Of a DNA stretch of 64,000 nt, positions 1 through 64,000 are shown in pieces. The stretch covers positions 1,126,748 to 1,190,747 of the forward strand of contig OY843611.1 of the NCBI GenBank assembly GCA_963692995.1, written 5' to 3'. A program made the translations under genes and the position numbers. How positions within the stretch are numbered: position 1 is the stretch's first letter; each line of letters starts with the position of its first letter. The notes beneath the pieces were generated by a model. That model ran no database searches. It saw only the letters and a list, made by a program, of their open reading frames with translations, and was not told where the DNA came from. The DNA comes from Dehalococcoidia bacterium. Its GTDB lineage: Bacteria; Chloroflexota; Dehalococcoidia; Lucifugimonadales; UBA3495.

Positions 1-14
1 GGCGGGCCGCCGCC

Positions 15-326
15 GTGGCTCAGGAACTGGGGGTTCGGGTGGCCGGCATGGGCGCTGGCGAGAACGCGCGGCGGCTGCTGGAGCTGATCCCCGAATTGCA
101 GGGGCTGTGCTGCGACTACTCGGCGGCCCAGGCGCTGCTGGGCCGCAAGCGGCGGGGCGTCGCCGGCTGCATCGCCCTCAGTCGGGACCTGGGCGGGCTG
201 CGCTTGCGCGCGCCGACGGACGGCGGCGGGTCGTTGACTTTGGCGGCGGGCGAAACGGTGGATTGCGGCGTCTGGCAAGACTTGGCGACGGAGAGCGCCG
301 GGCTGGTCGCGGGATTGCTGGACTAG
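15..326 (+). CDS. Hypothetical protein, probably 5'-partial (frame open to window start)
   Basis: ORF track. No stop codon in-frame between nt 3 and 15. No motif recognised. Confidence 0.35.
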   Translation: MAQELGVRVAGMGAGENARRLLELIPELQGLCCDYSAAQALLGRKRRGVAGCIALSRDLGGLRLRAPTDGGGSLTLAAGETVDCGVWQDLATESAGLVAGLLD

Positions 327-460
327 TGATTGGACGTCAGAACTTTCAGCAGCGCGCCGTTGACCGGCGAGTCCGGGTTCATGGCGTGGTTGACGGTGAA
401 TTCCGCTCCGCACCGGAGTAGGCTGCCCAGGCCGATGGCGATTAGGATGCTTTTGAGCAT
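323..460 (-). CDS. Small (45 aa) predicted secreted/membrane peptide
   Basis: Internal ATG at 460 preceded by AAAGGAAC. N-terminus MLKSILIAIGLGSLL is signal-peptide-like. Confidence 0.35.
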   Translation of the reverse strand: MLKSILIAIGLGSLLRCGAEFTVNHAMNPDSPVNGALLKVLTSNH

Positions 461-536
461 GATCGGGTTCCTTTGGGATTGGGTGATGCGGTTCCGGCAG
501 TGGCAGTCGGGCGCGGGATTGCGCCGCGCCGATGGC

Positions 537-567
537 AAAGGGGGGAGTTTTGACAACTCCCCCCTTT
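537..567. terminator. Perfect 13-bp stem / 5-nt loop hairpin, possible bidirectional intrinsic terminator
   Basis: AAAGGGGGGAGTT-TTGAC-AACTCCCCCCTTT. The G/C-rich core is flanked by T-runs on both strands. Confidence 0.4.
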
Positions 568-1000
568 CCGGTTTGCTGGTTGGCTCGCGGGCGGTTTCAG
601 CCGGGCGGCGGCGCGGCCGGCGGGCCTGGTTTGCGGTTGTTGGCCCGCCCTTTCGGGCCGGTTTTTATGCTGAACTAACATCAATCGCTTCGGGATAGCG
701 GGGACAAACTTTACTTTATGCTGAATAGGGGACGTTTGCCGCGGGGGACCGGGGGCAATGTTTCCAGGGTTCGGCGCCAGGGGGCAAAGGGCTTATCCGA
801 GGGGTATTCGCTTCGTAAAACCGGGGCGGAACTTTCCGTAGCGCCGGGCCGTTGCGACAGGTCGGGGGTGATGTACCAGGATTTGAGCGTGATTTGACGC
901 CGGTTGAGGGGAGAAACTTTACGGCGCCGGAGCGGGTCGTTTTGGCGATGGCGCCGGGGGGTTCTCCCGATGGTTTCGGGGCGTTGGGGCGTCCGGGGGA

Positions 1001-1852
1001 TTAGTCGTTGGGTACGATGATGACGGTTACGTCGTGAGCGGCGGCGTATTCCCGGCTGGCGTCGGCGGCGGCGGTTCCGATGGCGGCGGCGGCGACGGGG
1101 CTGCCGGTGGCGGCGGCGAGGATGTCGGCGCGGCGGCGGGCGCGGTTCACGTCTTCGTGGTGGATGGTCAGGGAGATTTCGGCCAGGGCGTAGCGGGCTG
1201 GGCCGGGTTCGGCTGCGCTGCGGATAACCAGGTCGGTGAGTTCGGCTTCGTCGGCTTGCTGGTCGGTGATGTGGTTGAGCGCGGCGGCGTTTTCCAGGAG
1301 TTCGGAGAGGGCGGTGGCGTCGGGCATAGTGGGGGAGTAGATGGGGTAGGCGCCGGGCATATTGAGTTGGGAGCGGGCGATGCGGCGGGCGCGGCGGGCG
1401 ATTTTGCGTTCGTAGTCGGAGCCGGTGAGGTTATTGAGCTGGCCCTGCATTCTGGTTTGGTTGCTCTTGAGTTCGGCTTGGTTGCTCTTGAGTTCGGCCA
1501 CGTCGCTCCTGAGTTCGGCCTGGCCGTTCTTGAGTTCGGCCACGTCGCTCCTGAGTTCGGCCTGGCCGTTCTTGAGTTCGGCCACGTCGCTCCTGAGTTC
1601 GGCCTGGCCGTTCTTGAGTTCGGCCACGTCGCTCTTGAGTTCGGCCTGGCCGCTTTCCAGCCGGTCGAGCCGTTGGTTGATGACGGCGACGGCGGCGTTG
1701 AGTTCTTGGACGGACTGGACCAGTTGGGCAACGATGGCGGGGAGTTGCAGGAGTTCATCGGTGAGGATATGGCGGCGCATGGCTTCGCGGAGTTCGGGGT
1801 TTTGGGACATGGCGTTGAGGATGTCGGCGAAGGTGGTGATGGTGGGGGACAT
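1001..1852 (-). CDS. Coiled-coil tandem-repeat protein with C-terminal PD-(D/E)xK-like domain (paralogue of 19464-20237 and 52064-52660)
   Basis: 283-aa ORF. N-terminus has ILTDELLQLP. Four copies of a 14-aa unit (NGQAELRSDVAELK). C-terminus has DLVI...YALAEISLT. Confidence 0.8.
   Translation of the reverse strand: MSPTITTFADILNAMSQNPELREAMRRHILTDELLQLPAIVAQLVQSVQELNAAVAVINQRLDRLESGQAELKSDVAELKNGQAELRSDVAELKNGQAELRSDVAELKNGQAELRSDVAELKSNQAELKSNQTRMQGQLNNLTGSDYERKIARRARRIARSQLNMPGAYPIYSPTMPDATALSELLENAAALNHITDQQADEAELTDLVIRSAAEPGPARYALAEISLTIHHEDVNRARRRADILAAATGSPVAAAAIGTAAADASREYAAAHDVTVIIVPND
1462..1655. repeat. In-frame tandem repeat (42-bp unit made of 21-bp subunits) inside CDS 1001-1852
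   Basis: GAGTTCGGCCACGTCGCTCCTGAGTTCGGCCTGGCCGTTCTT repeats near-perfectly from 1490, with degenerate copies on both sides. Confidence 0.9.
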
Positions 1853-2812
1853 GGCGGTCTGGACCTCGTTGGCGGGGTTATGGGATGGTTTGATTTTAGC
1901 ACTGCGGCGGGGGTCTCCCGCAAGCGGGGGTGCGGGCGGCGGGCCGGTTTGGCGATGGGGTTTCGGTTCGGCGGGGCGGGATGCCGGGAGTAGGCCCGGT
2001 TTGCCCCGTAGCGGGGCGGTGTCGGACGCGGTTCGCGTCTTCGCGCTGGCTGGCGACCCGGCGGTTGCGGTTGGCGCAGCGCCGCTATCGTGTCGTCCGT
2101 CGTCCGCGCGCTGGATGTGATTGCGCGGAATGGCGGGTTGGCATTCGTGATGTCCGCTGGCCGGATAGCCCGGCGCGTCGCCGCCGCGTCTCAGCAGGTC
2201 GGGCTAGGCGACGGGTTTTGCGGCGACTCCGGCCGTATAGGGATGGCCGTGGGGATGTCGCAACGGGGCGCGCCGGATGGGGCGATGCTGCGTCCGGGCC
2301 GGTGGGCCGGGCCGGCGCTGGTGGCTTGCTACACGGGGGCGCCCGCGCCGCGCACGCCCCCGCTGCCTGGACTAGTCGTCTTTTGCGGGGCTGGGGCGTG
2401 TCGTATGAGGCCGGTACAGGCCCTAAAGTCGGCCCGAAGGCGTTACGGGGCCTTTTGTTTCATTCATTGCGTCGCCCGGTCTTATGCGGCGGCTGGCGGG
2501 CGCTTCGGGGCGGGTGTTCGGGGATGCGAATGAGGGCGGGCCGTAGCCCGCCCCTGGTGGCCGTCGGACTATCCCCGCGTTGACGGCGACAGTATTCGCG
2601 TGGCGTTTTTCCCAGCGGGTGAGGCTGGGGTTTTTGGCCCGGACTGGCGACGGCGGCTTTTAGGTTAGCCGGGGTGTCCCGGGGTGTCAAGGGTGGCGGC
2701 GGCGGCGTGTTGGGCGGCGTGCGTGTTGCGTTTTTTCCCGCAGCGGGAGCCGGGGCGCCTTGCGAGCCGGTTTTGGTCCAGGGGGTTCTCCCGGTCGGGT
2801 TGGGTGTGTGGC

Positions 2813-3043
2813 TTATTCTGACGGGGGTTTGGGGCAGATTGGGCAGTGGTTTGCGGGGTAGCCGACGGTGGCGACGTGGCCGATTAGGTTGCCGACGCTG
2901 CGCCGGGCGGCTTGGCGGGTGGGGTGGGGTTGGGGGTTGGCGCGGATCATTTGGCCGTAGGCTTCGCGGAAGATGAGGTAGTGTCGGGTATGGGGGCCGA
3001 AGTCGCCGCTTTGGAGTTCGCAGTTGAATTGGGGGTTGGGCAT
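2813..3043 (-). CDS. Hypothetical small protein
   Basis: ORF with balanced composition. GGAG-like RBS upstream of ATG 3043. Confidence 0.4.
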   Translation of the reverse strand: MPNPQFNCELQSGDFGPHTRHYLIFREAYGQMIRANPQPHPTRQAARRSVGNLIGHVATVGYPANHCPICPKPPSE

Positions 3044-3276
3044 TGGTTTGGCTCCGGGGCGGGGTTGTGGGTGGAGTGTGGCGGCCTGGTGGTCATTGGG
3101 GGCGCTTCTTGGGGGGTTGACCTTGAAGAACTGGGCGATTGGTTCGTTCCGGCTTTGCTAACAGGCGGGCATTTCGCAGCGTTTGCATAGGGTGGCCCAG
3201 TATTGAATGCGGTGGGCGCCGGTGACGGGTTGAGCGGTGGTGTCAAAGTTGCCCATGGGCGGGATCTAGGGGGCGT

Positions 3277-3522
3277 TCACGGGGTTCGCTCCTGTTTAGC
3301 GAGGGTGAAGTGGTTGCCGTTTTCGTTGACGATGCAGATTTGGTCGTCGGGGTCGATGTTGGCCCAGTGTTCCAGCACGGGGCTGTAGTCGCCGAAGGCT
3401 TCGGCCAGGGCGTCCTCGACTCTCCTGACCCATTGTTCTTCGAAGGAGTCGGGGCGGAGCAGGGGGAAGCGGAAGCGGAAGAGGATGGCGGGGCCGGGGT
3501 CTTGGTTGTCAGGTCGGTACAT
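3277..3522 (-). CDS. Hypothetical small protein
   Basis: 81-aa ORF with normal amino-acid composition, co-oriented with neighbours. Confidence 0.5.
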   Translation of the reverse strand: MYRPDNQDPGPAILFRFRFPLLRPDSFEEQWVRRVEDALAEAFGDYSPVLEHWANIDPDDQICIVNENGNHFTLAKQERTP

Positions 3523-3629
3523 TTTGGGCCTCTGCTTCGTGCTGTGGCGGGTGGGAGGACTGGTGGTGTTCTCAGTTCCTTTGGATTGATGGGGGGCGGT
3601 TGCTCGGCTCCGGGGTTATGGCCGGCGGG

Positions 3630-4130
3630 TTATACCAGCACCCAGACGCTCATGGCCTTGCGTTCGCCGGCGAGGACGGAGCCGTCGGGCTGGCGGTAGC
3701 GGTAGGTTCGTCCGTCCCAGGTGTCCCAGAGGGCGTTGTCGCGGAGGCCGGCGATGTGCCGGCGGGTGGTTACTAGGCAGCCGCCGCGGTGTCGGCCGTA
3801 GTCGGCGTAGGCTTGGGTGTAGGTGGGTCGGGGGCCGGGGGGCAGTCTGACTTTTTGCAGTCCGAATAGGGCGAGGTCGGCGTCGTTGTCCTGGCGGCTC
3901 CAGGGCTTGCCGGTGACGCTGGATTTGGCGCGGCAGGCGTAGGCGGTGGCGCTGGCGGGGAAGCCGCGGGCTTTGCGGTTTTCGGCCAGGGTGAGGTACA
4001 CGTCTCGGTAGTCTCGGTCGGTGATTAGGGCGATGGCGCGGGGCACGCAGTCGTGGGCCTTGCCTCGGTAGCCGGCGTGGGCGCGTCCGCCGTCGCTTTT
4101 GACGAATCCGATCATTCCGAGTCCGATCAT
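3630..4130 (-). CDS. Hypothetical protein (166 aa)
   Basis: ORF with globular-looking composition. Its start overlaps the stop of the downstream-frame neighbour (4127/4130). Confidence 0.65.
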   Translation of the reverse strand: MIGLGMIGFVKSDGGRAHAGYRGKAHDCVPRAIALITDRDYRDVYLTLAENRKARGFPASATAYACRAKSSVTGKPWSRQDNDADLALFGLQKVRLPPGPRPTYTQAYADYGRHRGGCLVTTRRHIAGLRDNALWDTWDGRTYRYRQPDGSVLAGERKAMSVWVLV

Positions 4131-4381
4131 TTTTGCGGCGTCTCCGGGGCGGTATTGGGGAGGTTGGGGTTGGGGTTGGGGTTGGTGGCAGGGTCGGAGG
4201 TCGGCGCTGATAAAGGCTTGGGCCGTTGAGTAGCAGTTTGGGCAGGAGTTTTCGGGGGCGCTGTGTTGGCGGTCACGACTTTGGGCGTTGCGGATAAGCC
4301 TAGCGGGTCGGTGCGGCGGCGGATTGCGGCGTCGGCGGCGCCGGCCGCCAGGATTTTGCGGATGGAGTTATCCTGCGCCAT
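4127..4381 (-). CDS. Hypothetical low-complexity Pro/Thr/Asn-rich protein (start uncertain, could be up to 4552)
   Basis: ORF track 4127-4552 with internal ATG at 4381. Low-complexity tail NPNPNPN. Confidence 0.25.
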   Translation of the reverse strand: MAQDNSIRKILAAGAADAAIRRRTDPLGLSATPKVVTANTAPPKTPAQTATQRPKPLSAPTSDPATNPNPNPNLPNTAPETPQK

Positions 4382-4472
4382 CCCAGGTTTGGATTCCGCC
4401 AGGTCCGGCGGCCGGGGAGGTCGCTCCGGTATGGCGTACTGGGCATCCGATTGCGCGGTTTGGGTGGATCGG

Positions 4473-4673
4473 TTATTGCGTGGGGCTGATTTGCTGGATG
4501 GAGCGGCGTAGCCGTTTGCCGTCAACATCATCGTATTCCGCACAAATCTCAATGGTTCCCTGGTCGGTGAAATGCACGGTAAGTTTCCCGTTCAGTTCGC
4601 CCAGGGTAGCCCGCAGGCGGTATATTTGGGATCGCAGACTGTTGACCAGGGCGTCGTGGCGTTGGGCGTCCAT
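4473..4673 (-). CDS. Hypothetical small protein (66 aa)
   Basis: Internal ATG 4673 preceded by ACGGAGAA. Helical-looking N-terminus. Confidence 0.5.
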   Translation of the reverse strand: MDAQRHDALVNSLRSQIYRLRATLGELNGKLTVHFTDQGTIEICAEYDDVDGKRLRRSIQQISPTQ

Positions 4674-4901
4674 AATATTCTCCGTAATAGCCAGATTGGG
4701 GCTTACCGCCGTCGTCGCCGGCTGGTACGGCCCGGCGCATCCGTAGGTTGTTCTCATTGCAAGCTGATGGGCGCGTAGCGATCTCGCTTTCCCTTGTTGC
4801 GCGGCGGACAGAGCAACGTCAGGTTGTCGTAAGCGTCGGTGTTCTTTTTCCTGCGCGTAAGGGGGGCAGATTGGCTACCGCCGGACTGTCCCCGGCTCTG
4901 C

Positions 4902-5084
4902 TCACGCCAGGGGGTGGCATTGCAGGTATAGGAGTTTCTGGCCGGACCAGCCGCACCGGGCGCAGTTGGCCGTGGTGAAGGTGTGTCCATCCGGCGGTTG
5001 CGCGTCTTTGCGGCGTTGAATGACGATTTCGCCCTTCATTCTGATGGCGCCCTTACAGCGTGGGCAGCCGATAGTGATTCGCAT
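4902..5084 (-). CDS. Small zinc-ribbon protein (60 aa)
   Basis: CPRC...CARC pairs. ATG 5084 preceded by GAGAAGGAA. Confidence 0.55.
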   Translation of the reverse strand: MRITIGCPRCKGAIRMKGEIVIQRRKDAQPPDGHTFTTANCARCGWSGQKLLYLQCHPLA

Positions 5085-5141
5085 TTCCTTCTCTCTTACG
5101 GCTGGGGGCAGTCTGGCTAGGCTTACTCTTCCCATTCTCCG

Positions 5142-5411
5142 TTAGCGATGGCCTGGCATCGGTACTCGTGGTCTTTCATAAACGCGGCTACGTCCCGTCT
5201 GTTCCATCGCTCCTTGGACCACCATTGTCCACAGATGAGACAGGTCACTCTCCATACGGTGATTTGCTGGGACGAATGCCTGTCCGTGCTCGGTGATAAT
5301 GTCCTGTTCTTGCCACGTCATGCGTCTGCTCTTTTCCCGGTGCGTTTGCACTGCGTTCAGCCGTTCTTGCAGGGTGTAGATTACGTGGTCGGCGGGGGCG
5401 CTTTGGAGCAA
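5142..5411 (-). CDS. Hypothetical small protein (start uncertain: TTG 5411 or ATG 5321)
   Basis: ORF track. Normal composition. Confidence 0.45.
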   Translation of the reverse strand: MLQSAPADHVIYTLQERLNAVQTHREKSRRMTWQEQDIITEHGQAFVPANHRMESDLSHLWTMVVQGAMEQTGRSRVYERPRVPMPGHR

Positions 5412-5465
5412 GCCGGGGCATTATTCATCCCGTGCTGGCGGGCGGGAGGGTTCCGGCGTTGGCGT

Positions 5466-5735
5466 TCACAGCCATCTTTTCAGGTAGCCGCCGTGGGGCT
5501 GGCGGTAAGCGCCGTGCCGGTCGCATTGGGCGGTGATCTTGACTGGGCTGCCGGCTTTTTCAGCAGGGAAGCCGGGGCAAGGGAGCATGGTGATGGGGAT
5601 GCGGATGGCGCAGTTCTGGCAGATTGGCCGGTTGCGGCAGCCTTTGGGGTCATGGAACCAGAGGTTCGTATAGTGATTGGCCTGGGTGATGGGGTGTTTG
5701 GCGTCGGGGGTTGAGAACCCGCAATTGACTGGCAT
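5466..5735 (-). CDS. Cys-rich small protein
   Basis: 89-aa ORF with ATG start and several Cys (CRNRPICQNC...C...C). Confidence 0.55.
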   Translation of the reverse strand: MPVNCGFSTPDAKHPITQANHYTNLWFHDPKGCRNRPICQNCAIRIPITMLPCPGFPAEKAGSPVKITAQCDRHGAYRQPHGGYLKRWL

Positions 5736-5825
5736 GGTGGCCTCGGCGGTATGGTGGGGAAGTTGGCGTGATAAAGGGCGCCGGACGGGAAGGTCGGGCG
5801 CCCTGGTTTTGGCGGGTTGGCGGGT

Positions 5826-6650
5826 TCAGAAGATGGGGTTGGGGCTGTTGCAGGTGGCGATGAGGAAGCGGGAGAGGTCGTGCAGGTGGGGGGAATTATT
5901 GGCTTGTTGGCGGATCATTTGAGTGAGGTATTTGGTGGCGACGGTACGCGCGGCGGGGTTGGCGATGGAGTTGATCCAGCGGTTTTGGGCGCAGGCGAGG
6001 GCGGCGTCGGCGAGGAGTTGGCGTTCTTGCTCGTAGGCGGTGAAGGTCAGGAGTTCGGCTTCGGTGGATTGGGATTGGGGGCAGTTGGGGTTGTTGGATT
6101 GGGGTTTTTTGATTTTGACCTGGTATTGGTAGTTGCCGGGAGGTGGCCGGTCTCGGTAGTAGGTTTTGGGGGTTTCGGCGATTTGGGCATAGGGTTGGTC
6201 GGAATGGGAGCGTCGGGAGAGGGTGTAGGTGGCAGGTTTGGGGAGGTCAGCGCTGTGTTGAGGCTGGTAGTCGGGAGCGGGGTAGTAGTGGTTGTTGAAG
6301 TAGGGGTAGGGGAGAGTTCGCCAGGAGAGGTTGATGGATTGGGTGATGGGGTTGGATTGATGGGCAAGGATGGCGATGTGGTTATTGCAGGATAGGTCTT
6401 GGACTTGGGAGGCGGTGGCATAGGTATCGTGATGGGAGCTGGGGTGTGGGGCGCCGGGGGTGCTGGTTTGGTATTGAGCGCCGCCGCCGGATGGGGCGCC
6501 GCCGCCGTCGTCTTGGGCGTGGGCGGGGGCTGGGTTAGCGGTGGTGATGATGATGAGGGCGGTGAGCGCGGCGAGGGTAGCGATAGCGGCGATATTGCGG
6601 ATTCGGGCGGGGATGCGTTGCTGGGGGACGGGGGCGGTGGGATAGGGCAT
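5826..6650 (-). CDS. Secreted or membrane-anchored protein of unknown function
   Basis: 274-aa ORF. AAAGGAG RBS. N-terminal hydrophobic segment IAAIATLAALTALIIITTA followed by AHA. Confidence 0.7.
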   Translation of the reverse strand: MPYPTAPVPQQRIPARIRNIAAIATLAALTALIIITTANPAPAHAQDDGGGAPSGGGAQYQTSTPGAPHPSSHHDTYATASQVQDLSCNNHIAILAHQSNPITQSINLSWRTLPYPYFNNHYYPAPDYQPQHSADLPKPATYTLSRRSHSDQPYAQIAETPKTYYRDRPPPGNYQYQVKIKKPQSNNPNCPQSQSTEAELLTFTAYEQERQLLADAALACAQNRWINSIANPAARTVATKYLTQMIRQQANNSPHLHDLSRFLIATCNSPNPIF

Positions 6651-7043
6651 AGATTGGCTCCTTTTGTTGCGGGGTTGTTTTAGCCCCGGTGATTTGGCGG
6701 TTGAGATAACGTAAGGGTTGGCGTGGGAAGGGCGTTTTTAGGGGCGTATGGGCGGGTGAGCGGCGTTTTGATGCGGTTGGCGCGGATTGGGTGGTCTTTG
6801 GGGGATTGTTGGGCGTTTGGGGGCGTGTTTTGGTTTCGCGCCGGCATCCCGGCGAATGCCGGGAGCCGACGGGATTGGGGCGTCGGGGTTTGGAATGCCC
6901 CCGCGGGCCGGGTAGGCTGGCGGGGGCGGGAGGCGCGCTGGGGTTGGGGAAGGGGGGAACCCCAGGGCGCTTGAGTTCAGGGCAGCAGGGGTTGCCGTTG
7001 CCGGTTTGGTTTAGATAGCGCGGGGTGCGGTGAAGGGGTGGGT

Positions 7044-7475
7044 TCAGCGGCGGTAACGGGCGGGTTGGCGTTGTTGCCGGAGTTGGCGTTGTTGCTGGAC
7101 CTGGGCGACGGTTTTGTAGTAGCCGTCGTCGTCGAACCAGAGGGTTTCGATAAAGCAGTAGGCGCGGGAGGTTGACATGGCCTGGGCGCAGGCGATGCAG
7201 TTGAGGCTGGAGATTTCGGCGTAGCGGCTGAGGATGGCGCGGGGCTGTTCGAGTTGGGGTTGGGCGACGTCGATGGCGTGGTCGTCGAGGCGGTGTTCGC
7301 AGAAGGTGCAGGGGATTTGGTCGGCGATTTGGCGGAGGGTGTCGTAGTTGGAGCGGCGGGCCTGGGCGGTTTGTTGATGTGAGCCGTGCATGGCGACCCA
7401 GGCGCGGCTGAGTTTGGCGATTTCTTCGCGGTTGGTGATATGGCCTTGGGGGCCGGTTTTGAGTTCGTGTTGCAT
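7044..7475 (-). CDS. Hypothetical protein with CxxC pairs
   Basis: 143-aa ORF containing CTFCEH and CIACAQ. Confidence 0.6.
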   Translation of the reverse strand: MQHELKTGPQGHITNREEIAKLSRAWVAMHGSHQQTAQARRSNYDTLRQIADQIPCTFCEHRLDDHAIDVAQPQLEQPRAILSRYAEISSLNCIACAQAMSTSRAYCFIETLWFDDDGYYKTVAQVQQQRQLRQQRQPARYRR

Positions 7476-7502
7476 AGTGTTCGGGTCGCTCCGGTGGGGG
7501 GT

Positions 7503-10500
7503 TCAGAAAAGGGCGAGTTGGACGGGTTCGGGGAATCTTTCGAGCGTGGGCGCGGGTAGGGGCGCGGGCCGGGGCCGTGGCGCCGGCGTCGGCGTCGGCG
7601 TCGGAATAGGTTGGGGCTGGAAGGCTTGCTTGATGGGATCGGACACCAGCGGTTCGTCGGGGTCGTCGGGTGGTTCGTTGCGATTGAGGAGTTCCCTGAG
7701 TTCGGCTTCCAGCAGGGTTTCGGTAGGCGACTGGGCCAGCTGGCCGCGGCGTTCTTGTTCCAGTTCGCGGTAGAGTTCGTTTTCCACGATGTCGCTGAAC
7801 TTGTCGGCGGCGGGGTTCATCATGGAGAGGCCGTTGCGGGCGAGTTCGCCGTAGATGGCGCGGCTGGCGTCGCTTTTCTGGGCGACTTTGCGCAGGGCCT
7901 GTTCCTGCATGGTGCCGGCGTAGGCCAGGTAGTGGATGCGGATGGGCTGGGTCTGGGAGATGCGGTTGGAGCGGGCGGAAGCCTGGTCGGTGGTGTACAT
8001 GCTGTATTCGATTTCTTGCCAGATGATGGTGGGGTAGTCGAGGAGGTCGATGCCGGTTTCGACGGCTTTGGGGTTGACGATGATGCCGTCGTGGTGGCGG
8101 GCCTGGTCCTGGAACCATTGCATGCGTTTTTCGGGTTTGACGCGGGCGGCGTCCATGTAGGCGGTGGTGATGTGGTGTTGCTGGAGGATGGCTTGGGTGC
8201 GTTGGACGGTGGAGCGGGTATTGGTGTGGGTGCAGTAGATGATGAACTTGCGGTTTTGGTCTTTTTCTTCCTGGCAGATGCGGATGAGTTCGCGTTCTTT
8301 GGGGTAGGTGTGATTGGCGGGGAGCGGGGGCAGATTGATGATGGTTTCGCCGGTGGAGTTGGAGGTGGGAGCGGTGCCTTGCCAGCAGTTTTCGGGGTAG
8401 GTAAGGAGTTCCTGGAGCATGGTGGCGAGGGTGGGGGCGTTGCCGTGGTTGAGTTCTTGTTTGACGGTATCGCGGAGGGCTTGTTCGAGGGCTTGGTAGG
8501 CGGAGCGTTGGGAGTAGTTGGGGGCTGGGGCGGCGGCGGCTTCGGCGTGGGCTTGGGCGTGGGCTTCAGCGGCGGCGTCGGCGGCTTCGGCGATTGCTTG
8601 GGCGGCAGCGGCGTCGGTGACCGCTTGGGCGGCAGCGGCGTCGGTGACCGCAGTAGCGACGGCGGCCGCGTCGGCGTCGCTGGCCGCGGTGGCTTCGGCG
8701 GCGTCCTGGGCGTCGGCGGCGCGGTTTTGGGCGATTGCAGCGGCGGCTTGAGCGTCGGCGGCAGTTTCGGCCACGGCTTCCGGGGCGGCCAACGCCGTGC
8801 CGGGCGTGTCGTCCAGCGGAACCAGGGTGGGGATGATCTCCGGCGGCGGCAGTTGGCGGCGCGGATCGTCCGGGGGCAGCGCCTGGATCAGTTCGGGCAG
8901 GGTGGTGAAAACGGAGCAGTAGAGGATGTGGTTGAGCAGGCCGGGGTGAAAGCCGGGGATTTCTTCCTTGCGGCTCTGCTGCTGGCGGGCGGCGCTGACG
9001 GCGCCGGTGCGGCCGCCGTCGGTTTCGGGCCGGGAGCGCCAGACGGTGCGGTAGCGTCCGTACTGGTTGATGAACTGGCTGCGCTGGTCCCAGGGGAAGT
9101 TCCGTTGGAAGCCGGGGAGCAGGCGTTGCAGCAGGTAGAAGACGCTGCTGGCGCAGCCGCCGAGGAAGGTGCCGGTCAGTCCGATGGCGCGCTGGCTGCG
9201 CTGGGCCAGGCGGCCGGCGACTTCGCCCCGTGCGCTGGCGTTGGACTTGTACTGGTGGGCTTCGTCCAGGATCAGCAGGTCGGCCCAGCGGGGATGCTTT
9301 TGGGCGATGTAGTCTCCGATGGGGCAGCGCCAGCGGGTTCCGGGCGGGCGGGTGGGGGCTTTGAGGTGAAGGCGGCAGCCGGGGCAGCGGGCGTCGCGGC
9401 GGTTTTTGGCGTTTTCCCAACGGGCGTCGTCGGTGAGGACGCGCCAGCAGCGGGGGCAGGTCTCGCCGCGGAAGTTGCGGGCGACGGCCAGTTGGAGGGA
9501 GCCGTCGGGCCGTTCGTGGCGGTAGAGGCGGTGGGGGCCGGCGGCGCTGACGTGGCGGGTGACGCTGGCTACGGCCCAGCCGAGGCTGGCGGTGGTTTGG
9601 GGCAGCAGCAGCCAGAGGGGGGCGTCGGGAGCGGCGGGCAAGGTCAGGGCGGATTCCAGGTCGCCGTGGGCGGAGCGCAGGCTGGGATCGGGCGCGGGAC
9701 GGTTGGAGGGCTGGCGGATGCTTTCGATAACGCGGACTTTGGCTTGGGGGTTGCAGTCGGTGATTTCGCTGATCCAGCGGGGGATGATGTGCCGGGGGAG
9801 GATGACGATGACGCGGGCGCAGTCGGCGCCGGCGGCGGCGGCGACGGCCATCCAGGTCTTGCCGGAGCCGGGCTGGCTGATGATGAAGCCGCGGCGGTTT
9901 TTGCGGAGGTGAGCGGCCAGGGCGACGGCGTTGGCGCCTTGCTTGCCGATGGGCGGCTTTTTGAGCCGGGCGATGCGTTCCCGGATGGGGCGATAGCGGG
10001 GTTCCGTGGGGATAACGGTAGGCGGGAAGAGGTCGGTCATTCGGGCTTTCAGCGGCCGTCGCCAGGCGTGGAGGAAGTCGCGCAGGGCCTCCGGGTCTCC
10101 GTCGTCCACGGTGGTGATTTGGCCGTTGGCGAGGTTGAGGTAGCGGATGCTGTTGGTGAAGTTTTCGGTTTCGGTGGCTTTGCGGTGGGGGATTTCGGTA
10201 ATTTCGGCGACTTTGCGGATTTGGCCTTTGAGCAGGATGGGCGGGAGTTCGCCCTGGGGATCGGTGATGGGGTGGTTGTCCAGCTGGCCGCTGGCGAGGA
10301 GTTGCAGGGTGTGGCCGGAGTTGAGGGGCTGGAGGGTTGGCGCCGGCGGGGAGTGGCCCTGGGGCCGGAGTTGGGCGCGGGTATCGCCGCTGGCCCAGCA
10401 GCCTTCGGCGGCGGCGGCGCGGCTGAGGGTTGCCGGGTCGTATTCGCGGCGGCGGGCGATTGGGCGGGGCTGGCCGGGAACGCTGCGGAAGGCGGCGTTC

Positions 10501-11270
10501 AGCTGGGTGTGCAGGGGATAGCGGAGCAAATCGACGGGCTGGCCGAGGAAGGGGAAGTCTTCCAGGGGGCCTTCGGCGAACTTTCGCAGGGTGCGGGCGG
10601 TGTAGAAATCCCGCTGTTCGGGGTGGTTGAGGGCGGTTTTGCGCTGGCCCCAGAGGATGATCTGCCGGTATTGGTCGTATTCGGGGTCGGGAAAGCGGGC
10701 AACGCCGACGTTGTGGAAGTTGTTGGCGAGGGTAGTGGCGTCGCGGGCCAGCTGCTCGATGGGTATGACGTAGAGCAGCAGTCCGTCGGGGCGGAGCGCG
10801 GGCAGGCAGGCGCGGAGGAAGCGGCTTTCCAGGCGGTGGTCGCCGGTGTCGTGGTTGGCGGGGGCGTTGTCGGCGTCCCAGTCGTAGGGCGGGTTGAGCC
10901 AGAGGGCGTCGGCGCTTTCGGGCTGGAGGGCGACGTTTTCCAGGTCGGCCTGGAGGACGTGGTGGAGGTTATGGCGGGCGGCGGCGGCGCGCTCGCTATT
11001 GAGTTCCACGCCGTGGGTTACGACGCGGTGGGGGTAATTGGGGCAGGACCGGCTGATTTGGCGGGTGATGGCGTTGGCGAAGGCGGCGACGGCGTGTCCT
11101 TCGCCGCAGCAGGGGTCCAGGAGGTGGAATTCGGGAACGGGAGGCGGCTTTTGCGGGTCGAGGCTGCGGTGGTTCCCGGCGCAGCGGGCGAAGAGGGGCG
11201 GTTCCAGGAGTTTGATTACGGGCAGGGGGGTCGGGTAGTAACCGGATTTGGTCCAGCCTTGCGGTCGCAT
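7503..11270 (-). CDS. Fusion protein: N6-adenine-type DNA methyltransferase plus SF2 (SNF2/DEAH-like) helicase
   Basis: 1255 aa. MTase motifs DPCCGEG (motif I) and LNPPYDW (motif IV). Helicase motifs GSGKT, LILDEAHQYK, ETGIDL and QASARSNRISQ. CPRC...CPGC zinc ribbon. Ala/Asp-rich insert with a 27-bp tandem duplication at 8598-8651. Confidence 0.9.
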   Translation of the reverse strand: MRPQGWTKSGYYPTPLPVIKLLEPPLFARCAGNHRSLDPQKPPPVPEFHLLDPCCGEGHAVAAFANAITRQISRSCPNYPHRVVTHGVELNSERAAAARHNLHHVLQADLENVALQPESADALWLNPPYDWDADNAPANHDTGDHRLESRFLRACLPALRPDGLLLYVIPIEQLARDATTLANNFHNVGVARFPDPEYDQYRQIILWGQRKTALNHPEQRDFYTARTLRKFAEGPLEDFPFLGQPVDLLRYPLHTQLNAAFRSVPGQPRPIARRREYDPATLSRAAAAEGCWASGDTRAQLRPQGHSPPAPTLQPLNSGHTLQLLASGQLDNHPITDPQGELPPILLKGQIRKVAEITEIPHRKATETENFTNSIRYLNLANGQITTVDDGDPEALRDFLHAWRRPLKARMTDLFPPTVIPTEPRYRPIRERIARLKKPPIGKQGANAVALAAHLRKNRRGFIISQPGSGKTWMAVAAAAGADCARVIVILPRHIIPRWISEITDCNPQAKVRVIESIRQPSNRPAPDPSLRSAHGDLESALTLPAAPDAPLWLLLPQTTASLGWAVASVTRHVSAAGPHRLYRHERPDGSLQLAVARNFRGETCPRCWRVLTDDARWENAKNRRDARCPGCRLHLKAPTRPPGTRWRCPIGDYIAQKHPRWADLLILDEAHQYKSNASARGEVAGRLAQRSQRAIGLTGTFLGGCASSVFYLLQRLLPGFQRNFPWDQRSQFINQYGRYRTVWRSRPETDGGRTGAVSAARQQQSRKEEIPGFHPGLLNHILYCSVFTTLPELIQALPPDDPRRQLPPPEIIPTLVPLDDTPGTALAAPEAVAETAADAQAAAAIAQNRAADAQDAAEATAASDADAAAVATAVTDAAAAQAVTDAAAAQAIAEAADAAAEAHAQAHAEAAAAPAPNYSQRSAYQALEQALRDTVKQELNHGNAPTLATMLQELLTYPENCWQGTAPTSNSTGETIINLPPLPANHTYPKERELIRICQEEKDQNRKFIIYCTHTNTRSTVQRTQAILQQHHITTAYMDAARVKPEKRMQWFQDQARHHDGIIVNPKAVETGIDLLDYPTIIWQEIEYSMYTTDQASARSNRISQTQPIRIHYLAYAGTMQEQALRKVAQKSDASRAIYGELARNGLSMMNPAADKFSDIVENELYRELEQERRGQLAQSPTETLLEAELRELLNRNEPPDDPDEPLVSDPIKQAFQPQPIPTPTPTPAPRPRPAPLPAPTLERFPEPVQLALF

Positions 11271-11311
11271 AAGGGCGGTTCTCCTGGGGATGGGGTTTTA
11301 TTCGGCGGTGG

Positions 11312-11908
11312 CTGCGTAAATCAGGGCATTAGGTTCCAAATTGGGCCGGTTGGCGTGGGAGCGGTAGGTCCGGGCGGAGCAGCGATTGTTCGGGGGCGTC
11401 TGCGTAAATGTGGGCATCAGGTTCCGGGGGCGTTATGCTGAAAGGTGGGCGTCAGGTTCCAAATTGGAAAGATTGCACCCGGTGTGAAGTTTCCAATTTG
11501 GGGAGCGGTTGTTCGGGAGCGTCTGCGTAAATCAGGGCATTAGGTTCCGAGGGCGTTGTGCTGAAGCGTGGGCATTAGGTTCCAAAGGGCGGTACTTTAT
11601 TCGGGGATGTCTGCGTAAATGTGGGCATTAGGTTCCAGGGGGATGCCTGCTGAAGTGTGGGCATTAGGTTCCAAATTGGAAAGATTGCACCGGGGGCGAA
11701 GTTTCCGGTTTGGGGAGTAGTTGTTCGGGGGCGCGTGCGTAAATCAGGGCATCAGGTTCCGGGGGCGTTGTGCTGAAGTGTGGGCATCAGGTTCCAAAGG
11801 GCGGTATTTTGTTCGGGGATGTCTGCGTAAATAAGGGCATTAGGTTCCGGGGGGATGCCTGCGTAAGTGTGGGCATTAGGTTCCGGTTGAGTGTGGGCAT
11901 TAGTTTCC
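11312..11908. repeat. Iteron-like array: 12 copies of a ~24-26-bp motif ending GGGCAT(T/C)AGGTTCC, organised in a ~211-bp higher-order unit
   Basis: Copies start at 11312, 11400, 11436, 11523, 11559, 11611, 11647, 11735, 11771, 11823, 11858 and 11887. Two subtypes (GCGTAAAT.. and GCTGAAG..) alternate as dyads. Embedded inverted repeat CCAAATTGGAAA(11459-11470)/TTTCCAATTTGG(11490-11501). Confidence 0.9.
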
Positions 11909-12453
11909 AGTTGGAGATTGGCGGGTTTGAGGAGTTGGGGTTTGGCGCGGCGACGGGGCGGGAATTCGGGGATTGGCGGCGTTGGGTCCGGGGCCGGAGC
12001 GGGGTTGCGGCGCGCGGGCGGGCGGCTCTGGGCTTGCGGTGTCGCCGGGTTGGGCCGGGCCGGGCTGTTGCATCCGCTGGGCTGGGGCAGTCTCCGGCCT
12101 GGTTACGCGGGGCTACACTGCTGGGCCAGCCGCCGCGCCGCCCGCCTTTTCGGGGGGCGGCGGGCCAGGTCGGGCTGACCGGCGTAACGTAACCCCCGTA
12201 CCCCTCGTAACTCTCGTTGCCTCCTATATTGCGTAGGCCGATGTCGGGGTTTTCTCTCAGTTGGGTGGACGGGGGCGTTAGGGGCGGGGGCGATGTGGCG
12301 TGAGCCGCTTCGCCGGGAGGGGTTTCCCATCCGGCTCTACGGCGGTTCTTGGTGGCTTTGGCGCCCATGCTTGCGTAATAGGGGTGCGCGTTCTTTGATG
12401 GCAAAGAATGCGCGGGCATGGTCATCCCTGATTTCGTTGTTCAGATCTCGCCC

Positions 12454-12858
12454 CTAGAACGGTTTGTCGCCGTGTCGGTATGGTCTTTGTTCGTTGTATT
12501 CCATCTTGTCGTACAACGCTTGGCCGACGGGCAATTCCTCGTGGTGGGCAAAGTCCAGCAAGCGGATGATAGCGTCGGCGCATTCCAACGCCATTTCTCT
12601 GCAAGTTTCCTCACTCCATAGGTCATTTTTCTTTTCGGCATTTCGCGCAACTTCCATCATTTCGCACAACTCGCTAACTACCATCCCGACAACGTGCGGG
12701 ACGGTCAGTTCCGTATCGCGCCAACCTTTTTCGCAAGCAATGCGATTGCTGTGGTCAGCAATCTCGTCCAATGCGATAATCCATTCCGTTTTCGGACATT
12801 GTTTGTTCGTCGGTTCTTTCATAATCCTTGTCCATTCTCGCTCTTCGCACTTTCGCAT
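12454..12858 (-). CDS. MazG-like nucleoside triphosphate pyrophosphohydrolase (start 12858 or 12822)
   Basis: EIADHSNR...SELCEMMEV...ECADAIIRLLDFA pattern typical of small all-alpha MazG/NTP-PPase proteins. The gene sits in a visibly lower-GC patch. Confidence 0.7.
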   Translation of the reverse strand: MRKCEEREWTRIMKEPTNKQCPKTEWIIALDEIADHSNRIACEKGWRDTELTVPHVVGMVVSELCEMMEVARNAEKKNDLWSEETCREMALECADAIIRLLDFAHHEELPVGQALYDKMEYNEQRPYRHGDKPF

Positions 12859-12947
12859 TCACCGCGAACGGCGGATGTTGTGTCATTCCGTGAAATTGCG
12901 GATATTTTGGTGTAATAACGCCCCAGGGACTGCCCCCAGGGGGCTAA

Positions 12948-13214
12948 TCACTGCAATATGCAGGTGTCCATCGCGTCATCGTATGCGTCAGCAGCGGCTT
13001 GAGCGTCAGCAGCGGCTTGAGCGTCAGCAGCGTATGACTCCGCGCAGTAGGCGGCGCACTCGGCCGCATATGCGGCTTCGTCGTCGGCGGCGTACAGTTT
13101 GGATAGCCGGTCGGCGTGAGCGCGGGCAGCGACGGCGACGGCGCGGGCGTTGTCCGCCATTGCTGCCCAGTCGGGCGCCGGGTCCGGAGCCGGGTTGCGG
13201 TCGATGGCAGGCAT
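12948..13214 (-). CDS. Hypothetical Ala/Asp-rich small protein
   Basis: 88-aa ORF. AAGGAG RBS before ATG 13214. Confidence 0.45.
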   Translation of the reverse strand: MPAIDRNPAPDPAPDWAAMADNARAVAVAARAHADRLSKLYAADDEAAYAAECAAYCAESYAADAQAAADAQAAADAYDDAMDTCILQ

Positions 13215-13349
13215 TGTGTACTCCTTATCAAATCCCCTTTGCGGTTACACACCGCAGTAGCCTTCGCATTCGTTGATAAACCCGTTCACTTCTATCCGCT
13301 AGTGGGGCCAATCAGGGATGGAATGGGGAGTATCCGGGGGGGGGGGGCA

Positions 13350-13748
13350 TCATCCGATAGTCCGGCTGGCTACCAGGTCTTCCATCCGGCTGCGCCGGAC
13401 GTCACGGCTTCCGCCATCATCGCGCACTGCCAGCCCGGCTTTGGCAAGTTCCTCGCCGAGGGATTCCGTGTATCCCAGGATCTCAACCAGCGGACGGCCG
13501 TATGCGTCAGAGTCGCCGGCCGATCTGGCCCATAGCCCCCACTGGCTCCGGCACCAGTCCTTGACAAACTCGGTGGCTTCGTCTGCCATCGCCTTTTCTG
13601 CATCGCTGACGCCGCGGCGTTCCGGGGTGTCATACCCGTTTAGCCGCACGACGGTTCTTATGCTGACGTTGTAGCCGAGTTCAATTTGGCACTCATAGGT
13701 GTCGCCGCTCGCCACGCGGATGATTCTTGCCGGATTGGTTACGTCCAT
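13350..13748 (-). CDS. Staphylococcal-nuclease (SNase/thermonuclease)-like nuclease
   Basis: VRLNGYDTPE and DAYGRPLVEI resemble the SNase R-L-x-G-I-D-x-P-E and D-x-Y-G-R motifs. Confidence 0.7.
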   Translation of the reverse strand: MDVTNPARIIRVASGDTYECQIELGYNVSIRTVVRLNGYDTPERRGVSDAEKAMADEATEFVKDWCRSQWGLWARSAGDSDAYGRPLVEILGYTESLGEELAKAGLAVRDDGGSRDVRRSRMEDLVASRTIG

Positions 13749-13821
13749 TGCTGTTTCTCCTGTGATACGGGGGTTCGGCTGCGCCGGTGGGCCCTCCTCA
13801 GCCCTCTGGCGCCGGCCGTCC

Positions 13822-15423
13822 TCAGCCCTTCCGGCTGAGCGGCGTTCCGCTGCCCAGCCGGTCGCCGGTCTCCGCCGCTACCAGCCGGTTCGCCGCCCGC
13901 GCCAGCAACTTCTGCCGGGCGCTGAGAAACTCCGGGTAACGCGGGGTCTGCCACAACCTCGGGTCGGCCGGTATCAGGTGGCTCTCCAGCAGCCCCGGAT
14001 CGGACTGGGCCAGTTGGTTCAGGCACTCGGCGGGGGACTTGCCGGTCAATGACCGGGCCGTGCTGACGGTCAGGATCGTCGCGTTGCCGATGGCGTGGGG
14101 ATCGGCGTCGGCGCTTTTGCCGAAGGTTTGCCGCAATTCGTCGGCGGAAAAGATGCAATGCGTGGTCAGTTGCTCCGGCGCGTACCGTCGCAGAGGCAGC
14201 CGGGTCAGCCAGTCCCGGGTCGCCGGCCCTTTCAGCAGCGCGTGCCAGACGATGTAGTAGCTGCTGCGGTGATACAGTCCGAAGCGGAACTGTTCCGGCT
14301 CGGCGAAGGTCTTGCCCAGGCGGGCTTCCCGGCGGGCTTGCAGGGCCGCCCAGGGCGGGTCGCTGGCGTCGAGGGCGCGCAGATCAGCGTCCAACGCGCT
14401 GGCGTATCCGCTGCGGTAAGGGCCGCCGGCCACGGCGCGGAGCAGGTAGATCATTCCTTGTCGCCGGTCCGTGGGATCGCGGAAGGCGCCGTTCTGTTGG
14501 CTCAGGCGCCGGGCCAGCACGCTGAGGGGCGCGGTGGTCAGCGTCCGGGGATCGCTGAGGCCCAGCTCGGCGGTGATGGCGTCGGCAATGGCGGCGAAAG
14601 TCTGCTCGGCCTGGGCGAAGGCCAGGGCCAGTTGCCCCGGCGACGGGTCGGCCAGCGCCAGGCCGTGGGGCCGCAGCCGGCCGGTGTGAATGGCCGTCAT
14701 GGTGCGGATGATGGTGTCCTGGGTAATCACCCGTTCCAGTATGCCCTTGCGGTGCTGACGGATCAGCCGGCGGAACTCGGTCAGGGCGTCGGGCCAGCGG
14801 GCGGCGATCCAGGCCATGGCGATGTCGTTGCGGGTCAGGGGACGGCCGCTGGTGTTGATGCGCCGGAAGATTTCCAGCACGGCGGCGCTGTCCAGTTCCG
14901 GGTCGATTTCCTGCACGGGCAAGGCGCGGTCCCGGATGCTGTGGAGGCGGCTGAGCCGCAGCAGGCACTCGTCCTGTTGGGCGGCGAAGTCCCGGCTTGG
15001 GGCCGAGCGCTGGCGCCAGGCGGCCAGGGCGGCCCGGTCGTCGGTGAGGACGGCGGTTACGGGGAGCCAGCCGGGGCGGCGTTCCAGTTCGCCCGGTTTG
15101 GGGTAGCCGAAAATGTCGCGGAGGGGATCGAAGCACAGGTCGGTGGGCGGCGGGGCGGTTGCGTCGTCGTAGAAGGGCGGCGCGTGGCCCAGAGCGGCGG
15201 CGTAGATGCTGGCGAGGCGCTGCTGTCCGTCCACGATGAGGTATTGGGGGCCGCCCAGGGCGGGACGCTGCCGCCACAGGGTGATTATTCCGATGGGATA
15301 GCGCCGGTAGAGGGACTCGATCAGTTCCAGGGCCCGCTGGCGGGACCAGGCGTAGCCGCGCTGGAAGGGGGGCAAGCGGATGGAGCCGTCGTGCATTCCG
15401 GCGATGAGTTGGCTGATTTCCAT
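13822..15423 (-). CDS. GmrSD-family DUF262/DUF1524 nuclease (type IV restriction-like)
   Basis: N-terminus PPFQRGYAW...YPIGIITLW...LIVDGQQRL (DUF262). C-terminus THCIFS...IGNATILT...SLTGKSP (His-Me finger/DUF1524-like). GGAGG RBS. Confidence 0.85.
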   Translation of the reverse strand: MEISQLIAGMHDGSIRLPPFQRGYAWSRQRALELIESLYRRYPIGIITLWRQRPALGGPQYLIVDGQQRLASIYAAALGHAPPFYDDATAPPPTDLCFDPLRDIFGYPKPGELERRPGWLPVTAVLTDDRAALAAWRQRSAPSRDFAAQQDECLLRLSRLHSIRDRALPVQEIDPELDSAAVLEIFRRINTSGRPLTRNDIAMAWIAARWPDALTEFRRLIRQHRKGILERVITQDTIIRTMTAIHTGRLRPHGLALADPSPGQLALAFAQAEQTFAAIADAITAELGLSDPRTLTTAPLSVLARRLSQQNGAFRDPTDRRQGMIYLLRAVAGGPYRSGYASALDADLRALDASDPPWAALQARREARLGKTFAEPEQFRFGLYHRSSYYIVWHALLKGPATRDWLTRLPLRRYAPEQLTTHCIFSADELRQTFGKSADADPHAIGNATILTVSTARSLTGKSPAECLNQLAQSDPGLLESHLIPADPRLWQTPRYPEFLSARQKLLARAANRLVAAETGDRLGSGTPLSRKG

Positions 15424-15460
15424 GTTGGGGGCCTCCGGTTTCCGGCGGGCGGGTTGACGG

Positions 15461-16147
15461 TTATTCCGGCGCGGCGGCCAGTTCGCCGGCGGCCAGTCGC
15501 TGGCACAGCGCTTCTTGCAGTTCCGTCCAGTTCACGTGGGCTTGCCAGCCGTAGAGTTTGCCCGGCGCGGCCCGCCACGCGGAGAGGGGCGTCAGCCATT
15601 CCTGTTCGACGCAGTAGTCCCAGATGGCTTGATCCCACTGGGGCAGGGCGATCAAGCCCGTCTCCCGGCGCAGCCGTTCGCCCAGCAAGCGCGGGCCGTG
15701 TTCCGGCGCTTCGCTGAACAGCCAGCCGGAGTAGTTTTCGTCCGCCGCGGCGTCGGCGGGCGGGGTGAAGTTGGCGCGGGACGGCGCTTGCCCTGGGGGC
15801 ATTAGCAGCAGATGGTGTTGCCCCGGCAGCGCGGTCAAGGGCCGCTGCCAGCGTTGGGCGCGGGTTAGCGGCTGCAAGTTCAGGAAGGTTTTCCAGGGCG
15901 CCGCGCCGCCGCCGTCGGGGTAAAGGGTTCCGGTATGGCTGGGGCCGGCGGCTCCGAAGTGGCTGCGCAGGCTTTTGATGGTGGCGGTGGGGCCGATTAC
16001 GGAGAGGAAGGCCAGGTTTGAGCCGTCCAGCGCCCAGGCGTCGCAGAGGGCGCTGACGCCGGCCACGGCGAAGTTCCACGCGACGGCTGGCTCCCCCTGG
16101 GCAGTCTCGGCAGTTGCGGTGGCAGTTGCGTTCTCGTTCTCGTTCAC
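15461..16147 (-). CDS. Hypothetical protein (228 aa), operon partner
   Basis: GTG start overlaps the upstream stop as GTGA. No motif recognised. Confidence 0.6.
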   Translation of the reverse strand: MNENENATATATAETAQGEPAVAWNFAVAGVSALCDAWALDGSNLAFLSVIGPTATIKSLRSHFGAAGPSHTGTLYPDGGGAAPWKTFLNLQPLTRAQRWQRPLTALPGQHHLLLMPPGQAPSRANFTPPADAAADENYSGWLFSEAPEHGPRLLGERLRRETGLIALPQWDQAIWDYCVEQEWLTPLSAWRAAPGKLYGWQAHVNWTELQEALCQRLAAGELAAAPE

Positions 16148-16320
16148 CGGGCGGGCCTCCGCAGGGTCGCGGCCTTTTCCGTTGCGTCGCCGCCGAAGCG
16201 GGCCAGGCCCAGCTGGGTCAGCAGGTCCCGGGGCGCCGGGCTTTCGTTAATCAGCGGGACAATGGCGCGGCGGGGCGCCGTGGTCGCCGGGTGGTGGTGG
16301 GCGTTGCCAGGAAGTTTCAT
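16144..16320 (-). CDS. Small protein (58 aa), not in ORF track
   Basis: Hand translation gives MKLPGNAHHHPATTAPRRAIVPLINESPAPRDLLTQLGLARFGGDATEKAATLRRPAR. AAAGGAG RBS. Stop is coupled to the next start. Confidence 0.45.
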   Translation of the reverse strand: MKLPGNAHHHPATTAPRRAIVPLINESPAPRDLLTQLGLARFGGDATEKAATLRRPAR

Positions 16321-16372
16321 GTGAGTAGTCTCCTTTTCCGGCGCGGTGGCCGGGCAATCTGTCGGGTAGATG

Positions 16373-17509
16373 TCAGAAGGGCGGCGGGTCGGCTACGGCC
16401 GCGTCGTCGGCAGCGTTGGATGGGGGGATTACGGTGGCGCCGGCGTTCAGCAACGCCTGCCGCGCGTCGATGCTGGCGCAGTCCAGGTTGGACAAGTCCG
16501 CGCCTTGCAAGTTGGCGTTACGCAGGTTGGCGCCTCGCAAGTTGGCGTTACGCAGGTTGGCGCCTCGCAAGTTGGCGTCCCGCAAGTCCGCGTTATGCAA
16601 GTTGGCGCCTCGCAAGTCGGCCTGCCGCAAGTCGGCGTCGTCCAAGCGGGCGTAGCTCAGGTCGGCGTGGGCGGCGTCGGCCCGGCGCAGGTTGGCGCTC
16701 AGCAAATAAGCTCCGCGCAGGTCGGCCTTGGTCAGGTCGGCCTCAATGAGGGTAGCGTCGTTGAGCTGGGCGCCTCGGAGCAGGGCGTTGCGCAGGCTGG
16801 CGTTCTGCAAGTCGGCGTCGTTGAGGGTAGCGGCCCGCAGATTGGTCCGGGCCAGGCTGGCGTAGGTCAGGTCGGCGCGGTAGAGGATGGCCTTGCTCAG
16901 GTCGGCGCAGCTCAGGTTCGCGCTGGGGAGGTTGGCGTCGGTCAAGTTGGCGCAGTTCAGGTTGGCGTGGGGGAGTTTGGCGTCGGTGAAGTCGGCGCCG
17001 GTAAGGTCCGCGTCGGTCAAGTTGGCGGCGGCGAGGCGGGCGCTAGACATTTTGGCGTGAGCGAGGTCGGCGCCGGCCAGGTTGGCGTCGGTCAGGTCGG
17101 CGTCGGGCAAGTCGGCGCCGGCTAGTTTGGCGTGGGGGAGGTAGGCGTGGGAAAGGTCGGCGCCGGCGCCGTCGGCGCTGGCTAAGTCGGCGTTGGTGAG
17201 ATTGGCGCTGGTCAAGTCGGCGCCGGGCAATAGGGCGTCGGACAAGTCGGCGCCGGCCAGGTTGGTTCCGGTCAAGTTGGCGTAGGGCAGGTCGGCGCCG
17301 GCTAGTTTGGCGGCGGTCAAGTCGGCGCAGGTCAAGTCGGCGCCGGAGAGTTTGCCGCTGGTCAAGTCGGCATGGGACAAGTCGGCGCGGGTCAAGTCGG
17401 CGCCGGAGAGGTTGGCGTCGGTTAGGTCGGCGTCGGACCAGTCGGCGCCGTAGCGGTTGAGGTTGGTTAGGTTCGCAATCGCTTGGGCTGGCTCATTGGC
17501 GTTGTTCAT
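16373..17509 (-). CDS. Pentapeptide-repeat protein (378 aa)
   Basis: Almost the whole protein is consecutive A(D/N)LxX units. ATG 17509 preceded by AAGGAG. It overlaps the upstream gene by 17 nt. Confidence 0.9.
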   Translation of the reverse strand: MNNANEPAQAIANLTNLNRYGADWSDADLTDANLSGADLTRADLSHADLTSGKLSGADLTCADLTAAKLAGADLPYANLTGTNLAGADLSDALLPGADLTSANLTNADLASADGAGADLSHAYLPHAKLAGADLPDADLTDANLAGADLAHAKMSSARLAAANLTDADLTGADFTDAKLPHANLNCANLTDANLPSANLSCADLSKAILYRADLTYASLARTNLRAATLNDADLQNASLRNALLRGAQLNDATLIEADLTKADLRGAYLLSANLRRADAAHADLSYARLDDADLRQADLRGANLHNADLRDANLRGANLRNANLRGANLRNANLQGADLSNLDCASIDARQALLNAGATVIPPSNAADDAAVADPPPF

Positions 17510-19268
17510 CTGGCTCCTTGGCTCCGCAAGATGGGTTGGTCTCCGGAACTTTTCCCGCTGGCTGGTCGGCGGCATTGGACGGGTCGGCGTGGGTTTGGGC
17601 CGGGGTAGCGGCGGCGGCTTCGGCTTCGGCGGCGGCTTCCGCGCCTTCCGCCTGCGTTTTTGCCAGCCAGTGCCGGATTTCCGCCGCTCGGCCCGTGGTC
17701 TCCAGCCACTCCCGCAACCGCTCTCCCAGGGCCTGGGCCTCCTCCGACGATAATTTGAGGCAATAGCCCACCACCGCCGCCAGCGCCGCCCCGGCCATGG
17801 CGTCGCCGTCCTGGGGCAGCCAGATCATCCGATGCCAGGAGTTGACCGCCGCCAGCGGCTCCGTCAACCGCGGGGAACGGGGGAAGAAGTTTCTTGACAA
17901 TTCCCGGAATTCTAGGGCAAAGGCGGCCCGATCACCTTCCAGCAGCCGCGTCGCCAGCGCGCGCATCTGGTCGGAATACTGTTCTGAGGTCATTTCTTCC
18001 GGCGGGTCGTGGTGGGGCCAGTAAGCGGCGAAGAGCGTGTCGCGCAGCGCGGCTACGTCTCCGTCGTAGCCCTCGGCCAGCCAGACGCACTCGTCATAGA
18101 GTTCGCCCAGGAAGGCGGCGTTGGCGGGAGTGACGCATTCGCCGGTGGTTCCGTCGGGCGCCGCAACCTTGACCCGGATAGTGATGGACTGGGCGCGCCG
18201 GTGGATTTCTTCCGGCCAAAGTTCCCGCGTGGGCAGGCCATGGTTGCGTGTCGGGTCGTATTCCAGCTTTTGGCTGTCCGGGCCGACGATGGCGATGCCG
18301 GCTACGGTCAGGCTGGGCGGCGGCTCGGTTGGCGCCGGATTATCCGGCCGGTTCCGCCACTTTGGACGTTGTTCCACCGGAGCGTAGCCCGCGGCGGGAT
18401 TGGCGTAGAGCGCCATGGCGAGGGTGTAGTCCAAGCAGTATTCTTGGGAGTTGGGGTTGGAATTGTCGATGTGGGCGGGCTGGGCTGGCGCGTTGACGTA
18501 GATGTCCGGGGCTTCCCGGTCGGCCCGCCAGCCGGTCCAGTAGGGACGCTGGCGGATGGCGGCGTAAGTCTCCGCCGATGGTTGGGTTTCGGCTTCGGCG
18601 TTGTCGTCGCCGGTCGCCGACCGGATTTGAGTCCACACCCAGAGTTCCTGCGCTTCCTGCTGTTCTTGCAGCTCCGCCCAGCCGTCGGCTTCCAGGATGC
18701 ACCACGCCCGGCCCGAATGGCTGACGAAACTGCACGGCAAGTCGGCGCGGTCGTTCCAGTCAATGTTGTATTCAATGCGATAGCGGCGGGCGCCGCTCCA
18801 GTGGGGATAGGCCGGCTCCGGTTCGGGCAAGTGGATTTCCCGCGCCATCTCGACGCCGGGGCCGGAACCGGCGCTTTGGAACAGTTCGTAGATCACGCCC
18901 TGGCAGCGCAGCAACTGGCCGGTCGTCGCGCTGTTCGGCAGCCGGCGCTGCGGAGCGGTTCGGGGCTGTCCGGCGATGCCGCCGATGACGCCGACTTCCA
19001 ACGCCCGCGGGCGGTCGGGAAAGGCCAGGGTTTTTATTTGGTCGCCGTTGATTCGGACCGGCGCCGGGTAGTATTCCAGCATCTGGGCCAGCCGGTCGGC
19101 GCCGACGGGGGCCGTGGTAGTTTGGGTGTCGCTGCTGATCACAAACTCGTCGCCGGCCGGGGCGATGATCAGGCGCAGGGGCTGTCTGGGCCGGTCGGGC
19201 TGCTGCGGCCAACGCAAGAGCCGGTGCAAGCCGTTCAGGGATGCGATGTTGGCGGTGGGACTGGTCAT
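17493..19268 (-). CDS. Large hypothetical protein (591 aa), first gene of the operon
   Basis: ATG 19268 preceded by AAGGAGG. In-frame upstream ATGs at 19304 and 19367 lie in repeated leader copies. No motif recognised. Confidence 0.7.
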   Translation of the reverse strand: MTSPTANIASLNGLHRLLRWPQQPDRPRQPLRLIIAPAGDEFVISSDTQTTTAPVGADRLAQMLEYYPAPVRINGDQIKTLAFPDRPRALEVGVIGGIAGQPRTAPQRRLPNSATTGQLLRCQGVIYELFQSAGSGPGVEMAREIHLPEPEPAYPHWSGARRYRIEYNIDWNDRADLPCSFVSHSGRAWCILEADGWAELQEQQEAQELWVWTQIRSATGDDNAEAETQPSAETYAAIRQRPYWTGWRADREAPDIYVNAPAQPAHIDNSNPNSQEYCLDYTLAMALYANPAAGYAPVEQRPKWRNRPDNPAPTEPPPSLTVAGIAIVGPDSQKLEYDPTRNHGLPTRELWPEEIHRRAQSITIRVKVAAPDGTTGECVTPANAAFLGELYDECVWLAEGYDGDVAALRDTLFAAYWPHHDPPEEMTSEQYSDQMRALATRLLEGDRAAFALEFRELSRNFFPRSPRLTEPLAAVNSWHRMIWLPQDGDAMAGAALAAVVGYCLKLSSEEAQALGERLREWLETTGRAAEIRHWLAKTQAEGAEAAAEAEAAAATPAQTHADPSNAADQPAGKVPETNPSCGAKEPDEQRQ

Positions 19269-19463
19269 GGCTGCCTCCTTGGGGCGTTGCGGTGGGGCCG
19301 GCATTGCCTCCTCTGGGGCGTTGCGGCGGGGCGAACAGATACCGCACCGGGTGGTGAACGCCGGCATTGCCGCCCTGGGCGTTGCGGCGCGGCGGGGTTA
19401 AAAGCAAATCCGGCCCGGTCGCAACCGAGCCGGAAGTCCGGCGGAAGACGCTGATCCCGGCCG

Positions 19464-20237
19464 CTATTCCGGCTGTAGATCCCGCTGGTCGAACTGGAAC
19501 CACCGGACCACGCCCTGGGCAATCAGCGCGTCCACCGCGTGGTCGTTGCGCAGGCTGATGATGAGGGGCGTCGCGTTCAGCCCGGTGAACTTGGTCAGAA
19601 ACTCCGCGTTGCGCTGCGCCCGTTGGACGTCCCGGAGGTCGGCGGTGTACGATGCTTCGCCGGCCAGGTAGAACTCGGCGCCGGCCGGGTCGCGGACTTG
19701 GATCACCAGGTCGGCGTTGTAGAAGCTGCGGCGCTGGCCGAAGGGAATGTCCGCCGCGTCGTCCTGCCGGCGGACCAGCTCCCGCAGGTCGGCGCCGTCC
19801 AGCTGGGCGATGATGCGGCAGCCCAGGCTGGCGGCGATGTCGTCAGCCCGGTCCCGGGCCAGACGCCCCGCCACGTGGCCCTTGAGATCGCCCAGGTCGT
19901 CGGTGATGCGCTGCAAGCGGTGGGTTACGGCGGCGTTGAACTCCCGCTGTTCTGCGTTGAACTGCTTTTGCTCTGCGTTGAACTGCTTTTGATCCGCGTT
20001 GAACTGCTTTTGATCCGCGTTGAACTCCTGCTGCTCCGCTATGAAATTCGTGACGTTGACGTTGAACTGCTGCTGCTCCGCTATGAACTTCGTGACGCTG
20101 GCGGCAAACTGCGCAAACCGCTCCGGCAACTGCCGCAGCTCGTCGGACAGCACCAGGCTGCGAACCTGTTCCAGAAAGGCGGGGTCTTCTTGCAGCGTCC
20201 GCATCAGGCGGAGCTTTTCCGATTCATTTAGTGTCAT
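19464..20237 (-). CDS. Coiled-coil tandem-repeat protein with PD-(D/E)xK-like C-terminal domain (paralogue of 1001-1852)
   Basis: VLSDELRQLP N-terminal motif. FN(A/V)(D/E)QKQ heptads. C-terminus DLVIQV...YLAGEASYT. Confidence 0.8.
   Translation of the reverse strand: MTLNESEKLRLMRTLQEDPAFLEQVRSLVLSDELRQLPERFAQFAASVTKFIAEQQQFNVNVTNFIAEQQEFNADQKQFNADQKQFNAEQKQFNAEQREFNAAVTHRLQRITDDLGDLKGHVAGRLARDRADDIAASLGCRIIAQLDGADLRELVRRQDDAADIPFGQRRSFYNADLVIQVRDPAGAEFYLAGEASYTADLRDVQRAQRNAEFLTKFTGLNATPLIISLRNDHAVDALIAQGVVRWFQFDQRDLQPE
19934..20100. repeat. In-frame 21-bp tandem repeat (~8 units) inside CDS 19464-20237
   Basis: GTTGAACTGCTTTTG(A/C)TC(C/T)GC units, several of them identical. Confidence 0.9.
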
Positions 20238-20369
20238 GGCATTAGTTCCATCTCGATAACGCTTGACTTCCGATTGTAGCACCGTTGTGGCACCGTTGGA
20301 GGTCGTCGGGGGCCAATCAAAGGCCGTCGGAGGCCGTTGTAGCACCGTCGGAGGCCGTCGGAGGCCGGA

Positions 20370-20759
20370 TCAGCCCTGGGCCATAGCCCATTCGTAACAC
20401 TCGGCGCACACCGCATACCCTTGCGGCTCGGACCCCCAGGGCAGCGTGGCCCACAATTGTCGGGTCTGGCCGTCATTGGTGACGAAGTGCGGCCCGCGAC
20501 GGCCCGGCGGCGGCGCTCCGTAGCGCGTTGCCAATATCAATGCCGCCGCCGGAACCGCGTCCGATAACGAACAGCGCGGCAAACCGGAGATTATTCCAAT
20601 CTCCATAATGCTATTTACCGCCTGCTGCGCGGCCTTCGGCCATTGGCTGAAATTGTCCCGTCGCTCCGGCTTCTTCCCGTGCATCAAGGCGCAGAGCGCC
20701 CGCTCCGCCGCGTCTCGTAGGTCCCGCAACTTCTCTTCCGGGAGCAAGTCATTCAGCAT
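20370..20759 (-). CDS. Hypothetical protein, paralogue of 20866-21294
   Basis: Shares IMEIGIISGLPRCSLSD, ATRYGA and C-terminal AVCAECYEWAM with its neighbour. Confidence 0.6.
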   Translation of the reverse strand: MLNDLLPEEKLRDLRDAAERALCALMHGKKPERRDNFSQWPKAAQQAVNSIMEIGIISGLPRCSLSDAVPAAALILATRYGAPPPGRRGPHFVTNDGQTRQLWATLPWGSEPQGYAVCAECYEWAMAQG

Positions 20760-20865
20760 CAGTCCCTCCGTGGGTGGATGTCATTTCGGCGGTTGGCGGC
20801 GGCGTTTGCGCCAAGGGGTCGGCAACCGTACCCGCTGCCGGATCGCAATGCCGTCGGCGGCGGGA

Positions 20866-21294
20866 TCAGTCGGGCAGCATGGCCCATTCGTGGCACTCGG
20901 CGCATACGGCGTGCCGGCGCAACTCCGGGTCCGACTCCGATTTCCGGCTCCCGTAGAGCCACCACACCCGTCCGCCGTGGGCGGCGAAGTGCGGCTCCGG
21001 ATGATCCGGCCACTTGGCCCCGTAGCGGGTTATCAGCTCCGCCCTCCGCCGGGGATCGGTCAGGGCGCAAGGCTGCAACCCGGCGACTAGCCCAATTTCT
21101 ATAATGAGGCGGGTCAGATCGGGCCAGTCCACGGGGGGCCGGCGGGCTTCGTTCCGGCTGAAATCGGGCCACTGCCGGCTGATTTGCGCCTGTTGCAACC
21201 GTCGCAGCAGGATCAGGGACCGCGCGGCCCTTTTCTGAATGTCTCGCAACCGCTCTTCCGGGTGGCTGGCGCTTTGGTTAGGGTCGTCTGCCAT
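20866..21294 (-). CDS. Hypothetical protein, paralogue of 20370-20759
   Basis: IIEIGLVAGLQPCALTD, ITRYGA and AVCAECHEWAM. ATG 21294 overlaps the upstream stop (TGATG). Confidence 0.6.
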   Translation of the reverse strand: MADDPNQSASHPEERLRDIQKRAARSLILLRRLQQAQISRQWPDFSRNEARRPPVDWPDLTRLIIEIGLVAGLQPCALTDPRRRAELITRYGAKWPDHPEPHFAAHGGRVWWLYGSRKSESDPELRRHAVCAECHEWAMLPD

Positions 21295-21521
21295 CAGCGT
21301 TCTTGCCCCTCTTCCGGTGTGGCCGGCTCTAGCGGCGCTGCTTCCGTCTGCTGAGCCACCGTGGGCCAGCAGCCCATGGCCCGCTGCGCCGCCTCGTCCA
21401 GCTCCGGGTTCCGGTATTCCAAATAGCAGCCGTACCAGTCGCAGCGCTCCGCTACGCAATCGTACTGGGCCGCCGCGCCTTGGTCCTCACGGCGCCGGCC
21501 TTTCACCATGCTTCCGGTCAT
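21294..21521 (-). CDS. Small Cys-rich protein (75 aa)
   Basis: ATG 21521 preceded by GGAGGAG. Contains CVAERCDWYGC. Confidence 0.5.
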   Translation of the reverse strand: MTGSMVKGRRREDQGAAAQYDCVAERCDWYGCYLEYRNPELDEAAQRAMGCWPTVAQQTEAAPLEPATPEEGQER

Positions 21522-21604
21522 CAGTTCTCCTCCTGGCCGGCCGCTTGACGCCGACCTCCCAATGCTGGCCGCGACGCTTTCCGCCGCCAATCAAACTTCG
21601 CTGC

Positions 21605-22984
21605 CTACCCCCCGTCCGGCCCCTTCTTCCGCTTCGGACGCTCCAGCGACTGACCCATTTCCAGCAGCAGCGTCTCCCCCCGCGACAGCACCCGCCGCCG
21701 CTGCCGCAAGCGTCCGTCATTGTCCAGAATCCGCGTCAAACTCGGCGGCAGTGGCTCCGTCGGACGCCCGGCCAGCTTGCAAACGTGGCCGTAACTGAAC
21801 TCCTTCCGGTTCGGCCCCCACTGGCTGTCCGCCGCCGCAAACGCCACCCGCGCCCCCGGATACGGCCCGTTGAACGTCTCCCGCTGCAACTGATCCGCGA
21901 CGTCTTCCTCAATCCGCTCCACCAGCGACGGCGCAAAGGGCAGCAAGCAGTAAATCCGTTGCTCGCCGTCGGCCGGCGGCGGATCGAAATACCCCGTAAC
22001 CTTCTCGTCGTGAACCGGCGCCGCGATGCGCCAGATCGCTTCCTTGACCGACTGCGCCACCATGACGCAAGCCTGGCGCTCCTCGTGGCTGATCATTCCG
22101 TCCGCGTAACTTCGCTTGGCCGACCGACCGGCTTGATACGGCAAGTCCGCCATCTCCAGGCTCAGCCAGCGGCTCTCCCGCAAGGCGAACATCGACGCCG
22201 TTTCGGCCAATGTCCCCGACTCCGGACGAAACCGCCAGCACGCTTCCACCGCCGCCAGCCCCAGCGCGACCCGCTCGTCCAGCGCCGTCAGCGACCCCGC
22301 CGTCCGGTTGTCCGTAAGCAGCGATGGCGTCGTTCCAATGACGCTTTCCGCCTCGGACCACAGGTCGTAGTCCCGAATGTTCTGCTCCAGCGCCCGTTCC
22401 GCCGGCAGACAATAGACCGGCAGAAACCGGGTCTGGGGAAAGCGGCTGGCGACGTGTTCGTGGATCAAGTGCCCCAGCCGGGCGTGGCCGCCGAAACCCA
22501 GCCACTCGATGATGAGCTGGGGCCGGGAGCCGATCTCGTTGGCCCGGCGTTCCATCTCGTTCACGATCCGTTCCACGTCCCGCTCAATCGCCCCGTAGCG
22601 ATCCATGAAAAAGTTGGGCTGGCGCAGAAAGCCCTCGGACAAGGGCAAATACTCCGGCACGACGCTGAGGCGCTCCAGACCGGACTCCTGGGCCGCCTGA
22701 CGCCACAAGCGGATGTTCGTCGCGTTGCAGTCGTACACCACCAGCGACTGGATGCGGCTGCGACAGCCCAAGGCGGTCATCTTCCGCGCCCACAGCGCGC
22801 TGCGCTGCATTCCGGTGGAACCGACCGAGAGGGATACGATGGGCGCCGGCTCCCGGTCCGGCGCGCCGGCGTCCACGCCGTTGAGCTGGGCCGGTGACGC
22901 GCCCATGTAGTAACGGTTCGCCGCCTTGGGCGCGCCGGCCCAGCTCCGGGGCAGCGCTGATCGGGGGTTCAGTCGCCAGGGCAT
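21605..22984 (-). CDS. Candidate divergent tubulin/FtsZ-superfamily (TubZ-like) protein with degenerate nucleotide-binding loops
   Basis: 459 aa. Ordered motif series: SVGSTG (res 53-58), YDCNATN (84-90), EGFLRQP (117-123), LGFGGHARLG (162-171), LPVYCLPAE (188-196), LLTDN (222-226). This matches the T1/T3/T4/T5/T7 order and TubZ-like spacing. The RBS AAAGGAG lies inside the end of the upstream gene. Confidence 0.45.
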   Translation of the reverse strand: MPWRLNPRSALPRSWAGAPKAANRYYMGASPAQLNGVDAGAPDREPAPIVSLSVGSTGMQRSALWARKMTALGCRSRIQSLVVYDCNATNIRLWRQAAQESGLERLSVVPEYLPLSEGFLRQPNFFMDRYGAIERDVERIVNEMERRANEIGSRPQLIIEWLGFGGHARLGHLIHEHVASRFPQTRFLPVYCLPAERALEQNIRDYDLWSEAESVIGTTPSLLTDNRTAGSLTALDERVALGLAAVEACWRFRPESGTLAETASMFALRESRWLSLEMADLPYQAGRSAKRSYADGMISHEERQACVMVAQSVKEAIWRIAAPVHDEKVTGYFDPPPADGEQRIYCLLPFAPSLVERIEEDVADQLQRETFNGPYPGARVAFAAADSQWGPNRKEFSYGHVCKLAGRPTEPLPPSLTRILDNDGRLRQRRRVLSRGETLLLEMGQSLERPKRKKGPDGG

Positions 22985-22988
22985 AATG

Positions 22989-23216
22989 CTAGTCTCCTTT
23001 GCGGTTTCGGGATGCGGGCGGCCGGGGGGAGCGGTTTCTTTGGCGGTAGGAACCGCGGGGCGGGAAGGCCGGCTGCGACGGTTGCTCCGGTTGCGACGCC
23101 GGCTCCTCCGGCGACCGCCCGCACTGCAAGCAGCGCACGTAGCGCCCGTAAATATCCCGATGCACCATCAAGTCGCCGTGACAGCGACGACAGCCGGCCA
23201 ACTTCCCTTGAGCCAC
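22989..23216 (-). CDS. Small zinc-ribbon protein directly upstream of the TubZ-like gene
   Basis: CRRCHG...CLQCG. GTG start. The stop is 4 nt before the next start. Confidence 0.55.
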   Translation of the reverse strand: MAQGKLAGCRRCHGDLMVHRDIYGRYVRCLQCGRSPEEPASQPEQPSQPAFPPRGSYRQRNRSPRPPASRNRKGD

Positions 23217-23228
23217 TTTCCTGCTTCC

Positions 23229-23645
23229 TTACTTCTCTGCTTGCCGACTTCCGGGGGCTGGCCTCGCGGAGCCGCGCCGCCGGTTTCCCTCAACTGCAAA
23301 CATCGCACGTAGGGCCCGTTCCCCATGCTCTCTCCCGTAGATGTTGTGCGCGCAGAGCGACGCTTGCACGGCCGGATCGGTGAAATCAACCGCAATCCCG
23401 AAGGCATCCAGCATCCGCAGGTCAGCGTCGGGACACTCCTCGCGCTCACTGCCGCACTCCTCACAGCGCGCCAATGCCGCCGGGTGAACGAAGTCCGCCG
23501 AGCAGTCGCATTCCCAGTACAGGCCGGTGGTCAGAAAGTAGTCGCCCGGCCCGGCTCGGCGGGCGGCCGCGATGTCCGCGTCGCTGATTGACGCAACCGG
23601 CGGCGCGGGACGGTTTTCCCTGGGGGGTAATTCAGTTGCAGACAT
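23229..23645 (-). CDS. Cys-rich hypothetical protein (138 aa)
   Basis: ATG 23645 preceded by GAAGGAG. Contains WECDC...CEECGSEREEC. Confidence 0.55.
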   Translation of the reverse strand: MSATELPPRENRPAPPVASISDADIAAARRAGPGDYFLTTGLYWECDCSADFVHPAALARCEECGSEREECPDADLRMLDAFGIAVDFTDPAVQASLCAHNIYGREHGERALRAMFAVEGNRRRGSARPAPGSRQAEK

Positions 23646-23801
23646 TGCTGATGCTCCTTCGGTCTGAGACCTTTTGCTATTGCAGATAGCCCCGCCGGCA
23701 AAGCGATGGGGCGGATCGGGACGCTTTCGCCCCCCTCTCGGCTCCGGGAACTCCCGGCCCGGACGCCCCAGCGCGGGCCGGGGCATTGCGGCTACTACGG
23801 G

Positions 23802-24146
23802 CTAGGCGTTCATTCTCCACGCGGCGAGGGCCGCTTCCCCTGCCGAGCGAAGGGCTTGTCGATGATGCGCTTTGATTTGTTCCAGCAAGATGTAGCCTCT
23901 ATCCATCTCACGTTCGCTCAGCGACGTCAGTGGGGTTTCTGCCGTCAATCTCTGCGCGTCGGCGCCGGCCGCCTCGATTGCATTCGCTTCTTCACAAGCG
24001 GCATTGACGAACATCCGCGCTCCGTCCGAGGTCTCGCGCTTTTTCGCCTGGTCCGCCCACTCATTCGCCCGTTCCGTGCTTGCTCTCGTGGCCGCATATA
24101 ATTTCAGCAGTTCGTCAAGCAGGTTCGGATTATAGGTCGTGGTCAT
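23802..24146 (-). CDS. Hypothetical helical protein (114 aa)
   Basis: AAAGGAGAG RBS. Normal composition. Confidence 0.6.
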   Translation of the reverse strand: MTTTYNPNLLDELLKLYAATRASTERANEWADQAKKRETSDGARMFVNAACEEANAIEAAGADAQRLTAETPLTSLSEREMDRGYILLEQIKAHHRQALRSAGEAALAAWRMNA

Positions 24147-24260
24147 ATTTCTCTCCTTTGACCGGTCTCATCCGGGCAGTGGCGTTGCGCCGCCTTTTCC
24201 TTGCAGATAGCCTCTGGCGACGGTCGGCGTCGGGAAATGGGGTTCGGGCGGCCGGATTTT

Positions 24261-24776
24261 TTACCCGCCAAACTCCCGCGCTCGGCGCTCCCGCCGACAA
24301 ACCCGGCACCAGCCGTCGGCGCCCGGCTGGAGGTGGCCGCAGCCGATGCAATACGCCGGTTCCGGCCAGCGTTCCAGGGGCCACGGCGGCGGCGCCAAGC
24401 GCAGTATGCTGCCCGGCGGCGGCGAATAGGTCCGGACCGGCGTCTCCGCCGGGGCGGGCGTTTCTGCTGCGGCCGGCGTCTTTGCCGGGGCGGGAACCTC
24501 CGCTGCGGCCGGCGTTTCCGCCCCGGCGGGCGTCTTTGCCGGGGCGGGCGTCTTTGCCAAGGCGGCAGCCTTCGCCGGGGCGGGCGTCTCCGCCAAGGCG
24601 GCAACCTCTGCCGGGGCGGGTGTCTCCGCTGCGGCGGCAACCTCCGCCGGGGCGGGCGTCTCCGCTGCGGCGGCAACCTCCGCCGGGGCCGGCGTTTCCG
24701 CTGCGGACCCGCCGCTCTCCCCATCTCGGAATAGCGACAGCTGTTCTCCTGACGCCTTTCGGTTCGCTTTCGCCAC
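24261..24776 (-). CDS. Protein with N-terminal QLSLF (beta-clamp-binding-type) motif, ETPAPAEVAAAA repeats and C-terminal zinc ribbon
   Basis: GTG start. GEQLSLFRDG at residues 10-19. 36-bp tandem repeats. CIGCGH...CRVC. Confidence 0.6.
   Translation of the reverse strand: MAKANRKASGEQLSLFRDGESGGSAAETPAPAEVAAAAETPAPAEVAAAAETPAPAEVAALAETPAPAKAAALAKTPAPAKTPAGAETPAAAEVPAPAKTPAAAETPAPAETPVRTYSPPPGSILRLAPPPWPLERWPEPAYCIGCGHLQPGADGWCRVCRRERRAREFGG
24440..24720. repeat. Tandem ~36-bp repeats encoding (A)ETPAPAEVAAA units
   Basis: Visible periodicity in both DNA and protein. A related copy lies at 24850-24935 in the next gene. Confidence 0.8.
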
Positions 24777-24803
24777 GACCGCTCCCGCCTCAAACTCTTG
24801 GCG

Positions 24804-25223
24804 CTATAGCCAGCGTTCCAAGGGCCACGGCGGCGGCGCCCAACGGAGTACGCGGCGCGGAGTCTCCGCCGGGGCCGGCGTCTCCGCCAAGTCGGCCACC
24901 TCCGCTGCGGCCGGCGTCTCCGCGCCTTCCAGCTCCGTTAGCAGCTCTTCCAGCTCCGCCAGAGACGTAACCACCGCCGCTCTTCCGCCGGCCAGTCCGA
25001 TCCGCTCCAGCTCCCGCGCCTGACCCGGCGTCGCTTTCCGGCCCGGACGCTTCACCTCAATCCCCACAAATGTCCCATCAACGCAGGCTACGAGGTCCGG
25101 CAGCCCCCGCTGCTGCTGCGGCGATCCCACAATTTTGATAGCGTAGTGCCCCCGCTGCCGCAACCGCGCCAGCAAGCGCCGTGTCAGACTGCTCTCCCGC
25201 ATAGCTAACTCTTTTCTGGTCAT
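24804..25223 (-). CDS. VRR-NUC domain nuclease
   Basis: GLPDLVACVDGTFVGIEVKRPG (PD...ExK core). The tail ETPAPAETP...APPPWPLERW is shared with the gene at 24261-24776. Confidence 0.75.
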   Translation of the reverse strand: MTRKELAMRESSLTRRLLARLRQRGHYAIKIVGSPQQQRGLPDLVACVDGTFVGIEVKRPGRKATPGQARELERIGLAGGRAAVVTSLAELEELLTELEGAETPAAAEVADLAETPAPAETPRRVLRWAPPPWPLERWL

Positions 25224-25492
25224 TCCAGCCTCAGCCGCGGTTCCGCTGCCCCGGCTCTAATCCAGCGATACACCGTCCGCGACGATACCCCGTACCGCGC
25301 TGTCGCCCCGGCCGGGTCCAGCCGCAGCTCCGTCAACTCCGCCGCGCTAAAACTTCGCGCCGGCCGTCCTTTCCGTAACGCCTGGTCGTGTACGCACTCG
25401 GCTAACGAACAACTCAAGCACGACGGCGACCACCGACATCCCGTGTCCGGCAGACACAGCGGCTCCGCCGACCTTCCCTTCGCTTTTGCCAT
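25220..25492 (-). CDS. Cys-rich plus helix-turn-helix small DNA-binding protein
   Basis: CLPDTGC...CLSCSLAEC followed by YGVSSRTVYRWIRAG. Confidence 0.6.
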   Translation of the reverse strand: MAKAKGRSAEPLCLPDTGCRWSPSCLSCSLAECVHDQALRKGRPARSFSAAELTELRLDPAGATARYGVSSRTVYRWIRAGAAEPRLRLE

Positions 25493-25652
25493 CTTGCTTT
25501 TCTCCTCGGCTCCCGCCCCGGTTTTTGATTTGCGCCGTTTTCCTGCGTTAGAGCCGCTGCGCGGCCCTTCGTTCTTTGCGGCGGTAAAATCCCGGCAAAG
25601 CGGGAACTAGGGCCGCTCCGGGCCGCTACGGGGCAAATTAGGCCATTCCGCG

Positions 25653-27374
25653 CTAGTTTCCCGATGCCGTTTCCAGCAGCGGCGGCCAGTCCACCGCCAA
25701 CGCGCTCGCCGCCGGACACAACACCAACTCCTCCCGCGCCCGCGTCATCCCTACGTAAAACAGCCGGTACACCGCCGCCTGCCGCTCCGCGCTCCCCAGC
25801 CACTCCTGCATCCCCGCCGCCGACAAGTCCGGGAACAAGTACACTACGTCCGCTTCCGCTCCCTTCACGCTGTGAATTGTTCCAATCACCACTTGCGGCT
25901 CTTCCAGGAGCGCCGTCCGCCCCCGCCGCTCCGCGATCCGCAATGGATACTCCAGCCGCTCCTGCCAGCTCTTCAGCAAGTTGGCCCGATACCATTCCAG
26001 ATCCGGCCCCAGCCCCGCGTCCACCGCCCACCGGGTCAGCGTCCGCTCCAGTTCCGCTTCCGGCAGCGGCTCCTCCGGGTCCGGCCAACGCTCCTGCAAC
26101 TGCGCCAGCCCCTTGCGTCCTTCCGTCAGCGCCGCTTGCGCCGTTACCGTCGGCGTCCACTTCTCCAAATCTCCCAGGGTCCAGCCGGCGCCTTCCACAT
26201 GGTTCAGAAAGGCCGCCAACCGCCGCGCCGACGCTATTCCCCGCGCCGAACCCCCTAACGGGTTCCACTTGCCCTGCCGCCGCCGCCAGGGGTTGTGAAA
26301 GGGCAGGCCCCGCTTCCGCAACTCGGCTACGGCCAGGTCAAGCATGTAGCTGCACGTCGCCAGCAGCATCGCCGTCCGTCCGGCGGCCAGCTCCCCTTCG
26401 ATGTCGTCAATCACCGCCGGCGGCCGCTCCCACGTCCCTTGCCCTTCCCGCACCCGCCCGGCGGCGGCCCGGGGCCGGTACTCCACCGGCGTCCGCAACG
26501 GACTGCGCTCGATCCACGCCGTCGCCGTCCGATGCACCGCCGCCGGCACCCGCCAGGACTGGCTCAGCGTCCGCTGATCCACCCGAAAGCCGGCGTGGTC
26601 CGGGCCGGCGAAGGCGCCGCCTTCCGCGCCCCGCCAGCCGTACAGGTTCTGATCCGGGTCGCCCACCAGCGCCAGGCGCCCGGCTTGCCGGCCCCACTGC
26701 CGCGTCAGCGCCAGTTCCAGCCGCGACAAGTCCTGGGCCTCGTCCACGAAAATCACGTCGGGACGGCCCGGCGGCGGCGTTCCTTCCGCCAGAGCGCGCT
26801 CAATCAAGCCGGTGAAGTCGCACATATCACGCTCGATTAGCCACTCTTGCCAGCGCCGGACGAACCGCGCCAGCGGCCCTTCCGGCGGAACCGGCTCCAT
26901 CCGCGACCGCAACGCCTGATACCACGACATCAACTCGTCGGGCCGCCGCGACCGGTGTGGCTCCGATCCGTAGCCGGCGGCGGCCGCGTTGTCGCCGTCC
27001 AGGTCCACGCCCCCGCTGAGGGCGTATTCGGGATGCGCCGCGTTCCACAGCCGCAAGTTCTCCGGCGTGTCTGCCAGTTCGGGACGCCCCAAGGCGTGGT
27101 AGCACTGGGAATGCAGCGTCCCAACTCGCTCCGCCGGTATGGGCAAGTCCCGGCCGGCCGCTTCCGCCGCGGCGGCGCGGGTTAGTGAAATCACCAGAGG
27201 CCGCAGTCCTGCCGCCACCGCGCCGGCGACCTGCCGGGACAGGTAGGTCGTTTTGCCGCAGCCCGGCGGCCCGATTACCCGGTGTTCCACCGGAAGGGCT
27301 GCCGCCGCCGGGCGGGTTCCCGCGGGGGCGTCGCCCTGGCCCGGTCTCTCTCCCGGAACGTGGTTGACGGTCAT
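25653..27374 (-). CDS. UvrD/Rep-family (SF1) DNA helicase
   Basis: GPPGCGKTT, IFVDEAQDL, TIHSVKGAEADVVYL, YVGMTRAREEL. ATG 27374 preceded by GAGG (ORF track starts at GTG 27380). Confidence 0.9.
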   Translation of the reverse strand: MTVNHVPGERPGQGDAPAGTRPAAAALPVEHRVIGPPGCGKTTYLSRQVAGAVAAGLRPLVISLTRAAAAEAAGRDLPIPAERVGTLHSQCYHALGRPELADTPENLRLWNAAHPEYALSGGVDLDGDNAAAAGYGSEPHRSRRPDELMSWYQALRSRMEPVPPEGPLARFVRRWQEWLIERDMCDFTGLIERALAEGTPPPGRPDVIFVDEAQDLSRLELALTRQWGRQAGRLALVGDPDQNLYGWRGAEGGAFAGPDHAGFRVDQRTLSQSWRVPAAVHRTATAWIERSPLRTPVEYRPRAAAGRVREGQGTWERPPAVIDDIEGELAAGRTAMLLATCSYMLDLAVAELRKRGLPFHNPWRRRQGKWNPLGGSARGIASARRLAAFLNHVEGAGWTLGDLEKWTPTVTAQAALTEGRKGLAQLQERWPDPEEPLPEAELERTLTRWAVDAGLGPDLEWYRANLLKSWQERLEYPLRIAERRGRTALLEEPQVVIGTIHSVKGAEADVVYLFPDLSAAGMQEWLGSAERQAAVYRLFYVGMTRAREELVLCPAASALAVDWPPLLETASGN

Positions 27375-27424
27375 GGACACCTCGCCTCTGCTTCTGCCGG
27401 GCCTGGCTTTGCCTCGCCGGGCCC

Positions 27425-27615
27425 GGCGGGGCGGCCTCTCTATACTTAAGGAAGAAAAATGTTTTTATTTTTTTTCGTCCTTAAGTCACGATGATTTGGT
27501 AAGAAGGATAAGGATTAGTGGGAGATTAAATAAAAAAAGCGGAATCTTCGAAAACGTTACTTTCGTTATCTTCGTTATCCGCAAACTTGATTTTTCAGAT
27601 TTTTCGTAATCCGGC
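27425..27615. promoter_or_regulatory. AT-rich intergenic island with inverted and direct repeats (candidate origin/DNA-unwinding element or strong promoter)
   Basis: IR CTTAAGGAAGAAAAA (27445-27459) / TTTTTCGTCCTTAAG (27471-27485). Three 9-bp repeats CGTTA(C/T)(T/C)TT at 27555-27581. Sharp GC drop relative to the flanks. Confidence 0.45.
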
Positions 27616-27617
27616 GG

Positions 27618-27944
27618 CTACGGCTCATTACCGGAACTGTGGCTGCGGCGCAACCGGCGCTCCGCCCGCCGGGCGAAGTTCGAGACGGGCGCAAAGGCGG
27701 CGGGGCCTGTGATTACGACCAGGGAGGCCGCGGAGAACACGCCGGCCGCGGTCGCGGTGGAACCGATTAGCACTGTCATTAGGCCGGCTGCGGCGTCTAG
27801 CGGCAGAGCGCGGATCGCAACCACGGCGCCGGCAGCAACGGCAAACCCCGCCGCGCCGACGGCGGCGATTGTGAAGACGGCGCCGGAGTCCAGGGTCATC
27901 TCGCCTCCCGCGGTCTCGCCGGTTTCCTTTCTTTTCGCGCTCAT
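27618..27944 (-). CDS. Small membrane protein
   Basis: 108 aa with three Ala/Gly/Val-rich hydrophobic segments. AAAGGAAAC RBS. Confidence 0.55.
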   Translation of the reverse strand: MSAKRKETGETAGGEMTLDSGAVFTIAAVGAAGFAVAAGAVVAIRALPLDAAAGLMTVLIGSTATAAGVFSAASLVVITGPAAFAPVSNFARRAERRLRRSHSSGNEP

Positions 27945-28012
27945 TCCGGTTTCCTTTTGCCGGCTCAGGGGACCTTGCCCCCGCGCGGGGCCACTGTTGT
28001 GGGCAAAACCCG

Positions 28013-28276
28013 TTAGTCTCTATGTAACACACCCGATATAACGGGCGCGGTTCCGGCGTCCGGGTCGGCAGCGTCGGGATCAGCCTCGGCGACTGTGGCC
28101 GAGGTCGGAGCCGCCGGAGCCGCGCCGAATTCCGTCGGCCCCATAGCGACGGTCACGACCCCCCGCCGGTTTCCCAGGTCCATAATGTCCATGGTAGCCC
28201 TCTGCACGATGGGCCAGTGGCCGGCATTGGCCGCGACTTCCCGCTGCTTTCCGTTCTTTCTGCTTTGAGCGCTCAT
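28013..28276 (-). CDS. Hypothetical small protein (87 aa)
   Basis: ATG 28276 preceded by GAGGAG. Confidence 0.4.
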   Translation of the reverse strand: MSAQSRKNGKQREVAANAGHWPIVQRATMDIMDLGNRRGVVTVAMGPTEFGAAPAAPTSATVAEADPDAADPDAGTAPVISGVLHRD

Positions 28277-28370
28277 TTTCGCTTTTCTCCTCGCGTCGGG
28301 GGCAAGGCCGCTGGGGAGGAGCCGCCCCTTGTGAATAAAATCTCGCTTCGGTTTCGTCCGCGCTTTTCCC

Positions 28371-29993
28371 CTATATGATCGGCGGCTCTTTTCCCGCTTC
28401 CTTCTCCTCAATCTCGGCGCAGAGCCGGTACGCCGACCGGGTGGTGTTTCCCGCGTGCAGTGTGCGCCGTTCCATTCCTAAGTCCTTCAGCCGGTTCGCC
28501 AGCTGCCGCGACGTCGGCTCTTCAATCAGCCGGTACTTCAGCCACTTGCGTAAATCCGTCAGAAACAGATGCCGGTGGCCGGCTCCGTCCACGTACAGCG
28601 ATCCCGTGTCTCCCGCTTCAATTAGGTCGTCCAGCATCCGCCGTTCTCGGATGTAGCCGGCTACCCACTCTCCGGTCTCGTCCCGTTCCGTCCACTCTTC
28701 CGGCTCGACGCTGGCGAAAATCAGCTGCGCCATGCGGTCCCACTCCCGCGCGCTGCGCCGGGGCAGCACCATCCCCGTGGCGTCGGCCAGCCGGGCCCGG
28801 AAGGCCGTCTGGGACAGGATCGCTTCCGCCCGGCCAATGGTCACCACGCCGGCCGCCGTGACCATCCGGTACTCCGGCGGGTCGCCTTCCGTCTTTCGGA
28901 TGCCCTGAATGCCCAGGTCAACCAAGGGCGACAGTTCTGCCGTTACGCTTTTTGTCGCGCCGCGCCGCGCCTTTTCCAAAGTTCGCCGGTAGTAATCCGT
29001 GCGCAGTTTCAGGTTTCCCGCGTGCCGTCGCCGGTGGGCGATCAGCAAGTTCACGATTTGCTGGTCGCTCCACTGCCAGGCCGCCGCCAACGCCGCCAGA
29101 CTCAGGTCGTAACCGGAGAGGCTCTGATCCGGCAGGTCATCCCTTTGATGCTCCCACGAGGCCCGCGCCGCCGGTTCCTCGGCAAAAAGCCGGCTCAGCA
29201 AGTCGTAGTCCGGCGACGCTTCCGCCGACAGGGCAAACCCGGCCGGCTCCCCCGGCGCCGGGGCCGGCGCCGGCTGCGGCGCCGCTCTCTTCCCAATCGC
29301 TGCGTTCCCGGCTATCGGCCCCGGCGATGCGCCGGCAACTGCCGTCGGGTCAACGGGCAAATATCCGGCCAGCTCCGCCGGCGCATAACGTGGCCCGTCG
29401 GTCTCCAGCGCCGTTACCCGCTGCGGCTCCCAACCCTTCCGGTTTAGCGTGCCGGGCAGCCGCAAGACCCGCGCCAGATCAAAAGTGGAGTCCAGCGCCC
29501 AGCCGCGTTCCCGCCAGGCGGCTTGCAGCATCCGCTGCCAGCGCCGCGCCAGCTCGCCAGCCCGTTCCCGCGCCGCCGGCGTGGTCAGCAGCCACGGCTC
29601 CGGGAACAGCCACCAGCAGTGCCAGCCGTGGCCGCTGCTGATGCTGACGGTCGGCGGCGGCGCCGCTTCCCGAAGCCGGCTGGCGACCGCTTCCCGATCC
29701 GTGGGCAGTCCCGGCTTGGCGTGGGCCGGATCGGCCAGGTCCAGGTCAATCCACACGCCAGCCAGGGCGTGAGCCTGCGCCGCCGGCAAACGCCGCCCGG
29801 CGTCGGGGGGCCAGTCCGGCGGCGCCAGCGCGACTCCGGTGTAAATGTCGTAGTCGGCTAATCGCCGGCAAAGCTCGTCCGCCTCCGCCGGATCGGTCAG
29901 CCACCGGCTCCTTTTATCCGGCAAGGTCCAAATTAGCATTGCGCCGGGGGGCTTTTCGCCCCACAGGGCGGTCAGGAATTCGCCGGGTTCCAT
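28371..29993 (-). CDS. AEP-family DNA primase-polymerase (prim-pol)
   Basis: WIDLDLAD (DxD), SSGHGWHCWW (sGxGxH), RLPGTLNRK. ATG 29993 preceded by GAGGAG. Confidence 0.8.
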   Translation of the reverse strand: MEPGEFLTALWGEKPPGAMLIWTLPDKRSRWLTDPAEADELCRRLADYDIYTGVALAPPDWPPDAGRRLPAAQAHALAGVWIDLDLADPAHAKPGLPTDREAVASRLREAAPPPTVSISSGHGWHCWWLFPEPWLLTTPAARERAGELARRWQRMLQAAWRERGWALDSTFDLARVLRLPGTLNRKGWEPQRVTALETDGPRYAPAELAGYLPVDPTAVAGASPGPIAGNAAIGKRAAPQPAPAPAPGEPAGFALSAEASPDYDLLSRLFAEEPAARASWEHQRDDLPDQSLSGYDLSLAALAAAWQWSDQQIVNLLIAHRRRHAGNLKLRTDYYRRTLEKARRGATKSVTAELSPLVDLGIQGIRKTEGDPPEYRMVTAAGVVTIGRAEAILSQTAFRARLADATGMVLPRRSAREWDRMAQLIFASVEPEEWTERDETGEWVAGYIRERRMLDDLIEAGDTGSLYVDGAGHRHLFLTDLRKWLKYRLIEEPTSRQLANRLKDLGMERRTLHAGNTTRSAYRLCAEIEEKEAGKEPPII

Positions 29994-30051
29994 TGGTCTC
30001 GTTCTCCTCGCCGGCGGGCTGGTCCGCCAACTGGCCGTTTGCTCTGGGGGA

Positions 30052-31470
30052 TCAGCCGTTGGGGACGGCGGCCGCTCTTTGATCCGGGAAGGCGGCGGCC
30101 CGCTGGCCGGCCGCGACGCCGGCCACCCCGGCCAGCACCGTCTCCACCACCTGCTGCCGACGCTCCAGCGCGGCATAAACCCGCGTGTCCACCGTGTCCG
30201 CAGCGACCAGATGCACGTAGCGCACGCTTCCGGTCTGCCCCGGACGATGCAGCCGGGCCCGGGACTGCAAGTAATCGCCCAGGGAATACCCCAGACTGTA
30301 GTAAACCGCCGTCCGCGCCGCCGTCAGGTCCAGGCCCGAACCGCCGGCCTGGATCTGCGTCGCCAGCACACCGCCGTCTTCACGCCAGCGCTTTAGCTCC
30401 GCTCCCGCCTCAGTCCGCCCCGAAATCTCCGCTACCGGCAAGTTCTGCTCCTGCGCCACCCGCCGGATCGTGTCCAGGTCGTAGCGAAACCGGCAGAACG
30501 CGACCAGCGGCGCCGGGCCGTTTTCATCCACCAGGTCGGCCAGCAGCCGTTCTTTGCCCGTGTCAATGCCCACGGTCGCCCCATCTTCCAGCGCGGCGTA
30601 GCCGCTGGTGATCTGCTGCAACCGCAATAATCGCGTCAGTACGTTGGCCGCCGTAATCGTTCCTTCCTGAACCTCGGCGATAAAGTCCTGGGCCAACTGC
30701 TCATAAACCCGCCGCGCCTTTGCCGACAGCCGGCAATAACGCCGGCTGTCCAGCGTCGGCGGCAAGTCCAGCGCATCTTCCGCGCTGACCTGGTAGGCAA
30801 TGGCCGCAAAGCGCCGCTGCAAGTCGTCCAGATTCTGGTAGCCGGTGATCTGCTGGGGAATGGTCGGATTGTCCCGACAAGCGTAATAATCCCGAAATCT
30901 GGCCCAGGACCCGCCGAAGATCCGCGGGTCCAACGCCCGGCACTGGGCGTAAATATCCAGCGGACTGTGGGGCATCGGCGTGCCGGTCAAGGCGATTCGC
31001 CAGGGTATCCGGCGCGCCAGCGCCTGGCTGAACCGGCTGGCCCGGCTGCCCGGACTCTTGATGCGGTGACTCTCGTCCAGCGCCAGCAGCTGCCAGGGCT
31101 GGCGCAGCAGCCAGTTCGCCAGGGGCGGCCGCCAGGCGCTTTCGTAGTTGATCACTACCACGTCGGCCGCCGACCCCTGAGCGATGCGCCGGGCGGCGTT
31201 CCCCAGCTCTCCGGTCAAGGCGGCCAGGGACCGGCCGTCGCCGTACCGCTCCCACTGCTCCGGCCAGACGCCGGTGACCACGGAACGGGGTGCCAGGATC
31301 AACGCTCGGCCTTGGGGCAAGTCCCGGATGGCGGCGATGGCGCAGCGGCTCTTGCCGGTGCCCATTCCCATGGCCAGCATGGCGCCGGGCCGCGCCCGGA
31401 TGAAGTCCAGCGCGGCCTGCTGGTGCGGCCATAGCGGGGGAGACGGCTCCGGCCGGGCGACGGCGGCCAT
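30052..31470 (-). CDS. SNF2-family helicase
   Basis: LWPHQQAAL, GMGTGKS, LALDESHRIK, LTGTPMPHSPLDIY, HRPGQT. ATG 31470 overlaps the upstream stop. Confidence 0.9.
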   Translation of the reverse strand: MAAVARPEPSPPLWPHQQAALDFIRARPGAMLAMGMGTGKSRCAIAAIRDLPQGRALILAPRSVVTGVWPEQWERYGDGRSLAALTGELGNAARRIAQGSAADVVVINYESAWRPPLANWLLRQPWQLLALDESHRIKSPGSRASRFSQALARRIPWRIALTGTPMPHSPLDIYAQCRALDPRIFGGSWARFRDYYACRDNPTIPQQITGYQNLDDLQRRFAAIAYQVSAEDALDLPPTLDSRRYCRLSAKARRVYEQLAQDFIAEVQEGTITAANVLTRLLRLQQITSGYAALEDGATVGIDTGKERLLADLVDENGPAPLVAFCRFRYDLDTIRRVAQEQNLPVAEISGRTEAGAELKRWREDGGVLATQIQAGGSGLDLTAARTAVYYSLGYSLGDYLQSRARLHRPGQTGSVRYVHLVAADTVDTRVYAALERRQQVVETVLAGVAGVAAGQRAAAFPDQRAAAVPNG

Positions 31471-32288
31471 CAGGCGGTCTCGCCCTCGGCGGCGGCGGTT
31501 GCGGCAACCGGCGCGTTCTCCTCGGCCGGTTCTCCCTCCGGCGCATCGGGGAACTCCGGCAACTCCGGCAATCCCTCCGCCGCGGCGAAACCCGTCCGCA
31601 AATAGGGCCGAATGCGCTCCGTATATTCGCTTACCGACGCCGTTTCCGCCTCGTTCAAGTCCCCGCTGCGCTGGGGCTGCACCCGACTGTACTTCAGCCC
31701 CGTAGCGTTCTTTTCCTCCACCAGCGTGAACCGCGTTATCGTCTGCGCCAAATGACGCCCCTCCGTAATCAGCCGCACCACGTACTGCTTCCACGCCCCC
31801 ACGGACGCCGCCGGCACTCGGATGATCAGAGGGATCAGCCGATCCGGGGTCAGCAGATACACCATCCGCGATTCTGCGCAGGCTTTGCCCCGCCCCGACT
31901 CGCTGGTGCCATAGTTGTTCCACGAACAACCGAAACAGTGGCCGCCGGGACTGCCCACGCCGGTCACCCCGTCGGCGCTGGCGCAGTCGGGCGGCCCCCC
32001 GCTGCCCTCGCCGTAGGGCAGCGGCCAGTAGGCCCGCGCCGCGTGGGAGTGGATCACTACCCCCTCCAGCTCCCGCGCCATGATGTCTTCGTCGCTCCCC
32101 GGCACCTGCCACTGCTTGCCGCCGGCCGACGGCACTTTGATGATGTCCAGCGCCTGGCTGTCCAGCCGGTCGCCGCCCAGGTTGTCCGCCAGCAAGTCAA
32201 ACAACTGCCGGCTATCCCACTGGGCAATTAGAAATCGGTTGCTTTCAGCGGCGACAACCGCGTCGCCGACTTCGGGTTTGGTAGCCAT
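31470..32288 (-). CDS. Phage replication/recombination-module protein of unknown function
   Basis: 272 aa. AAAGGAG RBS. CFGC motif. Acidic C-terminal tail. Lies between the Cas4-like exonuclease and the SNF2 helicase. Confidence 0.65.
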   Translation of the reverse strand: MATKPEVGDAVVAAESNRFLIAQWDSRQLFDLLADNLGGDRLDSQALDIIKVPSAGGKQWQVPGSDEDIMARELEGVVIHSHAARAYWPLPYGEGSGGPPDCASADGVTGVGSPGGHCFGCSWNNYGTSESGRGKACAESRMVYLLTPDRLIPLIIRVPAASVGAWKQYVVRLITEGRHLAQTITRFTLVEEKNATGLKYSRVQPQRSGDLNEAETASVSEYTERIRPYLRTGFAAAEGLPELPEFPDAPEGEPAEENAPVAATAAAEGETA

Positions 32289-32356
32289 ATTGGGTAAAAC
32301 TCCTTTTCTTGCTGCTTTGCGTTGCTGTTCTTCCCGGCGACGGATGCCCTCCCTCT

Positions 32357-33454
32357 TTACTCCGTCGCCAAAGCCTTGATGATTAGCCGCTGCGTCTCCG
32401 TCCAGCTCACGACCCGCTCCAGCTGTTCCGGCGCCAGCATCGTCTTCAGCAAGGGCAGAGTCTGGGCCGTTACCGCCGGCCGCCGGTCAACGCGCCGCTG
32501 CACCAGCACGTCCCCGGCGCCCGGATTAATCTGAAACTCCTCTACGCCGGCGTAGTCCATGGCGGCGAACAGGTCCCGCCGCGCCGCCGTCTTCGCCTTT
32601 TCCGCCGCCGCTTTGGACCGGCTTTCGTCCGCGGCCCGCTGGTAACGCTGCACCGCGTCCACCACATCATTCAGGTCGTAAGCCGCCTCCGGCGTCGCGT
32701 CGTCCACGGCCCCTTGGTCCTCCGGGGGACGGCAAAGGTCCCGCCAGGGACAGCGCTGGCACTGCCAGTCCGACGGCTGGAAGTCCGGCTCCGGCGGCTC
32801 CCCGCCGGCCAGCAGCTCCTGGGCGAATTCGTTCAGCCGGGACGCTACCGCGGCCACGGTCCGGTCCAGCAGCGCCGGCGCCAGCAGCTCCGTGTCGTAC
32901 TCCTTCGTCTCGGTGTCCAGCACGGCAATCACCGCCGGCGTATCCGGGCTGATTTCCTCCCGGCCGCTTTCCAGCATGCCCGCGCGGTAAACCGCCGTCT
33001 GGGCCAGGGCGGCGGGATGGGCGAAGGCCACCCCCATGGCCCGCCAGAATTTGTACTGGCCGTGGGACCGGGCCTTCGCCTCAATCAGCGCGTAGTCGCC
33101 GCCGGTCAGCTCGGCATGGGCTCCCCGACCGTCGGGTATCCCCGTAATGGTCAGCCGCGACCCCAGCCGCAACCGGATCGACGGCCGACGCGGCGCCGGC
33201 CGATACTCGTAGTTCGATGTCTTCCACCCGTCCCGGCGCATCGCCTGGAATAGGATACTTTCCAACGCCCGGCCGGCGTCCATTCGGGTCAGCGCCAGCG
33301 CGTCCGGCGGATTAGTCGGCGCGACCTGCCGGGCCGCGTAGTGCAGCGCCCGGCGGCAATCGCCCACCGCGGAGGCTCGGATGGCGACGTTGCCCTGGTC
33401 CGTAACGGCGGCGGCGGGACGGCGGCGGTTCAGCAAAGTTTCGCTTGAGGTCAT
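32357..33454 (-). CDS. PD-(D/E)xK exonuclease with Cas4/RecB-type Cys cluster
   Basis: N-terminal C (VGDCRRAL) plus C-terminal CQRCPWRDLC, the typical 4-Cys arrangement of Cas4/DUF2800-type phage exonucleases. Confidence 0.75.
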   Translation of the reverse strand: MTSSETLLNRRRPAAAVTDQGNVAIRASAVGDCRRALHYAARQVAPTNPPDALALTRMDAGRALESILFQAMRRDGWKTSNYEYRPAPRRPSIRLRLGSRLTITGIPDGRGAHAELTGGDYALIEAKARSHGQYKFWRAMGVAFAHPAALAQTAVYRAGMLESGREEISPDTPAVIAVLDTETKEYDTELLAPALLDRTVAAVASRLNEFAQELLAGGEPPEPDFQPSDWQCQRCPWRDLCRPPEDQGAVDDATPEAAYDLNDVVDAVQRYQRAADESRSKAAAEKAKTAARRDLFAAMDYAGVEEFQINPGAGDVLVQRRVDRRPAVTAQTLPLLKTMLAPEQLERVVSWTETQRLIIKALATE

Positions 33455-33519
33455 AACGGTACGCTTGCTCCTTGCCGCCAGGCCGGCCTTTACTAGCCAG
33501 CCCCGCGACAGTTGGGTTT

Positions 33520-33768
33520 TTATTCACCGGATTCCGCCGGTCCTTCCAGCCATTCCACATAGGGGATGGTTATGGCAATGCCCGGAAAAGTGACTTCCGC
33601 AATCTTCAAGAACTCCTGCCACTGCTCCAGCGGCGAGTGGAGTTTCTCCGGGTAACACGCCTCAACGGCCTTCAAAATCGCAATGGCGTGGCTCAAACTG
33701 GGCGGCGGCGGCGGTCCCGTGTCGGGCATGCCCGGCATTTCCAACTGGCTCAGCATAGTCATCATCAT
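33520..33768 (-). CDS. Hypothetical small protein (start 33762-33768)
   Basis: AGGAGG RBS. Three consecutive ATGs. Confidence 0.45.
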   Translation of the reverse strand: MMMTMLSQLEMPGMPDTGPPPPPSLSHAIAILKAVEACYPEKLHSPLEQWQEFLKIAEVTFPGIAITIPYVEWLEGPAESGE

Positions 33769-34142
33769 TCCTCCTGGGATTTTTCAGGGTCGGACGGCGG
33801 CGGCCCTTGCAGCCACTGGGCCAGGGCCGCGTGGGGTATCAGCAGCCGCTTGCCTAGCCGACGGTGCGGAATAGCGTCCTGATGCAGCCGCTCTTTGAGC
33901 AGGGACACGCCGACGCCCAATACTTGCGCCGCCTCCCGCGGGCTGTAAGCCAGCCGGGGCAGCCGGTCGCCGGCGTAGGCCGCCCGGGCCCACCGTTCCA
34001 GATCGGCGGCGTCGGCGTCGGTCCAGGGCCGCCAGCCCATGGGCGAATCGGGATCCCGGACCAGCAGGCCGCCGTAGCGATCTTGCAGAAACCGCGCCAG
34101 ATCAGGGTCGGCGGCCGCCGCCGGGTCGGGATTAGCGGACAT
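33765..34142 (-). CDS. Excisionase-family/MerR-like HTH DNA-binding protein
   Basis: YSPREAAQVLGVGVSLLKERL...RRLGKRLLIPHAALAQWL. Confidence 0.65.
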   Translation of the reverse strand: MSANPDPAAAADPDLARFLQDRYGGLLVRDPDSPMGWRPWTDADAADLERWARAAYAGDRLPRLAYSPREAAQVLGVGVSLLKERLHQDAIPHRRLGKRLLIPHAALAQWLQGPPPSDPEKSQEE

Positions 34143-34362
34143 CAGCGCAATGGCTCCCGTTGCGGCGGTAGGGCTGCGGGTCAATGCGCAGCTGGGCGCG
34201 CCAGGCGTAAAGGGTCGTCGGCGACACCCCCAGTTCAGCCGCGCTCAGCGTGTTGCAATTGCGCTGGCCGCGATTGCGGTTCAGGGTTTCGACCACGATT
34301 TCCTCAATGGGCCGCTGCCGCTGGCTTTCCAGCAGCCGCTGCCGGTCGGTTTTTGGCGTCAT
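34132..34362 (-). CDS. Cro-like small HTH protein
   Basis: ATG 34362 preceded by GGAGG. LSAAELGVSPTTLYAWR. Divergent from the repressor gene. Confidence 0.6.
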   Translation of the reverse strand: MTPKTDRQRLLESQRQRPIEEIVVETLNRNRGQRNCNTLSAAELGVSPTTLYAWRAQLRIDPQPYRRNGSHCADVR

Positions 34363-34380
34363 CGCAGAGTCCTCCGACAA

Positions 34381-34593
34381 TAAACTGAACTGATCAAGTT
34401 CCTTGACAACTCGCCGTGTCGGTCAGATAACCCGGCCCAGGGCCGCACGCCCCTGGCGCAGCGCGTATTCCGTAAGCGCGCTATATGTATCGTAGTTTAT
34501 AAACTATAAGTTACTAGTTACCGGCGCTGTCAAGGGTCTGGTATTATTTCAGATACTTGTCAATTTGCCGGAATGTTTTTTGAGGAGCGCAGC
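34381..34593. promoter_or_regulatory. Divergent promoter/operator region of the lysogeny switch
   Basis: AT-rich. Perfect 14-bp palindrome TAGTTTATAAACTA (34493-34506). Flanking (A/T)AGTTAC half-site-like repeats. TTGACA hexamers on both strands (34404-34409 plus strand; minus strand at 34529-34534 and 34558-34563). Confidence 0.6.
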
Positions 34594-35298
34594 ATGACCC
34601 TGGACGCTAACCTGCGCCGGGCGCGAAAACGCCACGGCTGGAGCCGCAAAGAAGCCGCCAACCGGGCCGGCGTACACCCCAATGCCCTCTATCTCTACGA
34701 AACCGGACGCCAGCGCCCTTCCCAGCTGGCCCTCCTCGGCCTCGCCGCCCTCTACGGCTGTTCCACGGACTGGCTCTTGTCCGACCACGACCCAGAGCGC
34801 GACGATGCCCTTCCCGAAACCCTCGCCGGCTCCGAAACCCTCGCCCTTCCCGAAACTCTCGCCGGTTCCGACGCCTTCGCCCTGCGGCCCACCGGCGAAA
34901 TCGGGCTGGAATCCCGCCCCGTCTTAGGCTTTGTCTCCGCCGGCGAACTCGTCGAATCCTGGTCGGAATCCGACGGGCAACAACCTCTCCCCGACACTAT
35001 CCTCCGCAAAGCCCCCGGCGCTTTCGCCCTCCGCGTCTCCGGCAACTCCCTGCTGCGCGAAGGCATCAGCGACGGCGATACCCTCATCGTCGATCCCGAC
35101 CCGGACCTGCCCTTTGTCGAAGGCCGCATCTACGTCGTCCGCTCCGCGGCTCACCACCAGACCATCGCCGCCCGCCGCGTCTATCTCGCCGGACCCGACC
35201 GACTCAAACTAGTCACCGGCGACGGCCAAATCACCGAAGTCAACCGCGATGAAGTCGATTTCCTCGGCCGCGTCCGCTGGTCCTTCCGCGAACACTGA
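34594..35298 (+). CDS. CI/LexA-like repressor (XRE HTH plus S24 peptidase domain)
   Basis: WSRKEAANRAGVHPNALYLYETG (HTH). VSGNSL...DGDTLIVDP (S24). GAGGAG RBS before ATG 34594. 36-bp tandem duplication in the linker (34808-34879). Confidence 0.85.
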   Translation: MTLDANLRRARKRHGWSRKEAANRAGVHPNALYLYETGRQRPSQLALLGLAALYGCSTDWLLSDHDPERDDALPETLAGSETLALPETLAGSDAFALRPTGEIGLESRPVLGFVSAGELVESWSESDGQQPLPDTILRKAPGAFALRVSGNSLLREGISDGDTLIVDPDPDLPFVEGRIYVVRSAAHHQTIAARRVYLAGPDRLKLVTGDGQITEVNRDEVDFLGRVRWSFREH

Positions 35299-35308
35299 GG
35301 CTGCTGAC

Positions 35309-36436
35309 GTGAAAGGCAGCATCCGCCAGCGCAGTCCCGGCCACTGGGAACTCACCGTGGACCTGGGCAAGGACAACCAGGGACGCCGCCAGCGCCGCTT
35401 CGCTACCGTCCGCGGCTCCAAAGCCCAGGCGCAGCGCAAACTCCGCGAACTGCTCTCCGCCGTGGACCAGGGACTGACGCCGCCCAACCGCGAACTCCGC
35501 CTGGGCGACTGGCTGGAACGCTGGCTATCCGAATGGATCGCCCCGCGACGCCGGGAAAGCACCCTCATCCGTTACGAAGCCGCCGTCCGGCGCCACATCG
35601 CGCCGAGGTTGGGCCACGTCCGCCTAGCCGCCCTCGGCCCCGCCGACATTCGGGCTTTTGAAGCCCAACTCCTGGCCCAGGGCCTCTCGCCCCAGAGCGT
35701 GGGCCAGGCTCACGTGGTCCTCTCCGGCGCGCTCAATTACGCCCTGCGGATGGAACTCATCGCCCGCAACCCCGTGGCTGCGGTGTCGCCGCCCCGGCCG
35801 GCGCGTCGGGAAGCCCAGGCCCCGGAACCGGATGCGGTGCGCGCCCTGCTGCGGCTGGCCCAGAACGAGGATTATCCCGGCTACCCCATCCTGCGCCTGA
35901 TCGCCTATACCGGCCTGCGGCGGGGCGAAGCCCTGGCCCTGCGTCGGGCACACCTGAACCTGGACGAAGGCTGGTTGCTGGTGCGCGGCTCGCTGGCGCG
36001 CGCCGGTCGGGGCCGCCCGGTTCTGGAACCGCCTAAAACCGCCAGCGGCGCCCGCAAGGTTGACTTGGACGCCGGCACCGTACGAGCGCTGGCTCAGCAT
36101 CTCGCCGGCCGGCCGCCGTCGGAGATCGACGGGGAGCAAGGCATCGTCTTTCCTGACCCGGCGACCGGCGGCTGGATGAATCCCGCGCGGTTGTCCCGCG
36201 ACCTCGCCAAACTGGCTCGCCGGGCTGGCCATTCAGGGATTACCTTGCGTAGCCTCCGCCATTTTCACGCCAGCGTCGCCTTGCAGCAGGGCCAGAATAT
36301 CGTCGTCATCAGCAAGCGCCTGGGCCACAGCAGCGTCAGCATTACCGGCGATATTTACGCCCATTCTTTGCCGGGCTGGCAGAAGGAAGCCGCCGACGCC
36401 TTCGCCGCCGCTATGGACGCCGACGATCTGCCCTGA
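35309..36436 (+). CDS. int: Tyrosine recombinase / phage integrase
   Basis: N-terminus KGSIRQRSPGHWELTVDLG (arm-binding type). C-terminus LRHFHASVALQ...LGHSSVSITGDIYAH (R-H-R-Y family motifs). GTG start at 35309. Confidence 0.9.
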   Translation: MKGSIRQRSPGHWELTVDLGKDNQGRRQRRFATVRGSKAQAQRKLRELLSAVDQGLTPPNRELRLGDWLERWLSEWIAPRRRESTLIRYEAAVRRHIAPRLGHVRLAALGPADIRAFEAQLLAQGLSPQSVGQAHVVLSGALNYALRMELIARNPVAAVSPPRPARREAQAPEPDAVRALLRLAQNEDYPGYPILRLIAYTGLRRGEALALRRAHLNLDEGWLLVRGSLARAGRGRPVLEPPKTASGARKVDLDAGTVRALAQHLAGRPPSEIDGEQGIVFPDPATGGWMNPARLSRDLAKLARRAGHSGITLRSLRHFHASVALQQGQNIVVISKRLGHSSVSITGDIYAHSLPGWQKEAADAFAAAMDADDLP

Positions 36437-36556
36437 TTATCGCCTTTGCCGACATTTTTGCCGACATTCACTACGGCCTTAGACGGCATTCAACAGCCTT
36501 TCGAGGGCTGGAAATGGCATTTTTATACTCAAACAACCTTGTAAGTTCGGATACCC

Positions 36557-37129
36557 TTAGGATATAAAGGGAACGATGTCATCCGACTCCACCCGCCCCG
36601 CGCCGACGGCGGCGTCGATCTCACCCGACAGCAGCATCTCGCCCAGGTCATTGTTGGGTGAGGACACCACGTTGGACGGCGCGACGTACTCGGCCACGTG
36701 CTCGTCCCCGGATAGCACCCACGTCACCGCATCCAGGTCCACCCCGTACTCCGTTTGCAGCAGGCCCCGCGTCCACACCCCCGGCGTCAGGGTGTAGCTG
36801 CGCACGCCGAACCGCTTGCCCTCCAGGTCCTTGGGCGACTCAATGCCGCTGTGCCGATTCACCACGATGCCACCGTGATAGAAGGCCCGCGTCAGGAAGA
36901 TCGGCAGCCCGGTGAACGGCTTCCCGTGGGCCCGTGCGCATAAGTAGGTTGACAGGGCCATCTCTGCCACGTCGAACTCCGAGCCGCGCACCATACGCCG
37001 AAAGATGCTGGTCACCGGAGACACCTCAATATGTTCCATGTCGAACATTGACGAGACGACGGTTCCATCTTTGAGCGGGGTTGTGTGTCCATAGTCGCCC
37101 ACGGCGGTTCGCAATACCAATTCGGTCAT
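36557..37129 (-). pseudogene. 3'-truncated host gene (PhtD-like decarboxylase / solute-binding-fold family) at the element junction
   Basis: Only 190 aa (MTELVLRTAVGDYGHTTPLKDG...). From memory, family members are ~330 aa. The ORF ends 2 codons into low-GC junction DNA next to the integrase. Confidence 0.5.
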
Positions 37130-37502
37130 GTTTCCTACCTCCGGTCTCCGGTGTTTTGCAATATACTCCAACCGCCGCCGCAGACGGCAAACTCGCCATT
37201 GCGCCGACACCGTTTCATCATCCCGAAAATTCACCGGCGATTCAACTGCGCCGGAGCGTCTGACCTCACACCGCAATAGTACTGAAGTCCAGCCTTACCC
37301 GCCGGCGCGCCCGCCCGCCTTGCCAACCTGTGGAAGCCAGCCGATGATGCCAACCCGCCACAACTGTCGCAATGCCGGCTTGCCGATGAGTCCCTAAAGT
37401 TCCGCCGACGCTTGGTAAGTGTCGTATTGTGCTAAACTGGCCCACAGCCAGCCAACCTAACCCGACCGAGGCCAGACCCGATCCGAGGCCAGGAGCGCGC
37501 CC

Positions 37503-38492
37503 GTGCAGAACACCGCAGTCATGTCCCCCGCGGCCGGCGTATCACCAGGCATCCTGGATGCCGCTACCACTGCCCGTCGCATCGCCGATAACATCGCCAC
37601 GGTTATTGTGGGCAAGGACAACGTTATCGAGCAGGCTCTGGCCGCCCTGGTAGCCGAAGGGCACATCCTCGTGGAAGACGTGCCCGGCGTGGGCAAAACC
37701 ATGCTGGCCCGCTCCATCGCCGTGTCCATTGGCGGCACCTTCTCCCGCATTCAGTTCACGCCGGACCTGCTGCCCAGCGACGTCACCGGCGTATCCGTGT
37801 ACAACCAGTCCACCGGCGAGTTCAGCTTTCGCTCCGGCCCGGTTGCTGCCCACTTGGTGCTGGCCGACGAAATCAACCGCGCCACGCCCAAAACTCAATC
37901 GGCGCTGCTGGAAGCCATGGAAGAACGGCAGGTCACCGTGGACGGCGTCACCCATCCCCTGCCGCCTCCTTTCCTGGTCATCGCCACCCAGAACTCCATC
38001 GAGTACGAAGGAACCTTCCCCTTGCCGGAAGCCCAACTAGACCGTTTCCTGATGCGAGTCAGCATCGGCTACCCCCGCTTCGAGGAGGAGATACTCATCA
38101 TCGCCCAGCAGGAACACTCCCATCCCATCCTGGAACTGGAGCCGGTGGCCTCGCCGGAGGATGTGCTGTCACTCCAGCAGGCGGCGCAGGAAGTGTACGT
38201 GGATGGTTTGGTGCGCGAATATCTGGTCGCCCTCTCCGAGGCCACTCGCGAGCACGCCGACGCCGCCCTGGGCGCTTCCCCCCGGGCGTCGCTGGGGCTT
38301 TTCCGCACTGGACGAGCCCTCGCCCTCCTCCGGGGCCGAGACTACGTGCTGCCCGACGATATCAAGGAGTTAGCCGTGGCTGTCCTCTCCCACCGCATCG
38401 TTCTAACCCCCGCGGCCCGTATGCGAGGCGTTCTCCCCGAGCGGGTAGTCGAAGAGCTGCTGAACAGCGTTCCTGTGCCGGGTGCGCGCTAG
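37503..38492 (+). CDS. MoxR-family AAA+ ATPase
   Basis: [23 protein letters not shown], typical MoxR layout. Confidence 0.9.
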
Positions 38493-38567
38493 GCAAGCAT
38501 CGCCGCGCCGCGCTGAACGGGAATATTCCCGAGCTATTCACCAACCCCGAATTCCGGTCCGACCGAC

Positions 38568-39926
38568 TTGAATACATTCCTGATCAAATCGCTGGTCCGC
38601 CAGCACCGCCGCAAAATTCTTTTCAGCCTGTTAATTCTGACGGTACTGTTCTATTCGTTGGGCACGGGATTCCCCTTTTTCTACCGGTTGCTGTTCACCC
38701 TGATTGTGCTGGTGGGCATTGGATACGCTTGGGCCTGGTTGAACCTGCGCGGATTAGACGTGCGGCTGACCCGGCTGGGCAATCGAGGTCGGGTCGGAGA
38801 ATTCCTGGAGGGCCAGGTCCAGCTGATCAACCGCTCCCGTCTGCCCAAATCCTGGCTGGAAGTGACCGAAGATACCGACCTGGACGACCCGGGCGGCCGC
38901 ACCGTAGCCTTGGTAAAGGGGCAGGTGCGTTCCTTCCGCATCGAGACTTATCTCTCCCGCCGGGGTATCTATCGTACCGGGCGCGTTAGGGTGACCGCGC
39001 GGGATCCTTTTGGCCTGTTCCGCCTCACCCGTTCTTTTCTCAACGAACACTCCTACACCGTGCTGCCGCAAACCCTTCCCCTGCCCGACCTGGACCGCCG
39101 TTTTGCCAACCTGCCCAGCGATTCCGCCTTCTCCCGGCGCACCCCGGCTATCACCCCTGAGTCCTCCACCGTCCGCGACTACGCCCATGGCGACAGCCTC
39201 CGCCGCATTCACTGGCCGTACACGGCCCGCATGAACCGCCTGATGGTCAAGGAGTTCGACATCGGCGTTTCCGCCCAGGCCTGGGTTCTCCTGGACATGG
39301 AACGACGCTCCCACTTCGGCGAAGCGCCCGATAACACCGAGGAGTTGGCCGTGACTGTTGCCGCATCCCTGGTGCGACACTGGGATCAAACCGCCGTGCC
39401 TGTGGGCCTGGCCGCAAACGCAGGTCAGCTATGGACGCTCAAGCCCGACCGCCGTCCGGCCCAGTTGGGCATCTTGATGGAAACACTGGCGGGGATACGC
39501 GCCGACGGCTTTTTGCCCTTGGAACGGTTCATCTACGATTTGCGTCCCCAGCTTTCCGGGTTCAACACTCTCATGGTCATCACCCCATCCCGCCGCCCCG
39601 AATGGACCTCGGCCCTGGTTGGTTTGCGCCGACAGGGCATCAATGTGGCGGTTTGTTACATTGACCCCAATTCTTTCCCGCTTTCGGACGCCAACGCTTC
39701 TCCCGGCATCACCGGGCAAATCACTGCTGATTATTTAACCCAACACGACATACCCCTCTACATGGTTCGTCATGGCGAGGACATCAACCTGGCCCTGTCC
39801 CGGCCAGTAGCTGCCGGGCCGTCGCGCAGCAGCGGCTCCGCAACTGCCGAGAACGCTGGTAGCTCTCCCAACGAAACTTCCCCCGCTGCCGGAACGTCCC
39901 CCTCTGCTGCTCCCGTCGCGTCGTGA
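38568..39926 (+). CDS. DUF58 family protein (MoxR partner)
   Basis: N-terminal TM helices. VRDYAHGDSLRRIHWPYTAR...LMVKEFD. Confidence 0.85.
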   Translation: MNTFLIKSLVRQHRRKILFSLLILTVLFYSLGTGFPFFYRLLFTLIVLVGIGYAWAWLNLRGLDVRLTRLGNRGRVGEFLEGQVQLINRSRLPKSWLEVTEDTDLDDPGGRTVALVKGQVRSFRIETYLSRRGIYRTGRVRVTARDPFGLFRLTRSFLNEHSYTVLPQTLPLPDLDRRFANLPSDSAFSRRTPAITPESSTVRDYAHGDSLRRIHWPYTARMNRLMVKEFDIGVSAQAWVLLDMERRSHFGEAPDNTEELAVTVAASLVRHWDQTAVPVGLAANAGQLWTLKPDRRPAQLGILMETLAGIRADGFLPLERFIYDLRPQLSGFNTLMVITPSRRPEWTSALVGLRRQGINVAVCYIDPNSFPLSDANASPGITGQITADYLTQHDIPLYMVRHGEDINLALSRPVAAGPSRSSGSATAENAGSSPNETSPAAGTSPSAAPVAS

Positions 39927-39951
39927 TGCCGCTCTATAGAGGCCCGCGGTC

Positions 39952-42492
39952 ATGGCTTCCGTAACATCTCCGATTCCTTCCCTGACCCGGCCCCCCTCCG
40001 AGGCTAGGGCCTTTTGGCGCGGACCGGTGCTGGCGGATCGCTTGTGGGCCTTGCTCCTGGCCCTGCGCCCGCCCGATGGCTGGGTGGCTGCCGGACTCCT
40101 TACCCTCAACATGATCATCGTTGTCTGGTCGGTGGAGGTGGCCGACTGGGCTCCTACGCCGTCGTTGGTCCTGGTCATGCTGCTCGCTGTCCTGACCGCC
40201 CTGCTACTCTCCCGCATCCGGTTTTGGACCGCAGCCCTTCTGCCCATCGGGTTGCTAATTGGTGGCGGCGTGGTGATCTGGCAAATGGTCTCCGCTGCTC
40301 CCGAAGAACTGCACATCGTGAACGCGGCGGTGTTTTTTGAACGTTTGGGTCTGTGGATCTGGGCGGCTCGAGCCGAAGGGATCAGCGTTGATCCCTTGCC
40401 CTTTGCCACGGGACTGTTGATCGCCTCGTGGCTGTCGGGCTACTTGGCCGGGTGGGTATTTTTCCGCTACCGCAATTTCTGGGGCGTCTTCGCCCTGGGC
40501 GCCGTTGGGTTGCTTTCCAACCTCACCTTCCTGCCCGACAACGCCAGTATCTATCTCGCGATCTACCTGTTCACCGGTCTGCTTCTGGTGGGCTGGGTGC
40601 AGTCAATTCGTTCCCGGCAACGCTGGGATCGCCAGCGCCGGATCTACGACGGACACTTGGGGATCCTCACCGTTAGCGACACCTCGGTGGTGGCCATCGT
40701 CGCTTTGCTCATTGCCTTCTTGCTGCCGGTGGGCAGTCAATGGGGTCCCGCCAACGCCTTTTATAATTTCACGCGCTCCCCGCTGGTGCATTGGGAGGAG
40801 GATTTCAACCGCCTGTTCGCGGGTTTGCCCGCCCGTCGCCCGTTGCCTTATCGCATTTGGGGCGACACCATGGCCTTCCAGGGCACCATCAACCCCGCCG
40901 ACACCCCCGTGCTGCAAGTCAACTCCCCGGTGCCGCTCTATTGGAAAGCCCGTTCCTACGCTACCTACAGCCACGAGGGTTGGCTGTCGGAAGGAACCGT
41001 GCTCAAAGAACCGGGCTGGAAACCCGAGCACAGTACTCCTGGCCCATATCAGGAACGGTTCAACGTAACCTTTGAGGTCACACCAAAATACGACAGTCGT
41101 AGTCTGTTCGCCGGCGGGCAGGTCATCGGCGCCAACCGCGACATTCGCATCGAGACCTTTGACTCCCCCCGCTACGTCATCAACCCCGATCCGGATAGCC
41201 CCATCGATGGCTTGCCTCCGGTGCTTCAAGATGCCGTAGCAGGATTGCGCGAAACCCTCGCCGCCGACGCCTCTGCCGACTCCGACGCCGTTATGGCGGC
41301 TCTGCCGGCCGCGTCTTTCGTGCTGGAATCGGTCCAGCGGGACGATGATGGCCGCGTCCTTGAGGCCGTCATCGCCGAGATCGTTCCCTCAGAACCCGAC
41401 GTGCTCGCGGTCCGCGCCGCCGGCGGTAACGCTGAAGCCGACGTCCCATACCAGCTGACGTCGTCAGTGTCTTCTGCCGAGCCGGACCAACTGCGGGTCG
41501 CCGGACAAGAGTACGCTCCCTGGTTGTGGGCGCGTTACACCCAACTGCCTAGGGATATGCCCCCGCGCGTTGCCGCGCTGGCCCGTGACATCACCGCCGA
41601 AGCTGAAACGCCTTACGATCAGGCAGTGGCCGTGGAGCAATATCTCAAAAACAACTTCACTTACAACTTGGACATCTCCCCGCCGCCCTTCGGCGCCGAT
41701 GGCGTGGACCATTTCCTCTTTGACAGCCGCCAGGGCTACAGCGAATACTTCGGCTCCGCCATGACCGTGTTGATGCGCAGTTTGGGCGTGCCGAGCCGCA
41801 TGACCACCGGCTATACCACGGGGCATTCTCCCCACGGCTCCAACCTGTACATCGTGTCCGACCACCACAGCCACGGGTGGACGGAAGTGTATTTCCCGGA
41901 TTACGGCTGGATACCTTTCGAGCCAACTCCCGGCAAAGAGATTCCGGTAGCCATCCCGCCGGAAAAGGCCCGCCCCGGCGCCAGCGCTGAGGGAAGCGGC
42001 GATGCCGGCGACCTGCCTTGTGAAATCGAAGAGGATTGCGAAGACTTTGAATCGCTGTTCGATGACGAAGAGTTTGCGGCCACAATCGGAACCACCGCTC
42101 AGTGGACCGAAACGGTTCGGGGCGCGCTCCCTTGGATTATCGGTCTCGGCGCTGCCGCTGTGCTAATGGCTTTGGCGGCATGGGTTATTTGGCGCTCGCT
42201 GCTGGCCACGCCGCGAAACGTAACCGGAGCCTATCGGCGGTTGCTCCGGTTGGGCGCGTTGGCCTCCTTCCCCCTGCGGGAGCACCAGACACCCCACCAG
42301 TGGGGCTCTCGGCTGGCCGCCGCCATGCCGGAACAGCAAGCGGCCATCCGGCGCATCGTCAACGCCTACACTCGTCAAACCTACTCAGGCCGCGCACCCG
42401 CCGACGCTGACGATCCCGGCGGCATATCCGAAGCTTGGAAAACCCTGCGCTTCCCGTTGGCGTTGTACGCTCTCCGGCGCAGAGAAGTCTGA
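39952..42492 (+). CDS. Transglutaminase-like multi-pass membrane protein (TgpA-like) with non-canonical triad residues
   Basis: N-terminal TM bundle. Core QGYSEYFGSAMTVLMRSLGVPSRMTTGY...HSHGWTEVYFPDYGWIPFEPT. Confidence 0.8.
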   Translation: MASVTSPIPSLTRPPSEARAFWRGPVLADRLWALLLALRPPDGWVAAGLLTLNMIIVVWSVEVADWAPTPSLVLVMLLAVLTALLLSRIRFWTAALLPIGLLIGGGVVIWQMVSAAPEELHIVNAAVFFERLGLWIWAARAEGISVDPLPFATGLLIASWLSGYLAGWVFFRYRNFWGVFALGAVGLLSNLTFLPDNASIYLAIYLFTGLLLVGWVQSIRSRQRWDRQRRIYDGHLGILTVSDTSVVAIVALLIAFLLPVGSQWGPANAFYNFTRSPLVHWEEDFNRLFAGLPARRPLPYRIWGDTMAFQGTINPADTPVLQVNSPVPLYWKARSYATYSHEGWLSEGTVLKEPGWKPEHSTPGPYQERFNVTFEVTPKYDSRSLFAGGQVIGANRDIRIETFDSPRYVINPDPDSPIDGLPPVLQDAVAGLRETLAADASADSDAVMAALPAASFVLESVQRDDDGRVLEAVIAEIVPSEPDVLAVRAAGGNAEADVPYQLTSSVSSAEPDQLRVAGQEYAPWLWARYTQLPRDMPPRVAALARDITAEAETPYDQAVAVEQYLKNNFTYNLDISPPPFGADGVDHFLFDSRQGYSEYFGSAMTVLMRSLGVPSRMTTGYTTGHSPHGSNLYIVSDHHSHGWTEVYFPDYGWIPFEPTPGKEIPVAIPPEKARPGASAEGSGDAGDLPCEIEEDCEDFESLFDDEEFAATIGTTAQWTETVRGALPWIIGLGAAAVLMALAAWVIWRSLLATPRNVTGAYRRLLRLGALASFPLREHQTPHQWGSRLAAAMPEQQAAIRRIVNAYTRQTYSGRAPADADDPGGISEAWKTLRFPLALYALRRREV

Positions 42493-42514
42493 ACCCGGCC
42501 AATGCGAAATCCGC

Positions 42515-43093
42515 ATGCCCCGCGCTGACCGGATGCCCCCGCTGAACTGTGATCTTATGAACTTAGTCAACCAGGATGAAATGACGCTGCGCTATTGTTT
42601 GCAGGAAACCCCCTTCGGCTGGGTCGCCTTGCTCGGTGGACGTGATGGCCTGCGTCGCGTGAGCTTGCAACCTCAGCCGCAGGACGCGCTGGACGGGTTG
42701 GGAGAAGCGTTGGGTAACGCCGAGGAAAACACCGCCCAGTTGGCCGATGTGCTGGCCGCCTTAAACGATTACTTCGCGGGCGACCTGACGGCTTTGGATG
42801 GCATTACACTGGATTTTTCCGCCGCTCCGCCCTTTTTCGGCGCAGCGTGGGGCGCCTGCCGCGCTATTCCGCCGGGCGAAACTCGTTCCTACCGGTGGCT
42901 GGCAACTGCTGCCGGCAATCCCCGGGCATCGCGAGCCGCCGGCCAGGCTATGGCCAAAAACCCCTTCCCTCTGATCGTCCCCTGTCACCGCGTGGTCGGC
43001 AGCAACGGCGGGCTGCACGGCTATGGAGCCGGCGGCGTCGACGTAAAGGCCCGTCTGTTGGAGATGGAGCGGCGACAGGCAACATTACTCTGA
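42515..43093 (+). CDS. ogt: Methylated-DNA--protein-cysteine methyltransferase (start may be 42581)
   Basis: IVPCHRVVGSNGGLHGY active-site motif. Confidence 0.85.
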   Translation: MPRADRMPPLNCDLMNLVNQDEMTLRYCLQETPFGWVALLGGRDGLRRVSLQPQPQDALDGLGEALGNAEENTAQLADVLAALNDYFAGDLTALDGITLDFSAAPPFFGAAWGACRAIPPGETRSYRWLATAAGNPRASRAAGQAMAKNPFPLIVPCHRVVGSNGGLHGYGAGGVDVKARLLEMERRQATLL

Positions 43094-43148
43094 ACGCTGA
43101 AGGCATATTGCGCCACGATGGGTTTAAGAGTGGCTAACCCATGGACAG

Positions 43149-43610
43149 TCAGTTGCCATTGGCAGAGGATCCGTTGCCAAAGTCAGGCGGCAATTCGTTG
43201 AATGGTTGTCCGTTGGCTTCAGCCTCCAGCCGCCGTTGGTTCCATTGGCGCCAAACAACATCGGCTTCGTCGCGGCCTTGCGCTATACCTTGCGCTATGC
43301 CCTCCTCTCTACTTTCCTCACGAATTTTTTGGCGAAACATAGCAGCGAATACCATAAAGGCTCCTTCTACCAGGATAGGACTGGCTAACAGCCAGAACCC
43401 GGCGGCGCGTGTGGTGTCGCCCACGACTGCTGACGGCGTTTTCTCCCAGGATGGGTTTTCGGCAATCATGACGTGGACGAATATGTAGAAAATGAGAGTG
43501 ACGACGAAACATATACTGAACGTCCAGAAATGCGGTCTAATACGCTCTGCCGGTACGCTGAGTATGGTTACCCGTTCCGCATCGTTGTCACTCCGCCCTC
43601 GATGACTCAT
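43149..43610 (-). CDS. Membrane protein of unknown function
   Basis: Two hydrophobic segments. C-terminal GIAQGIAQGR...WNQRRLEAEANGQPF tail. Confidence 0.55.
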   Translation of the reverse strand: MSHRGRSDNDAERVTILSVPAERIRPHFWTFSICFVVTLIFYIFVHVMIAENPSWEKTPSAVVGDTTRAAGFWLLASPILVEGAFMVFAAMFRQKIREESREEGIAQGIAQGRDEADVVWRQWNQRRLEAEANGQPFNELPPDFGNGSSANGN

Positions 43611-43662
43611 ATGCTATGCCTGCAACCAGAATCGGGCAAGAGGCGGTGGCGCCGGGCCCCGC

Positions 43663-45195
43663 CTAACCCAGCCCTCGAGCCCGATATTGCAGCGCTTCGG
43701 CCAAGTGCGCTGGCCCAATCCGTTCCGCTCCCGCCAGGTCGGCCACGGTGCGGGCCACCTTGACCACACGGTGCAACGCGCGAGCCGAAAGATCCAGCTG
43801 TTGGGAGGCTCTTTGCAGCAGCGCCGAGGCATCTTCCCGCAAGTCACAGTAGTCCCATATCCTGGAACCGGACAGCTCCGCATTAGACCTCCCTGGTTCG
43901 TCCCCATTCTTCGCGAACCGAGCTTCCTGAATTCCGCGGGCCGCAACCACCCGGTCCCGCACCTTTGCCGATGACTCGGCGACAGACTGCCCCAACAGGC
44001 TGTCGTACTCTACCGGCGGAACCTCCACGAAGATATCGATACGCTCCAGAAGTGGCCCACTGATTCGCCTCTGGTACCGCGCCAGCGCCGACGGACTGCA
44101 AACGCACTCCTTCCGCGGATGAGAGGCGTAGCCGCAGGGACAAGGATTCATCGCGCCCACCAGCATGAAACTGGCCGGGTAGGTCACCGTGCCGCTGACC
44201 CGTGTAATCGTCACCGTCTTGTCTTCCAGAGGCTGGCGCAGCGATTCCAATGCGGCGTGACCGAACTCCGGCAATTCGTCCAGGAACAGGACGCCCCGGT
44301 GACTCAGCGTGATCTCGCCTGGACGCAGCATCCGGCCTCCACCCACGAGACCGGCGTTTGATATGGTGTAATGCGGCGCCCGGAACGGTCGCTGGGCGAC
44401 GAGCGGGCTGTCCGGCGGCAGGTTGCCGCTGACGCTGTAGATCTTGGTGACGTCCAGCGCTTCATCTGTGCTCAGGTAAGGCAGGATGCCCGGCAGCCCC
44501 CTCGCCAGCAGTGTCTTGCCCGAACCGGGCGGACCGCTGAGCAGGATGTTATGAAACCCGGCGGCGGCAACCTCCAGCGCCCGTTTGGCGTGGTCTTGCC
44601 CTCTGATGTGGCGTAGATCGGTACTGTCCGGCTGCTGGCGATTGCCGTTGAGATATACCCCGCTACGGGGGAACGGCGCGATGGCGGCGTCACCCTGTAG
44701 GTGGGCCAGCAACTGCGCCAGTGTCTCCACCGGATAGACGGTCATGCCATCCACCAGCGCGGCCTCGGCGGCATCCACGGCCGGCACGTACACGCTGCGC
44801 ACGCCTTGGTCCCGCGCTACTGACACCATGGGCAAGATGCCGGCAGTGTGGCGCAAGCCGCCGTCCAGCGACAGCTCGCCAAGAAAGATCGCCGGCTCCG
44901 GCGTAGGCGGCGCCTGTCCGGTGCTGAACAGGATGCCAACTGCTATAGGCAGGTCGTAGGCTGGTCCGGCCTTCTTCAAATCGGCCGGCGCCAAGTTGAC
45001 GGTGATCCGTCGCATGGGAAACTCGCCGCCGCTGTTCCGCACGGCGGCGCGCACCCGTTCTTTCGCCTCCTGCACCGCAGTGTCGGGCAGGCCGACGATG
45101 TGAAACGCGGGCAGCCCCGGGGAAATATCCGTTTCCGCCTGGATGATCTGACCATCCAGTCCAATAACCGCGCACGTTTGAGCAGTTGCCAACAT
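43663..45195 (-). CDS. comM: Mg-chelatase-like ATPase ComM/YifB
   Basis: N-terminal Lon-protease-like region, GPPGSGKT, VLFLDELPEF, C-terminal HRVVKVARTVADLAG. Confidence 0.9.
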   Translation of the reverse strand: MLATAQTCAVIGLDGQIIQAETDISPGLPAFHIVGLPDTAVQEAKERVRAAVRNSGGEFPMRRITVNLAPADLKKAGPAYDLPIAVGILFSTGQAPPTPEPAIFLGELSLDGGLRHTAGILPMVSVARDQGVRSVYVPAVDAAEAALVDGMTVYPVETLAQLLAHLQGDAAIAPFPRSGVYLNGNRQQPDSTDLRHIRGQDHAKRALEVAAAGFHNILLSGPPGSGKTLLARGLPGILPYLSTDEALDVTKIYSVSGNLPPDSPLVAQRPFRAPHYTISNAGLVGGGRMLRPGEITLSHRGVLFLDELPEFGHAALESLRQPLEDKTVTITRVSGTVTYPASFMLVGAMNPCPCGYASHPRKECVCSPSALARYQRRISGPLLERIDIFVEVPPVEYDSLLGQSVAESSAKVRDRVVAARGIQEARFAKNGDEPGRSNAELSGSRIWDYCDLREDASALLQRASQQLDLSARALHRVVKVARTVADLAGAERIGPAHLAEALQYRARGLG

Positions 45196-45316
45196 TCCAA
45201 CCCCTCCACAAATTCGTTTTGATAGCCGTTTATTTCTTCGGCGTTCCTACTCTACCATTATCGAACTTGTGTTCGCCACTGCGGATCGTCAGCAAAAATC
45301 CTCACCCTCAATCCCT

Positions 45317-45345
45317 TTGCCATTACTGGACGCCTAAACTATACT
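45317..45345 (+). promoter_or_regulatory. Sigma70-like promoter giving a (near-)leaderless mRNA for 45352-46179
   Basis: TTGCCA (45317-45322), 17-nt spacer, TATACT (45340-45345). The ATG is at 45352 and there is no SD. Confidence 0.4.
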
Positions 45346-45351
45346 CTTCCC

Positions 45352-46179
45352 ATGGACCTCCAGTTTGAAATCGGCGATTCCCGGCGACCTCGGGGCCACG
45401 CCCTGCTGTATTTCCGCGTTGACACCGAGCCAGACCGCGTGTATGGCACATACATCATTACCCTGCCCATTACTGCGGACCTGACCAAGTACGTGCCTCC
45501 CTTCCTGGCCGCTCATCTGGGTAGCGGCGGATCGGGCCCGCTGGCAAATTTCTCCGCCTTCGCCATGCCCCCGATGTCGGAGTTGGTGGAAGGCGGGTAC
45601 GATCACCTGGTGCGCCTCGCCAACCGGCGTGACGACGACCTGGTGTATGGTGGCAATATGTTCTCCTATGACCTGGCCCGCATGATGGAATCCGTGGCCC
45701 AGGCAGTGCAGGAATACTTCGATGCCTGCTCCCGGGCCGACCCCGGCGCGGGCGCCTTATCCGTCCCGGCCGATGACGCGGCCCGGCCGGAAGCCCTTTC
45801 GGCCCCGCTGGCCGGTGAAGAGGATTCCCCGGAGGCTGATACCGGCGGCCTGGGTGTCAACGAGGTGCTCTGGAGCTTTATGAGCCAAGGCGACCGACTG
45901 GCCGAGATGGGGCGGCTCCTCGGCCGGCTGCGCTTCGCCCAGGAAGGCAACGATGACCCGGCCATTGCGGAAATCATCGCCGAAATGACCGCTCTGGGAC
46001 GTCACCTGCCCGAAGAGTTCAACATCGGTTCATTGGTGAACGTCGCCGGGGATACCAGCCCCCACGGAGCGCAACTGGCCCAACTGTACCTGGACCGCTG
46101 CTACCGTCTGTCCTCCGGCGACACCGAGCAGGTACGCCGCATCGACGAGGCGATCCGTAACCTGGAACGGCGGGGATAG
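45352..46179 (+). CDS. Conserved-looking hypothetical protein (275 aa)
   Basis: Long ORF with balanced composition. Confidence 0.7.
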   Translation: MDLQFEIGDSRRPRGHALLYFRVDTEPDRVYGTYIITLPITADLTKYVPPFLAAHLGSGGSGPLANFSAFAMPPMSELVEGGYDHLVRLANRRDDDLVYGGNMFSYDLARMMESVAQAVQEYFDACSRADPGAGALSVPADDAARPEALSAPLAGEEDSPEADTGGLGVNEVLWSFMSQGDRLAEMGRLLGRLRFAQEGNDDPAIAEIIAEMTALGRHLPEEFNIGSLVNVAGDTSPHGAQLAQLYLDRCYRLSSGDTEQVRRIDEAIRNLERRG

Positions 46180-46186
46180 GCGAAAA

Positions 46187-47116
46187 CTATTCCCGCGCGG
46201 CTTCCGCTTTGGCGCGAGGGTGACTGCGGTCGTATTCCTCGCGTACATGGGAGTCGGTGAGGTGAGTGTACACCTGCGTCGTGGATATGCTGGAGTGGCC
46301 CAGCAACTCCTGCACATGGCGCAGCGACGCCCCATTCTGTAGCAGGTGGGTGGCGAAACTGTGCCGCAGGGTGTGTGGGGTAATCTTAGGATCGAGGCCC
46401 GCGGCTTTGGCTGTAGTCTTCAGAATGTTCCAAACCCACTGACGGGTCAGCCGCTCGCCGCGCTGATTGAGGTAAAGTGCCGTTTCACCACCCTTCTGCC
46501 CCAATAGTTCCACCCGCGCGCCTCCGATATACTCCCGCAGGTTCGAGAGAGCATCCGGGTACAGATAAACGATCCGTTCCTTGGCCCCCTTGCCCCAGGT
46601 GCGGATAAATCCCTCTTCAAAGTCCGTATCCTGCACGTTAAGGGCAACCAGCTCGCTGACCCGCAACCCGGTGGCGTACAGCAGCTCCAGAATGCTCGCA
46701 TCCCGTTTCCCTTCCGGAGTCCCAGTGTCGGCCGACGTGGTCAGCAACTTTTTCACGTCATCCTCAGAGATGAACTTCGGCACCGACCTTCCCACCCGGG
46801 GCGAACCCAGGTTTTCGGTGGGATCTTCGCTGATGAACTTGTTGGCGCTCAGATAGCCGAAAAACGAACGCACCGCCGCCACCTTGCGCGCTGTGGTGGT
46901 ATCCCGGTACTTGCGGTTGTCGCGCAACTCGCTGATGTAGGCGTTGAGCAGATTGATGTCCACCAGACGCCAGGCCTCCTGGTCCTCGGAGTTCAGGCTG
47001 TCGGCGACGAATTCCCGAAACTGGTTCAGGTCGTTGCTGTAGGCGTCCAGCGTGTTTTGCGAAAACCCACGCTCAACAACCAGATGCTGTAGGAAGGAGT
47101 TCACCGTTTGCTTCAT
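46187..47116 (-). CDS. XerC/XerD-family tyrosine recombinase
   Basis: LVVERGFSQNTLDAYSNDL N-terminus. ATGLRVSEL, HTLRHSFATHLL, LGHSSISTTQVYTHL. Confidence 0.85.
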   Translation of the reverse strand: MKQTVNSFLQHLVVERGFSQNTLDAYSNDLNQFREFVADSLNSEDQEAWRLVDINLLNAYISELRDNRKYRDTTTARKVAAVRSFFGYLSANKFISEDPTENLGSPRVGRSVPKFISEDDVKKLLTTSADTGTPEGKRDASILELLYATGLRVSELVALNVQDTDFEEGFIRTWGKGAKERIVYLYPDALSNLREYIGGARVELLGQKGGETALYLNQRGERLTRQWVWNILKTTAKAAGLDPKITPHTLRHSFATHLLQNGASLRHVQELLGHSSISTTQVYTHLTDSHVREEYDRSHPRAKAEAARE

Positions 47117-47460
47117 CTTCTCCACCACTGGGCCGCTTGGCCGCGCCCGGATACTCGGTGCCACGGCGCTTTGGCCCCTTTGAGGCATCATTGTTCTACA
47201 ATGACGGGATTAGGGCATACTGGAGATCAAGCGAGATTCGGCGATTTCTTGATGGCAGGATGCCGAAAACCCCAATCCATGCCGGCAACCGGTTACGCCG
47301 GTGCAACAGTCGAGCCGCTGCTGCTGCCGATTCTCCGGCAACTTGCCGGGCTCCCCGGCGCAGCAGGGCGATTATCCAAGATAATATAATCCCGGTCACC
47401 AGCATCCCGGTCACCAGCATCCCGCCAATCCAGCATCCCGCCAATCCAGGGGCAACCCGA

Positions 47461-47700
47461 ATGAATCCTTTCATCATCCTGTCCGTTCTCCCCCAAACCG
47501 GCAGCGAGCCGGCCCGTCTGTCCTTCCTGGCCTACTTGGACGTGTGGCTAATTAGCGGTCTAGTCCTGCTGGCCGTCGTCGTCGTGGTTGGCAAGTGGCT
47601 GTGGGGAAGGCTGCGCCGCCGCCCGGAAGACGACAGTGCGTACCGCTATGAGGATGAGGAATACTACGCGGACGACGACTATTACTCCGAAAACAGGTGA
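47461..47700 (+). CDS. Small single-pass membrane protein with acidic Tyr/Asp-rich tail
   Basis: ATG 47461. LISGLVLLAVVVVVG TM segment. YEDEEYYADDDYY tail. Confidence 0.45.
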   Translation: MNPFIILSVLPQTGSEPARLSFLAYLDVWLISGLVLLAVVVVVGKWLWGRLRRRPEDDSAYRYEDEEYYADDDYYSENR

Positions 47701-47771
47701 TTTGGTCTCGTACCGGCCCAAAACCTAATCGCCTGTTGCCTGCTTGACACTGGCCGCAGCGCTGACTACGC

Positions 47772-48776
47772 TTGCGTGATGTGCCGTCAAGCGCTAACCG
47801 CAAGTTCGGCAGTCTGACTATGCCTGACGCCCAACCGCAACGGATAAGCGTAGATCGCTCCGATGTTTTTGCGGGAGATTGCTTGACGCTGATCCCAAAA
47901 CTGCCTGACGCCAGCGTTGACGTGATAGTCACCAGCCCGCCCTATTGGGGTCAGCGCTCCGCCGGTGGCGGGCTGGGCAACGGCACGGAAGAAGACCCCA
48001 GGGAATACCTCGCTTTCCTGGAGACGGTATTCGCGGCCCTGCTGCCCAAGCTGAAGCGGCACGGCATTGTGTGGCTCAACTTGGGCGATGCCTACAACAC
48101 GCCCGTGAATTGGGGAGCTAAAGATTACAAGTACAGCTCCCTGGGGGCCGACAAGAACGGTTTCTCGCCCGACAACGCGGCCTATACCAAACCGCGTTTC
48201 AGGCGCAAGGCATTTGTGGACAAAACGACCGGCTGGTTGCAGTACGGCAATCTGTTGATGTTGCCCCAACGCTTGCTGATGGCGCTCGCTGAATCGGGGT
48301 ATCTGTATCGTGGCGAAGTAATCTGGGCCAAGAAGAACCCGATGCCGGAAGGGCGCTGCCGCCGGCCGCACCGCAAGCACGAGTCCATATATCTGCTGGC
48401 CAAAGATGAACATCATTCGTTCCGCGCCGCGCCGCCGGTGCCCAGCATATGGGAATTCGCCAACGAGCACATTTCCGGGCTACAGCACCGCTCCCGATTC
48501 CCCATAGAACTGCCCAAACGCTGCATTGAAGCTTACGGTCAAAGCGGTAGCCGCGTAGTCGTGTTAGACCCTTTCTCCGGTTCCGGGTCAACCGGTATAG
48601 CGGCTCTGCGGCTGGGCTGCACTTACATCGGGTTCGAGATTGATTCGGAGCAGGTTACGGAATCAAGGAGAAGGTTGGCGCAGATTTGCGAACAGCAAAA
48701 CCTTAACTCCGGTGAGGCAGGCGGCGTCGCAATGCCGAAATCAAAAATTGCGAAAAATGGTCGTCTGGGTTTGTAA
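47772..48776 (+). CDS. Beta-class DNA methyltransferase (N4-C or N6-A), Type II R-M
   Basis: VIVTSPPYWGQR (motif IV) precedes DPFSGSGSTGIAA (motif I). Confidence 0.85.
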   Translation: MRDVPSSANRKFGSLTMPDAQPQRISVDRSDVFAGDCLTLIPKLPDASVDVIVTSPPYWGQRSAGGGLGNGTEEDPREYLAFLETVFAALLPKLKRHGIVWLNLGDAYNTPVNWGAKDYKYSSLGADKNGFSPDNAAYTKPRFRRKAFVDKTTGWLQYGNLLMLPQRLLMALAESGYLYRGEVIWAKKNPMPEGRCRRPHRKHESIYLLAKDEHHSFRAAPPVPSIWEFANEHISGLQHRSRFPIELPKRCIEAYGQSGSRVVVLDPFSGSGSTGIAALRLGCTYIGFEIDSEQVTESRRRLAQICEQQNLNSGEAGGVAMPKSKIAKNGRLGL

Positions 48777-49827
48777 AGTCGCATACAAATATCCGAGCTT
48801 CTGCATCGCTATCTTCCGGTGTAGGTATCGTATTGCGGTTGTAGGAAAAGCAGGCCGAGAAGTGACCATGTTCCTCGAAGTCTCGCCGTTTGTCGCTCAG
48901 TTGGTCATCATCAACATCCCCAAACTCACCTCGATTGACTGGTCGCGCTGCCGGGAAACTCTTGGCATCCATAGTCCAAAACACGGAAAGATAATCGGCT
49001 GCTATCAATGCCTGGCTCAATGGCACGTCATCGGTGCGCCTTTCGGCAATGCTGGCTTTCACATGAACCACGCCCAACAACCTTTTCACATCGTCGGCAT
49101 CATAGCAAAGCAGTATATCGGCTTTATCAGGAACGATACGGGGATCGTCAATCCGGCCCAGGAGCGCGGCTTTTTCGGCTTTGCTGCCTACCTTGATGGA
49201 TAGGCCCTTACCGATAAGGAATGGTTGGTAATGCGCTACCAAGACTCGCTCCAAAGCCCACCCGCTTGTTCGTTTCCAGCTTTGTTCCAAATTGAGTCTG
49301 GCATTAGCGTTGGGGTGATTAGAACGGTCGCAATAAGCGCGATTGACCAAAAACGTCCACAGGTCGGATGGGTTGGCATCCGGCCATGTTTGTACTGCGG
49401 TCAGAAACGTCTCCGCTACCGCGTCGGCTCGCCTGCTACCGGATGCTAATCCGTTGTTGAGTACGCTCAGAACTTGGTTGAATTGCGGTAGGGTCGCCCC
49501 TTCCAATTGATACTCCGCATCGTATCGGTCATATTTGAACCTGATTAGCAATCCATTATTTGTGGCCATGGCCACAATACCATCCGCTAGATATTGCATC
49601 CCAACACCATCGCCAACGCCATCGAACAGATGACCCGGCGCAACCCCCAGCACCGACGCCAACCGCAAAATTGCGGTCAGAGCCGGGTTGCGCTCCCCAC
49701 GCTCAATGCCGCCGATGTACGACCTATCCAACCTCGCAGCCTCAGCAAGACTCTCCTGCGTCACTCCGAGAGATTCGCGTAATAGCCGAACATTGCTGCC
49801 GAATAACAGTTTGCCAGAGTCGTCCAT
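48703..49827 (-). CDS. Putative Type II restriction endonuclease fused to an N-terminal XRE-type HTH
   Basis: N-terminus LRESLGVTQESLAEAARLDRSYIGGIERGERNP. PD-(D/E)xK-like PDKADILL...VVHVKAS. Lower GC. Convergent 74-nt overlap with the methylase gene. Confidence 0.65.
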   Translation of the reverse strand: MDDSGKLLFGSNVRLLRESLGVTQESLAEAARLDRSYIGGIERGERNPALTAILRLASVLGVAPGHLFDGVGDGVGMQYLADGIVAMATNNGLLIRFKYDRYDAEYQLEGATLPQFNQVLSVLNNGLASGSRRADAVAETFLTAVQTWPDANPSDLWTFLVNRAYCDRSNHPNANARLNLEQSWKRTSGWALERVLVAHYQPFLIGKGLSIKVGSKAEKAALLGRIDDPRIVPDKADILLCYDADDVKRLLGVVHVKASIAERRTDDVPLSQALIAADYLSVFWTMDAKSFPAARPVNRGEFGDVDDDQLSDKRRDFEEHGHFSACFSYNRNTIPTPEDSDAEARIFVCDFTNPDDHFSQFLISALRRRLPHRS

Positions 49828-49898
49828 AGCGGGTTATTCTGTTGCCGCAAACATTTAGTGTCTAGCGACTAATCGTATCATTCGGAGGGACCCGGATC

Positions 49899-51074
49899 AT
49901 GTACGACCTGCTCATCAAAGGCGGTACGGTAATTGACCCAACGCAGAACCTGAACGGCCCCTGCGACGTCGCCATCGCAGACGGCAAAATTGCCGCCGTC
50001 GCCGCCGACATTCCGGCCGACCAGTCGGCCCGGGTCGTTGAGGTGCGCGGCAAATACGTCATCCCCGGCCTCATCGACCTGCACACCCACGTGTACGAGG
50101 GAGTCAACGGCAACGGCGTCAACGCCGACCTGGGCGGCGTCCGCGCCGGCGTGACCACCATGGTAGACGCCGGCAGCAGCGGCTGCGATACCTACGGCGG
50201 CTTCCCGGCCCACATCATCCCCAACAACGCCACTGAGATCATTCCCTTCCTGCACATCTGCCGCACCGGGCTGGCCACCACCCCCGACATCTTCTCCCCA
50301 AGCAGCATCGACCTGGAACGCACCATACAGGTCATCGAGGAGAGCAACGGCGCCATCCGTGGCGTCAAGGCCCGCATGGTTTCTCCGGCCCTGGAGATCA
50401 TGGGCATGGAGATGCCCCGCCTGGCCAAACGCGCCGCCAAGGAAGCCGGCGTCCCCCTGATGGTGCACATCGGCGATACCGAAAAACGCTATCCTGCCGA
50501 GGTAATCCGCGACCTGCTGCCTATCATGGAGCCGGGCGACATCGTGACCCACTTCTTCACCGCCAACCCCGGCGGCGTGCTAGACAGCGACGGCAACCTG
50601 GTGCCCGAGGCCAGAGAGGCCCACGAGCGCGGCGTCTGGCTCGACACCGCCCACGGACGCGCCAACTTCAGCTTCGACATCGGCGAGCGGGTCCTGGACC
50701 AGGGCGTGGAACCCCACTGCATCAGCACCGACCTCACCGTGCCGGGCCGCATCCGCACCGTCCACAGCATGACCGAGATGATGACCCGCTTCCTGGCTAT
50801 GGGCTTCACTCTCGAGCGGGTAGTCGAGATGTGTACCATCAACCCGGCCCGCGCCATCGGCGAAGCGGCCCGACTTGGCAGCCTGGAAACTGGCAAGCAG
50901 GCCGATCTCTCCGTGCTGAACATCCAGGACGGCGACTGGGTGGTGTACGACGTCCTCGGCAATGGGCGCAACTCCGACCGGGCCGTAGTGCCGGTAATGT
51001 CGGTCAAGCGCGGCGAAGTGTACGAAGCCGGCTGGGGCCCCCGACCCTGGGGCTGGCAGCCGGATGCGGCCTAG
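49899..51074 (+). CDS. Amidohydrolase-superfamily metallo-hydrolase (dihydroorotase/deacylase-like)
   Basis: DLLIKGGTVIDP...VIPGLIDLHTHVY. Confidence 0.8.
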   Translation: MYDLLIKGGTVIDPTQNLNGPCDVAIADGKIAAVAADIPADQSARVVEVRGKYVIPGLIDLHTHVYEGVNGNGVNADLGGVRAGVTTMVDAGSSGCDTYGGFPAHIIPNNATEIIPFLHICRTGLATTPDIFSPSSIDLERTIQVIEESNGAIRGVKARMVSPALEIMGMEMPRLAKRAAKEAGVPLMVHIGDTEKRYPAEVIRDLLPIMEPGDIVTHFFTANPGGVLDSDGNLVPEAREAHERGVWLDTAHGRANFSFDIGERVLDQGVEPHCISTDLTVPGRIRTVHSMTEMMTRFLAMGFTLERVVEMCTINPARAIGEAARLGSLETGKQADLSVLNIQDGDWVVYDVLGNGRNSDRAVVPVMSVKRGEVYEAGWGPRPWGWQPDAA

Positions 51075-51129
51075 CCAGCCATCGCTCTACCCAAACCGTA
51101 GCGGCAACCCTTGTGGAGACCTATCGATC

Positions 51130-52050
51130 ATGGTTGAAGTAGTCCTCAGTTCCCCCCGCGGCTTTTGCGCCGGTGTGGTGCGGGCCATCGATGTGGTGGA
51201 GCAATGCCTGGAGCGGTTCGGCCCGCCGGTGTACGTCAAGCACCAGATCGTGCATAACCCCTACGTGGTCGCAGAGTTAGAGCGCAAGGGCGCCATTACG
51301 GTGGCGGAGGTCGACGAGATTCCCGACGGCTCGCTGGTAGTGTTCTCCGCTCACGGCTCACCGCCCGAAGACTTCGAGCGTGCCGCCTCACTGAACCTGC
51401 GCGTCATCGACGCCGTGTGCCCGCTGGTCACTCGCGTGCACAACGAGGCCAAGAAGTACCACCGCGAAGGCCGGCGCGTCTTGCTGGTGGGCCACCAGGG
51501 ACACCAGGAAGTGCGTGGCACCATGGGACAAGCCCCCATGACCTTGATCAACGACACCGCGCCCCTGTCGGAACAGGCGGCCACTGCCGAGATAGACTGG
51601 GCCAGCGACACCGAGGTGGCTGTCATCACTCAGACGACCTTATCGGTAGGCGATACGGCCAGCGCCATCGGAGCCATCCGGGAAAAGTTTCCCGCCGCAC
51701 TGGTGCGTAACGACATCTGCTACGCCACTACCAACCGCCAGGATGCCGTAACCAGAATGGCCAGCCAAGTTGACCTGGTGCTGGTCATCGGGGCGCAGAA
51801 CTCATCCAATTGCAACCGCCTGCGGGAAGTGGCCGAGGCCAACGGAGCGCCGGCCTACCTCATCAACGGCCCCGACGAAATCAACCGGAAGTGGTTAACC
51901 GGATGCCAACAGGTGGGTATAACCTCCGGCGCGTCCACGCCGGAGGTGCTGGTGGAGGCAGTGATTGCCGCGTTAAATCCGGAGCGGGTGACGCTGTTGG
52001 AAGGGGCCGAGGAAGACATTACCTTTACCCTGCCGAAAGAACTGCGATGA
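51130..52050 (+). CDS. ispH: 4-hydroxy-3-methylbut-2-enyl diphosphate reductase
   Basis: PRGFCAGVVRAI, FSAHG, DAVCPLVT, ICYATTNRQ, SSNCNRL. Confidence 0.9.
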   Translation: MVEVVLSSPRGFCAGVVRAIDVVEQCLERFGPPVYVKHQIVHNPYVVAELERKGAITVAEVDEIPDGSLVVFSAHGSPPEDFERAASLNLRVIDAVCPLVTRVHNEAKKYHREGRRVLLVGHQGHQEVRGTMGQAPMTLINDTAPLSEQAATAEIDWASDTEVAVITQTTLSVGDTASAIGAIREKFPAALVRNDICYATTNRQDAVTRMASQVDLVLVIGAQNSSNCNRLREVAEANGAPAYLINGPDEINRKWLTGCQQVGITSGASTPEVLVEAVIAALNPERVTLLEGAEEDITFTLPKELR

Positions 52051-52063
52051 GAAAAGAGTGGCC

Positions 52064-52660
52064 TCACCGGCTTATCGAATAGCCGTTGCGGATGTAAGTG
52101 TAGGCAACCTTTTGACGCGCCGCGTTATCCGCAAAGTGAGCGGTAAAATCGGCGCCTACTACCGCTGGCCTTACCTCGCGTCCCAGTAGCCGCGTCAGCA
52201 GGTCGGCTTTTTGGGCGGCCCGTTCAATATCGTCAGGGCCGGCGGTGAAGGAAACTTCAACGGCGTACAGTACCGGAGCTCCACTGCTATCCGAACCTTC
52301 CAACAGAAAATCTATAGATTCGGCTCGATCAGCCTCTAACCTGGTAATAGACTGATTTCGCCGGCCTTGGCTGACATAGTACCGCAGCTCGCTGGCAGGA
52401 TAGATACGCAGCAGTTCGCCGTCGCTGAGCCTGGTGAAGACCTGCCCGGCGCGGCGTTCCACCGCCAGCTCGGTTTGCCAGCCTTTGGTTATGGCCATAT
52501 CATCCTTCATATTGGCCATATCACCCTTCATGTTAGCCGTATCACCCTTCATGTTGGCCATATCATCTTTCATGTTGGCCATATCATCCGCCAACCCGGA
52601 TACGATGCGCTCGATGCGCTCAAGGCGGTCTGAATCGGATCCCGGTGTAGCGTTGGTCAT
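52064..52660 (-). CDS. Coiled-coil tandem-repeat protein with PD-(D/E)xK-like C-terminal domain (third paralogue)
   Basis: DDMANMK heptads. C-terminus IDFLLEG...LYAVEVSFT. Confidence 0.75.
   Translation of the reverse strand: MTNATPGSDSDRLERIERIVSGLADDMANMKDDMANMKGDTANMKGDMANMKDDMAITKGWQTELAVERRAGQVFTRLSDGELLRIYPASELRYYVSQGRRNQSITRLEADRAESIDFLLEGSDSSGAPVLYAVEVSFTAGPDDIERAAQKADLLTRLLGREVRPAVVGADFTAHFADNAARQKVAYTYIRNGYSISR
52494..52592. repeat. In-frame 21-bp tandem repeat (~4.7 units)
   Basis: GCCATATCA(T/C)C(C/T)TTCATGTTG units. Confidence 0.9.
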
Positions 52661-52714
52661 GGTTCCCCGGCACTATTGGAGGCTGGATGACATTATAGCG
52701 GGCGCTCAAACCCG

Positions 52715-53731
52715 CTACCACTCGGATCGAGGCGGGCGCTCCATGAGAACTGGGATGCACTCGGCTGCCGGGAGGTCCTCAAATAGCACTTGAGACATCA
52801 GCCGGGTAATGGGCATGTCCACGCCGAGCCGTTCCGACATCTCCAGCGCGGCCACCGTGGTGTTGACCCCCTCCGCCACTGCGTCCATGCCAGCCAAGAT
52901 TTCGGGAAGCCCGTGGCCCCGGGCCAGTTCCTCGCCTACGCGTCGATTGCGACTCAACGGGCTAGAGCAAGTCGCCATCACGTCCCCCAGACCCGCCAGG
53001 CCGGCAAAGGTCATCAACTCCGCGCCGGCGGCGATGCCCAGGCGCCCTATTTCGTTAAGACCACGGGTTACTAGCGCAGCCTTGGCATTATCCCCGGCTT
53101 CCAGCCCGTCCGCCAGGCCGGCCGCCAGCGCAAGGATGTTTTTCAGCGCGCCCCCAAGTTCCACGCCAATCACGTCGTCGCTGGTATAGACACGAAACGT
53201 TGGCGACATCAGGGCATCCTGGACCAACCGGCCGGATGCCTCGTCCACGGACGCCACCACCGTCAGGGCGGGCTTGCCCCCCATGATCTCGCCAGCCAGG
53301 TTAGGGCCGGACAAGGCGGCGAAACCGCCGGGATGGTGATTGGGCAATTCCTGCGCCATCACTTCATTCATCCGCAGGCCGGTGGGAAGTTCCAGCCCTT
53401 TGGTGGCGCTTAGGGTGACGGCGCCGCCGGGTATGTAGGGGGCGCTGTGCCGAAGATTGCTCCGAAATCGGTCGGACGGTACTGCGACTATTACTAACTC
53501 CGCATCGCGTAAGGCCCAAGCCGGGTCGTTTCCCACCGCAAGCCCTTGGGGAAAGGCCACGCCAGGCAGCCGACGCGAATGCTCGCCGGCGCGGCTCAGC
53601 ATCTCCGCTTCTTCCGGTGTCCGGCACAGGAGGCGCGCCTCTGCTCCGGCCCGGGCAGCCAGGATTGACAGTGTAGTTCCCCAAGTAGTCGCTCCGATGA
53701 CGGCTATTGCGGAAGAATGTTTGGATGACAT
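52715..53731 (-). CDS. gpsA: NAD(P)H-dependent glycerol-3-phosphate dehydrogenase
   Basis: IAVIGATTWGTTL, KGLE, GALKNILALAAG. Confidence 0.9.
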   Translation of the reverse strand: MSSKHSSAIAVIGATTWGTTLSILAARAGAEARLLCRTPEEAEMLSRAGEHSRRLPGVAFPQGLAVGNDPAWALRDAELVIVAVPSDRFRSNLRHSAPYIPGGAVTLSATKGLELPTGLRMNEVMAQELPNHHPGGFAALSGPNLAGEIMGGKPALTVVASVDEASGRLVQDALMSPTFRVYTSDDVIGVELGGALKNILALAAGLADGLEAGDNAKAALVTRGLNEIGRLGIAAGAELMTFAGLAGLGDVMATCSSPLSRNRRVGEELARGHGLPEILAGMDAVAEGVNTTVAALEMSERLGVDMPITRLMSQVLFEDLPAAECIPVLMERPPRSEW

Positions 53732-53818
53732 AGTGTTTCGGGTGAACTCACAATCCTAGAGGCGACGTGAGACGCCGCCTCTACCGGGTGCTTGCGATTT
53801 GCGGCAGCGGCCTCCAAC

Positions 53819-55003
53819 CTAATTGTCGGACCCCGCCTTGGTGAAGTGCGGCATCACGTCCCGGGCGAACCACTCCAATTGATCCAACGATGCCGAGGTG
53901 GGCATGCCCATGTTAGTAACGCCGATGTTGATCTCTTCCAGGCCCGGATACCGCTCCTGAATTGCCATCAGCTGCTCGGTGATCCGGTCCGCCGGCCCCA
54001 CCAGATACTGCCCGGCGGCTACGGAGTCCTCAATGGCCGGCATCTTCAGGCCCTGGGGCACTGGCCGGCCGAAGGCGTTGAGCGCGTCCAGTTGCTCCTG
54101 GGTCAAGCCCGCGATAAAGCCCAGCGGGCCAAACATTTTGATCCGCTCTTCCATCCAGTAGCGCGCCTGGTCCATGGCCTCTTTCTCCGAGTTGGCGATC
54201 TGCACGGAATAGCCCACTGCTAGGCCCTCGCCCAGCTCATATTCCTTGCCGTGCTCGGCATGGATGGCCTGCCAGCGGTGGATCACCTCGTCGCTAGCTC
54301 CGCCGGTGGCCGCGCCGCCGCCGATGATGCCCTTGATGCCCCATTTCGCCATGAAACTGATCGCCCGGTCGCTGGCCGACACCACCGGCTGCCACCACTC
54401 CACATCATACTTCGGCCGGGGCACCAGGGTAATTTCCTCCAGCTCGTACCCCCGGTACGGCACCTGAGGCGGAATGTCGAAGTGCTTGCCGTGGTGGGAA
54501 AAACTGCGCTGGTTAAACGCCTTCCACATCACTTCCACTTGCTCCTCGAAGAGCTCACGGTTGGCGTTCTGGTCCATGATGGGAGAGCCGAAAACTTCCA
54601 CCTCCCGGGTGTGGTAGCCCCGGCCCACCCCGAAACGAACCCGGCCGTCGGTAAGCCAGTCGGCGGTAGCGTAGTCTTCGGCCAGGCGCAGGGGGTTCCA
54701 CATGGGGTTTATATTGAAACCGCAGCCGAAACGCAGATTCTCCGTCAGGTGAGCCAAATGCACCCAGAGCATCAGCAGATTAGGGATGCACTCATAGCCT
54801 TCCCGCTGGAAGTGGTGCTCGGCCGCCCAGAAAGTGTCATAGCCCAGGCGGTCCATGACGATGGCGATCTGCTCAGCCTTTTCGATGGCGCCGCCGGCCA
54901 GTTCCTCGTCGGAAAGCCAGCGGTCGTTGGCGGGGGTGCCTTGGTAGCCGGGGTTGTCCATATCGACGTTGCCGGCCCAAAGGCTGCCAAACTTGGTAAT
55001 CAT
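53819..55003 (-). CDS. LLM-class (luciferase-like) flavin/F420-dependent oxidoreductase
   Basis: GYDTFWAAEHHF, RFGVGRGY. Confidence 0.8.
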   Translation of the reverse strand: MITKFGSLWAGNVDMDNPGYQGTPANDRWLSDEELAGGAIEKAEQIAIVMDRLGYDTFWAAEHHFQREGYECIPNLLMLWVHLAHLTENLRFGCGFNINPMWNPLRLAEDYATADWLTDGRVRFGVGRGYHTREVEVFGSPIMDQNANRELFEEQVEVMWKAFNQRSFSHHGKHFDIPPQVPYRGYELEEITLVPRPKYDVEWWQPVVSASDRAISFMAKWGIKGIIGGGAATGGASDEVIHRWQAIHAEHGKEYELGEGLAVGYSVQIANSEKEAMDQARYWMEERIKMFGPLGFIAGLTQEQLDALNAFGRPVPQGLKMPAIEDSVAAGQYLVGPADRITEQLMAIQERYPGLEEINIGVTNMGMPTSASLDQLEWFARDVMPHFTKAGSDN

Positions 55004-55099
55004 GTAACGGGTTCCTCCTTGTTGATCACCGCATCAAACGGTTTGGGGTTCAAGATGAACATCGCAGACATGGTAGCGGGTTTCGCGGACGATGTCAGC

Positions 55100-55711
55100 C
55101 TAGTCGTTTGCTTCACCCCTGCCTCCGCTCCCTTCCGGCGGTTCGAGCGAATCGGTAAGAGGAGCCAAGGGCAGGCCGTCGTCGCCGTGGCGGTGCAGAG
55201 CGAAACGAGCCAGCAACCGGCGGTTGGTGAGAATCTCAAATCTGTTGCCGGCGACAGTTTCGTCAATCTGATTGATATCAGCTTTCAGCCTAGCAATGTC
55301 GCCTTTCAGCTCCGCCTCGACTCTGGCAATGTCGCCTTTCAGCTCCGCCTCGACTCTGGCAATGTCGCCTTTCAGCTCCGCCTCGACTCTGGCAATGTCG
55401 CCTTTCAATTCTCCCCTCAGGTCGGCAATGTCAACTTTCAATTCTCCCCTCAGGTCGGCAATGTCAACTTTCAGCCCCGCCTCGACTCTGGCAATCTCCC
55501 CTTTGACCTCGGCAATGTCGGCCCTTAGATCGCTGTGCACTGACTTCATGCCAGTCCGTACTGCCCAAATTATCAACCCGCTGAACCCTCCCATTCCCAA
55601 AAACAGGATGATTGCCGCGGCGATTATTGTCCACTGGAAATTTAGCGCGTCGATTGTGACCACGATGAAGCCTCCCGCTCCGGCGGACTGATGGCGTATG
55701 ATCAGCAGCAA
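55100..55711 (-). CDS. Membrane-anchored coiled-coil tandem-repeat protein
   Basis: N-terminal TM (IIAAAIILFLGMGGFSGLIIW) followed by 11-aa units GDIARVEAELK / VDIADLRGELK. Confidence 0.65.
   Translation of the reverse strand: MLLIIRHQSAGAGGFIVVTIDALNFQWTIIAAAIILFLGMGGFSGLIIWAVRTGMKSVHSDLRADIAEVKGEIARVEAGLKVDIADLRGELKVDIADLRGELKGDIARVEAELKGDIARVEAELKGDIARVEAELKGDIARLKADINQIDETVAGNRFEILTNRRLLARFALHRHGDDGLPLAPLTDSLEPPEGSGGRGEAND
55280..55528. repeat. In-frame 33-bp tandem repeat (~7 units, two subtypes)
   Basis: Three identical copies of TCGCCTTTCAGCTCCGCCTCGACTCTGGCAATG plus variants. Confidence 0.9.
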
Positions 55712-55759
55712 ACGAAAACCGAGCTGCTAATCAGTCCGGCCCACTCGGCCAAATCCGGA

Positions 55760-56986
55760 TTACCTCAAATCCCGGAAGAACTCGCGCATATCAGCCACCA
55801 GCTCCGCCGGCTTCTCCAGCGCCGCAAAGTGGCCCCCGCTGTCCATCTCCGTCCACCGCTGCACATTGTAAGTGCGCTCGGCCCAGGAGCGCGGCGGCGT
55901 GGATAGTTCCTTCGGGAAAACCGCGATGGCGCAGGGCACTCCAATCTGATCCTCCGGTCTAAAGTACCAGGGCGTGCGGCTGTTTTCGTAGTAGAGGCGG
56001 GTGCTCGAGTTGATAGTCTGGGTTACCCAGTAAATCATCACGGTGGTCAGCAGGTCGTCCTTGGTGTACACGCTTTCCACGTCGCCGTTGCAGTCGCTCC
56101 AGGTGCGGTACTTTTCCACGATCCACGCGCACAAGCCGACGGGAGAGTCGTTCAGGCCATAGGCCAGGGTCTGAGGCTTGGTGCCCTGGATGTGGGCGTA
56201 GCCCCCCTCGGCGGCCTGCCAGGAGACGCGCTGGTCGATCATGGCCAGTTCCGCATCGGACAATGTGGCGGCGAAGTCCCGTCGGTAGCCGCCCTGGGGC
56301 GTGCCGATGACCTGCTCCAGCCGCTCGCGCATACTCAACCCCTCCAGGCTGGCGCCCTGATAAGGAATCGCCTGGGTAACCGAAGTAGTGTGAATGCCCA
56401 GCACGTGGTCGGCATGGTGGAACCCCAACCGCGCGGTCACGCCGGCGCCCCAGTCCCCGCCCTGGGCGGCATAGCGCTGGTAGCCAAGCTCGTCGGCCAT
56501 CAGCCGATCCCATAGCTCAGCGATCCGACGGGTGTTCACGCCCCGCTCGCGGGTCTGGGCGCTGAACCCATAACCGGGCATTGAGGGCACAACCACGTCA
56601 AAGGAGTCGGCCGCGTCACCGCCGTGACTGGCCGGATCGGTCAGCATGGGGATAATCTTGTGCATTTCATATATGCTGCCGGGCCAACCGTGGGTAACGA
56701 TGATCGGCATGGGGTCAGGCCCCTTCCCCTTCTCGTGGATGAAGTGGATACCCTGGCCATCGATGCTAGTGTAAAAGTTGGGGAAGGCGTTTAGGCCGGC
56801 TTCGGCCTTGCGCCAGTCATACCCGTCGCGCCAGTAGGTCACCAGCTCCTTGATGTAGTCCAGGTTGGAGCCATAATCCCACTCGGCGCCGGGAATCTCA
56901 TCCGGCCAGCGCACGTGAGCCAGCCGGTGCTTGAGGTCTTCGAGAATGTCATCAGATACGGCTATCGTGTAAGGCTGTACCGCCAT
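55760..56986 (-). CDS. Epoxide hydrolase (microsomal EH-like, alpha/beta hydrolase)
   Basis: IHFIHEKG, THGWPGSIYEM, GGDWGA. Confidence 0.85.
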   Translation of the reverse strand: MAVQPYTIAVSDDILEDLKHRLAHVRWPDEIPGAEWDYGSNLDYIKELVTYWRDGYDWRKAEAGLNAFPNFYTSIDGQGIHFIHEKGKGPDPMPIIVTHGWPGSIYEMHKIIPMLTDPASHGGDAADSFDVVVPSMPGYGFSAQTRERGVNTRRIAELWDRLMADELGYQRYAAQGGDWGAGVTARLGFHHADHVLGIHTTSVTQAIPYQGASLEGLSMRERLEQVIGTPQGGYRRDFAATLSDAELAMIDQRVSWQAAEGGYAHIQGTKPQTLAYGLNDSPVGLCAWIVEKYRTWSDCNGDVESVYTKDDLLTTVMIYWVTQTINSSTRLYYENSRTPWYFRPEDQIGVPCAIAVFPKELSTPPRSWAERTYNVQRWTEMDSGGHFAALEKPAELVADMREFFRDLR

Positions 56987-57171
56987 AGTAAAACCTCCCT
57001 GGCGAGTTGGTAATCAAGGTTAGCCAGCGACCCGCTCCGGCGGATGCTGGCGGAAGTTTAGCACAGGCGTGGGTAGAGTAAGCCGGCCGGCTATATTTGA
57101 CGCGCCGGGCCGGACGGGTTTGCCGGCCGGTTTTACTGATATGGTAAGATAAGAACGGAGGTAGCGAAGGG

Positions 57172-57675
57172 ATGACGCCTGATACGCGCAGCAGCTCCAT
57201 CGAGACGAGTGCGCCACTGATCGACCCTCACGGACCGAGCGACGGCAATGGTGCAACGATCGTCCATGGATCCCATAAATTCCGTTCCACATCTTCCAAA
57301 TGGTTGGACTTTGCGCTCTTCTCCATCGGCGGCGTTGCCGCTGCTGGACTAGTGGTGGTGCTCTTTGGCGCCTACTTGATCGAACCGCCTAGCTCCGGTG
57401 TAATCGTCGTCGGCACTATCGTGCTGTTGGTGGCCACAATCGCATGGATAATTACGGCCCTGGTAATGATTGGAGACATCATCTGGAAATTGATCACCTC
57501 TCGTGGTAGCAAATCGCATAGGTTACCGCCGCATGCACTTAGAACAAAAAGTCCTACTGAGATGAGGACGAGTAATCTACGAGGGAGCCTATCCAATAAG
57601 CTCTTCATTAGCGGCAGGGGATTCCCCGGGAAATCAAACATATCAGTGGTAGCTACCCTGACAAAAACCGCGTGA
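57172..57675 (+). CDS. Membrane protein of unknown function
   Basis: GGAGG RBS. Two long hydrophobic segments. Lower GC. The 3' end overlaps hemW-like by 23 nt. Confidence 0.5.
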   Translation: MTPDTRSSSIETSAPLIDPHGPSDGNGATIVHGSHKFRSTSSKWLDFALFSIGGVAAAGLVVVLFGAYLIEPPSSGVIVVGTIVLLVATIAWIITALVMIGDIIWKLITSRGSKSHRLPPHALRTKSPTEMRTSNLRGSLSNKLFISGRGFPGKSNISVVATLTKTA

Positions 57676-58879
57676 AAACCTGGTTCGCCACCAGGTACGC
57701 CTCCTCCGCCAGCCGCCGGCGTCCGTCCGCCTCCCGCACCAACAGCCCTTCTGCCGTCAGCTCGGCCAATTCCGCCTCGTAGCGAGCCGACAAGTCCATG
57801 CCAATCCGGGCCGAGGCCGCCGACAGGTCCATCCCATCCAGCAGGCGCAGGCCCAGGAACATGGTCTCCGAGGCCGTCGTAGCCTCGTCGATGACCTCCA
57901 GGCCGTCAACTGTTGCCACCGCCTCGATGCTGCCTGGCGATACCGACGCCCACGGATGGCTTGCCTTCGCCCAAGCCTCCGCCCGACGGGCGTAATCCCG
58001 AGTCGAGCGCACCGTCCAAAAACGGCATCCGGCCCGCCCGGCATCCCCGATGCGCAGCGACGAATGCGCTCCCGGCCCCACACCTAGCCATTGCAGGTTG
58101 CGCCAGTAGGCCAAGTTGTGCTCCGACTCTCGGCCCTCCCGCGACCAATTGCTGATTTCGTAGTGACGATAGCCGGCGTCGGCCAGGGCGGCGCGGGCGT
58201 GGTCGTACATATCCGCGGCAAGATCCGGGTCGGGTTCCGGCAGCCGTCCCTGCTCCACCCAGCGGCGCAGAGGCGTACCCTCCTCCAGCGTCAAAGCGTA
58301 GAGCGACAGGTGTTCCGGCGCCAACTCAATGACCTGTGCCACCGTATCCCGCCACTGGTCCATGTCCTGCTGCGGGAGACCGTACATCAGGTCCAGGTTC
58401 ACGTTGTCAAAGCCCACCTGGCGGCAGCGCGTCAGCGCCTCCCTAGCCTCGGCGGCGTCGTGCCGGCGCCCCAGCGCCGCGAGGAGCCGGTTGTCCATGC
58501 TCTGCACACCGATGCTAACCCGGTTGATGCCGGCTGCTCTCAGGTCCGCGCACCGGGCGGCGGTCAGATCATTGGGGTTGCACTCGGCGGTAATCTCAGC
58601 GTCGGCCCGAACGGAATAGTTGCCGGCGATTGCGTCCAGAATGCTGGCCACGTCGCCGTCAGGCAGGTAAGACGGAGTGCCGCCGCCGAAGAAAACGGTG
58701 TTGACATCCGGCCGGCCCAAGGCAATGGACCAGGCCCTAATTTCCTGGCTGACCGCGGTTACGAAGTCGCCAAACTGGGACTCGATCCCCTGATAAGTGT
58801 TGAAGTCGCAGTATGGACACTTGCTGAGGCAGAAGGGAACGTGAACGTACAGCGAGATGCCGTGTGCGGAATCGTACAT
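57653..58879 (-). CDS. hemW: Radical-SAM HemW/HemN-like protein
   Basis: LYVHVPFCLSKCPYCDFN, GGGTPS. Confidence 0.85.
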   Translation of the reverse strand: MYDSAHGISLYVHVPFCLSKCPYCDFNTYQGIESQFGDFVTAVSQEIRAWSIALGRPDVNTVFFGGGTPSYLPDGDVASILDAIAGNYSVRADAEITAECNPNDLTAARCADLRAAGINRVSIGVQSMDNRLLAALGRRHDAAEAREALTRCRQVGFDNVNLDLMYGLPQQDMDQWRDTVAQVIELAPEHLSLYALTLEEGTPLRRWVEQGRLPEPDPDLAADMYDHARAALADAGYRHYEISNWSREGRESEHNLAYWRNLQWLGVGPGAHSSLRIGDAGRAGCRFWTVRSTRDYARRAEAWAKASHPWASVSPGSIEAVATVDGLEVIDEATTASETMFLGLRLLDGMDLSAASARIGMDLSARYEAELAELTAEGLLVREADGRRRLAEEAYLVANQVFTRFLSG

Positions 58880-58895
58880 GACTGCGCCTCTGGGT

Positions 58896-58920
58896 AGGGG
58901 CGGGTTTCAAACCCGCCCCT
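58896..58920. repeat. REP-like palindrome AGGGGCGGGTTTCAAACCCGCCCCT
   Basis: Perfect palindrome. A related copy lies at 61652-61674. Other GC-rich hairpins are at 58945-59025 and 59597-59622. Confidence 0.8.
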
Positions 58921-59037
58921 CTCGTCATTCCTGCTTGCCAATTCCGTCATTCCCGCGCCAGAACAGCCCGTCCCGGGCCTGACACGGGGCCGCCTCGTAT
59001 CAAGTGCGGGGCGGGAATCCGGAAAACTTTCCGTCAA

Positions 59038-59424
59038 TCAACCGCCGGGCCTGTCGTCCCCGTCATCGGTGGGTCTGGACTGCCCGTCCACCACGCTGTC
59101 CGGGTCCCGGTCTTCAGGACGCGGCGGCGGCGGCTCGCCCATGTGCTCCCGAACTACGGCGCGCGGGCACAAGTTCCAGAACAACCACACCGCCAGCCCG
59201 AGAATGATGATATCGTCGTAGCGTCCCAGGCCGTAGGGAATCCGGTCCCGCACCAGGTCAACGGGGAAAATCGCGTACACCACCGCCAGCGGCACCAGCG
59301 ACTTGAGCAGCAGGTTGACCCGCGAGTCCCGGTGCAACCGATACAACGCCCGCACGAACTTGATGATCCGCGGCGCCAACTGCGGCCCAAACATCAGCAG
59401 GATTGGCCAAAGAAAACGAAGCAT
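59038..59424 (-). CDS. YkvA/DUF1232 family membrane protein
   Basis: VDLVRDRIPYGLGRYDDIIILGLAVWLF. Confidence 0.7.
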   Translation of the reverse strand: MLRFLWPILLMFGPQLAPRIIKFVRALYRLHRDSRVNLLLKSLVPLAVVYAIFPVDLVRDRIPYGLGRYDDIIILGLAVWLFWNLCPRAVVREHMGEPPPPRPEDRDPDSVVDGQSRPTDDGDDRPGG

Positions 59425-59693
59425 AACAATGCCACTTTACCATAGGATGCGATGGTTTGGCGCGGTGGCAAACGACCCTCCGGAACAATTGCGCTTGAAA
59501 TCGCCTACCCGTCATTCCGGCGAGGTTCGGAATCCAGGGCCTGTTCCCAAACCGGAAATCGCACCGTTGTTCCTGCGCAAGCCGGAACCCGGAAGGCAGG
59601 GGCGAATAACCGTTCGCCCCTGCAAAAAACGCTCGGATTGCGCAGTACTGCCCTACCCAACGCTGGACGGGCGCGCCACCTTCTAAACCCCGC

Positions 59694-61661
<1,968 letters not shown>

Positions 61662-61682
61662 TCAAACCCGCCCCGGCCCGCA

Positions 61683-63182
61683 TCAGTCATCGCCGGCCGC
61701 CGGCTCGTCAATCAATTGGACGTCGTTGTTTAGAATGGCGAAGTCGTACTGGCTCTGTGGCGCCACCAGTCGCTGACCCCACACGACTGCCGTAGAAATC
61801 ACCGACGACACCACCAGCGCCGAGGCAAAGGCAAAGAACATCTGCCCGCCCACCGGTGCGGTAAGCGCCCAGGGCGACAGCAGATCGGGCTTGGGGTAGA
61901 ACAGCGCTCCGATGACGATGCCCGCGCCGCCGGCCAGCAGCACGGCCCAGCCGGGCATACGCCGGGAGTACAGCCCCACCAGCATCGGCGCTGCGATGGC
62001 AGCTCCCAGCAGGTCGGCGATCAGGAACACGTAGAGCACGCTGTGCCCTTGCGACGCTACTATAATCGCCGGTATCGCCACCACCACCGTCACCACCCGG
62101 GCCAGGCCCATCAGTCTTCCCCGCTCCAGCCCTATCCCCGCCAGGTCGGCGGCCATCCCACTCGCCAGGCCATTCATCAGCGTGTCCAGCGTGCTCATGG
62201 CCAGCATCAGGGCGCAGATGAGCATCAGAAAATGCATCCACAACGGAAACACATCGGAGGCCAGGGAGAAGAGCGCCGCCGCCACCGCCGGATACTCAAA
62301 TGGGCCAACGGATCCGTTGCCCACCGCCGCAATGCCGGCCATTCCCATCAAAAAGGTTATGGGGATGGCCAGCGCCGCCGCGCCCCACAGGCTGCGGTTC
62401 AGCGACCGCTGGTTCTCCACCGTGTACACCCGCTGCCACATCCCGGGATGAAATGCGTTGGACGCCACGATGCCGATGATCAGCACGACGGCGAAGTAGT
62501 AACTGCCCGCCGAACTTACCGACAGCAGACCCGCCTCCTTCGCCGCGCCCCACGCTCCGGAACCCCCCACAAACCAGGCCGCCACCACCACCAGCAGCAG
62601 CAGCGCGGGTATTAGCACCCAGAACTGGATCCGGTCGGTGTAGATGGACACCCGCAGGCCCCCGTAGGCGGTGTACGCGATAACCACAATGCCCACCGCA
62701 ACGGCAGTCGCCCACGCCGGCGAACCCGTCAGTATGCTCACCGCCGCCGTGATCGCCGTCATCTCCGCCGTGATGAATATGCCAATCACGAAAATGATCA
62801 CCACAAAGATCGACACGAATGGAACCATACCAAAACGGTGCCGCACGTACTCGGTAATGGAGTGGCCGTTAGGCATCAGCTGCCGGATCCGCGGCCCCAC
62901 GAACATGAACATCACCGGAATCCCGGCCATGCCCAGGGCGTAACCGACCAGCGAGATTATGCCGAAGTTGGCTCCCGATTCTCCGGGACTCAACAGCACC
63001 CAGGTGCCGAACATCGAGGCGACCAGCGTCGCCACCCCAACGTTGACCGGGGCATGGTTGCGGGAAATAGTGTAGTCCTCAACGCTCTGGCGTCGCCGAC
63101 GCCAGGCGTAGGTCAAGCCTAAAACCAGGAACACGGCGCAGGCGATTACCAGTGTAACGATGCCCAGCGTGGTATCCAGCAT
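61683..63182 (-). CDS. Sodium:solute symporter (SSS) family transporter, riboswitch-controlled (ThiV-like candidate)
   Basis: About 12-13 TM segments. ATG 63182 preceded by GGGAGG. Lies directly downstream of the TPP riboswitch and upstream of thiC. Confidence 0.8.
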   Translation of the reverse strand: MLDTTLGIVTLVIACAVFLVLGLTYAWRRRRQSVEDYTISRNHAPVNVGVATLVASMFGTWVLLSPGESGANFGIISLVGYALGMAGIPVMFMFVGPRIRQLMPNGHSITEYVRHRFGMVPFVSIFVVIIFVIGIFITAEMTAITAAVSILTGSPAWATAVAVGIVVIAYTAYGGLRVSIYTDRIQFWVLIPALLLLVVVAAWFVGGSGAWGAAKEAGLLSVSSAGSYYFAVVLIIGIVASNAFHPGMWQRVYTVENQRSLNRSLWGAAALAIPITFLMGMAGIAAVGNGSVGPFEYPAVAAALFSLASDVFPLWMHFLMLICALMLAMSTLDTLMNGLASGMAADLAGIGLERGRLMGLARVVTVVVAIPAIIVASQGHSVLYVFLIADLLGAAIAAPMLVGLYSRRMPGWAVLLAGGAGIVIGALFYPKPDLLSPWALTAPVGGQMFFAFASALVVSSVISTAVVWGQRLVAPQSQYDFAILNNDVQLIDEPAAGDD

Positions 63183-63240
63183 TATGTAGCCTCCCAGCCG
63201 CTCTGGGCCGGCCTTTGGCCCAAAGCAGCAGTTGGGCAGC

Positions 63241-63272
63241 AAAAAGCCGCCAGGTTTTCCAACTCTGGCGGC
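63241..63272 (-). terminator. Riboswitch expression-platform terminator
   Basis: Minus strand reads GCCGCCAG-AGTTGGAAAAC-CTGGCGGC followed by TTTTT. Confidence 0.6.
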
Positions 63273-63282
63273 TAACAAATCA

Positions 63283-63385
63283 GTTCCTGAATTCCTACGC
63301 CGGCATTACCCGGATCAGGTGCTACGGTCGGCGGCTGTTACGGCCACCCTCTCAGCCTGGCATAACCAAGCTCCCGCCAGAATGC
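63283..63385 (-). promoter_or_regulatory. TPP (THI-box) riboswitch aptamer
   Basis: Minus strand reads GGCGGGAGC...CCAGGCTGAGAGGGTGGCC...GACCGTAGCACCTGATCCGGGTAATGCCGGCGTAGGAA. Conserved CUGAGA and ACCUGAUCNGGNUAAUGCCNGCG elements are present. Confidence 0.85.
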
Positions 63386-63402
63386 TATTCGATTGTGGCC
63401 CA

Positions 63403-63431
63403 AGAATACCACCGACCTGGGATGCCGTCAA
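63403..63431 (-). promoter_or_regulatory. Candidate sigma70-like promoter for the riboswitch operon
   Basis: Minus strand has TTGACG (63431-63426), a 17-nt spacer and TATTCT (63408-63403). Confidence 0.4.
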
Positions 63432-63464
63432 GCAAACCGGAGCGTGTCCCCCGCCCGCAGCAGC

Positions 63465-64000
63465 TCACCTCATCAGCCGGTTCGTACCGGAATAGCGCCC
63501 CGGGTCCAGGTCCCGTCCGGCCAGGGCCGGGTGGTCGGGGCGGTAGCGATGGCAGCGGAAGGTGGCGTTGGTGTACTCCATTCCACCGCCGCCGCCGGCC
63601 GCATCGCTGTAGTGAAAGAAGGGGTTGATGTATTCCCAGACGACTTCCCCGCGCGGGGTCACCTCAAACATACGCCCCGGAGCGCCTTCGCAAATCAGCG
63701 TGTTGCCGTTGGGCTGTCGCTCCGCGCTGCTGATGTTGTAGCTGTAGAAAGAGATGGCCGGCATTCCCTGGTACTGCCAGTGGATTTCGTTGGTGGCCGG
63801 GTCAACCTCCACGATGCGGGAGTAGCTGGCGCCCCGGCGGTGCCCGCCATTGTCGAAAATCAGGATGCGCCCGCTGTCCAGCCACGTGGGATGGTGCTGG
63901 TGGTAAATTTCGCCCGGCCCCCACTTCCACTTGAAGTCTCCGGTGGCCCGATCAACGATGCCAACGGTGCTGGTCAGCCGGTAGCTCACGATGAGGTCGC
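63465..64000 (-). CDS. Arylsulfotransferase (ASST)-like beta-propeller protein, 5'-partial (continues beyond window)
   Basis: ILIFDNGGHRRG...RIVEVDPATNEIHWQY pattern. The frame is open to the window edge. Confidence 0.6.
   Translation of the reverse strand, partial: DLIVSYRLTSTVGIVDRATGDFKWKWGPGEIYHQHHPTWLDSGRILIFDNGGHRRGASYSRIVEVDPATNEIHWQYQGMPAISFYSYNISSAERQPNGNTLICEGAPGRMFEVTPRGEVVWEYINPFFHYSDAAGGGGGMEYTNATFRCHRYRPDHPALAGRDLDPGRYSGTNRLMR

Follow-up and report, generated by a model that had tools for sequence, protein, structure and literature searches.

The 64-kb stretch of DNA analysed here (the window) carries, immediately ahead of a methyltransferase–helicase gene, a non-coding array of twelve direct repeats that looks like a cluster of predicted sites for a sequence-specific protein reading an asymmetric 14-bp core, GGGCAT(T/C)AGGTTCC. 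The array sits in a mobile element integrated in the chromosome of a probable Chloroflexota host. Our favoured, though tentative, explanation is that it regulates the methyltransferase–helicase gene in cis, as a lineage-specific operator or roadblock array. Because the array was found in none of the relatives, we infer its function, including protein binding, the regulatory role and the direction of that role.

Architecture of the array and of the surrounding gap

The array occupies positions 11304 to 11913 on the plus strand. The initial annotation had described twelve copies of a motif ending in the core, and a motif count confirmed them: GGGCATYAGGTTCC was exact in 10 of the 12 copies, and the other two carried one mismatch each (GGGCGTCAGGTTCC at 11447 and GGGCATTAGTTTCC at 11895). 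All 12 cores lie on the plus strand, within 11324–11908, and start at 11324, 11412, 11447, 11535, 11570, 11623, 11659, 11747, 11782, 11835, 11871 and 11895. Allowing up to two mismatches, we observed 13 core matches in the window, compared with a mean of 1.15 and a maximum of 4 in dinucleotide shuffles. The sole match outside the array, at 50593, has two mismatches, and no other core cluster was found across the 64-kb window.

The units fall into two subtypes, a CTGCGTAAAT-type and a TGCTGAAG-type, and are laid out as five dyads with a single unit on the proximal side and a truncated one on the distal side; the latter is the twelfth copy and lies 24 bp past the eleventh. The five dyads described earlier were recovered, with starts at 11392/11400, 11515/11523, 11603/11611, 11727/11735 and 11815/11823. 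Their subtype pattern also held, except that the fifth dyad has CTGCGTAAGT, hybrid or A-like, rather than TGCTGAAG as its second unit. Within dyads the units are 35–36 bp apart and the dyad-to-dyad spacing alternates between 123 and 88 bp; the core spacings are, in order, 88, 35, 88, 35, 53, 36, 88, 35, 53, 36 and 24 bp. The reported overall period of 211–212 bp agrees with TRF analysis, which identified a higher-order repeat on the plus strand (11389–11884) with a 212-bp period, 2.3 copies, 88% matches and a score of 750. Each 212-bp copy has the order dyad, palindromic linker, dyad, short linker. A further, leftmost copy is detectable at 11313–11524 and is more degenerate (63%).

The 43-bp palindromic linker (11459–11501, no strand assigned) reads CCAAATTGGAAAGATTGCACC-C-GGTGTGAAGTTTCCAATTTGG and includes a perfect palindrome, TTCCAA-A-TTGGAA, that shares bases with the end of a core. 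The inverted repeat noticed in this linker from the outset, CCAAATTGGAAA-N19-TTTCCAATTTGG, is indeed present at 11459–11501. A second copy of the linker (11671–11713, likewise without strand) is 88% identical to the first, with AA replaced by GG in the 3' arm, and holds a degenerate second copy of the inverted repeat. In the whole window, TTCCAANTTGGAA occurs only in the first linker and at 11669.

The information content of the asymmetric 14-bp core is 1.88 of 2 bits per position, compared with 1.15 in the adjoining 22 bp. Units are 86–100% identical in the core where their flanks are only 30–50% identical, which argues for sequence-specific recognition. Mismatches accumulated since the last 212-bp duplication number 5/84 in the cores and 28/199 in the rest of the array (one-sided p = 0.036). 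Taken with the information content and the identity between units, this lower rate supports the general proposal of a protein-binding platform. The cores are not helically phased (R 0.15–0.36 at all helical repeats tested, 10.0–11.3 bp).

The surrounding region had been called non-coding up to 12420. Its non-coding status stood, whereas its extent did not: the gap runs from 11271 to 12453 (1,183 bp), as far as the stop codon of a MazG-like gene. Coding potential was ruled out by the GC content per codon phase, which is flat from about 11340 to 12330 and takes values of 0.82–0.93, 0.42–0.52 and 0.72–0.78 in the flanking gene, and by the lack of family matches; the 212-aa ORF at 11787–12425 is of low complexity and matches no family. 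GC content forms a trough of 51–58% over the array, with the flanks at about 68%. A leader (11271–11303, minus strand, read from the sequence) separates the array from the ATG at 11270 and carries a Shine-Dalgarno-like AGGAG at 11285–11281, 10 nt from the ATG. On its other side the array is followed by a window-specific spacer (11914–12035, no strand) that is G-rich on the plus strand and has 65–80% GC, a range seen over 11900–12200 as a whole. A conserved GC-rich intergenic element follows (12036–12190, minus strand), and then the rest of the non-coding DNA up to the MazG-like stop codon (12191–12453, no strand), which includes a hairpin at 12386–12413 with a 12-bp stem and no T-run after it.

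Neighbouring genes and distribution

The gene directly downstream of the array (7503–11270, minus strand) encodes a 1,255-aa product in which Pfam identified an N-terminal DUF6094 methyltransferase domain (NPPY motif) and an SNF2/ResIII-type helicase. The gene resembles those that mobile elements use for anti-restriction or establishment. We found 70 homologues; relatives of the gene lie in conjugative-type elements with T4SS genes, and the family also occurs on 37 predicted viral contigs. PADLOC gave partial matches to the gene; among the array neighbours together it returned only GmrSD-like (HEC-05) and partial helicase or methylase matches, and it matched no known defence system with a non-coding RNA component. 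Bordering the gap on its upstream side, with respect to transcription, is the MazG-like nucleotide pyrophosphatase gene (12454–12858, minus strand; phrog_3301, E 1e-20). It has a known homologue of 94% identity, a GC content of 48–57%, and belongs to a compositionally foreign cassette.

The array lies in a window-specific block of ∼ 5.9 kb (∼ 6134–12058, minus strand) that is absent from three close relatives, L006, L007 and L008, which share 74–94% nucleotide identity with the flanking DNA. The block comprises the G-rich spacer, the array, the methyltransferase–helicase gene, an ORF for a 143-aa CxxC protein and ∼ 900 further bp. Homology to the three relatives jumps from window position ∼ 12059 to ∼ 6133, so the array and the gene are missing together; they are present or absent jointly, as one accessory block. 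The conserved element at 12036–12190 forms the right-hand junction of the block. It occurs in two copies each in L006 and L007 and in one copy in L008, and copy 1 of L006 is directly upstream of a gene start. L006 homology stops at window position 12427.

None of the close relatives found by way of the MazG-like and tubulin-like proteins (L006–L008, L169 and L172–L174) carries the array, and its absence in these relatives reflects two different rearrangements, deletion or replacement alleles. The sample series that contains the close relatives is deposited at ENA (ERZ21742408 and ERZ21742358). Of the 183 methyltransferase–helicase homologue loci in which the start of the gene could be placed, 0 had an upstream array. 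A scan of the first 168 homologous loci for the core, allowing two mismatches, gave only scattered chance singletons. Clustered 11-mers in 211 loci traced to two CRISPR arrays, coding repeats and one unrelated repeat (five copies of 50 bp in L179, 6.5 kb away), and to no upstream array. The exact dyad pattern had no match in IMG/VR, in GTDB genomes or in JGI metagenomes, blastn of the 1.15-kb region against phage and plasmid records gave no match, and exact-protein look-ups of window proteins and of P0127, which implies a second copy of the element in the source chromosome, brought up no array-bearing allele on record. A dispersed genome-wide repeat, which would have spoken against the proposals of the initial annotation, was not seen in the data examined. 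Since the array is an orphan known from one element only, it allows neither comparative inference nor the definition of a family, and its general value is limited.

Alternative roles for the array

We consider it unlikely that the array is an iteron-type origin or copy-control locus bound by an initiator such as the primase–polymerase. Like the iteron arrays of theta-replicating plasmids and phages, such as P1 incC/incA, RK2 oriV, F oriS and lambda ori, it consists of many direct repeats of an asymmetric motif, in the same orientation and with a conserved core, in non-coding DNA that forms a local GC trough; the element also encodes a primase–polymerase and several helicases. Iterons, however, are usually 17–22 bp long with a regular spacing of ∼ 22 bp, and they adjoin an initiator gene, an AT-rich unwinding element and DnaA boxes. 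The window array differs in length and on each of the other counts. Its cores are unphased (R ≤ 0.36) and irregularly spaced at 24, 35, 53 and 88 bp, the primase–polymerase gene (28371–30176) is 16 kb off, and the adjoining genes are the MazG-like and methyltransferase–helicase genes rather than an initiator gene. There is no DnaA box within 1 kb and none in 11271–12453, the nearest DnaA-box-like sequence (10007, one mismatch) being inside coding sequence, and no AT-rich unwinding segment, the lowest 100-bp GC being 0.51. The array is also part of an accessory block that the closest relatives lack, and a more conventional origin candidate lies beside the primase–polymerase gene. At 27444–27486, an AT-rich 16-bp inverted repeat is located between two near-consensus DnaA boxes. 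A GC-skew boundary at the array was rejected as evidence for an origin: the drop in skew stems from the MazG/SNase cassette, which is foreign and low in GC, and it also appears in the array-less L006. A partition centromere of the tubC/parC/sopC kind, serving a tubulin-fold protein or another segregation system, is very unlikely. The initial annotation had pointed to a TubZ-like protein 10 kb away, and at the level of the fold this was borne out. A structure model of the 459-aa product (21605–22984, minus strand; pLDDT 84.9, pTM 0.83) has a tubulin/FtsZ-superfamily fold and retrieved tubulins in Foldseek, with Bacillus cereus TubZ (4ei7_A) at rank 6 (E about 1e-10, TM about 0.5). An element that encodes both the repeats and such a protein resembles tubC-type systems, and twelve direct repeats are comparable in number to those of known centromeres (12 × 43 bp in F sopC, 10 × 11 bp in R1 parC and 7 × 12 bp in pBtoxis tubC). 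Known centromeres, however, lie directly beside their par/tub operon with an adaptor gene adjacent, known tubC sites being directly upstream of tubR–tubZ, whereas here ∼ 10 kb and ∼ 10 genes separate the tubulin-like gene from the array downstream of it, and no adaptor is evident. The upstream neighbour of that gene (22989–23216) encodes a 75-aa CxxC...CxxC zinc ribbon without family match, apparently not a TubR-type winged helix, and the operon has no non-coding repeats upstream; an 18/36-bp repeat at 24439–24706, tried as an alternative tubC, proved to be coding. No such array is present at seven loci with tubulin-like homologues; L169, L170, L171, L172, L173 and L174, for instance, have the tubulin-like gene or a fragment of it and no array. 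The G-box of the 459-aa protein is degenerate (GFGGHA), which makes its GTPase activity uncertain, and an element that has an integrase and resides in the chromosome may not need partition at all. We found no link between the protein and the array, and the 10-kb distance and the seven array-less loci do not fit a tubC-like centromere. It is highly improbable, too, that the array serves as a long-range centromere or landing pad in a new, highly divergent tubulin-superfamily segregation system of Chloroflexota mobile elements, where an adaptor, perhaps one of the element's small zinc-ribbon proteins, would link filaments of the 459-aa protein to the 14-bp cores; the cis site would then not adjoin the operon, at variance with all known TubZRC systems. 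The tubulin-fold proteins themselves form a widespread, sequence-divergent Chloroflexota family, found in mobile elements and chromosomes alike.

A transcribed structured RNA or an ssDNA element (an ssDNA promoter, a single-strand origin or an EGeRS1-like leader), supposed to be active during transfer or rolling-circle replication, is quite unlikely. The plus strand of the array, which is the template for the operon, folds as RNA at −241.8 kcal/mol (z −4.2), compared with −112.5 kcal/mol (z 0) for the minus strand; relatives of the gene reside in conjugative-type elements with T4SS genes, and the template strand of the backbone is G+T-rich, as expected if it is single-stranded at times. But the folding advantage is not specific to the array, as neighbouring coding DNA also folds well on the plus strand (z −2.0), and it is gone with DNA parameters, under which neither strand beats shuffles (z −0.8 and +0.5). 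A search of Rfam 15 came back empty at the gathering threshold and turned up nothing relevant when relaxed to E ≤ 5. Only 4 of the 12 units have an intact hairpin, no hairpin arm contains a −35/−10 pair, and the repeats are direct rather than inverted. Compensatory changes in the hairpins that involve G·U pairs only are uninformative, since they are expected from C-to-T mutation bias on a G/T-rich strand. As for a Frpo/ssi promoter hairpin, 11271–12453 holds no sigma-70-like hexamer pair and its only hairpins have 21-nt arms. The structured RNA suggested initially does not fit these results, and a known RNA family was rejected. Slighter still is the chance that the array is an oriT or a packaging recognition region binding relaxosome accessory proteins or a small terminase. 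Some oriT regions, such as that of IncN R46, do contain many short direct repeats plus inverted repeats, and the gene family occurs in conjugative-type elements and predicted viral contigs; yet the visible 36 kb of the element has no relaxase, T4SS, terminase or structural genes, the lack of the last two speaking against a packaging site, and the close relatives do without the array. A repeat unit of about 36 nt recalls the arrays of ToxI-type (type III) toxin–antitoxin systems and CRISPR. Unlike the former, the array has irregular unit spacing and no ToxN/AbiQ-type gene downstream, where the methyltransferase–helicase gene (minus strand) or the antisense of the MazG-like gene (plus strand) is found; PADLOC gave no ToxN match. 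Unlike CRISPR, its inter-core DNA is itself repeated (212 bp) and does not consist of unique spacers; no cas genes are among the annotated ORFs, and the true CRISPR arrays in L039 and L042 look quite different. A Tn7-like transposon end with multiple binding sites was rejected, inverted copies of the core occurring nowhere. We doubt, but give some weight to, the idea that the array is a relic or passenger (former iterons, centromere or transfer-accessory sites) or a recent tandem amplification, functionless here. It is unique to this element, in a rearrangement hotspot with two independent deletion or replacement alleles in relatives; its higher-order structure indicates recent unequal crossing-over; the gene-nearest higher-order copy is degenerate (63%); and its strong strand skew is that of the backbone of conjugative-type relatives. 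Against this, the core is protected from substitution relative to flanks and linkers, a pattern not easily accounted for unless selection acted, at least until recently. The block could have brought the array as a passenger from a donor replicon in which its role differed. As a separate observation, the integrated-element family shows extreme asymmetry in strand composition.

A putative operator for the methyltransferase–helicase gene

The operator or roadblock reading, which we tentatively prefer, builds on the position of the array, at about −34 to −640 counted from the methyltransferase–helicase start codon. The proximal unit is 34 nt from the ATG with only the AGGAG between them, so that a local promoter would have to be situated within the array or farther out, and a transcript reading through from upstream must cross it. 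Also in favour of this reading are the joint absence of array and gene from L006, L007 and L008, the constraint on the core and the shared orientation of all twelve cores. Among 156 homologous loci, the median upstream gap is 3.5 bp and the 90th percentile 116 bp; the long leader is thus an addition peculiar to this copy of the gene. The array would act in cis as a multi-site operator. When occupied, it would form a long nucleoprotein complex that blocks read-through from the upstream operon (GmrSD-SNase-MazG), represses a promoter inside the array, or both. The methyltransferase–helicase gene would then be silent while the element is resident, and would be switched on transiently in the absence of the regulator, for instance upon induction or once the element has just entered a new cell.

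No sigma-70-type promoter or hexamer pair was predicted on either strand of 11271–12453. On the gene-sense strand, seven of the units show GGAAC-N16-CGC, a pattern that bears a loose resemblance to ECF-type promoters and may serve as a lead only. The 143-aa CxxC ORF (7044–7475), which is co-inherited with the array, was weighed as a candidate regulator; it has no Pfam or PHROG match, and its single-sequence model was unusable (pLDDT 41). The small proteins of the element include the zinc-ribbon ORFs 7044–7475 and 22989–23216, the HTH ORFs 25220–25492 and 33765–34184, and a CI-like repressor (34573–35298). Speaking against an operator, twelve sites over 600 bp greatly exceed what is typical, and comparison lends no support, none of the 211 homologue loci scanned having such an array upstream.

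Operators of anti-restriction and establishment genes include the CUP/ArdK regulon of IncN pKM101. Dedicated upstream repeat or operator regions control such genes in conjugative plasmids, among them the Reg576 operators of p576 (PMC6294495) and the EGeRS regions of the pLS20 family (PMC8708921). Like Reg576/EGeRS2, the array is a non-coding repeat region directly upstream of an anti-restriction- or establishment-type gene in a mobile element and consists of a short asymmetric motif in direct repeats, which in Reg576/EGeRS2 is bound cooperatively (PMC6294495, PMC8708921). The presumed purpose of those operators, transient expression after entry, is also what we propose for the array. Reg576/EGeRS2 operators, however, have 2–4 heptamer motifs around a defined strong promoter, recur at several operons of one plasmid and have a known repressor (PMC6294495, PMC8708921). 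In contrast, the array is confined to one locus and has 12 copies of a 14-bp core over 600 bp, with no recognisable sigma-70 promoter or known regulator, and nowhere else in the 64-kb window is the core found upstream of an operon. EGeRS1 of the pLS20 family is 400–600 bp of non-coding DNA upstream of establishment genes; it has no strong sigma-A promoter, may contain internal duplications and occurs in several copies per plasmid (PMC8708921). The array is similar in being a non-coding leader before an establishment-type gene, with internal duplication and no predicted sigma-70 promoter. EGeRS1, however, has mainly inverted repeats with predicted complex secondary structure (PMC8708921), whereas the array is made of direct repeats, is single-copy and shows no significant ssDNA structure.

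The tubulin-fold family and the strand-asymmetric elements may matter more than the array itself. If the operator or roadblock reading is true, the array would be another case of mobile elements timing their establishment genes, in a poorly studied phylum, and an unusually large one, with twelve sites in a higher-order repeat.

Structure of the repeat array

The gap at 11271 to 12453, between the MazG gene and the gene for the methyltransferase-helicase, is non-coding. Its GC content is flat over the three codon phases, and the neighbouring gene has a strong codon-phase GC signal, as expected at 65% GC. A 212-aa ORF at 11787 to 12425 is low-complexity, and no family match was found for it. The initial annotation had called this region non-coding, which holds, except that the right end lies at 12453 and not at 12420.

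Using a motif scan, we found the 14-bp core GGGCAT(T/C)AGGTTCC 12 times in the gap (10 exact copies and 2 with one mismatch), always on the + strand and with starts from 11324 to 11895. Dinucleotide shuffles of the window gave ≈ 1 match at ≤ 2 mismatches, and at ≤ 1 mismatch the core was not found elsewhere in the 64 kb. The location and copy number proposed initially are thereby borne out. Adjacent units are 35 to 36 bp long and come in two subtypes, one with CTGCGTAAAT and the other with TGCTGAAG. They build five dyads whose spacing alternates between 123 and 88 bp. This is the layout described before, except that the fifth dyad has an A-like second unit (CTGCGTAAGT) and that the twelfth copy, 24 bp past the eleventh, is truncated. 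The dyads make up a 212-bp higher-order repeat (2.3 copies, 88% identity), in agreement with the suggested period of 211 to 212 bp, and its gene-nearest copy is more degenerate. The long linker, noted for its inverted repeat, is a 43-bp palindrome at 11459 to 11501, with a decayed second copy at 11671 to 11713. Its inner palindrome, TTCCAA-A-TTGGAA, overlaps the core end and occurs only at these two sites.

The information content of the core is 1.88 of 2 bits per position, as against 1.15 in the 22 bp upstream, and cores are 86 to 100% identical even between units whose flanks are only 30 to 50% identical. When equivalent positions of the latest 212-bp duplication are compared, 5 of 84 core positions mismatch versus 28 of 199 in the rest of the array (one-sided Fisher p = 0.036). 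Because unequal crossing-over would homogenise whole units, the core appears to have been under selection of its own. It is non-palindromic (3 of 7 symmetric positions), and its copies show no helical phasing (R ≤ 0.36 at all helical repeats tested, 10.0 to 11.3 bp).

Genetic setting

Of an integrated mobile element, the window covers the right-hand 36 kb. Beyond ≈ 36.5 kb the genes are ordinary chromosomal ones; among them, a TPP riboswitch (RF00059, 60.1 bits; 63274 to 63386, − strand) precedes the host gene 61683 to 63278. A tyrosine integrase (35249 to 36436) and a CI/LexA-like HTH-S24 repressor (34573 to 35298) are followed by a long leftward (− strand) gene series. This begins with small HTH proteins and continues with a PD-(D/E)XK nuclease, an SNF2 helicase, a primase-polymerase, a UvrD-like helicase, an Hjc/VRR-NUC nuclease, the tubulin-like gene, a 400-aa pentapeptide-repeat protein, GmrSD, an SNase-like protein and MazG. 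Then come the array gap, the 1,255-aa DUF6094-methyltransferase plus SNF2/ResIII-helicase gene and small unannotatable ORFs. The array unit nearest the methyltransferase-helicase begins 34 nt before its ATG (11270), with only an AGGAG ribosome-binding site in between.

Several features of the element were observed in passing. The pentapeptide-repeat protein (16373 to 17575, − strand; repeats along almost its whole length; Pfam E 2e-85) is surrounded by defence and anti-defence genes and might mimic DNA. A low-GC, skew-neutral cassette at 12100 to 13750 (48 to 57% GC; MazG-like, 88-aa and SNase-like ORFs) stands out from the element backbone as compositionally foreign, and in L006 and L007, two related loci described below, it has additional SNase paralogues. 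Strand asymmetry is extreme over positions 1 to 20000: the template (+) strand abounds in G and T (GC skew +0.2 to +0.53), so element mRNAs are C- and A-rich. The asymmetry extends over the full 23 kb of related conjugative-type loci (L002, L004, L006), even at the gene-orientation flip in L004; the skew is only about −0.05 in the host-chromosome part of the window. It fits one element strand being single-stranded at times, as in transfer or rolling-circle replication. The adjacent genes 24261 to 24776 and 24804 to 25223 (− strand) have in common a Pro/Ala-rich repeat (AETPAPAEV, 18/36-bp period) and a 'PPPWPLERW' motif, with a C-terminal zinc ribbon in one and an Hjc/VRR-NUC nuclease domain in the other. 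Coding tandem repeats of 21/42 bp are present at 1458 to 1654, in a coiled-coil 283-aa ORF (1001 to 1852), and at 19933 to 20112, in a 293-aa ORF (19464 to 20345); the latter is kept in L006 and in L169.

Comparison with related loci

Named homologues of the methyltransferase-helicase are nearly all from Chloroflexota, chiefly Dehalococcoidia, Tepidiformaceae and Anaerolineae; a Chloroflexota host for the element is accordingly probable. Four loci with homologues at 37 to 48% identity (L002–L005) have SSB, UvrD, SNase, ParA and T4SS genes (VirB4- and TraG-like) as neighbours, the setting of a conjugative element. The gaps upstream of the gene are just 3, 40 and 225 bp, and none has a tandem array. 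In 4/4 the immediate upstream gene is a homologue of window ORF 15461 to 16147; the window has therefore gained ≈ 4.2 kb between formerly adjacent genes.

Three loci retrieved via a 94% identical MazG-like protein (L006–L008) are 74 to 94% identical to the window from 21.5 to 12.4 kb, after which homology skips from ≈ 12059 to ≈ 6133. They are without a 5.9-kb block consisting of the G-rich spacer, the array, the methyltransferase-helicase and a 143-aa ORF. The junction falls within a conserved GC-rich intergenic element of ≈ 110 to 150 nt (window 12036 to 12190; L006 11513 to 11584 and 13744 to 13890; L007 7539 to 7610 and 9770 to 9916; L008 1514 to 1585). Because of this coincidence, the element may mark a module boundary or serve as a promoter or in recombination. 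L006 and L007 have two copies each, upstream of different cargo: in both, the first copy adjoins a start codon, and the second lies after a tRNA-Thr and before a DUF499/DUF7680/DUF1156 system.

A second allele, in L169, L172 and L173, has a 5.3-kb deletion joining window 14176 (within GmrSD) to 8880 (within the helicase), with 87 to 94% identity on both sides. The resulting GmrSD_N::Helicase_C fusion (L169 16810 to 18972; L173 12358 to 14520; L172 17359 to 19928) retains part of the helicase, so the ancestor had the methyltransferase-helicase at this position; the array region is missing. The three assemblies have this locus beside ilv/leu genes and are also without the replication module (window 34305 to 22168). 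These copies look like decayed remnants.

We extended the comparison to 211 loci (GTDB genomes, JGI metagenomes, IMG/VR and look-ups), locating the methyltransferase-helicase start in 183. Among the 156 of these with enough upstream sequence, the median upstream gap was 3.5 bp and the 90th percentile 116 bp. No clustered motif was found upstream of the gene in the surveyed loci, and the core at ≤ 2 mismatches was never clustered in the first 168. Apart from some repeats in coding sequence and one unrelated repeat at a distance, the only arrays were two of CRISPR type. These (L042 10418 to 11177; L039 14164 to 14398) belong to two Chloroflexota genomes, where they lie directly downstream of a methyltransferase-helicase homologue or near one. 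Exact matches to the dyad pattern numbered 0 in IMG/VR, GTDB representative genomes and JGI metagenomes, and a BLASTn comparison of the array region with phage and plasmid records gave no match. Judged from these comparisons, the array is an orphan travelling with the methyltransferase-helicase block. It sits in a rearrangement hotspot and does not belong to the conserved core functions of this element family.

Possible functions of the array

The initial annotation had considered an iteron origin, a tubC-like centromere for the 'TubZ-like' protein, a packaging or regulatory site and a structured RNA. An origin is improbable: no initiator gene is adjacent, the gap contains no DnaA box, core spacing is irregular and unphased, and the lowest GC of 51% leaves no unwinding element. 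A GC-skew boundary at ≈ 12.05 to 12.1 kb is due to the foreign MazG/SNase cassette and is present in the array-less L006. Elsewhere, an AT-rich 16-bp inverted repeat around a T-run (ACTTAAGGAAGAAAAA / TTTTTCGTCCTTAAGT; 27444 to 27486), between the UvrD-like and primase-polymerase genes and beside DnaA boxes with one mismatch each (27575 to 27583 and 28330 to 28338), is a more conventional origin candidate, or may be a terminator. That the array acts as a transcribed RNA or ssDNA element is slightly less probable still. The + strand RNA fold (−241.8, z −4.2) is far better than that of the − strand (−112.5, z 0), but the + strand is G/T-rich across the whole backbone, neighbouring coding DNA also reaches z −2.0, and with DNA parameters neither strand can be told apart from shuffles. 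Only four units keep an intact 9-bp hairpin, which shows no covariation, and no Rfam model matched the array. An Frpo-like element, defined by a −35/−10 pair in a hairpin arm (PMC11541004), was rejected since no hairpin arm here has such a pair; ToxI-like, CRISPR-like and transposon-end readings each fail on defining features. An oriT or pac site is barely credible.

The label 'TubZ-like' was right at the level of fold. The 459-aa protein (21605 to 22984, − strand) gave a confident model (pLDDT 84.9, pTM 0.83), whose best PDB (Foldseek) matches are tubulins and B. cereus TubZ (E ≈ 1e-10, TM ≈ 0.5); the modelled fold is that of the tubulin/FtsZ superfamily. It had no Pfam, PHROG or PDB sequence matches, including no Pfam tubulin model, and the family's G-box is a nearly invariant GFGGHA as against GGGTGS/TG. 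The family, with at least 50 clusters in metagenomes and 0 in IMG/VR, may represent a previously undescribed Chloroflexota branch of the tubulin superfamily. Despite the fold, we consider a centromere very unlikely: the product of the upstream gene is a 75-aa zinc ribbon and apparently not of TubR type, and no non-coding repeats precede the tubulin-like operon (an 18/36-bp repeat at 24439 to 24706 encodes the AETPAPAEV linker). Moreover, homologues beside ArdC, ParA and DnaB-like genes (L170) and among housekeeping genes (L171) have no arrays. The chance that the array is a remote centromere of a new tubulin-family segregation system is slimmer yet. The tubulin-like family occurs both in mobile elements and in chromosomal surroundings. 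A second full-length 459-aa protein (P0127), ≥ 90% identical to the window's, is recorded on the 3.29-Mb contig that also carries the latter, which makes a second copy of the element in the source chromosome probable. An exact 12-mer, GGCTATCTGCAA, at 23680 to 23691 and 24201 to 24212 (− strand), ≈ 35 to 55 nt upstream of two consecutive tubulin-operon gene starts, may be a promoter or operator motif, with n = 2 exact copies only.

We tentatively favour a cis-regulatory site for the methyltransferase-helicase, because the array is immediately 5′ of its start, the two are present or absent together, and the asymmetric core is separately constrained. Our confidence is limited: no promoter or regulator was found, twelve sites are many for an operator, and none of the surveyed homologous loci has such an array upstream of the gene. 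The main rival, a passenger or a relic of a donor replicon's cis site, we regard as unlikely. As a regulatory site, the array would be occupied by a sequence-specific protein at up to twelve positions, which would block read-through from the upstream GmrSD-SNase-MazG genes and/or repress a promoter inside the array. Expression of the methyltransferase-helicase would then be transient and tied to entry or induction, as is typical of anti-restriction 'establishment' genes. The Reg576 operators of p576 (PMC6294495) and pLS20-family EGeRS regions (PMC8708921) provide precedents. Read along the gene-sense strand, seven units have the sequence GGAAC-N16-CGC. ECF-sigma promoters have the form AAC-N16/17-CGT, and this loose resemblance may serve only as a lead. 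Direct-repeat protein-binding arrays are a well-known feature type in mobile elements; the present array, a single occurrence in an uncultured lineage, fits no defined family and is unusual in its dyad and higher-order organization.

Follow-up and report, generated by a model that had tools for sequence, protein, structure and literature searches.

BrxU (HEC-05; PDB 7P9K), a type IV enzyme of the GmrSD family, functions as a single protein and forms an interlocked dimer that must dissociate, and its residues D474 and H475 are essential (PMC8565348). Among pentapeptide-repeat proteins, gp60 of phage 24 counters Sucellos, according to genetic evidence (bioRxiv 10.1101/2024.07.02.601686), and the DNA mimics McbG and QnrB gave no BREX inhibition (PMC7261183). 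Genes encoding both types of protein are found in one 6-kb string of six minus-strand genes, called here A to F, within a window of 64,000 nucleotides (the whole stretch of DNA analysed) from a Dehalococcoidia bacterium. This string is probably a mosaic of independent accessory genes, i.e. a cargo of defence and anti-defence genes, rather than one dedicated multi-gene system.

Organization of the gene string

The coordinates, starts, ribosome-binding sites and junctions of the six minus-strand ORFs given in the preliminary description were all found again in the sequence. Gene A (17493-19268, 591 aa) is followed on the minus strand by B (16373-17509, 378 aa), C (16144-16320, 58 aa), D (15461-16147, 228 aa, GTG start), E (13822-15423, 533 aa) and F (13350-13748, 132 aa). 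A GGAGG-like sequence lies 8-9 nt 5' of every start. A and B overlap by 17 nt, C and D overlap in GTGA, and the remaining gaps measure 52, 37 and 73 nt. This tight co-directional packing, with the conserved coupling of C and D, speaks against a mosaic.

The in-frame GC3 is 0.80-0.88 for the genes of the string versus about 0.67 overall. Compared with the orthologues of the lineage, the dN/dS is about 0.5 for A and B, about 0.3 (0.2-0.4) for D and about 0.4 for E and F; that of C is 0.5-1.2, this ORF being too short to judge. The DUF262 head of E, the pentapeptide repeats of B and the SNase-like nature of F, all recognized at the outset, are each matched in Pfam, and the term 'giant' applied to B overstated a length of 378 aa. 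Genes A to D match no PADLOC model and no replication or structural family in Pfam, PADLOC, PHROG or NCBIfam.

Location in an integrated element

The mobile-element setting rich in defence/anti-defence-type genes, as initially described, is confirmed. A CI-type repressor carrying an HTH and an S24 peptidase domain (34573-35298, plus strand) and a tyrosine integrase (35249-36436, plus strand) form the right end of the integrated element (34573-36436). The minus strand also carries genes encoding a MazG-like NTP pyrophosphatase (12454-12858; phrog_3301 'pyrophosphatase', 1e-20) and a 1255-aa fusion between a DUF6094 methyltransferase and an SNF2-type helicase (7503-11270; Pfam DUF6094, ResIII and Helicase_C), which displays partial PADLOC matches to mad2 and DpdE. 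Between the string and the repressor, minus-strand genes encode an excisionase-like HTH protein, a PD-(D/E)XK nuclease, an SNF2 helicase, a primase/polymerase-like protein, a UvrD-like helicase and an Hjc-like resolvase. The string would correspond to accessory ('cargo') genes of a temperate phage-like element in its integrated state, transcribed as part of a long early unit on the minus strand.

Directly upstream of A, a minus-strand hairpin (19399-19434) displays an 11-bp GC-rich stem followed by a U-tract. It occurs once in the window and is the longest-stemmed terminator-like site within 11-24 kb. It is found 5' of every copy of A, in five intergenic regions of the lineage, including the one that separates A' from A in the copy L004, and three one-sided substitutions among its copies retain the pairs as G-U. 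Judging from the sequence, this hairpin is likely an intrinsic terminator and a module boundary. As a likely terminator precedes A and as, in one relative, the gap between hairpin and A leaves no room for a promoter, A to F are most likely expressed by read-through or antitermination, which might take place on induction of the element or on cell entry.

Gene E: a BrxU-like protein with a non-canonical nuclease motif

E is a full-length BrxU/GmrSD-family protein, in which a helical linker connects a DUF262 NTPase head to a DUF1524-like His-Me-finger tail. The head matches Pfam GmrSD_N (93.9 bits, cut-off 33.2) and the protein matches PADLOC HEC-05, i.e. BrxU (1e-22). The family profile of E aligns with BrxU 7p9k (E=1e-42, residues 5-523 covered), and Foldseek relates its model to BrxU (E=1e-12). 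Pfam DUF1524 is not called in the tail. The GmrSD-like architecture proposed earlier is thus borne out by the profile and Foldseek comparisons with BrxU, but the tail is devoid of the canonical catalytic His.

The DGQQR NTPase motif is intact and Ser37 is present; the head should bind and hydrolyse NTP. In the tail, as judged from aligned motifs and from the secondary structure in the model, H422-C423-I-F-S replaces the expected (D/E)-H-I-x-P. HCIFS is conserved in all the lineage orthologues, His422 being invariant, and the helix Asn (BrxU N518) is Ala456, while the position of BrxU N519 is Arg457. Since the general-base His is Cys and the helix Asn is Ala, canonical HNH cleavage by E is doubtful, with a slightly better than even chance that it is impaired, and the label 'nuclease' remains uncertain for E itself because of this non-canonical motif. 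All three parts of E are constrained, the tail being under purifying selection (omega ~0.4). E is basic (net charge +13) and its tail should engage DNA in a BrxU-like manner.

E could nevertheless be a conventional type IV restriction enzyme, active and stand-alone, by which the prophage ensures superinfection exclusion, its neighbours being unrelated phage early genes involved in replication or host take-over and playing no part in defence or anti-defence. This would agree with the full-length similarity to BrxU, the intact DGQQR and Ser37, the purifying selection over all three parts and the occurrence of E relatives in defence islands. Furthermore, BrxU N519A still cleaves DNA in vitro and, therefore, an Asn is not required at the position of Arg457. 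However, the His replaced by Cys423 is indispensable in BrxU and HEC-06, A to D match no replication or structural family, and E lies within an early lytic-type unit instead of being a separately oriented moron, all of which makes this explanation improbable.

The relatives of E that share 25-34% identity with it have wholly different partners or are alone. The nearest ones outside the lineage (34% identity) are encoded by the last gene of a four-gene cluster. Partners of E relatives include PDC-M33A/B with an SspD-like protein, Hma, and DISARM or giant helicases on plasmids; more distant relatives are located in defence islands, with an SspD-like/PDC-M33 cluster, Hma or DISARM. A to D were not found near any distant E relative in the defence islands, and neither A nor D is related to M33A or M33B. 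A pentapeptide ORF was found in the flanks of one of 83 DUF262 loci, where it lies on the opposite strand. Hence, outside the lineage, relatives of the DUF262 gene do occur without this neighbourhood, a situation that the preliminary description had regarded as adverse to its proposal. In an AlbA_2-fused clade found in Hma, the second His is variable and the helix Asn missing in several cellular relatives.

Genes A, B, C, D and F

B matches Pentapeptide (PF00805, E=2e-85) and includes 64 pentapeptides in unbroken register (residues 22-341), for which a right-handed beta-helix of about 16 coils is predicted. Its net charge is -22 (pI 4.4), the C-terminal third being neutral to basic, and its NCBIfam scores for Qnr and MfpA fall far short of the cut-offs. 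The length of the orthologues varies (378, 329, 322 and 62 aa). The most plausible role of such a long acidic beta-helix would be that of a DNA mimic or anti-defence protein titrating a DNA-binding enzyme of the host.

The family of A is rare, lacks annotation and occurs on mobile elements. A itself has no Pfam, PADLOC, PHROG or NCBIfam match, and HMMER, run in full against 1.84 billion representatives, retrieved 58 relatives of about 470-550 aa. A longer ORF of 624 aa is possible from 19367; remote homologues begin at the Met of the 591-aa form. The AF2 model, although confident (pLDDT 83.6, pTM 0.74), has no structural neighbour in PDB or BFVD. The genes of distant relatives adjoin those of orphan methyltransferases (N6/N4), ArdC and a Macro-domain protein, and no DUF262 or pentapeptide gene was found around them. 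The orphan methyltransferases and ArdC point to a role of A in establishment or anti-defence.

C is basic (pI 11.6) and 78-91% identical across four lineage copies, with no relatives outside the lineage. D has only lineage-internal homologues among 5.8 billion proteins, and no family or PDB match. The 4-nt C/D overlap and the C ORF are kept in the copies L001 and L088; L004 also keeps the C ORF, which is called there with a greater length (93 aa). D is disrupted in L004 and truncated in further copies of the same genome. C and D form a translationally coupled pair. F, which matches SNase (PF00565, 30.9 bits, cut-off 21) and phrog_452 'endonuclease' (1e-21) and in which the catalytic residues are recognizable by eye (GDT, VRL, DTPE, YGRP), would be an active SNase-type nuclease. 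F shares only 64% identity with its L004 and L088 counterparts, versus 92-93% for E, which points to an allele replacement of F.

These features have also to be considered in the light of a counter-defence island promoting entry into a new host, in which E would be an impaired BrxU-like decoy and B a DNA mimic. E could form heterodimers with GmrSD/BrxU-type enzymes of the host or compete with them for DNA, B would block other DNA-targeting defences, and MazG, SNase and the methylase-helicase would complete an anti-restriction toolkit. HCIFS in place of (D/E)HIxP in all lineage orthologues, with a tail omega of ~0.4, and the interlocked dimer that BrxU has to dissociate (PMC8565348) would fit a decoy. 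The location of the block in the early unit, adjoining MazG and the methylase-helicase, the A relatives next to ArdC, a Macro-domain protein and orphan methyltransferases, and the precedent of the phage pentapeptide anti-defence protein (bioRxiv 10.1101/2024.07.02.601686) are consistent with the island as a whole. However, there is no evidence for a host-encoded cognate BrxU-like enzyme. In addition, the Hma-associated AlbA_2-fused relatives suggest that variation at the second His may be tolerated in the clade rather than mark a decoy, the invariant His422 next to Cys423 might substitute for it, and McbG and QnrB, although DNA mimics, left BREX uninhibited. This island is therefore slightly less probable than an active type IV enzyme.

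Conservation, decay and mosaicism in the lineage

The A-B-C-D-E order is restricted to integrated elements that are closely related and make up one narrow lineage, in which at least five copies keep it. These elements are near-identical (85-97% amino acid identity for most genes), and the comparison copies all originate from a few metagenomes, probably from one host lineage. Recurrence in unrelated genomes, proposed as a check, was thus not observed, the neighbourhood of A, C and D being conserved only among near-identical elements. In the genome to which the window belongs, A, D and E are each present in additional, diverged copies.

Within the lineage, the parts of the string decay separately. 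In L004, E is intact (93% identity) with an unchanged dN/dS, whereas B is reduced to 62 aa by the loss of about 970 nt of repeats and D is a frameshifted pseudogene lacking about 340 nt. Conversely, L001-L003 retain A to D but have lost F, MazG and the residues of E beyond 410, the deletion fusing E(1-410) to the C-terminal part of the methylase-helicase (aligned from residue 918). Between the window and L088, C, D and E have a dS of 0.04-0.11, F and B one of 0.69-0.78; B and F are thus apparently exchanged alleles relative to C-D-E. The separate decay argues against any dependence of E on B or D as immunity or regulatory proteins, but the power of this argument is limited, since the decayed copies may be dying prophages. 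As the terminator-A-B segment has been duplicated in one piece in L004, the sub-modules A-B and C-D may be functional pairs.

The preliminary description had favoured a single system in which the repeat protein, or A, C and D, would serve E. In its full form, A to E, with or without F, would constitute one new defence system, with E as effector, B as DNA-mimic inhibitor or regulator, and A, C and D as sensors or adaptors. The tight packing with translational coupling, a conserved terminator as upstream edge, a gene order shared by at least five copies of the lineage and the association of a basic E (+13) with an acidic B (-22) are in keeping with such a system. Moreover, the closest cellular relatives of E close a four-gene cluster, which indicates that DUF262 proteins of this clade can work with partners. 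Against this stand the lack of PADLOC matches for A to D, the absence of co-occurrence outside the lineage, the intact E with unchanged dN/dS where B and D are destroyed, the persistence of B, C and D where the E tail is deleted, the alleles exchanged at B and F relative to C-D-E, the missing catalytic His of E and the lack of relationship of A and D with the PDC-M33 partners of E relatives. As, outside the lineage, A to D are absent near E relatives and DUF262 and pentapeptide genes are absent near A relatives, and as one DUF262 locus in 83 is flanked by a pentapeptide ORF, the proposed functional coupling is not supported, and a single system is the least probable of the explanations considered.

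Globally, a mosaic of accessory genes accounts best for these data: each product most likely acts alone, and the genes would be adjacent because module boundaries are places where mobile elements gather such genes and reshuffle them.

Comparison with known systems

Like BrxU, E unites a DUF262 head and a DUF1524-type tail, joined by a helical linker, in one polypeptide; it carries DGQQR and the Ser of RLFDS, and its relatives lie inside Hma, DISARM and PT-like systems or adjoin them. Unlike BrxU, to which it is only about 17% identical, E has a predicted activity only, DHIYP reads HCIFS (Asp474 being His422 and His475 being Cys423), Asn518/Asn519 are Ala456/Arg457, and the gene belongs to the early unit of an integrated element instead of a BREX locus. 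As SspE follows sspABCD, the relatives of E at 34% identity end a cluster that includes an SspD-like PAPS-reductase domain protein; however, the window harbours no SspD-like or PDC-M33 genes, and the sequence similarity between E and SspE is confined to the DUF262 head.

B shares with Qnr, MfpA, McbG and AlbG its A(D/N)LxX repeats, a beta-helix predicted to be quadrilateral and a surface of strongly acidic character. It differs from them by being about twice as long (64 repeats), by its unbroken register devoid of Qnr loops and by its best PDB matches, which are generic cyanobacterial Rfr proteins. It can be likened, by description, to gp60 of phage 24 as a pentapeptide-repeat protein of a phage-type element, although the host and the defence system differ.

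Lastly, although it encodes no homologue of ArdA, ArdC or Ocr, the block resembles the anti-restriction and establishment regions of mobile elements, which carry ArdA/ArdC, Ocr or orphan methyltransferases: a methylase-helicase, a nuclease, MazG and an acidic protein that may mimic DNA are associated in a presumably early-expressed unit. The methylase-helicase of the element is presumably comparable to the DarB-type methylase-helicases of P1.

The gene block and its element

The six tightly packed minus-strand genes of the block, designated A (the most upstream) to F (the most downstream), were all found by an ORF check of the window at the positions claimed in the preliminary description, i.e. 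A at 17493-19268 (591 aa), B at 16373-17509 (378 aa), C at 16144-16320 (58 aa), D at 15461-16147 (228 aa, GTG start), E at 13822-15423 (533 aa) and F at 13350-13748 (132 aa). A GGAGG-type site lies 8-9 nt ahead of each start codon. A and B overlap by 17 nt, C and D share a GTGA overlap that is retained in two closely related copies of the element (L001 and L088), and the remaining junctions are gaps of 52, 37 and 73 nt. An alternative 624-aa reading of gene A is possible; its remote homologues start at the methionine of the 591-aa reading. GC3 in frame amounts to 0.80-0.88 over the block, and A, B, D, E and F, with dN/dS ratios of 0.2-0.55 versus orthologues, are therefore genuine genes. Gene C is too short for a dN/dS verdict; its ORF is present in all four copies compared.

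The window from position 1 to about 36.4 kb is part of an integrated element, and host housekeeping genes (for example those encoding ThiC, a Mg-chelatase-like ATPase and HemN) are found past 36.5 kb. The genes of a tyrosine integrase (35249-36436) and of a CI-type HTH/S24 repressor (34573-35298) oppose a long minus-strand unit, some genes of which encode an excisionase-like HTH protein, a PD-(D/E)XK nuclease and a SNF2 helicase. This unit also encodes a primase/polymerase-like protein, a UvrD-like helicase, a Hjc-like resolvase, A-F, a MazG-like pyrophosphatase and a 1255-aa DUF6094-methyltransferase/SNF2-helicase fusion (the methylase-helicase). Because no phage structural genes are recognised within the 64-kb window, the element can only be regarded as a likely prophage. 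A tRNA scan detected no tRNA gene in the window, and the 6-kb block has no megablast match among plasmids and phages.

The strongest terminator-like site of the region is a minus-strand hairpin followed by a U-tract (19434-19399, -20 kcal/mol), located between A and its upstream gene and present 5' of every A copy in the lineage. In the related locus L004, which carries two A copies (A' and A), the hairpin of the A'-A spacer displays three substitutions, its pairing being held via G-U. Gene A is probably transcribed via read-through or antitermination past the hairpin, because the hairpin of this spacer lies just about 35 nt ahead of the ribosome-binding site of A. No comparable terminator is found after E or F and therefore the transcription unit extends beyond the block.

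Various repeats and compositional biases were also observed. The region 19270-19400, which separates the hairpin from the start codon of A, contains a degenerate motif, CCGCAACGCCC(C)A(R)(R)GGAGGCA(ATGCCGGC), in three copies, each with an RBS-like GGAGG and two of them followed by an ATG; L004 is down to one copy. The 293-aa gene upstream of A (19464-20345), whose orthologues encode 271-285 aa, includes six 21-nt tandem repeats (19912-20089) corresponding to QKQFNAE-type heptads. The intergenic region directly upstream of the methylase-helicase gene (11304-11913) harbours about 10 copies of a repeat of about 34 nt (GGGGATGTCTGCGTAAATGTGGGCATTAGGTTCC), whose spacings alternate between 88, 36, 53 and 35 nt and which are nested in three 212-nt units. 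From its sequence, this array resembles iterons or a protein-binding array and could be an origin, or a site for the ParB-like DUF262 head. The plus-strand GC skew is very strong over positions 1-12000 (+0.23 to +0.45), indicating C-rich coding strands of the minus-strand genes, falls sharply at 12 kb to near 0, and is slightly negative past 20 kb. Ala/Asp/Gln-rich low complexity characterizes an 88-aa ORF between F and MazG (12948-13214) and a long insert of the methylase-helicase (7503-11270; protein residues ~800-880), and an 88-aa Ala-rich low-complexity ORF is found between A and B in L001-L003 (L001 11694-11960).

Protein E: a BrxU-like protein with an altered nuclease centre

The initial assignment of E as a GmrSD-like nuclease holds for its head and overall fold and fails at the catalytic histidine. 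Residues 3-206 correspond to DUF262 (PF03235, GmrSD_N; 93.9 bits for a cut-off of 33.2). The top PADLOC model is HEC-05, i.e. BrxU, a type IV restriction enzyme of the GmrSD family, the other matches being the single-gene HEC-06 and NsnA-type models. Furthermore, a profile built from E and related proteins aligns with the full length of BrxU (PDB 7P9K) with E=1e-42 (profile 5-523, BrxU 6-577), and the AF2 model of E (pLDDT 79.6), which includes a beta-beta-alpha element at residues 419-459, matches the same structure in Foldseek (E=1e-12). E therefore shows the complete architecture of head, linker and tail, with a DUF1524 His-Me-finger fold. Pfam DUF1524 has no match in E at E<=0.01; a plasmid relative of the E tail bears a DUF1524 annotation. 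In the head, the NTP-hydrolysis motif D65-G-Q-Q-R69 and S37 (within ELIES, equivalent to the Ser of the BrxU RLFDS motif) are invariant in the family alignment, whereas the Arg of RLFDS is replaced by Glu in E; the R38A mutant of BrxU is still functional (PMC8565348).

The (D/E)-H-I-x-P nuclease motif is absent from E, which carries H422-C423-I-F-S instead. In the tail alignment, FHV-D474-H475-IYPK of BrxU faces ER-H-H-IFPK in the family consensus and TT-H422-C423-IFSA in E; the automatic HMMER alignment places the HHIFPK/DHIYPK segment some 10 residues off, and it was re-read by eye and with the beta-beta-alpha element of the model. H422-C423 close strand 419-423 in this element. This position and the tail alignment therefore indicate that the general-base His is a Cys in E. 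The three copies with a tail that were compared (window, L004 and L088) share an identical HCIFS sequence, and omega is about 0.4 in the tail, equal to that of the head. N509 of BrxU is conserved (N447 in E), whereas N518 and N519 are replaced by A456 and R457. In BrxU, the D474A and H475A mutations lead to the loss of DNA cleavage and defence, whereas N519A retains in vitro cleavage (PMC8565348). Mutants of the equivalent HEC-06 motif (E471/H472) display neither DNA cleavage nor defence.

The closer cellular relatives of E carry HHIFP. In a clade of relatives fused to AlbA_2 and embedded in Hma systems (P0010-P0018; columns ~555-595 of alignment A2), a Tyr or an Arg frequently replaces the second His of HHIFP, and the helix Asn is missing. 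Erosion of the HNH centre is thus not limited to prophage copies, and the nuclease activity of E is therefore regarded as doubtful, not as excluded. That E could be a type IV enzyme of the ordinary kind, active on its own and lying among unrelated early genes, is consistent with its full-length similarity to BrxU and its intact DGQQR, sits uneasily with the Cys at the general-base position, and is unlikely. A BrxU-like protein with this substitution, maintained under purifying selection, merits a small experiment, which might reveal how much alteration the nuclease centre of GmrSD proteins can accommodate or, alternatively, whether defence enzymes are carried by mobile elements in inactivated form.

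Proteins encoded by the other genes

Protein A has no match in Pfam, PADLOC, PHROGs, NCBIfam or the PDB sequences. An exhaustive HMMER search among 1.84 billion representatives retrieved 58 relatives or clusters of about 470-550 aa, and A defines, as judged from sequence comparison, a rare family. Conserved motifs of this family (P0055-P0109) include LHxLLR, MLAHYPxPVxINGE and YSxAxALY..GLVPV. The AF2 model obtained with 22 relatives has a pLDDT of 83.6 and a pTM of 0.74; assignment to a known fold was rejected, since neither PDB nor BFVD contains a structural neighbour of the model. No tblastn match was found among plasmids and phages, and GTDB genomes, IMG/VR and JGI metagenomes yielded pattern matches only, with no genuine relative. 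The remote homologues lie in gene-dense regions devoid of annotation, one with an orphan N6/N4 methyltransferase nearby and another in which a Macro-domain protein, ArdC and RNase H are additionally encoded. Neither a DUF262 gene nor a pentapeptide gene is found near them, and PHROGs searches of their surroundings indicated no function. Judged from these neighbour genes elsewhere, A is a candidate establishment or anti-defence protein. A family that has a confident predicted structure, is structurally orphan and recurs beside anti-restriction genes is a candidate new function borne by mobile elements and also merits a small experiment. Homologues of C and D are found only within the lineage. 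The possibility that A or D are divergent forms of PDC-M33A/B, which accompany the closest relatives of E, was rejected (hhalign probability 0.4%, BLASTP E=0.37).

The pentapeptide assignment of B and the SNase-like assignment of F were both borne out. Protein B matches the tandem A(D/N)LxX pentapeptides of PF00805 (E=2e-85), and its residues 22-341 form 64 consecutive pentapeptides in perfect register, i.e. 16 coils, with a net charge of -22 for the protein carried mostly by the first nine coils. It scores far below the NCBIfam equivalog cut-offs for Qnr (101 bits versus 240) and MfpA (78 bits versus 360), its closest resemblance being to generic cyanobacterial Rfr proteins. B is an ordinary, though long, pentapeptide protein and, by analogy, may be a candidate DNA-mimic or anti-defence protein. 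There is a precedent, since gp60 of phage 24 acts against Sucellos (bioRxiv 10.1101/2024.07.02.601686), and a reason for caution, since BREX is not blocked by McbG or QnrB (PMC7261183). Protein F matches PF00565 (SNase; 30.9 bits for a cut-off of 21) and phrog_452 (1e-21), and its catalytic Asp/Arg/Glu residues are present, the motifs GDT, VRL, DTPE and YGRP being legible in its translation.

Gene decay and probable module exchange within the lineage

Syntenic homologues of A, C and D are found in one lineage only, in which five loci carry closely related copies of the element. The arrangement is A-B378-C-D-E-F-MazG in the window, A-B329-C-D-E-F' in L088, A-(88-aa Ala-rich ORF)-B322-C-D-E(1-410) followed by the C-terminal part of the methylase-helicase in L001 and L003, the same with a frameshift in L002, and A'-[decayed B']-hairpin-A-B62-C-D(pseudogene)-E-F-MazG-F-F in L004. 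The deletion in L001 and L003 removes the E tail, F, MazG and the methylase domain, joining E residues 1-410 in frame to the methylase-helicase C-terminal part, aligned from residue 918. The fusion (L001 13922-16084, L003 12358-14520, L002 14080-16503) encodes a 720-aa DUF262 + Helicase_C chimera seen on several contigs, which may be a relic or else a novel combination of domains.

L004 encodes an intact 533-aa E (93% identity) with an unaltered motif, along with a B of only 62 aa and a second, decayed B copy. E therefore persists intact without B or D; in turn, B, C and D persist without the E tail in L001-L003, and both A copies of L004 persist without B. L004 thus argues against the proposal that B confers immunity to E, or regulates it. 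This locus (8106-16072 of a 389-kb circular contig) also has the terminator-A-B module duplicated in tandem (A' and A being 57-66% identical), three SNase copies of which two are fused into a 279-aa protein and, downstream, a DUF499 ATPase gene in place of the repeat array and methylase-helicase of the window. According to the cluster tables, more diverged copies of A, D and E are encoded in the window's genome, two of the D copies being truncated. Between the window and L088, dS is lowest for C, D and E (0.04-0.11), intermediate for A (0.17) and highest for F and B (0.69-0.78, the B value being possibly inflated through repeat misalignment), an unevenness that is a signature of module exchange.

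The block A-E had been proposed to form a single new defence or counter-defence system. Its gene order is not found in unrelated genomes, and neither the remote A loci nor 83 DUF262 loci carry the partner genes: A, C and D are found at 0/83 and any pentapeptide ORF is absent from 82/83. Among 80 IMG/VR loci, a single one has a pentapeptide ORF flanking the DUF262 gene, 1.5 kb off and on the opposite strand. PADLOC, one of the checks that had been suggested, has no families for A, B, C or D and recognised no described or candidate multi-gene system, E alone matching single-gene models. An integrated multi-gene system, to which the tight packing would point, is thus improbable. The A-F block is probably a pool of exchangeable cargo genes carried by a temperate element.

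That the block is a counter-defence module in which E serves as a decoy, a reading with which the conserved HCIFS and the candidate role of B would be compatible, is unlikely. Its most specific form, in which E would be an HNH-impaired BrxU homologue selected as a decoy or dominant-negative for host GmrSD/BrxU-type enzymes and acting jointly with B and possibly A, C and D, is very improbable. If true, E and the acidic 16-coil pentapeptide rod B would form a lineage-specific counter-defence module; to our knowledge, such a 'dead-enzyme plus DNA-mimic' strategy has not been described so far. In a weaker variant of this reading, A-B and C-D-E would be real functional sub-modules of a new phage-borne system. 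Integrated system, decoy module and stand-alone enzyme are all less well supported than pooled cargo. A new defence system is not supported by the present evidence, and there is no headline discovery. The block rather calls for caution: close packing and coupled translation of genes within a phage early unit did not, here, amount to a single system, and a handful of sister elements sufficed to reveal that its parts are gained and lost independently.

Comparison with known systems

Outside the lineage, the relatives of E lie in various defence contexts, and no homologue of A, B, C or D is found at the PDC-M33, Hma or plasmid loci that carry them. An AlbA_2-fused relative (~28% identity) is found inside a Hma system with a NTase/HEPN and an ABC-type ATPase. 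Plasmid relatives adjoin DISARM genes (Nostoc) or giant DEAD-box helicases (Paracoccus), and the neighbours at the two annotated plasmid loci differ from the A-F block. The relatives P0008 and P0009 (34% identity) are encoded by the terminal gene of a conserved four-gene cluster. In this cluster (L005 3404-9593; L006 1-2107), PDC-M33A (659 aa), PDC-M33B (289 aa) and a 540-aa protein (DUF6339, PDC-M33C plus a SspD-like PAPS-reductase domain) accompany the BrxU-like DUF262 protein, which has a canonical HHIFP; in L005 it adjoins Pycsar and PemK. From its gene content, the cluster looks like an undescribed Ssp-like modification/restriction arrangement. As for E itself, it most likely acts alone, like BrxU, with a nuclease centre that is altered and possibly inactive: it is a new, divergent relative of BrxU/GmrSD with an unusual active-site substitution.

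Follow-up and report, generated by a model that had tools for sequence, protein, structure and literature searches.

Proteins of the tubulin/FtsZ superfamily act in cell division, in the segregation of chromosomes and plasmids and in the positioning of the phage nucleus, with TubZ and PhuZ being plasmid and phage homologues of tubulin that segregate or position DNA. In its T4 loop the superfamily carries the glycine-rich signature GGGTG(S/T)G, while strand S6 of tubulin ends in the motif xDN and each tubulin subunit has its active site completed by an acidic residue on T7/H8 of its neighbour. Among divergent prokaryotic members, 'FtsZ-like' proteins with the Pfam Tubulin_2 domain and 'CetZ-like' proteins of Chloroflexota-Dehalococcoidia have been collected via Pfam Tubulin-type domains (Santana-Molina et al. 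2023, PMC9871819).

Here we analyzed a gene for a 459-residue protein in a 64,000-nucleotide stretch of DNA from a Dehalococcoidia bacterium (contig OY843611.1 of assembly GCA_963692995.1; the whole stretch is called the window below). An earlier note on this DNA had read the product as a very divergent homologue of TubZ and FtsZ, possibly impaired in nucleotide binding, encoded within an integrated element. The reading frame and its translation were as given there, and each of the motifs that had been listed was found at its residues, namely SVGSTG (53–58), YDCNATN (84–90), EGFLRQP (117–123), LGFGGHARLG (162–171, or nucleotides 22472–22501 when counted from the start codon at 22984), LPVYCLPAE (188–196) and LLTDN (222–226). 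The features of the locus are collected in Table 1.

Table 1. Positions of the features of the window that are discussed in the text
Feature	Position	Strand	Remarks
Tubulin-like gene, 459 aa	21605..22984	minus	Intact ORF, ATG start
Conserved basic C-terminal helix, RLRQRRRVLSRGETLLLEMG	21653..21712	minus	From homologue alignment
Candidate T7 loop and H8 start, R253-P-E-S-G257-T-L-A-E261	22202..22228	minus	Between helices 232–252 and 259–268
Core helix H7 (model helix 232–252)	22244..22279	minus	Conserved D236 and E247
T6 motif, T224-D-N226	22307..22315	minus	Ends strand 221–225 (S6)
S5/T5, L188-P-V-Y-C-L-P194-A-E196	22397..22423	minus	Aligns with TubZ LLISLPxDD
Variant T4 loop, G163-F-G-G-H167-A168	22481..22498	minus	Between strand 157–163 and helix 168–181
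T3-like loop, P110...G118-F-L-R121-Q-P123	22616..22657	minus	Alignment A2
T2-like motif, Y84-D-C-N87 (S2 end)	22724..22735	minus	D85 in 37/40, N87 in 39/40
T1-like loop, G55-S-T-G-M-Q-R61 (S1/H1 junction)	22802..22822	minus	After strand 49–54 of the model
Zinc-ribbon protein, 75 aa, basic Pro/Arg-rich tail	22989..23216	minus	CxxC at 9–12 and 29–32
Shine-Dalgarno AAGGAG of the tubulin-like gene	22994..22999	minus	Within final codons of the zinc-ribbon ORF
Replication/recombination module	24804..33454	minus	Upstream of the tubulin-like gene, same strand
CI-like repressor (HTH and S24 peptidase)	34573-35298	plus	Pfam
Tyrosine integrase	35249-36436	plus	Pfam; with the CI-like repressor marks the right edge of the element

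Predicted fold and nucleotide pocket

The AlphaFold2 model of the protein (pLDDT 84.6, pTM 0.82) ran through the elements S1-H1-S2-H2-S3-H3-S4-H4-S5-H5-S6-H7-H8 and ended in a C-terminal domain, and the two-domain tubulin architecture was found in this predicted structure, with a Rossmann-like part (S1–S6 with T1–T6), H7, T7/H8 and a C-terminal beta/alpha domain. Foldseek searches of the PDB with the model gave 794 matches at E ≤ 1e-3, the best of them with E-values of about 4e-10 to 4e-9, a probability of 1.00 and about 405–477 aligned columns (mostly 420–430) covering both domains. The top 50 were exclusively tubulin, TubZ and Asgard or Odin tubulin, without any other fold, with tubulin, TubZ (4ei7), Asgard AtubA/B, gamma-tubulin and OdinTubulin at E-values of about 4e-10 to 1e-9; TM-scores were moderate, about 0.45–0.55, with rmsd values of 6–8 Å. 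The top 10 matches in BFVD were all FtsZ-, tubulin- or PhuZ-like proteins of phages. These results support placing the 459-residue protein, as a highly diverged member, in the structural superfamily of tubulin and FtsZ, so that the proposed homology was borne out at the level of the predicted fold.

Sequence searches missed this relationship. The protein had no match in Pfam, NCBIfam, PHROGs or PADLOC, the chromosomal paralogues A and B and the distant family members described below likewise obtained no family-library assignment, and no Tubulin-type Pfam model was found at thresholds of E ≤ 0.1 to 1 for the window protein, paralogues A and B or ten distant members. Searches of the PDB with phmmer and hmmsearch returned chance matches only (a xylosidase and RsfS). 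Profile–profile comparison, which had been suggested as a check, gave no significant link to tubulin either, as hhalign reached a probability of 2% (P = 0.02) against a 19-sequence TubZ family profile, 0.5% against Escherichia coli FtsZ and a likewise non-significant score against pBtoxis TubZ. The local register against the TubZ profile was nevertheless correct, with T4, S5/T5 and T6 lining up with TubZ in order in an alignment of non-significant score. Because no sequence method links the family to tubulin or FtsZ, its homology rests on predicted structure. In our literature searches no description of the family was found.

To examine the pocket we used an alignment of 40 sequences with identities down to about 20% (A2), to which all residue counts out of 40 refer. 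The motifs listed above were the most conserved columns across 35–40 homologues, some of them just ~20% identical, and since the predicted fold is also that of tubulin/FtsZ, they are not chance resemblances. In the T1-like loop, G55 and [ST]56 were each kept in 39/40 sequences and R61 in 31/40; in the T3-like loop, P110 and P114 were found in 38/40 each, G118 in 39/40, F119 in 37/40 and R121 in 36/40. The canonical GGGTG(S/T)G box was absent at the T4 position of the protein, its place being taken by the conserved variant G163-F-G-G-H-A-R, in which H167 was invariant (40/40) and G165 and G166 were each present in 35/40; this GFGGHA stretch aligned with GAGGGVGTG of TubZ in the best local hhalign alignment. 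We know of no canonical tubulin signature motif that contains a histidine. At S5/T5, P194 was kept in 40/40 and [DE]196 and L188 in 39/40 each. These assignments of T1, T3, T4 and T5 fitted both the order of secondary structure in the model and the top local alignment with the TubZ profile.

The LLTDN motif had been taken for T7, but it ends S6 and aligns with ILTDNK of TubZ, in which N213 is invariant, and must therefore be read as T6 (D225 in 35/40, N226 in 32/40), with the T7/H8 candidate instead being RPESGTLAE at residues 253–261, where G257 was found in 30/40 and an acidic residue at position 261 in 34/40. Within H7, D236 (37/40) and E247 (35/40, plus Asp in 3) are candidate base-contacting acids, judging by their spacing to N226 and by analogy with tubulin and FtsZ. 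An impairment of nucleotide binding, as the earlier note had considered, appears unlikely with all pocket loops so strongly constrained; because every loop is strongly conserved, including the invariant histidine of T4, the pocket seems to have been modified rather than to be in decay.

Set beside the described systems, the protein was closest in its predicted structure to alpha/beta-tubulin, BtubA/B, AtubA/B and OdinTubulin, which gave the best matches overall, and its S6 also ends in xDN. It differed from these tubulins in showing about 9–16% identity to them in structural alignments, in the lack of a GGGTGSG box and in a model without the H11/H12 C-terminal helical hairpin, having short helices at 414–420 and 435–442 only. 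With TubZ of pBtoxis and Bacillus cereus (the latter being PDB 4ei7) it would share the two-domain fold (Foldseek E 6e-10), and the two proteins are alike in being borne by mobile elements, in size (459 versus 484 residues), in a C-terminal extension past the core and in the alignment of TDN(R) with TDNK, whereas they differ at T4 (GFGGHA versus GAGGGVGTG), show no detectable sequence homology and come from Chloroflexota and Bacillota hosts, respectively. A PhuZ was found among the BFVD matches (E 2e-4), again a tubulin fold on a mobile genetic element, although the structural match was weaker than to tubulin or TubZ. The superfamily fold is shared with FtsZ as well, but no FtsZ structure occurred in the top 50 PDB matches, the protein has neither the Pfam FtsZ/Tubulin nor the FtsZ_C domain, and its gene lies outside a division cluster. 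As for the Tubulin_2 and CetZ-like groups, these are likewise divergent, sparse prokaryotic members of the superfamily and one was reported in the same class (PMC9871819); the family studied here appears to differ from both, because the members examined have no Tubulin-type Pfam match.

The element and the zinc-ribbon reading frame

The tubulin-like gene is part of a long operon of co-directional genes, in which it comes shortly after a replication/recombination module encoding a PD-(D/E)XK nuclease, an SNF2 helicase, a primase-polymerase, a UvrD-like helicase and a VRR-NUC nuclease. The proposal of an integrated element with a tyrosine recombinase held for the right side, where the integrase and CI-like repressor are followed by host-type genes (MoxR, DUF58, transglutaminase) from about 37.5 kb, but not for the other end, since neither a convincing att repeat between the integrase flank and the remainder of the element nor a left boundary was detected in the window. 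There was also no tRNA within the window, and among its scanned ORFs we found no virion or phage-nucleus genes; in this, and in integrating via a tyrosine recombinase, the element differs from those with PhuZ.

The zinc-ribbon ORF has two CxxC motifs, and its stop codon indeed lies 4 nt upstream of the start codon of the tubulin-like gene. Its GC contents at codon positions 1, 2 and 3 (0.67/0.59/0.78) form a more favourable pattern than those of the frames that overlap it, and it looks coding; it is co-transcribed and translationally coupled with the tubulin-like gene. The product gave sub-threshold family matches only and no HTH match. As a conserved partner it was rejected, since it adjoins 0 of about 66 homologous loci as examined by tblastn and de novo clustering. 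No neighbour gene was common to the mobile-element loci. A 293-residue coiled-coil protein encoded downstream was likewise considered as a recurrent partner and dismissed, being not homologous to the product of a 294-codon coiled-coil gene that follows one homologue (L062); its few homologues lie 5–7 kb away from the tubulin-like gene. The likening of the zinc-ribbon protein to TubR thus stood as regards position, but pBtoxis TubR is annotated as a winged helix of the MarR family and the zinc ribbon does not recur.

The earlier note had pointed to the repeat arrays at 11312–11908 as possible binding sites of the zinc-ribbon protein; no tubC-like array flanks the tubulin-like gene. No repeat array was detected within 21.3–24.3 kb or in the surroundings of 11 homologues borne by mobile elements, and the sole iteron array of the window, in which GGGCATYAGGTTCC occurs 12 times where 0.03 occurrences would be expected, is found at 11324–11908, about 10 kb off and separated by eight or more genes. 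Compared with TubZ systems, the window locus hence lacks both the winged-helix TubR and adjacent tubC iterons.

Distribution of the family and its C-terminal tail

The family was tiny, with 84 clusters among 1.84 billion representatives, and none of the 51 close and 84 representative homologues was named. All 53 loci in GTDB reference genomes (53/53) belonged to Dehalococcoidia/Chloroflexota, to which class the family is apparently restricted. At 47 of these loci the gene occurs as a chromosomal tandem pair of co-oriented paralogues, A and B, with a median gap of 250 nt, a feature that recalls the heterodimeric tubulins, sets the family apart from TubZ and is not shared by the window locus, which has a single copy and no tandem partner. 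The chromosomal pair was flanked by genes of ordinary metabolism (alpha/beta hydrolase, ADH, luciferase-like monooxygenase, E1 dehydrogenase).

In the phylogeny, the clade of the window protein was sister to chromosomal paralogue B, with an identity of about 33% between the window protein and B. When homologues were sought in related elements, as the earlier note had advised, they were indeed found, with members of the window-type clade being borne by integrated elements and by 350–680 kb, apparently circular contigs of phage-like or plasmid-like character. Their neighbourhoods included ArdC/ParA/RadC/TraG (L001), ArdC/ParA/DnaB/GyrA (L060), DnaX/SMC-like (L061) and GyrB/RF1/Dcd (L063) genes. 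One close homologue (L002) was the only one near a phage head-maturation protease, a further likeness to PhuZ; its contig, 414 kb long and apparently circular, carries an integrase as well. The single-copy gene of this clade could co-occur with the chromosomal pair, either on one chromosome (L005 with L049) or on two contigs of one MAG (L006 with L047, and L003 with L045). No relatives were found among IMG/VR, INPHARED phages or PLSDB plasmids, the first two of these setting the family apart from PhuZ, and JGI metagenomes gave just two loci, both of which, judged by their identity and the range matched, belong to the chromosomal type. Among the distant members there were fusions with a receiver domain, with a trypsin-like peptidase or with transmembrane segments. 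Three deep-branching members (P0070, P0081 and P0103) sit on short contigs, and a fragment 99% identical to the window protein (P0038) was found on a different contig.

In most close homologues a variable linker joins the globular core to a short terminal peptide that is conserved, a layout like that of FtsZ. The window copy does not have it, as it stops soon after the basic helix, without the linker and the terminal [DN][LM]GxGxGxL peptide, and is about 45 residues shorter than most relatives. Three-frame translation revealed no frameshifted remnant of a tail. Several other family members are likewise tail-less, and most element-borne homologues have the full tail. Because the linker and peptide are missing, the window copy may not engage the same partners as its relatives.

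Possible roles of the element-borne protein

With a probability of roughly 50%, we take the protein to be a new, very divergent filament protein of the tubulin superfamily that is used by mobile elements, likely for positioning or segregating element DNA. From the two-domain fold, the constrained pocket and the conserved acid of the candidate T7/H8 element, we infer that it would bind nucleotide and assemble head-to-tail, with polymerisation switching on the NTPase. Paralogues A and B, in tandem on the chromosome of the host lineage, would probably form a heteropolymer, and mobile elements of that lineage carry copies from the clade sister to B. In the manner of TubZ and PhuZ, the element-borne filament would most likely position or segregate the DNA of the element while this replicates or is in episomal form, and this would be achieved without an adaptor and centromere of the TubR/tubC type adjoining the gene.

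The element copy might instead target the host A/B cytoskeleton, co-assembling with its filaments or capping them. A B-like subunit devoid of the linker and partner-binding peptide would thereby, at induction or establishment, arrest the host cell or change its shape. Other phage factors act in this way on host FtsZ, and we regard this as a genuine if minor possibility, given the sister relationship to paralogue B, the coexistence of the pair and the single-copy gene in some genomes and MAGs, the missing tail of the window copy and the lack of a DNA adaptor or centromere linked to the gene; yet most element-borne homologues have kept the full tail, and the identity to paralogue B is low for co-assembly. 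That the tubulin fold is here non-polymerising, serving as an enzyme or switch that binds a nucleotide or another ligand in the DNA metabolism of the element with His167 being catalytic or ligand-binding, seems rather unlikely to us. The rewritten signature loop with its invariant histidine, the receiver, peptidase and transmembrane fusions of distant members, which suggest signalling or effector roles, and the neighbouring nucleases and helicases would agree with such a function, but both tubulin domains and the acidic residue of the candidate T7/H8 element are kept, a chromosomal tandem pair and an FtsZ-like tail of linker and peptide are typical of filament systems, and to our knowledge nearly all characterised proteins with the two-domain tubulin/FtsZ fold self-assemble.

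A canonical type III (TubZRC) partition motor, in which the zinc ribbon would be the adaptor and the 11.3–11.9 kb array the centromere, is quite improbable. TubZ was indeed among the best structural matches, the zinc-ribbon ORF with its basic tail is coupled directly upstream and the iteron-like array in the element is genuine; however, TubR is a winged helix, while the zinc ribbon has no significant family match and is absent at about 66 loci, the array is distant and no repeats adjoin the operon or the homologues, and PF22453, which genuine TubZ relatives carry, as well as PF00091, which most of them also have, are missing from the window protein. It is very improbable indeed that the gene is a decaying, non-functional and truncated remnant that is carried passively, as might be thought from its shorter length and missing terminal peptide, for the frame is intact with a strong Shine-Dalgarno sequence and a GC3 of 0.85, all 26 of the 26 positions that are invariant in a 35-sequence alignment are retained, the near-identical fragment P0038 exists elsewhere and other members are tail-less too. 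A broader reading, to which we give a low probability, is that Dehalococcoidia would possess a third, unrecognised bacterial tubulin cytoskeleton, an A/B heteropolymer with an invariant histidine, from which the giant phage-like and plasmid-like replicons and integrated elements of the lineage would have captured B-like copies. The nucleotide or the mechanism of hydrolysis could then be different, with the histidine replacing the chemistry of GGGTGSG, and the B-like copies, some of them tail-less like that of the window, might serve to move the DNA of the elements themselves, or else to take over or poison the filament of the host.

The diversity of the tubulin/FtsZ superfamily in prokaryotes informs ideas on the origin of microtubules, and the family studied here escapes every sequence library that we tried (Pfam, NCBIfam, PHROGs, PADLOC and PDB), with a nucleotide loop that is rewritten yet invariant. 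An abundant class of marine and sponge-associated bacteria, for the most part uncultured, keeps it on the chromosome as a tandem pair, and it is found again on integrated elements and on extrachromosomal replicons of very large size, which points to an undescribed bacterial cytoskeletal system. Should the family polymerise, it would be a new branch of the cytoskeleton tree, a natural experiment that shows how much change the GTP-binding signature tolerates and a handle on the positioning and inheritance of giant mobile elements of Chloroflexota; should it not, it would represent a rare recruitment of the tubulin fold to another function.

Predicted fold and nucleotide pocket of the 459-aa protein

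The 459-aa protein encoded by the tubulin-like gene almost certainly has a tubulin-superfamily fold, as judged from its predicted structure. Sequence comparisons gave no credible match in Pfam, PHROGs (E<=1), NCBIfam (E<=0.1) or PADLOC (E<=0.01), the sole PHROG match (E=0.17, unknown function) being at chance level, and PDB sequence searches with either the protein or its family profile returned chance matches only. An AlphaFold2 model built on the alignment of its homologues had a mean pLDDT of 84.6 and a pTM of 0.82, with pLDDT >=90 at 284 residues, and followed the tubulin/FtsZ order of elements (S1-H1-S2-H2-S3-H3-S4-H4-S5-H5-S6-H7-H8, with the C-terminal beta/alpha domain last). Foldseek found 794 PDB matches to this model at E<=1e-3, the top 50 being exclusively tubulins, B. 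cereus TubZ (4ei7), Asgard AtubA/B, gamma-tubulin and OdinTubulin (E 4e-10 to 4e-9, probability 1.00, ~420-430 aligned columns, TM-scores 0.45-0.58). All 10 matches at E<=1e-3 among predicted viral structures were phage FtsZ/tubulin/PhuZ-like proteins. The model therefore supports, at the structural level, the proposal of the earlier note that this is a very divergent tubulin homologue.

Every motif listed in that note was found at its residues in the translation, and strong conservation in an alignment of the protein's homologues fell exactly on these motifs. For comparison we used E. coli FtsZ, TubZ and TubR of pBtoxis, and a TubZ family profile from 19 sequences. The profile-profile comparison with TubZ did not reach significance (probability 2%, P=0.02); the best local alignment in it spanned 68 columns in the expected register and paired GFGGHA with GAGGGVGTG, LPVxxxP with LLISLP, and LLTDNR with ILTDNK, of which N213 is invariant in the TubZ profile. 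LLTDN, previously read as T7, therefore corresponds to T6. Among 40 family members, with identities down to ~20%, each pocket loop carried near-invariant residues: G55 (39/40) and [ST]56 (39/40) in T1, D85 (37/40) and N87 (39/40) in T2, G118 (39/40), F119 (37/40) and R121 (36/40) in T3, H167 (40/40) in T4, P194 (40/40) and [DE]196 (39/40) in T5, D225 (35/40) and N226 (32/40) in T6, D236 (37/40) and E247 (35/40) in H7, and an acidic residue at position 261 of T7/H8 (34/40). This pattern does not look like the degeneration, with impaired nucleotide binding, that had been suspected; as far as the alignment indicates, the predicted pocket is constrained and its chemistry altered, with an invariant His in the phosphate loop.

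Positions of features in the window, in the 459-aa protein (residues) or on contigs carrying close relatives (contig size)
Feature	Position or size	Strand	Remark
T1 loop	G55-R61		order of elements in AlphaFold2 model
T2 loop	Y84-N87		same
T3 loop	P110-P123		same
T4 loop	G163-A168		same
T5 loop	P194-E196		same
T6 loop	T224-N226		same; end of strand S6
H7 core helix	232-252		same
T7/H8	253-261		same; RPESGTLAE
Defence or anti-defence-like cargo	7503-17575	minus	left part of element
Iteron-like array	11324-11908
Coiled-coil protein, 293 aa	19464-20345	minus	DNA repeats at 19933-20112
Paralogous small proteins	20370-20759, 20866-21459	minus
Tubulin-like ORF, 459 aa	21605..22984	minus	translation
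Zinc-ribbon ORF, 75 aa, two CxxC pairs	22989..23216	minus	translation
Cys-containing protein, 171 aa	24261-24776	minus
VRR-NUC/Hjc-like nuclease	24804-25223	minus
CI-like repressor	34573-35298		right side of element
Tyrosine integrase	35249-36436		right side of element
MoxR, DUF58, transglutaminase (host-type)	from 37.5 kb		beyond integrase
L001	349 kb, 'c'		nearby ArdC, ParA, RadC, T4SS coupling protein (TraG)
L060	367 kb		nearby GyrA, ArdC, ParA, DnaB, DnaC-like
L002	414 kb, 'c'		nearby integrase; head-maturation protease (phrog_53, E=3e-46)
L061	539 kb		nearby DnaX, SMC-like ATPases, DNA methylase
L063	677 kb, 'c'		nearby RF1, GyrB, dCTP deaminase, methylases

The operon and its element

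The zinc-ribbon ORF lies on the same strand as the tubulin-like gene, its stop codon ending 4 nt ahead of the latter's ATG, as described before. Its GC content by codon position is that expected of a genuine gene (0.67/0.59/0.78 at positions 1/2/3, vs 0.66/0.50/0.85 for the tubulin-like gene), and its last codons contain the ribosome-binding site AAGGAG of the tubulin-like gene; the two are therefore co-transcribed and probably translationally coupled. It is not, however, a credible counterpart of TubR, as had been proposed: the pBtoxis TubR has a winged helix, whereas this ORF is a zinc ribbon, with sub-threshold family matches only, and it was absent beside all of ~66 homologous loci (tblastn and clustering). 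Clustering found no universal neighbour gene among these loci.

No repeat array adjoins the operon or its homologues. The iteron-like array holds 12 co-oriented copies of GGGCATYAGGTTCC (vs 0.03 expected by chance), paired ~35 nt apart, with the pairs recurring at nested periods of 88/89 and 212 nt, and most of it falls in the intergenic stretch that follows the gene for the 1255-aa methyltransferase-helicase. The array may be the element's origin or centromere; it lies ~10 kb from the tubulin-like gene, with no link seen between them. With no winged-helix TubR, no adjoining repeats and an array this distant, the locus does not have the TubZRC layout.

The integrated element with a tyrosine recombinase, as envisaged earlier, is borne out on its right side by the integrase, repressor and host-type genes; a search of the window for tRNA genes and att repeats was negative, and no left boundary was found there. 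Leftwards on the minus strand follow a PD-(D/E)XK nuclease, SNF2 helicase, primase-polymerase (phrog_2478), UvrD-like helicase, VRR-NUC nuclease, several small Cys-rich proteins, the zinc-ribbon ORF and the tubulin-like gene, then two paralogous small proteins, the coiled-coil protein, a 624-aa unknown, a pentapeptide-repeat protein, a GmrSD-like nuclease and the methyltransferase-helicase. No virion or conjugation gene was seen among the window ORFs scanned.

Several features of this element deserve mention in their own right. The adjacent paralogous small proteins just downstream of the tubulin-like gene (36% identity, E=3e-21) both end in AVCAEC(H/Y)EWAM, and had no family match and no counterpart in other loci. 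The coiled-coil protein carries tandem 7-aa repeats (QFNAEQK); its homologues lie 5-7 kb from tubulin-like genes in three other loci (L052, L005, L008), and it shows no homology with the coiled-coil gene that follows the homologue in L062. ETPAPAEVAA-type repeats are common to the 171-aa protein and the VRR-NUC/Hjc-like nuclease, with 18/36-nt tandem repeats in the DNA at 24439-24706 and 24858-24923. The cargo comprises the 1255-aa protein (DUF6094 methyltransferase plus helicase), the GmrSD-like nuclease (PADLOC HEC-05, 1e-22) and the pentapeptide-repeat protein (400 aa). GC skew of the plus strand is unusually strongly positive over 1-12000 (0.22-0.45, 2-kb windows), drops to ~0 at 12-14 kb and is negative past 20 kb.

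A chromosomal pair and probable giant replicons

Word-indexed searching across 5.8 billion proteins yielded 51 homologues of the 459-aa protein, all of them unnamed and lacking Pfam domains. When 1.84 billion cluster representatives were searched exhaustively with an HMMER profile, only 84 proteins came up, and no canonical tubulin or FtsZ was among them. In a set with a single genome for each GTDB species, every one of the 53 loci lay in a Dehalococcoidia/Chloroflexota MAG, with SAR202 and sponge-associated bins represented; JGI metagenomes held two loci, and IMG/VR, INPHARED phages and PLSDB plasmids no relatives. Some distant, deep-branching members (P0064, P0103, P0070/P0078) have C-terminal fusions to a response-regulator receiver domain, a trypsin-like peptidase or predicted transmembrane segments.

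Of the 53 reference loci, 47 proved on de novo clustering of neighbourhoods to hold two co-oriented full-length paralogues in tandem, A (~455 aa) and B (~505 aa), separated by a median of 250 nt; contig ends truncated two more loci. The pair occurs in L007-L055, for example at 8375-9748 and 9995-11500 of L009. Its neighbours are ordinary metabolic genes, so that the conserved unit is the pair itself. About 1.5 kb upstream, with an alpha/beta-hydrolase gene in between, lies a conserved 338-aa protein (L009 5893-6909 and equivalents) weakly matching Pox_D5 (primase-helicase C-terminal), which may hint that the 'chromosomal' pair itself came from an old mobile element.

The window gene is single-copy, and its clade is sister to B in a neighbour-joining tree. 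Its closest relatives lie on contigs of 349-677 kb, three of them presumed circular from names ending in 'c', that may be giant phage-like or plasmid-like Chloroflexota replicons; most genes near the homologue there lack a Pfam match. Judging from these contexts, the clade is carried both by giant replicons, some phage-like and some plasmid-like, and by integrated elements. Two further loci (L062, L064) have a second, more divergent tubulin-like copy 3-5 kb away, followed by a histidine kinase gene. Both loci also encode, within a few kb on the upstream side of the tubulin-like gene, a prokaryotic ubiquitin-like module (E2, JAB, ThiF; L062 375-5926) with vWA, PP2C and a kinase, a receiver-SpoIIE phosphatase and an anti-sigma-type kinase.

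Possible roles

The protein probably binds nucleotide and polymerises. The element would then use its filaments to position or segregate its own replicating or episomal DNA, without an adaptor of the TubR/tubC type, a tentative reading to which we assign a probability of about one in three. The main rival, itself unlikely, is that the window copy targets filaments that the host forms from its A and B proteins. Most close homologues end in a conserved basic helix (RRRVLSRGE...), a variable linker of ~40 aa and a conserved terminal peptide, [DN][LM]GxGxGxL, a layout recalling FtsZ. The B-like window protein ends shortly after the basic helix, and no frameshifted remnant of the tail was found in the DNA downstream.

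The remaining readings are less likely than action on host filaments. A non-polymerising enzyme or switch is somewhat the less probable of the two, and a canonical TubZRC system, for which the upstream ORF and the array had been the candidate parts, is improbable. Least probable is a decaying remnant: apart from the missing tail the copy is intact, retaining 26/26 positions invariant in a 35-sequence alignment.

Positioning of element DNA remains our preferred reading. The A/B pair, for its part, resembles a heterodimeric system of the tubulin type that belongs to the host lineage. The fold is already known, and searches of the literature that was searchable turned up no account of this family. 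Santana-Molina et al. gathered their 'CetZ-like' Dehalococcoidia proteins by way of Pfam Tubulin-type domains, and this family has no such domain. Undescribed, as far as the tools show, are the family itself, the rewriting of the signature loop, the confinement to Dehalococcoidia, the tandem pair on the chromosome and the occurrence on giant replicons.
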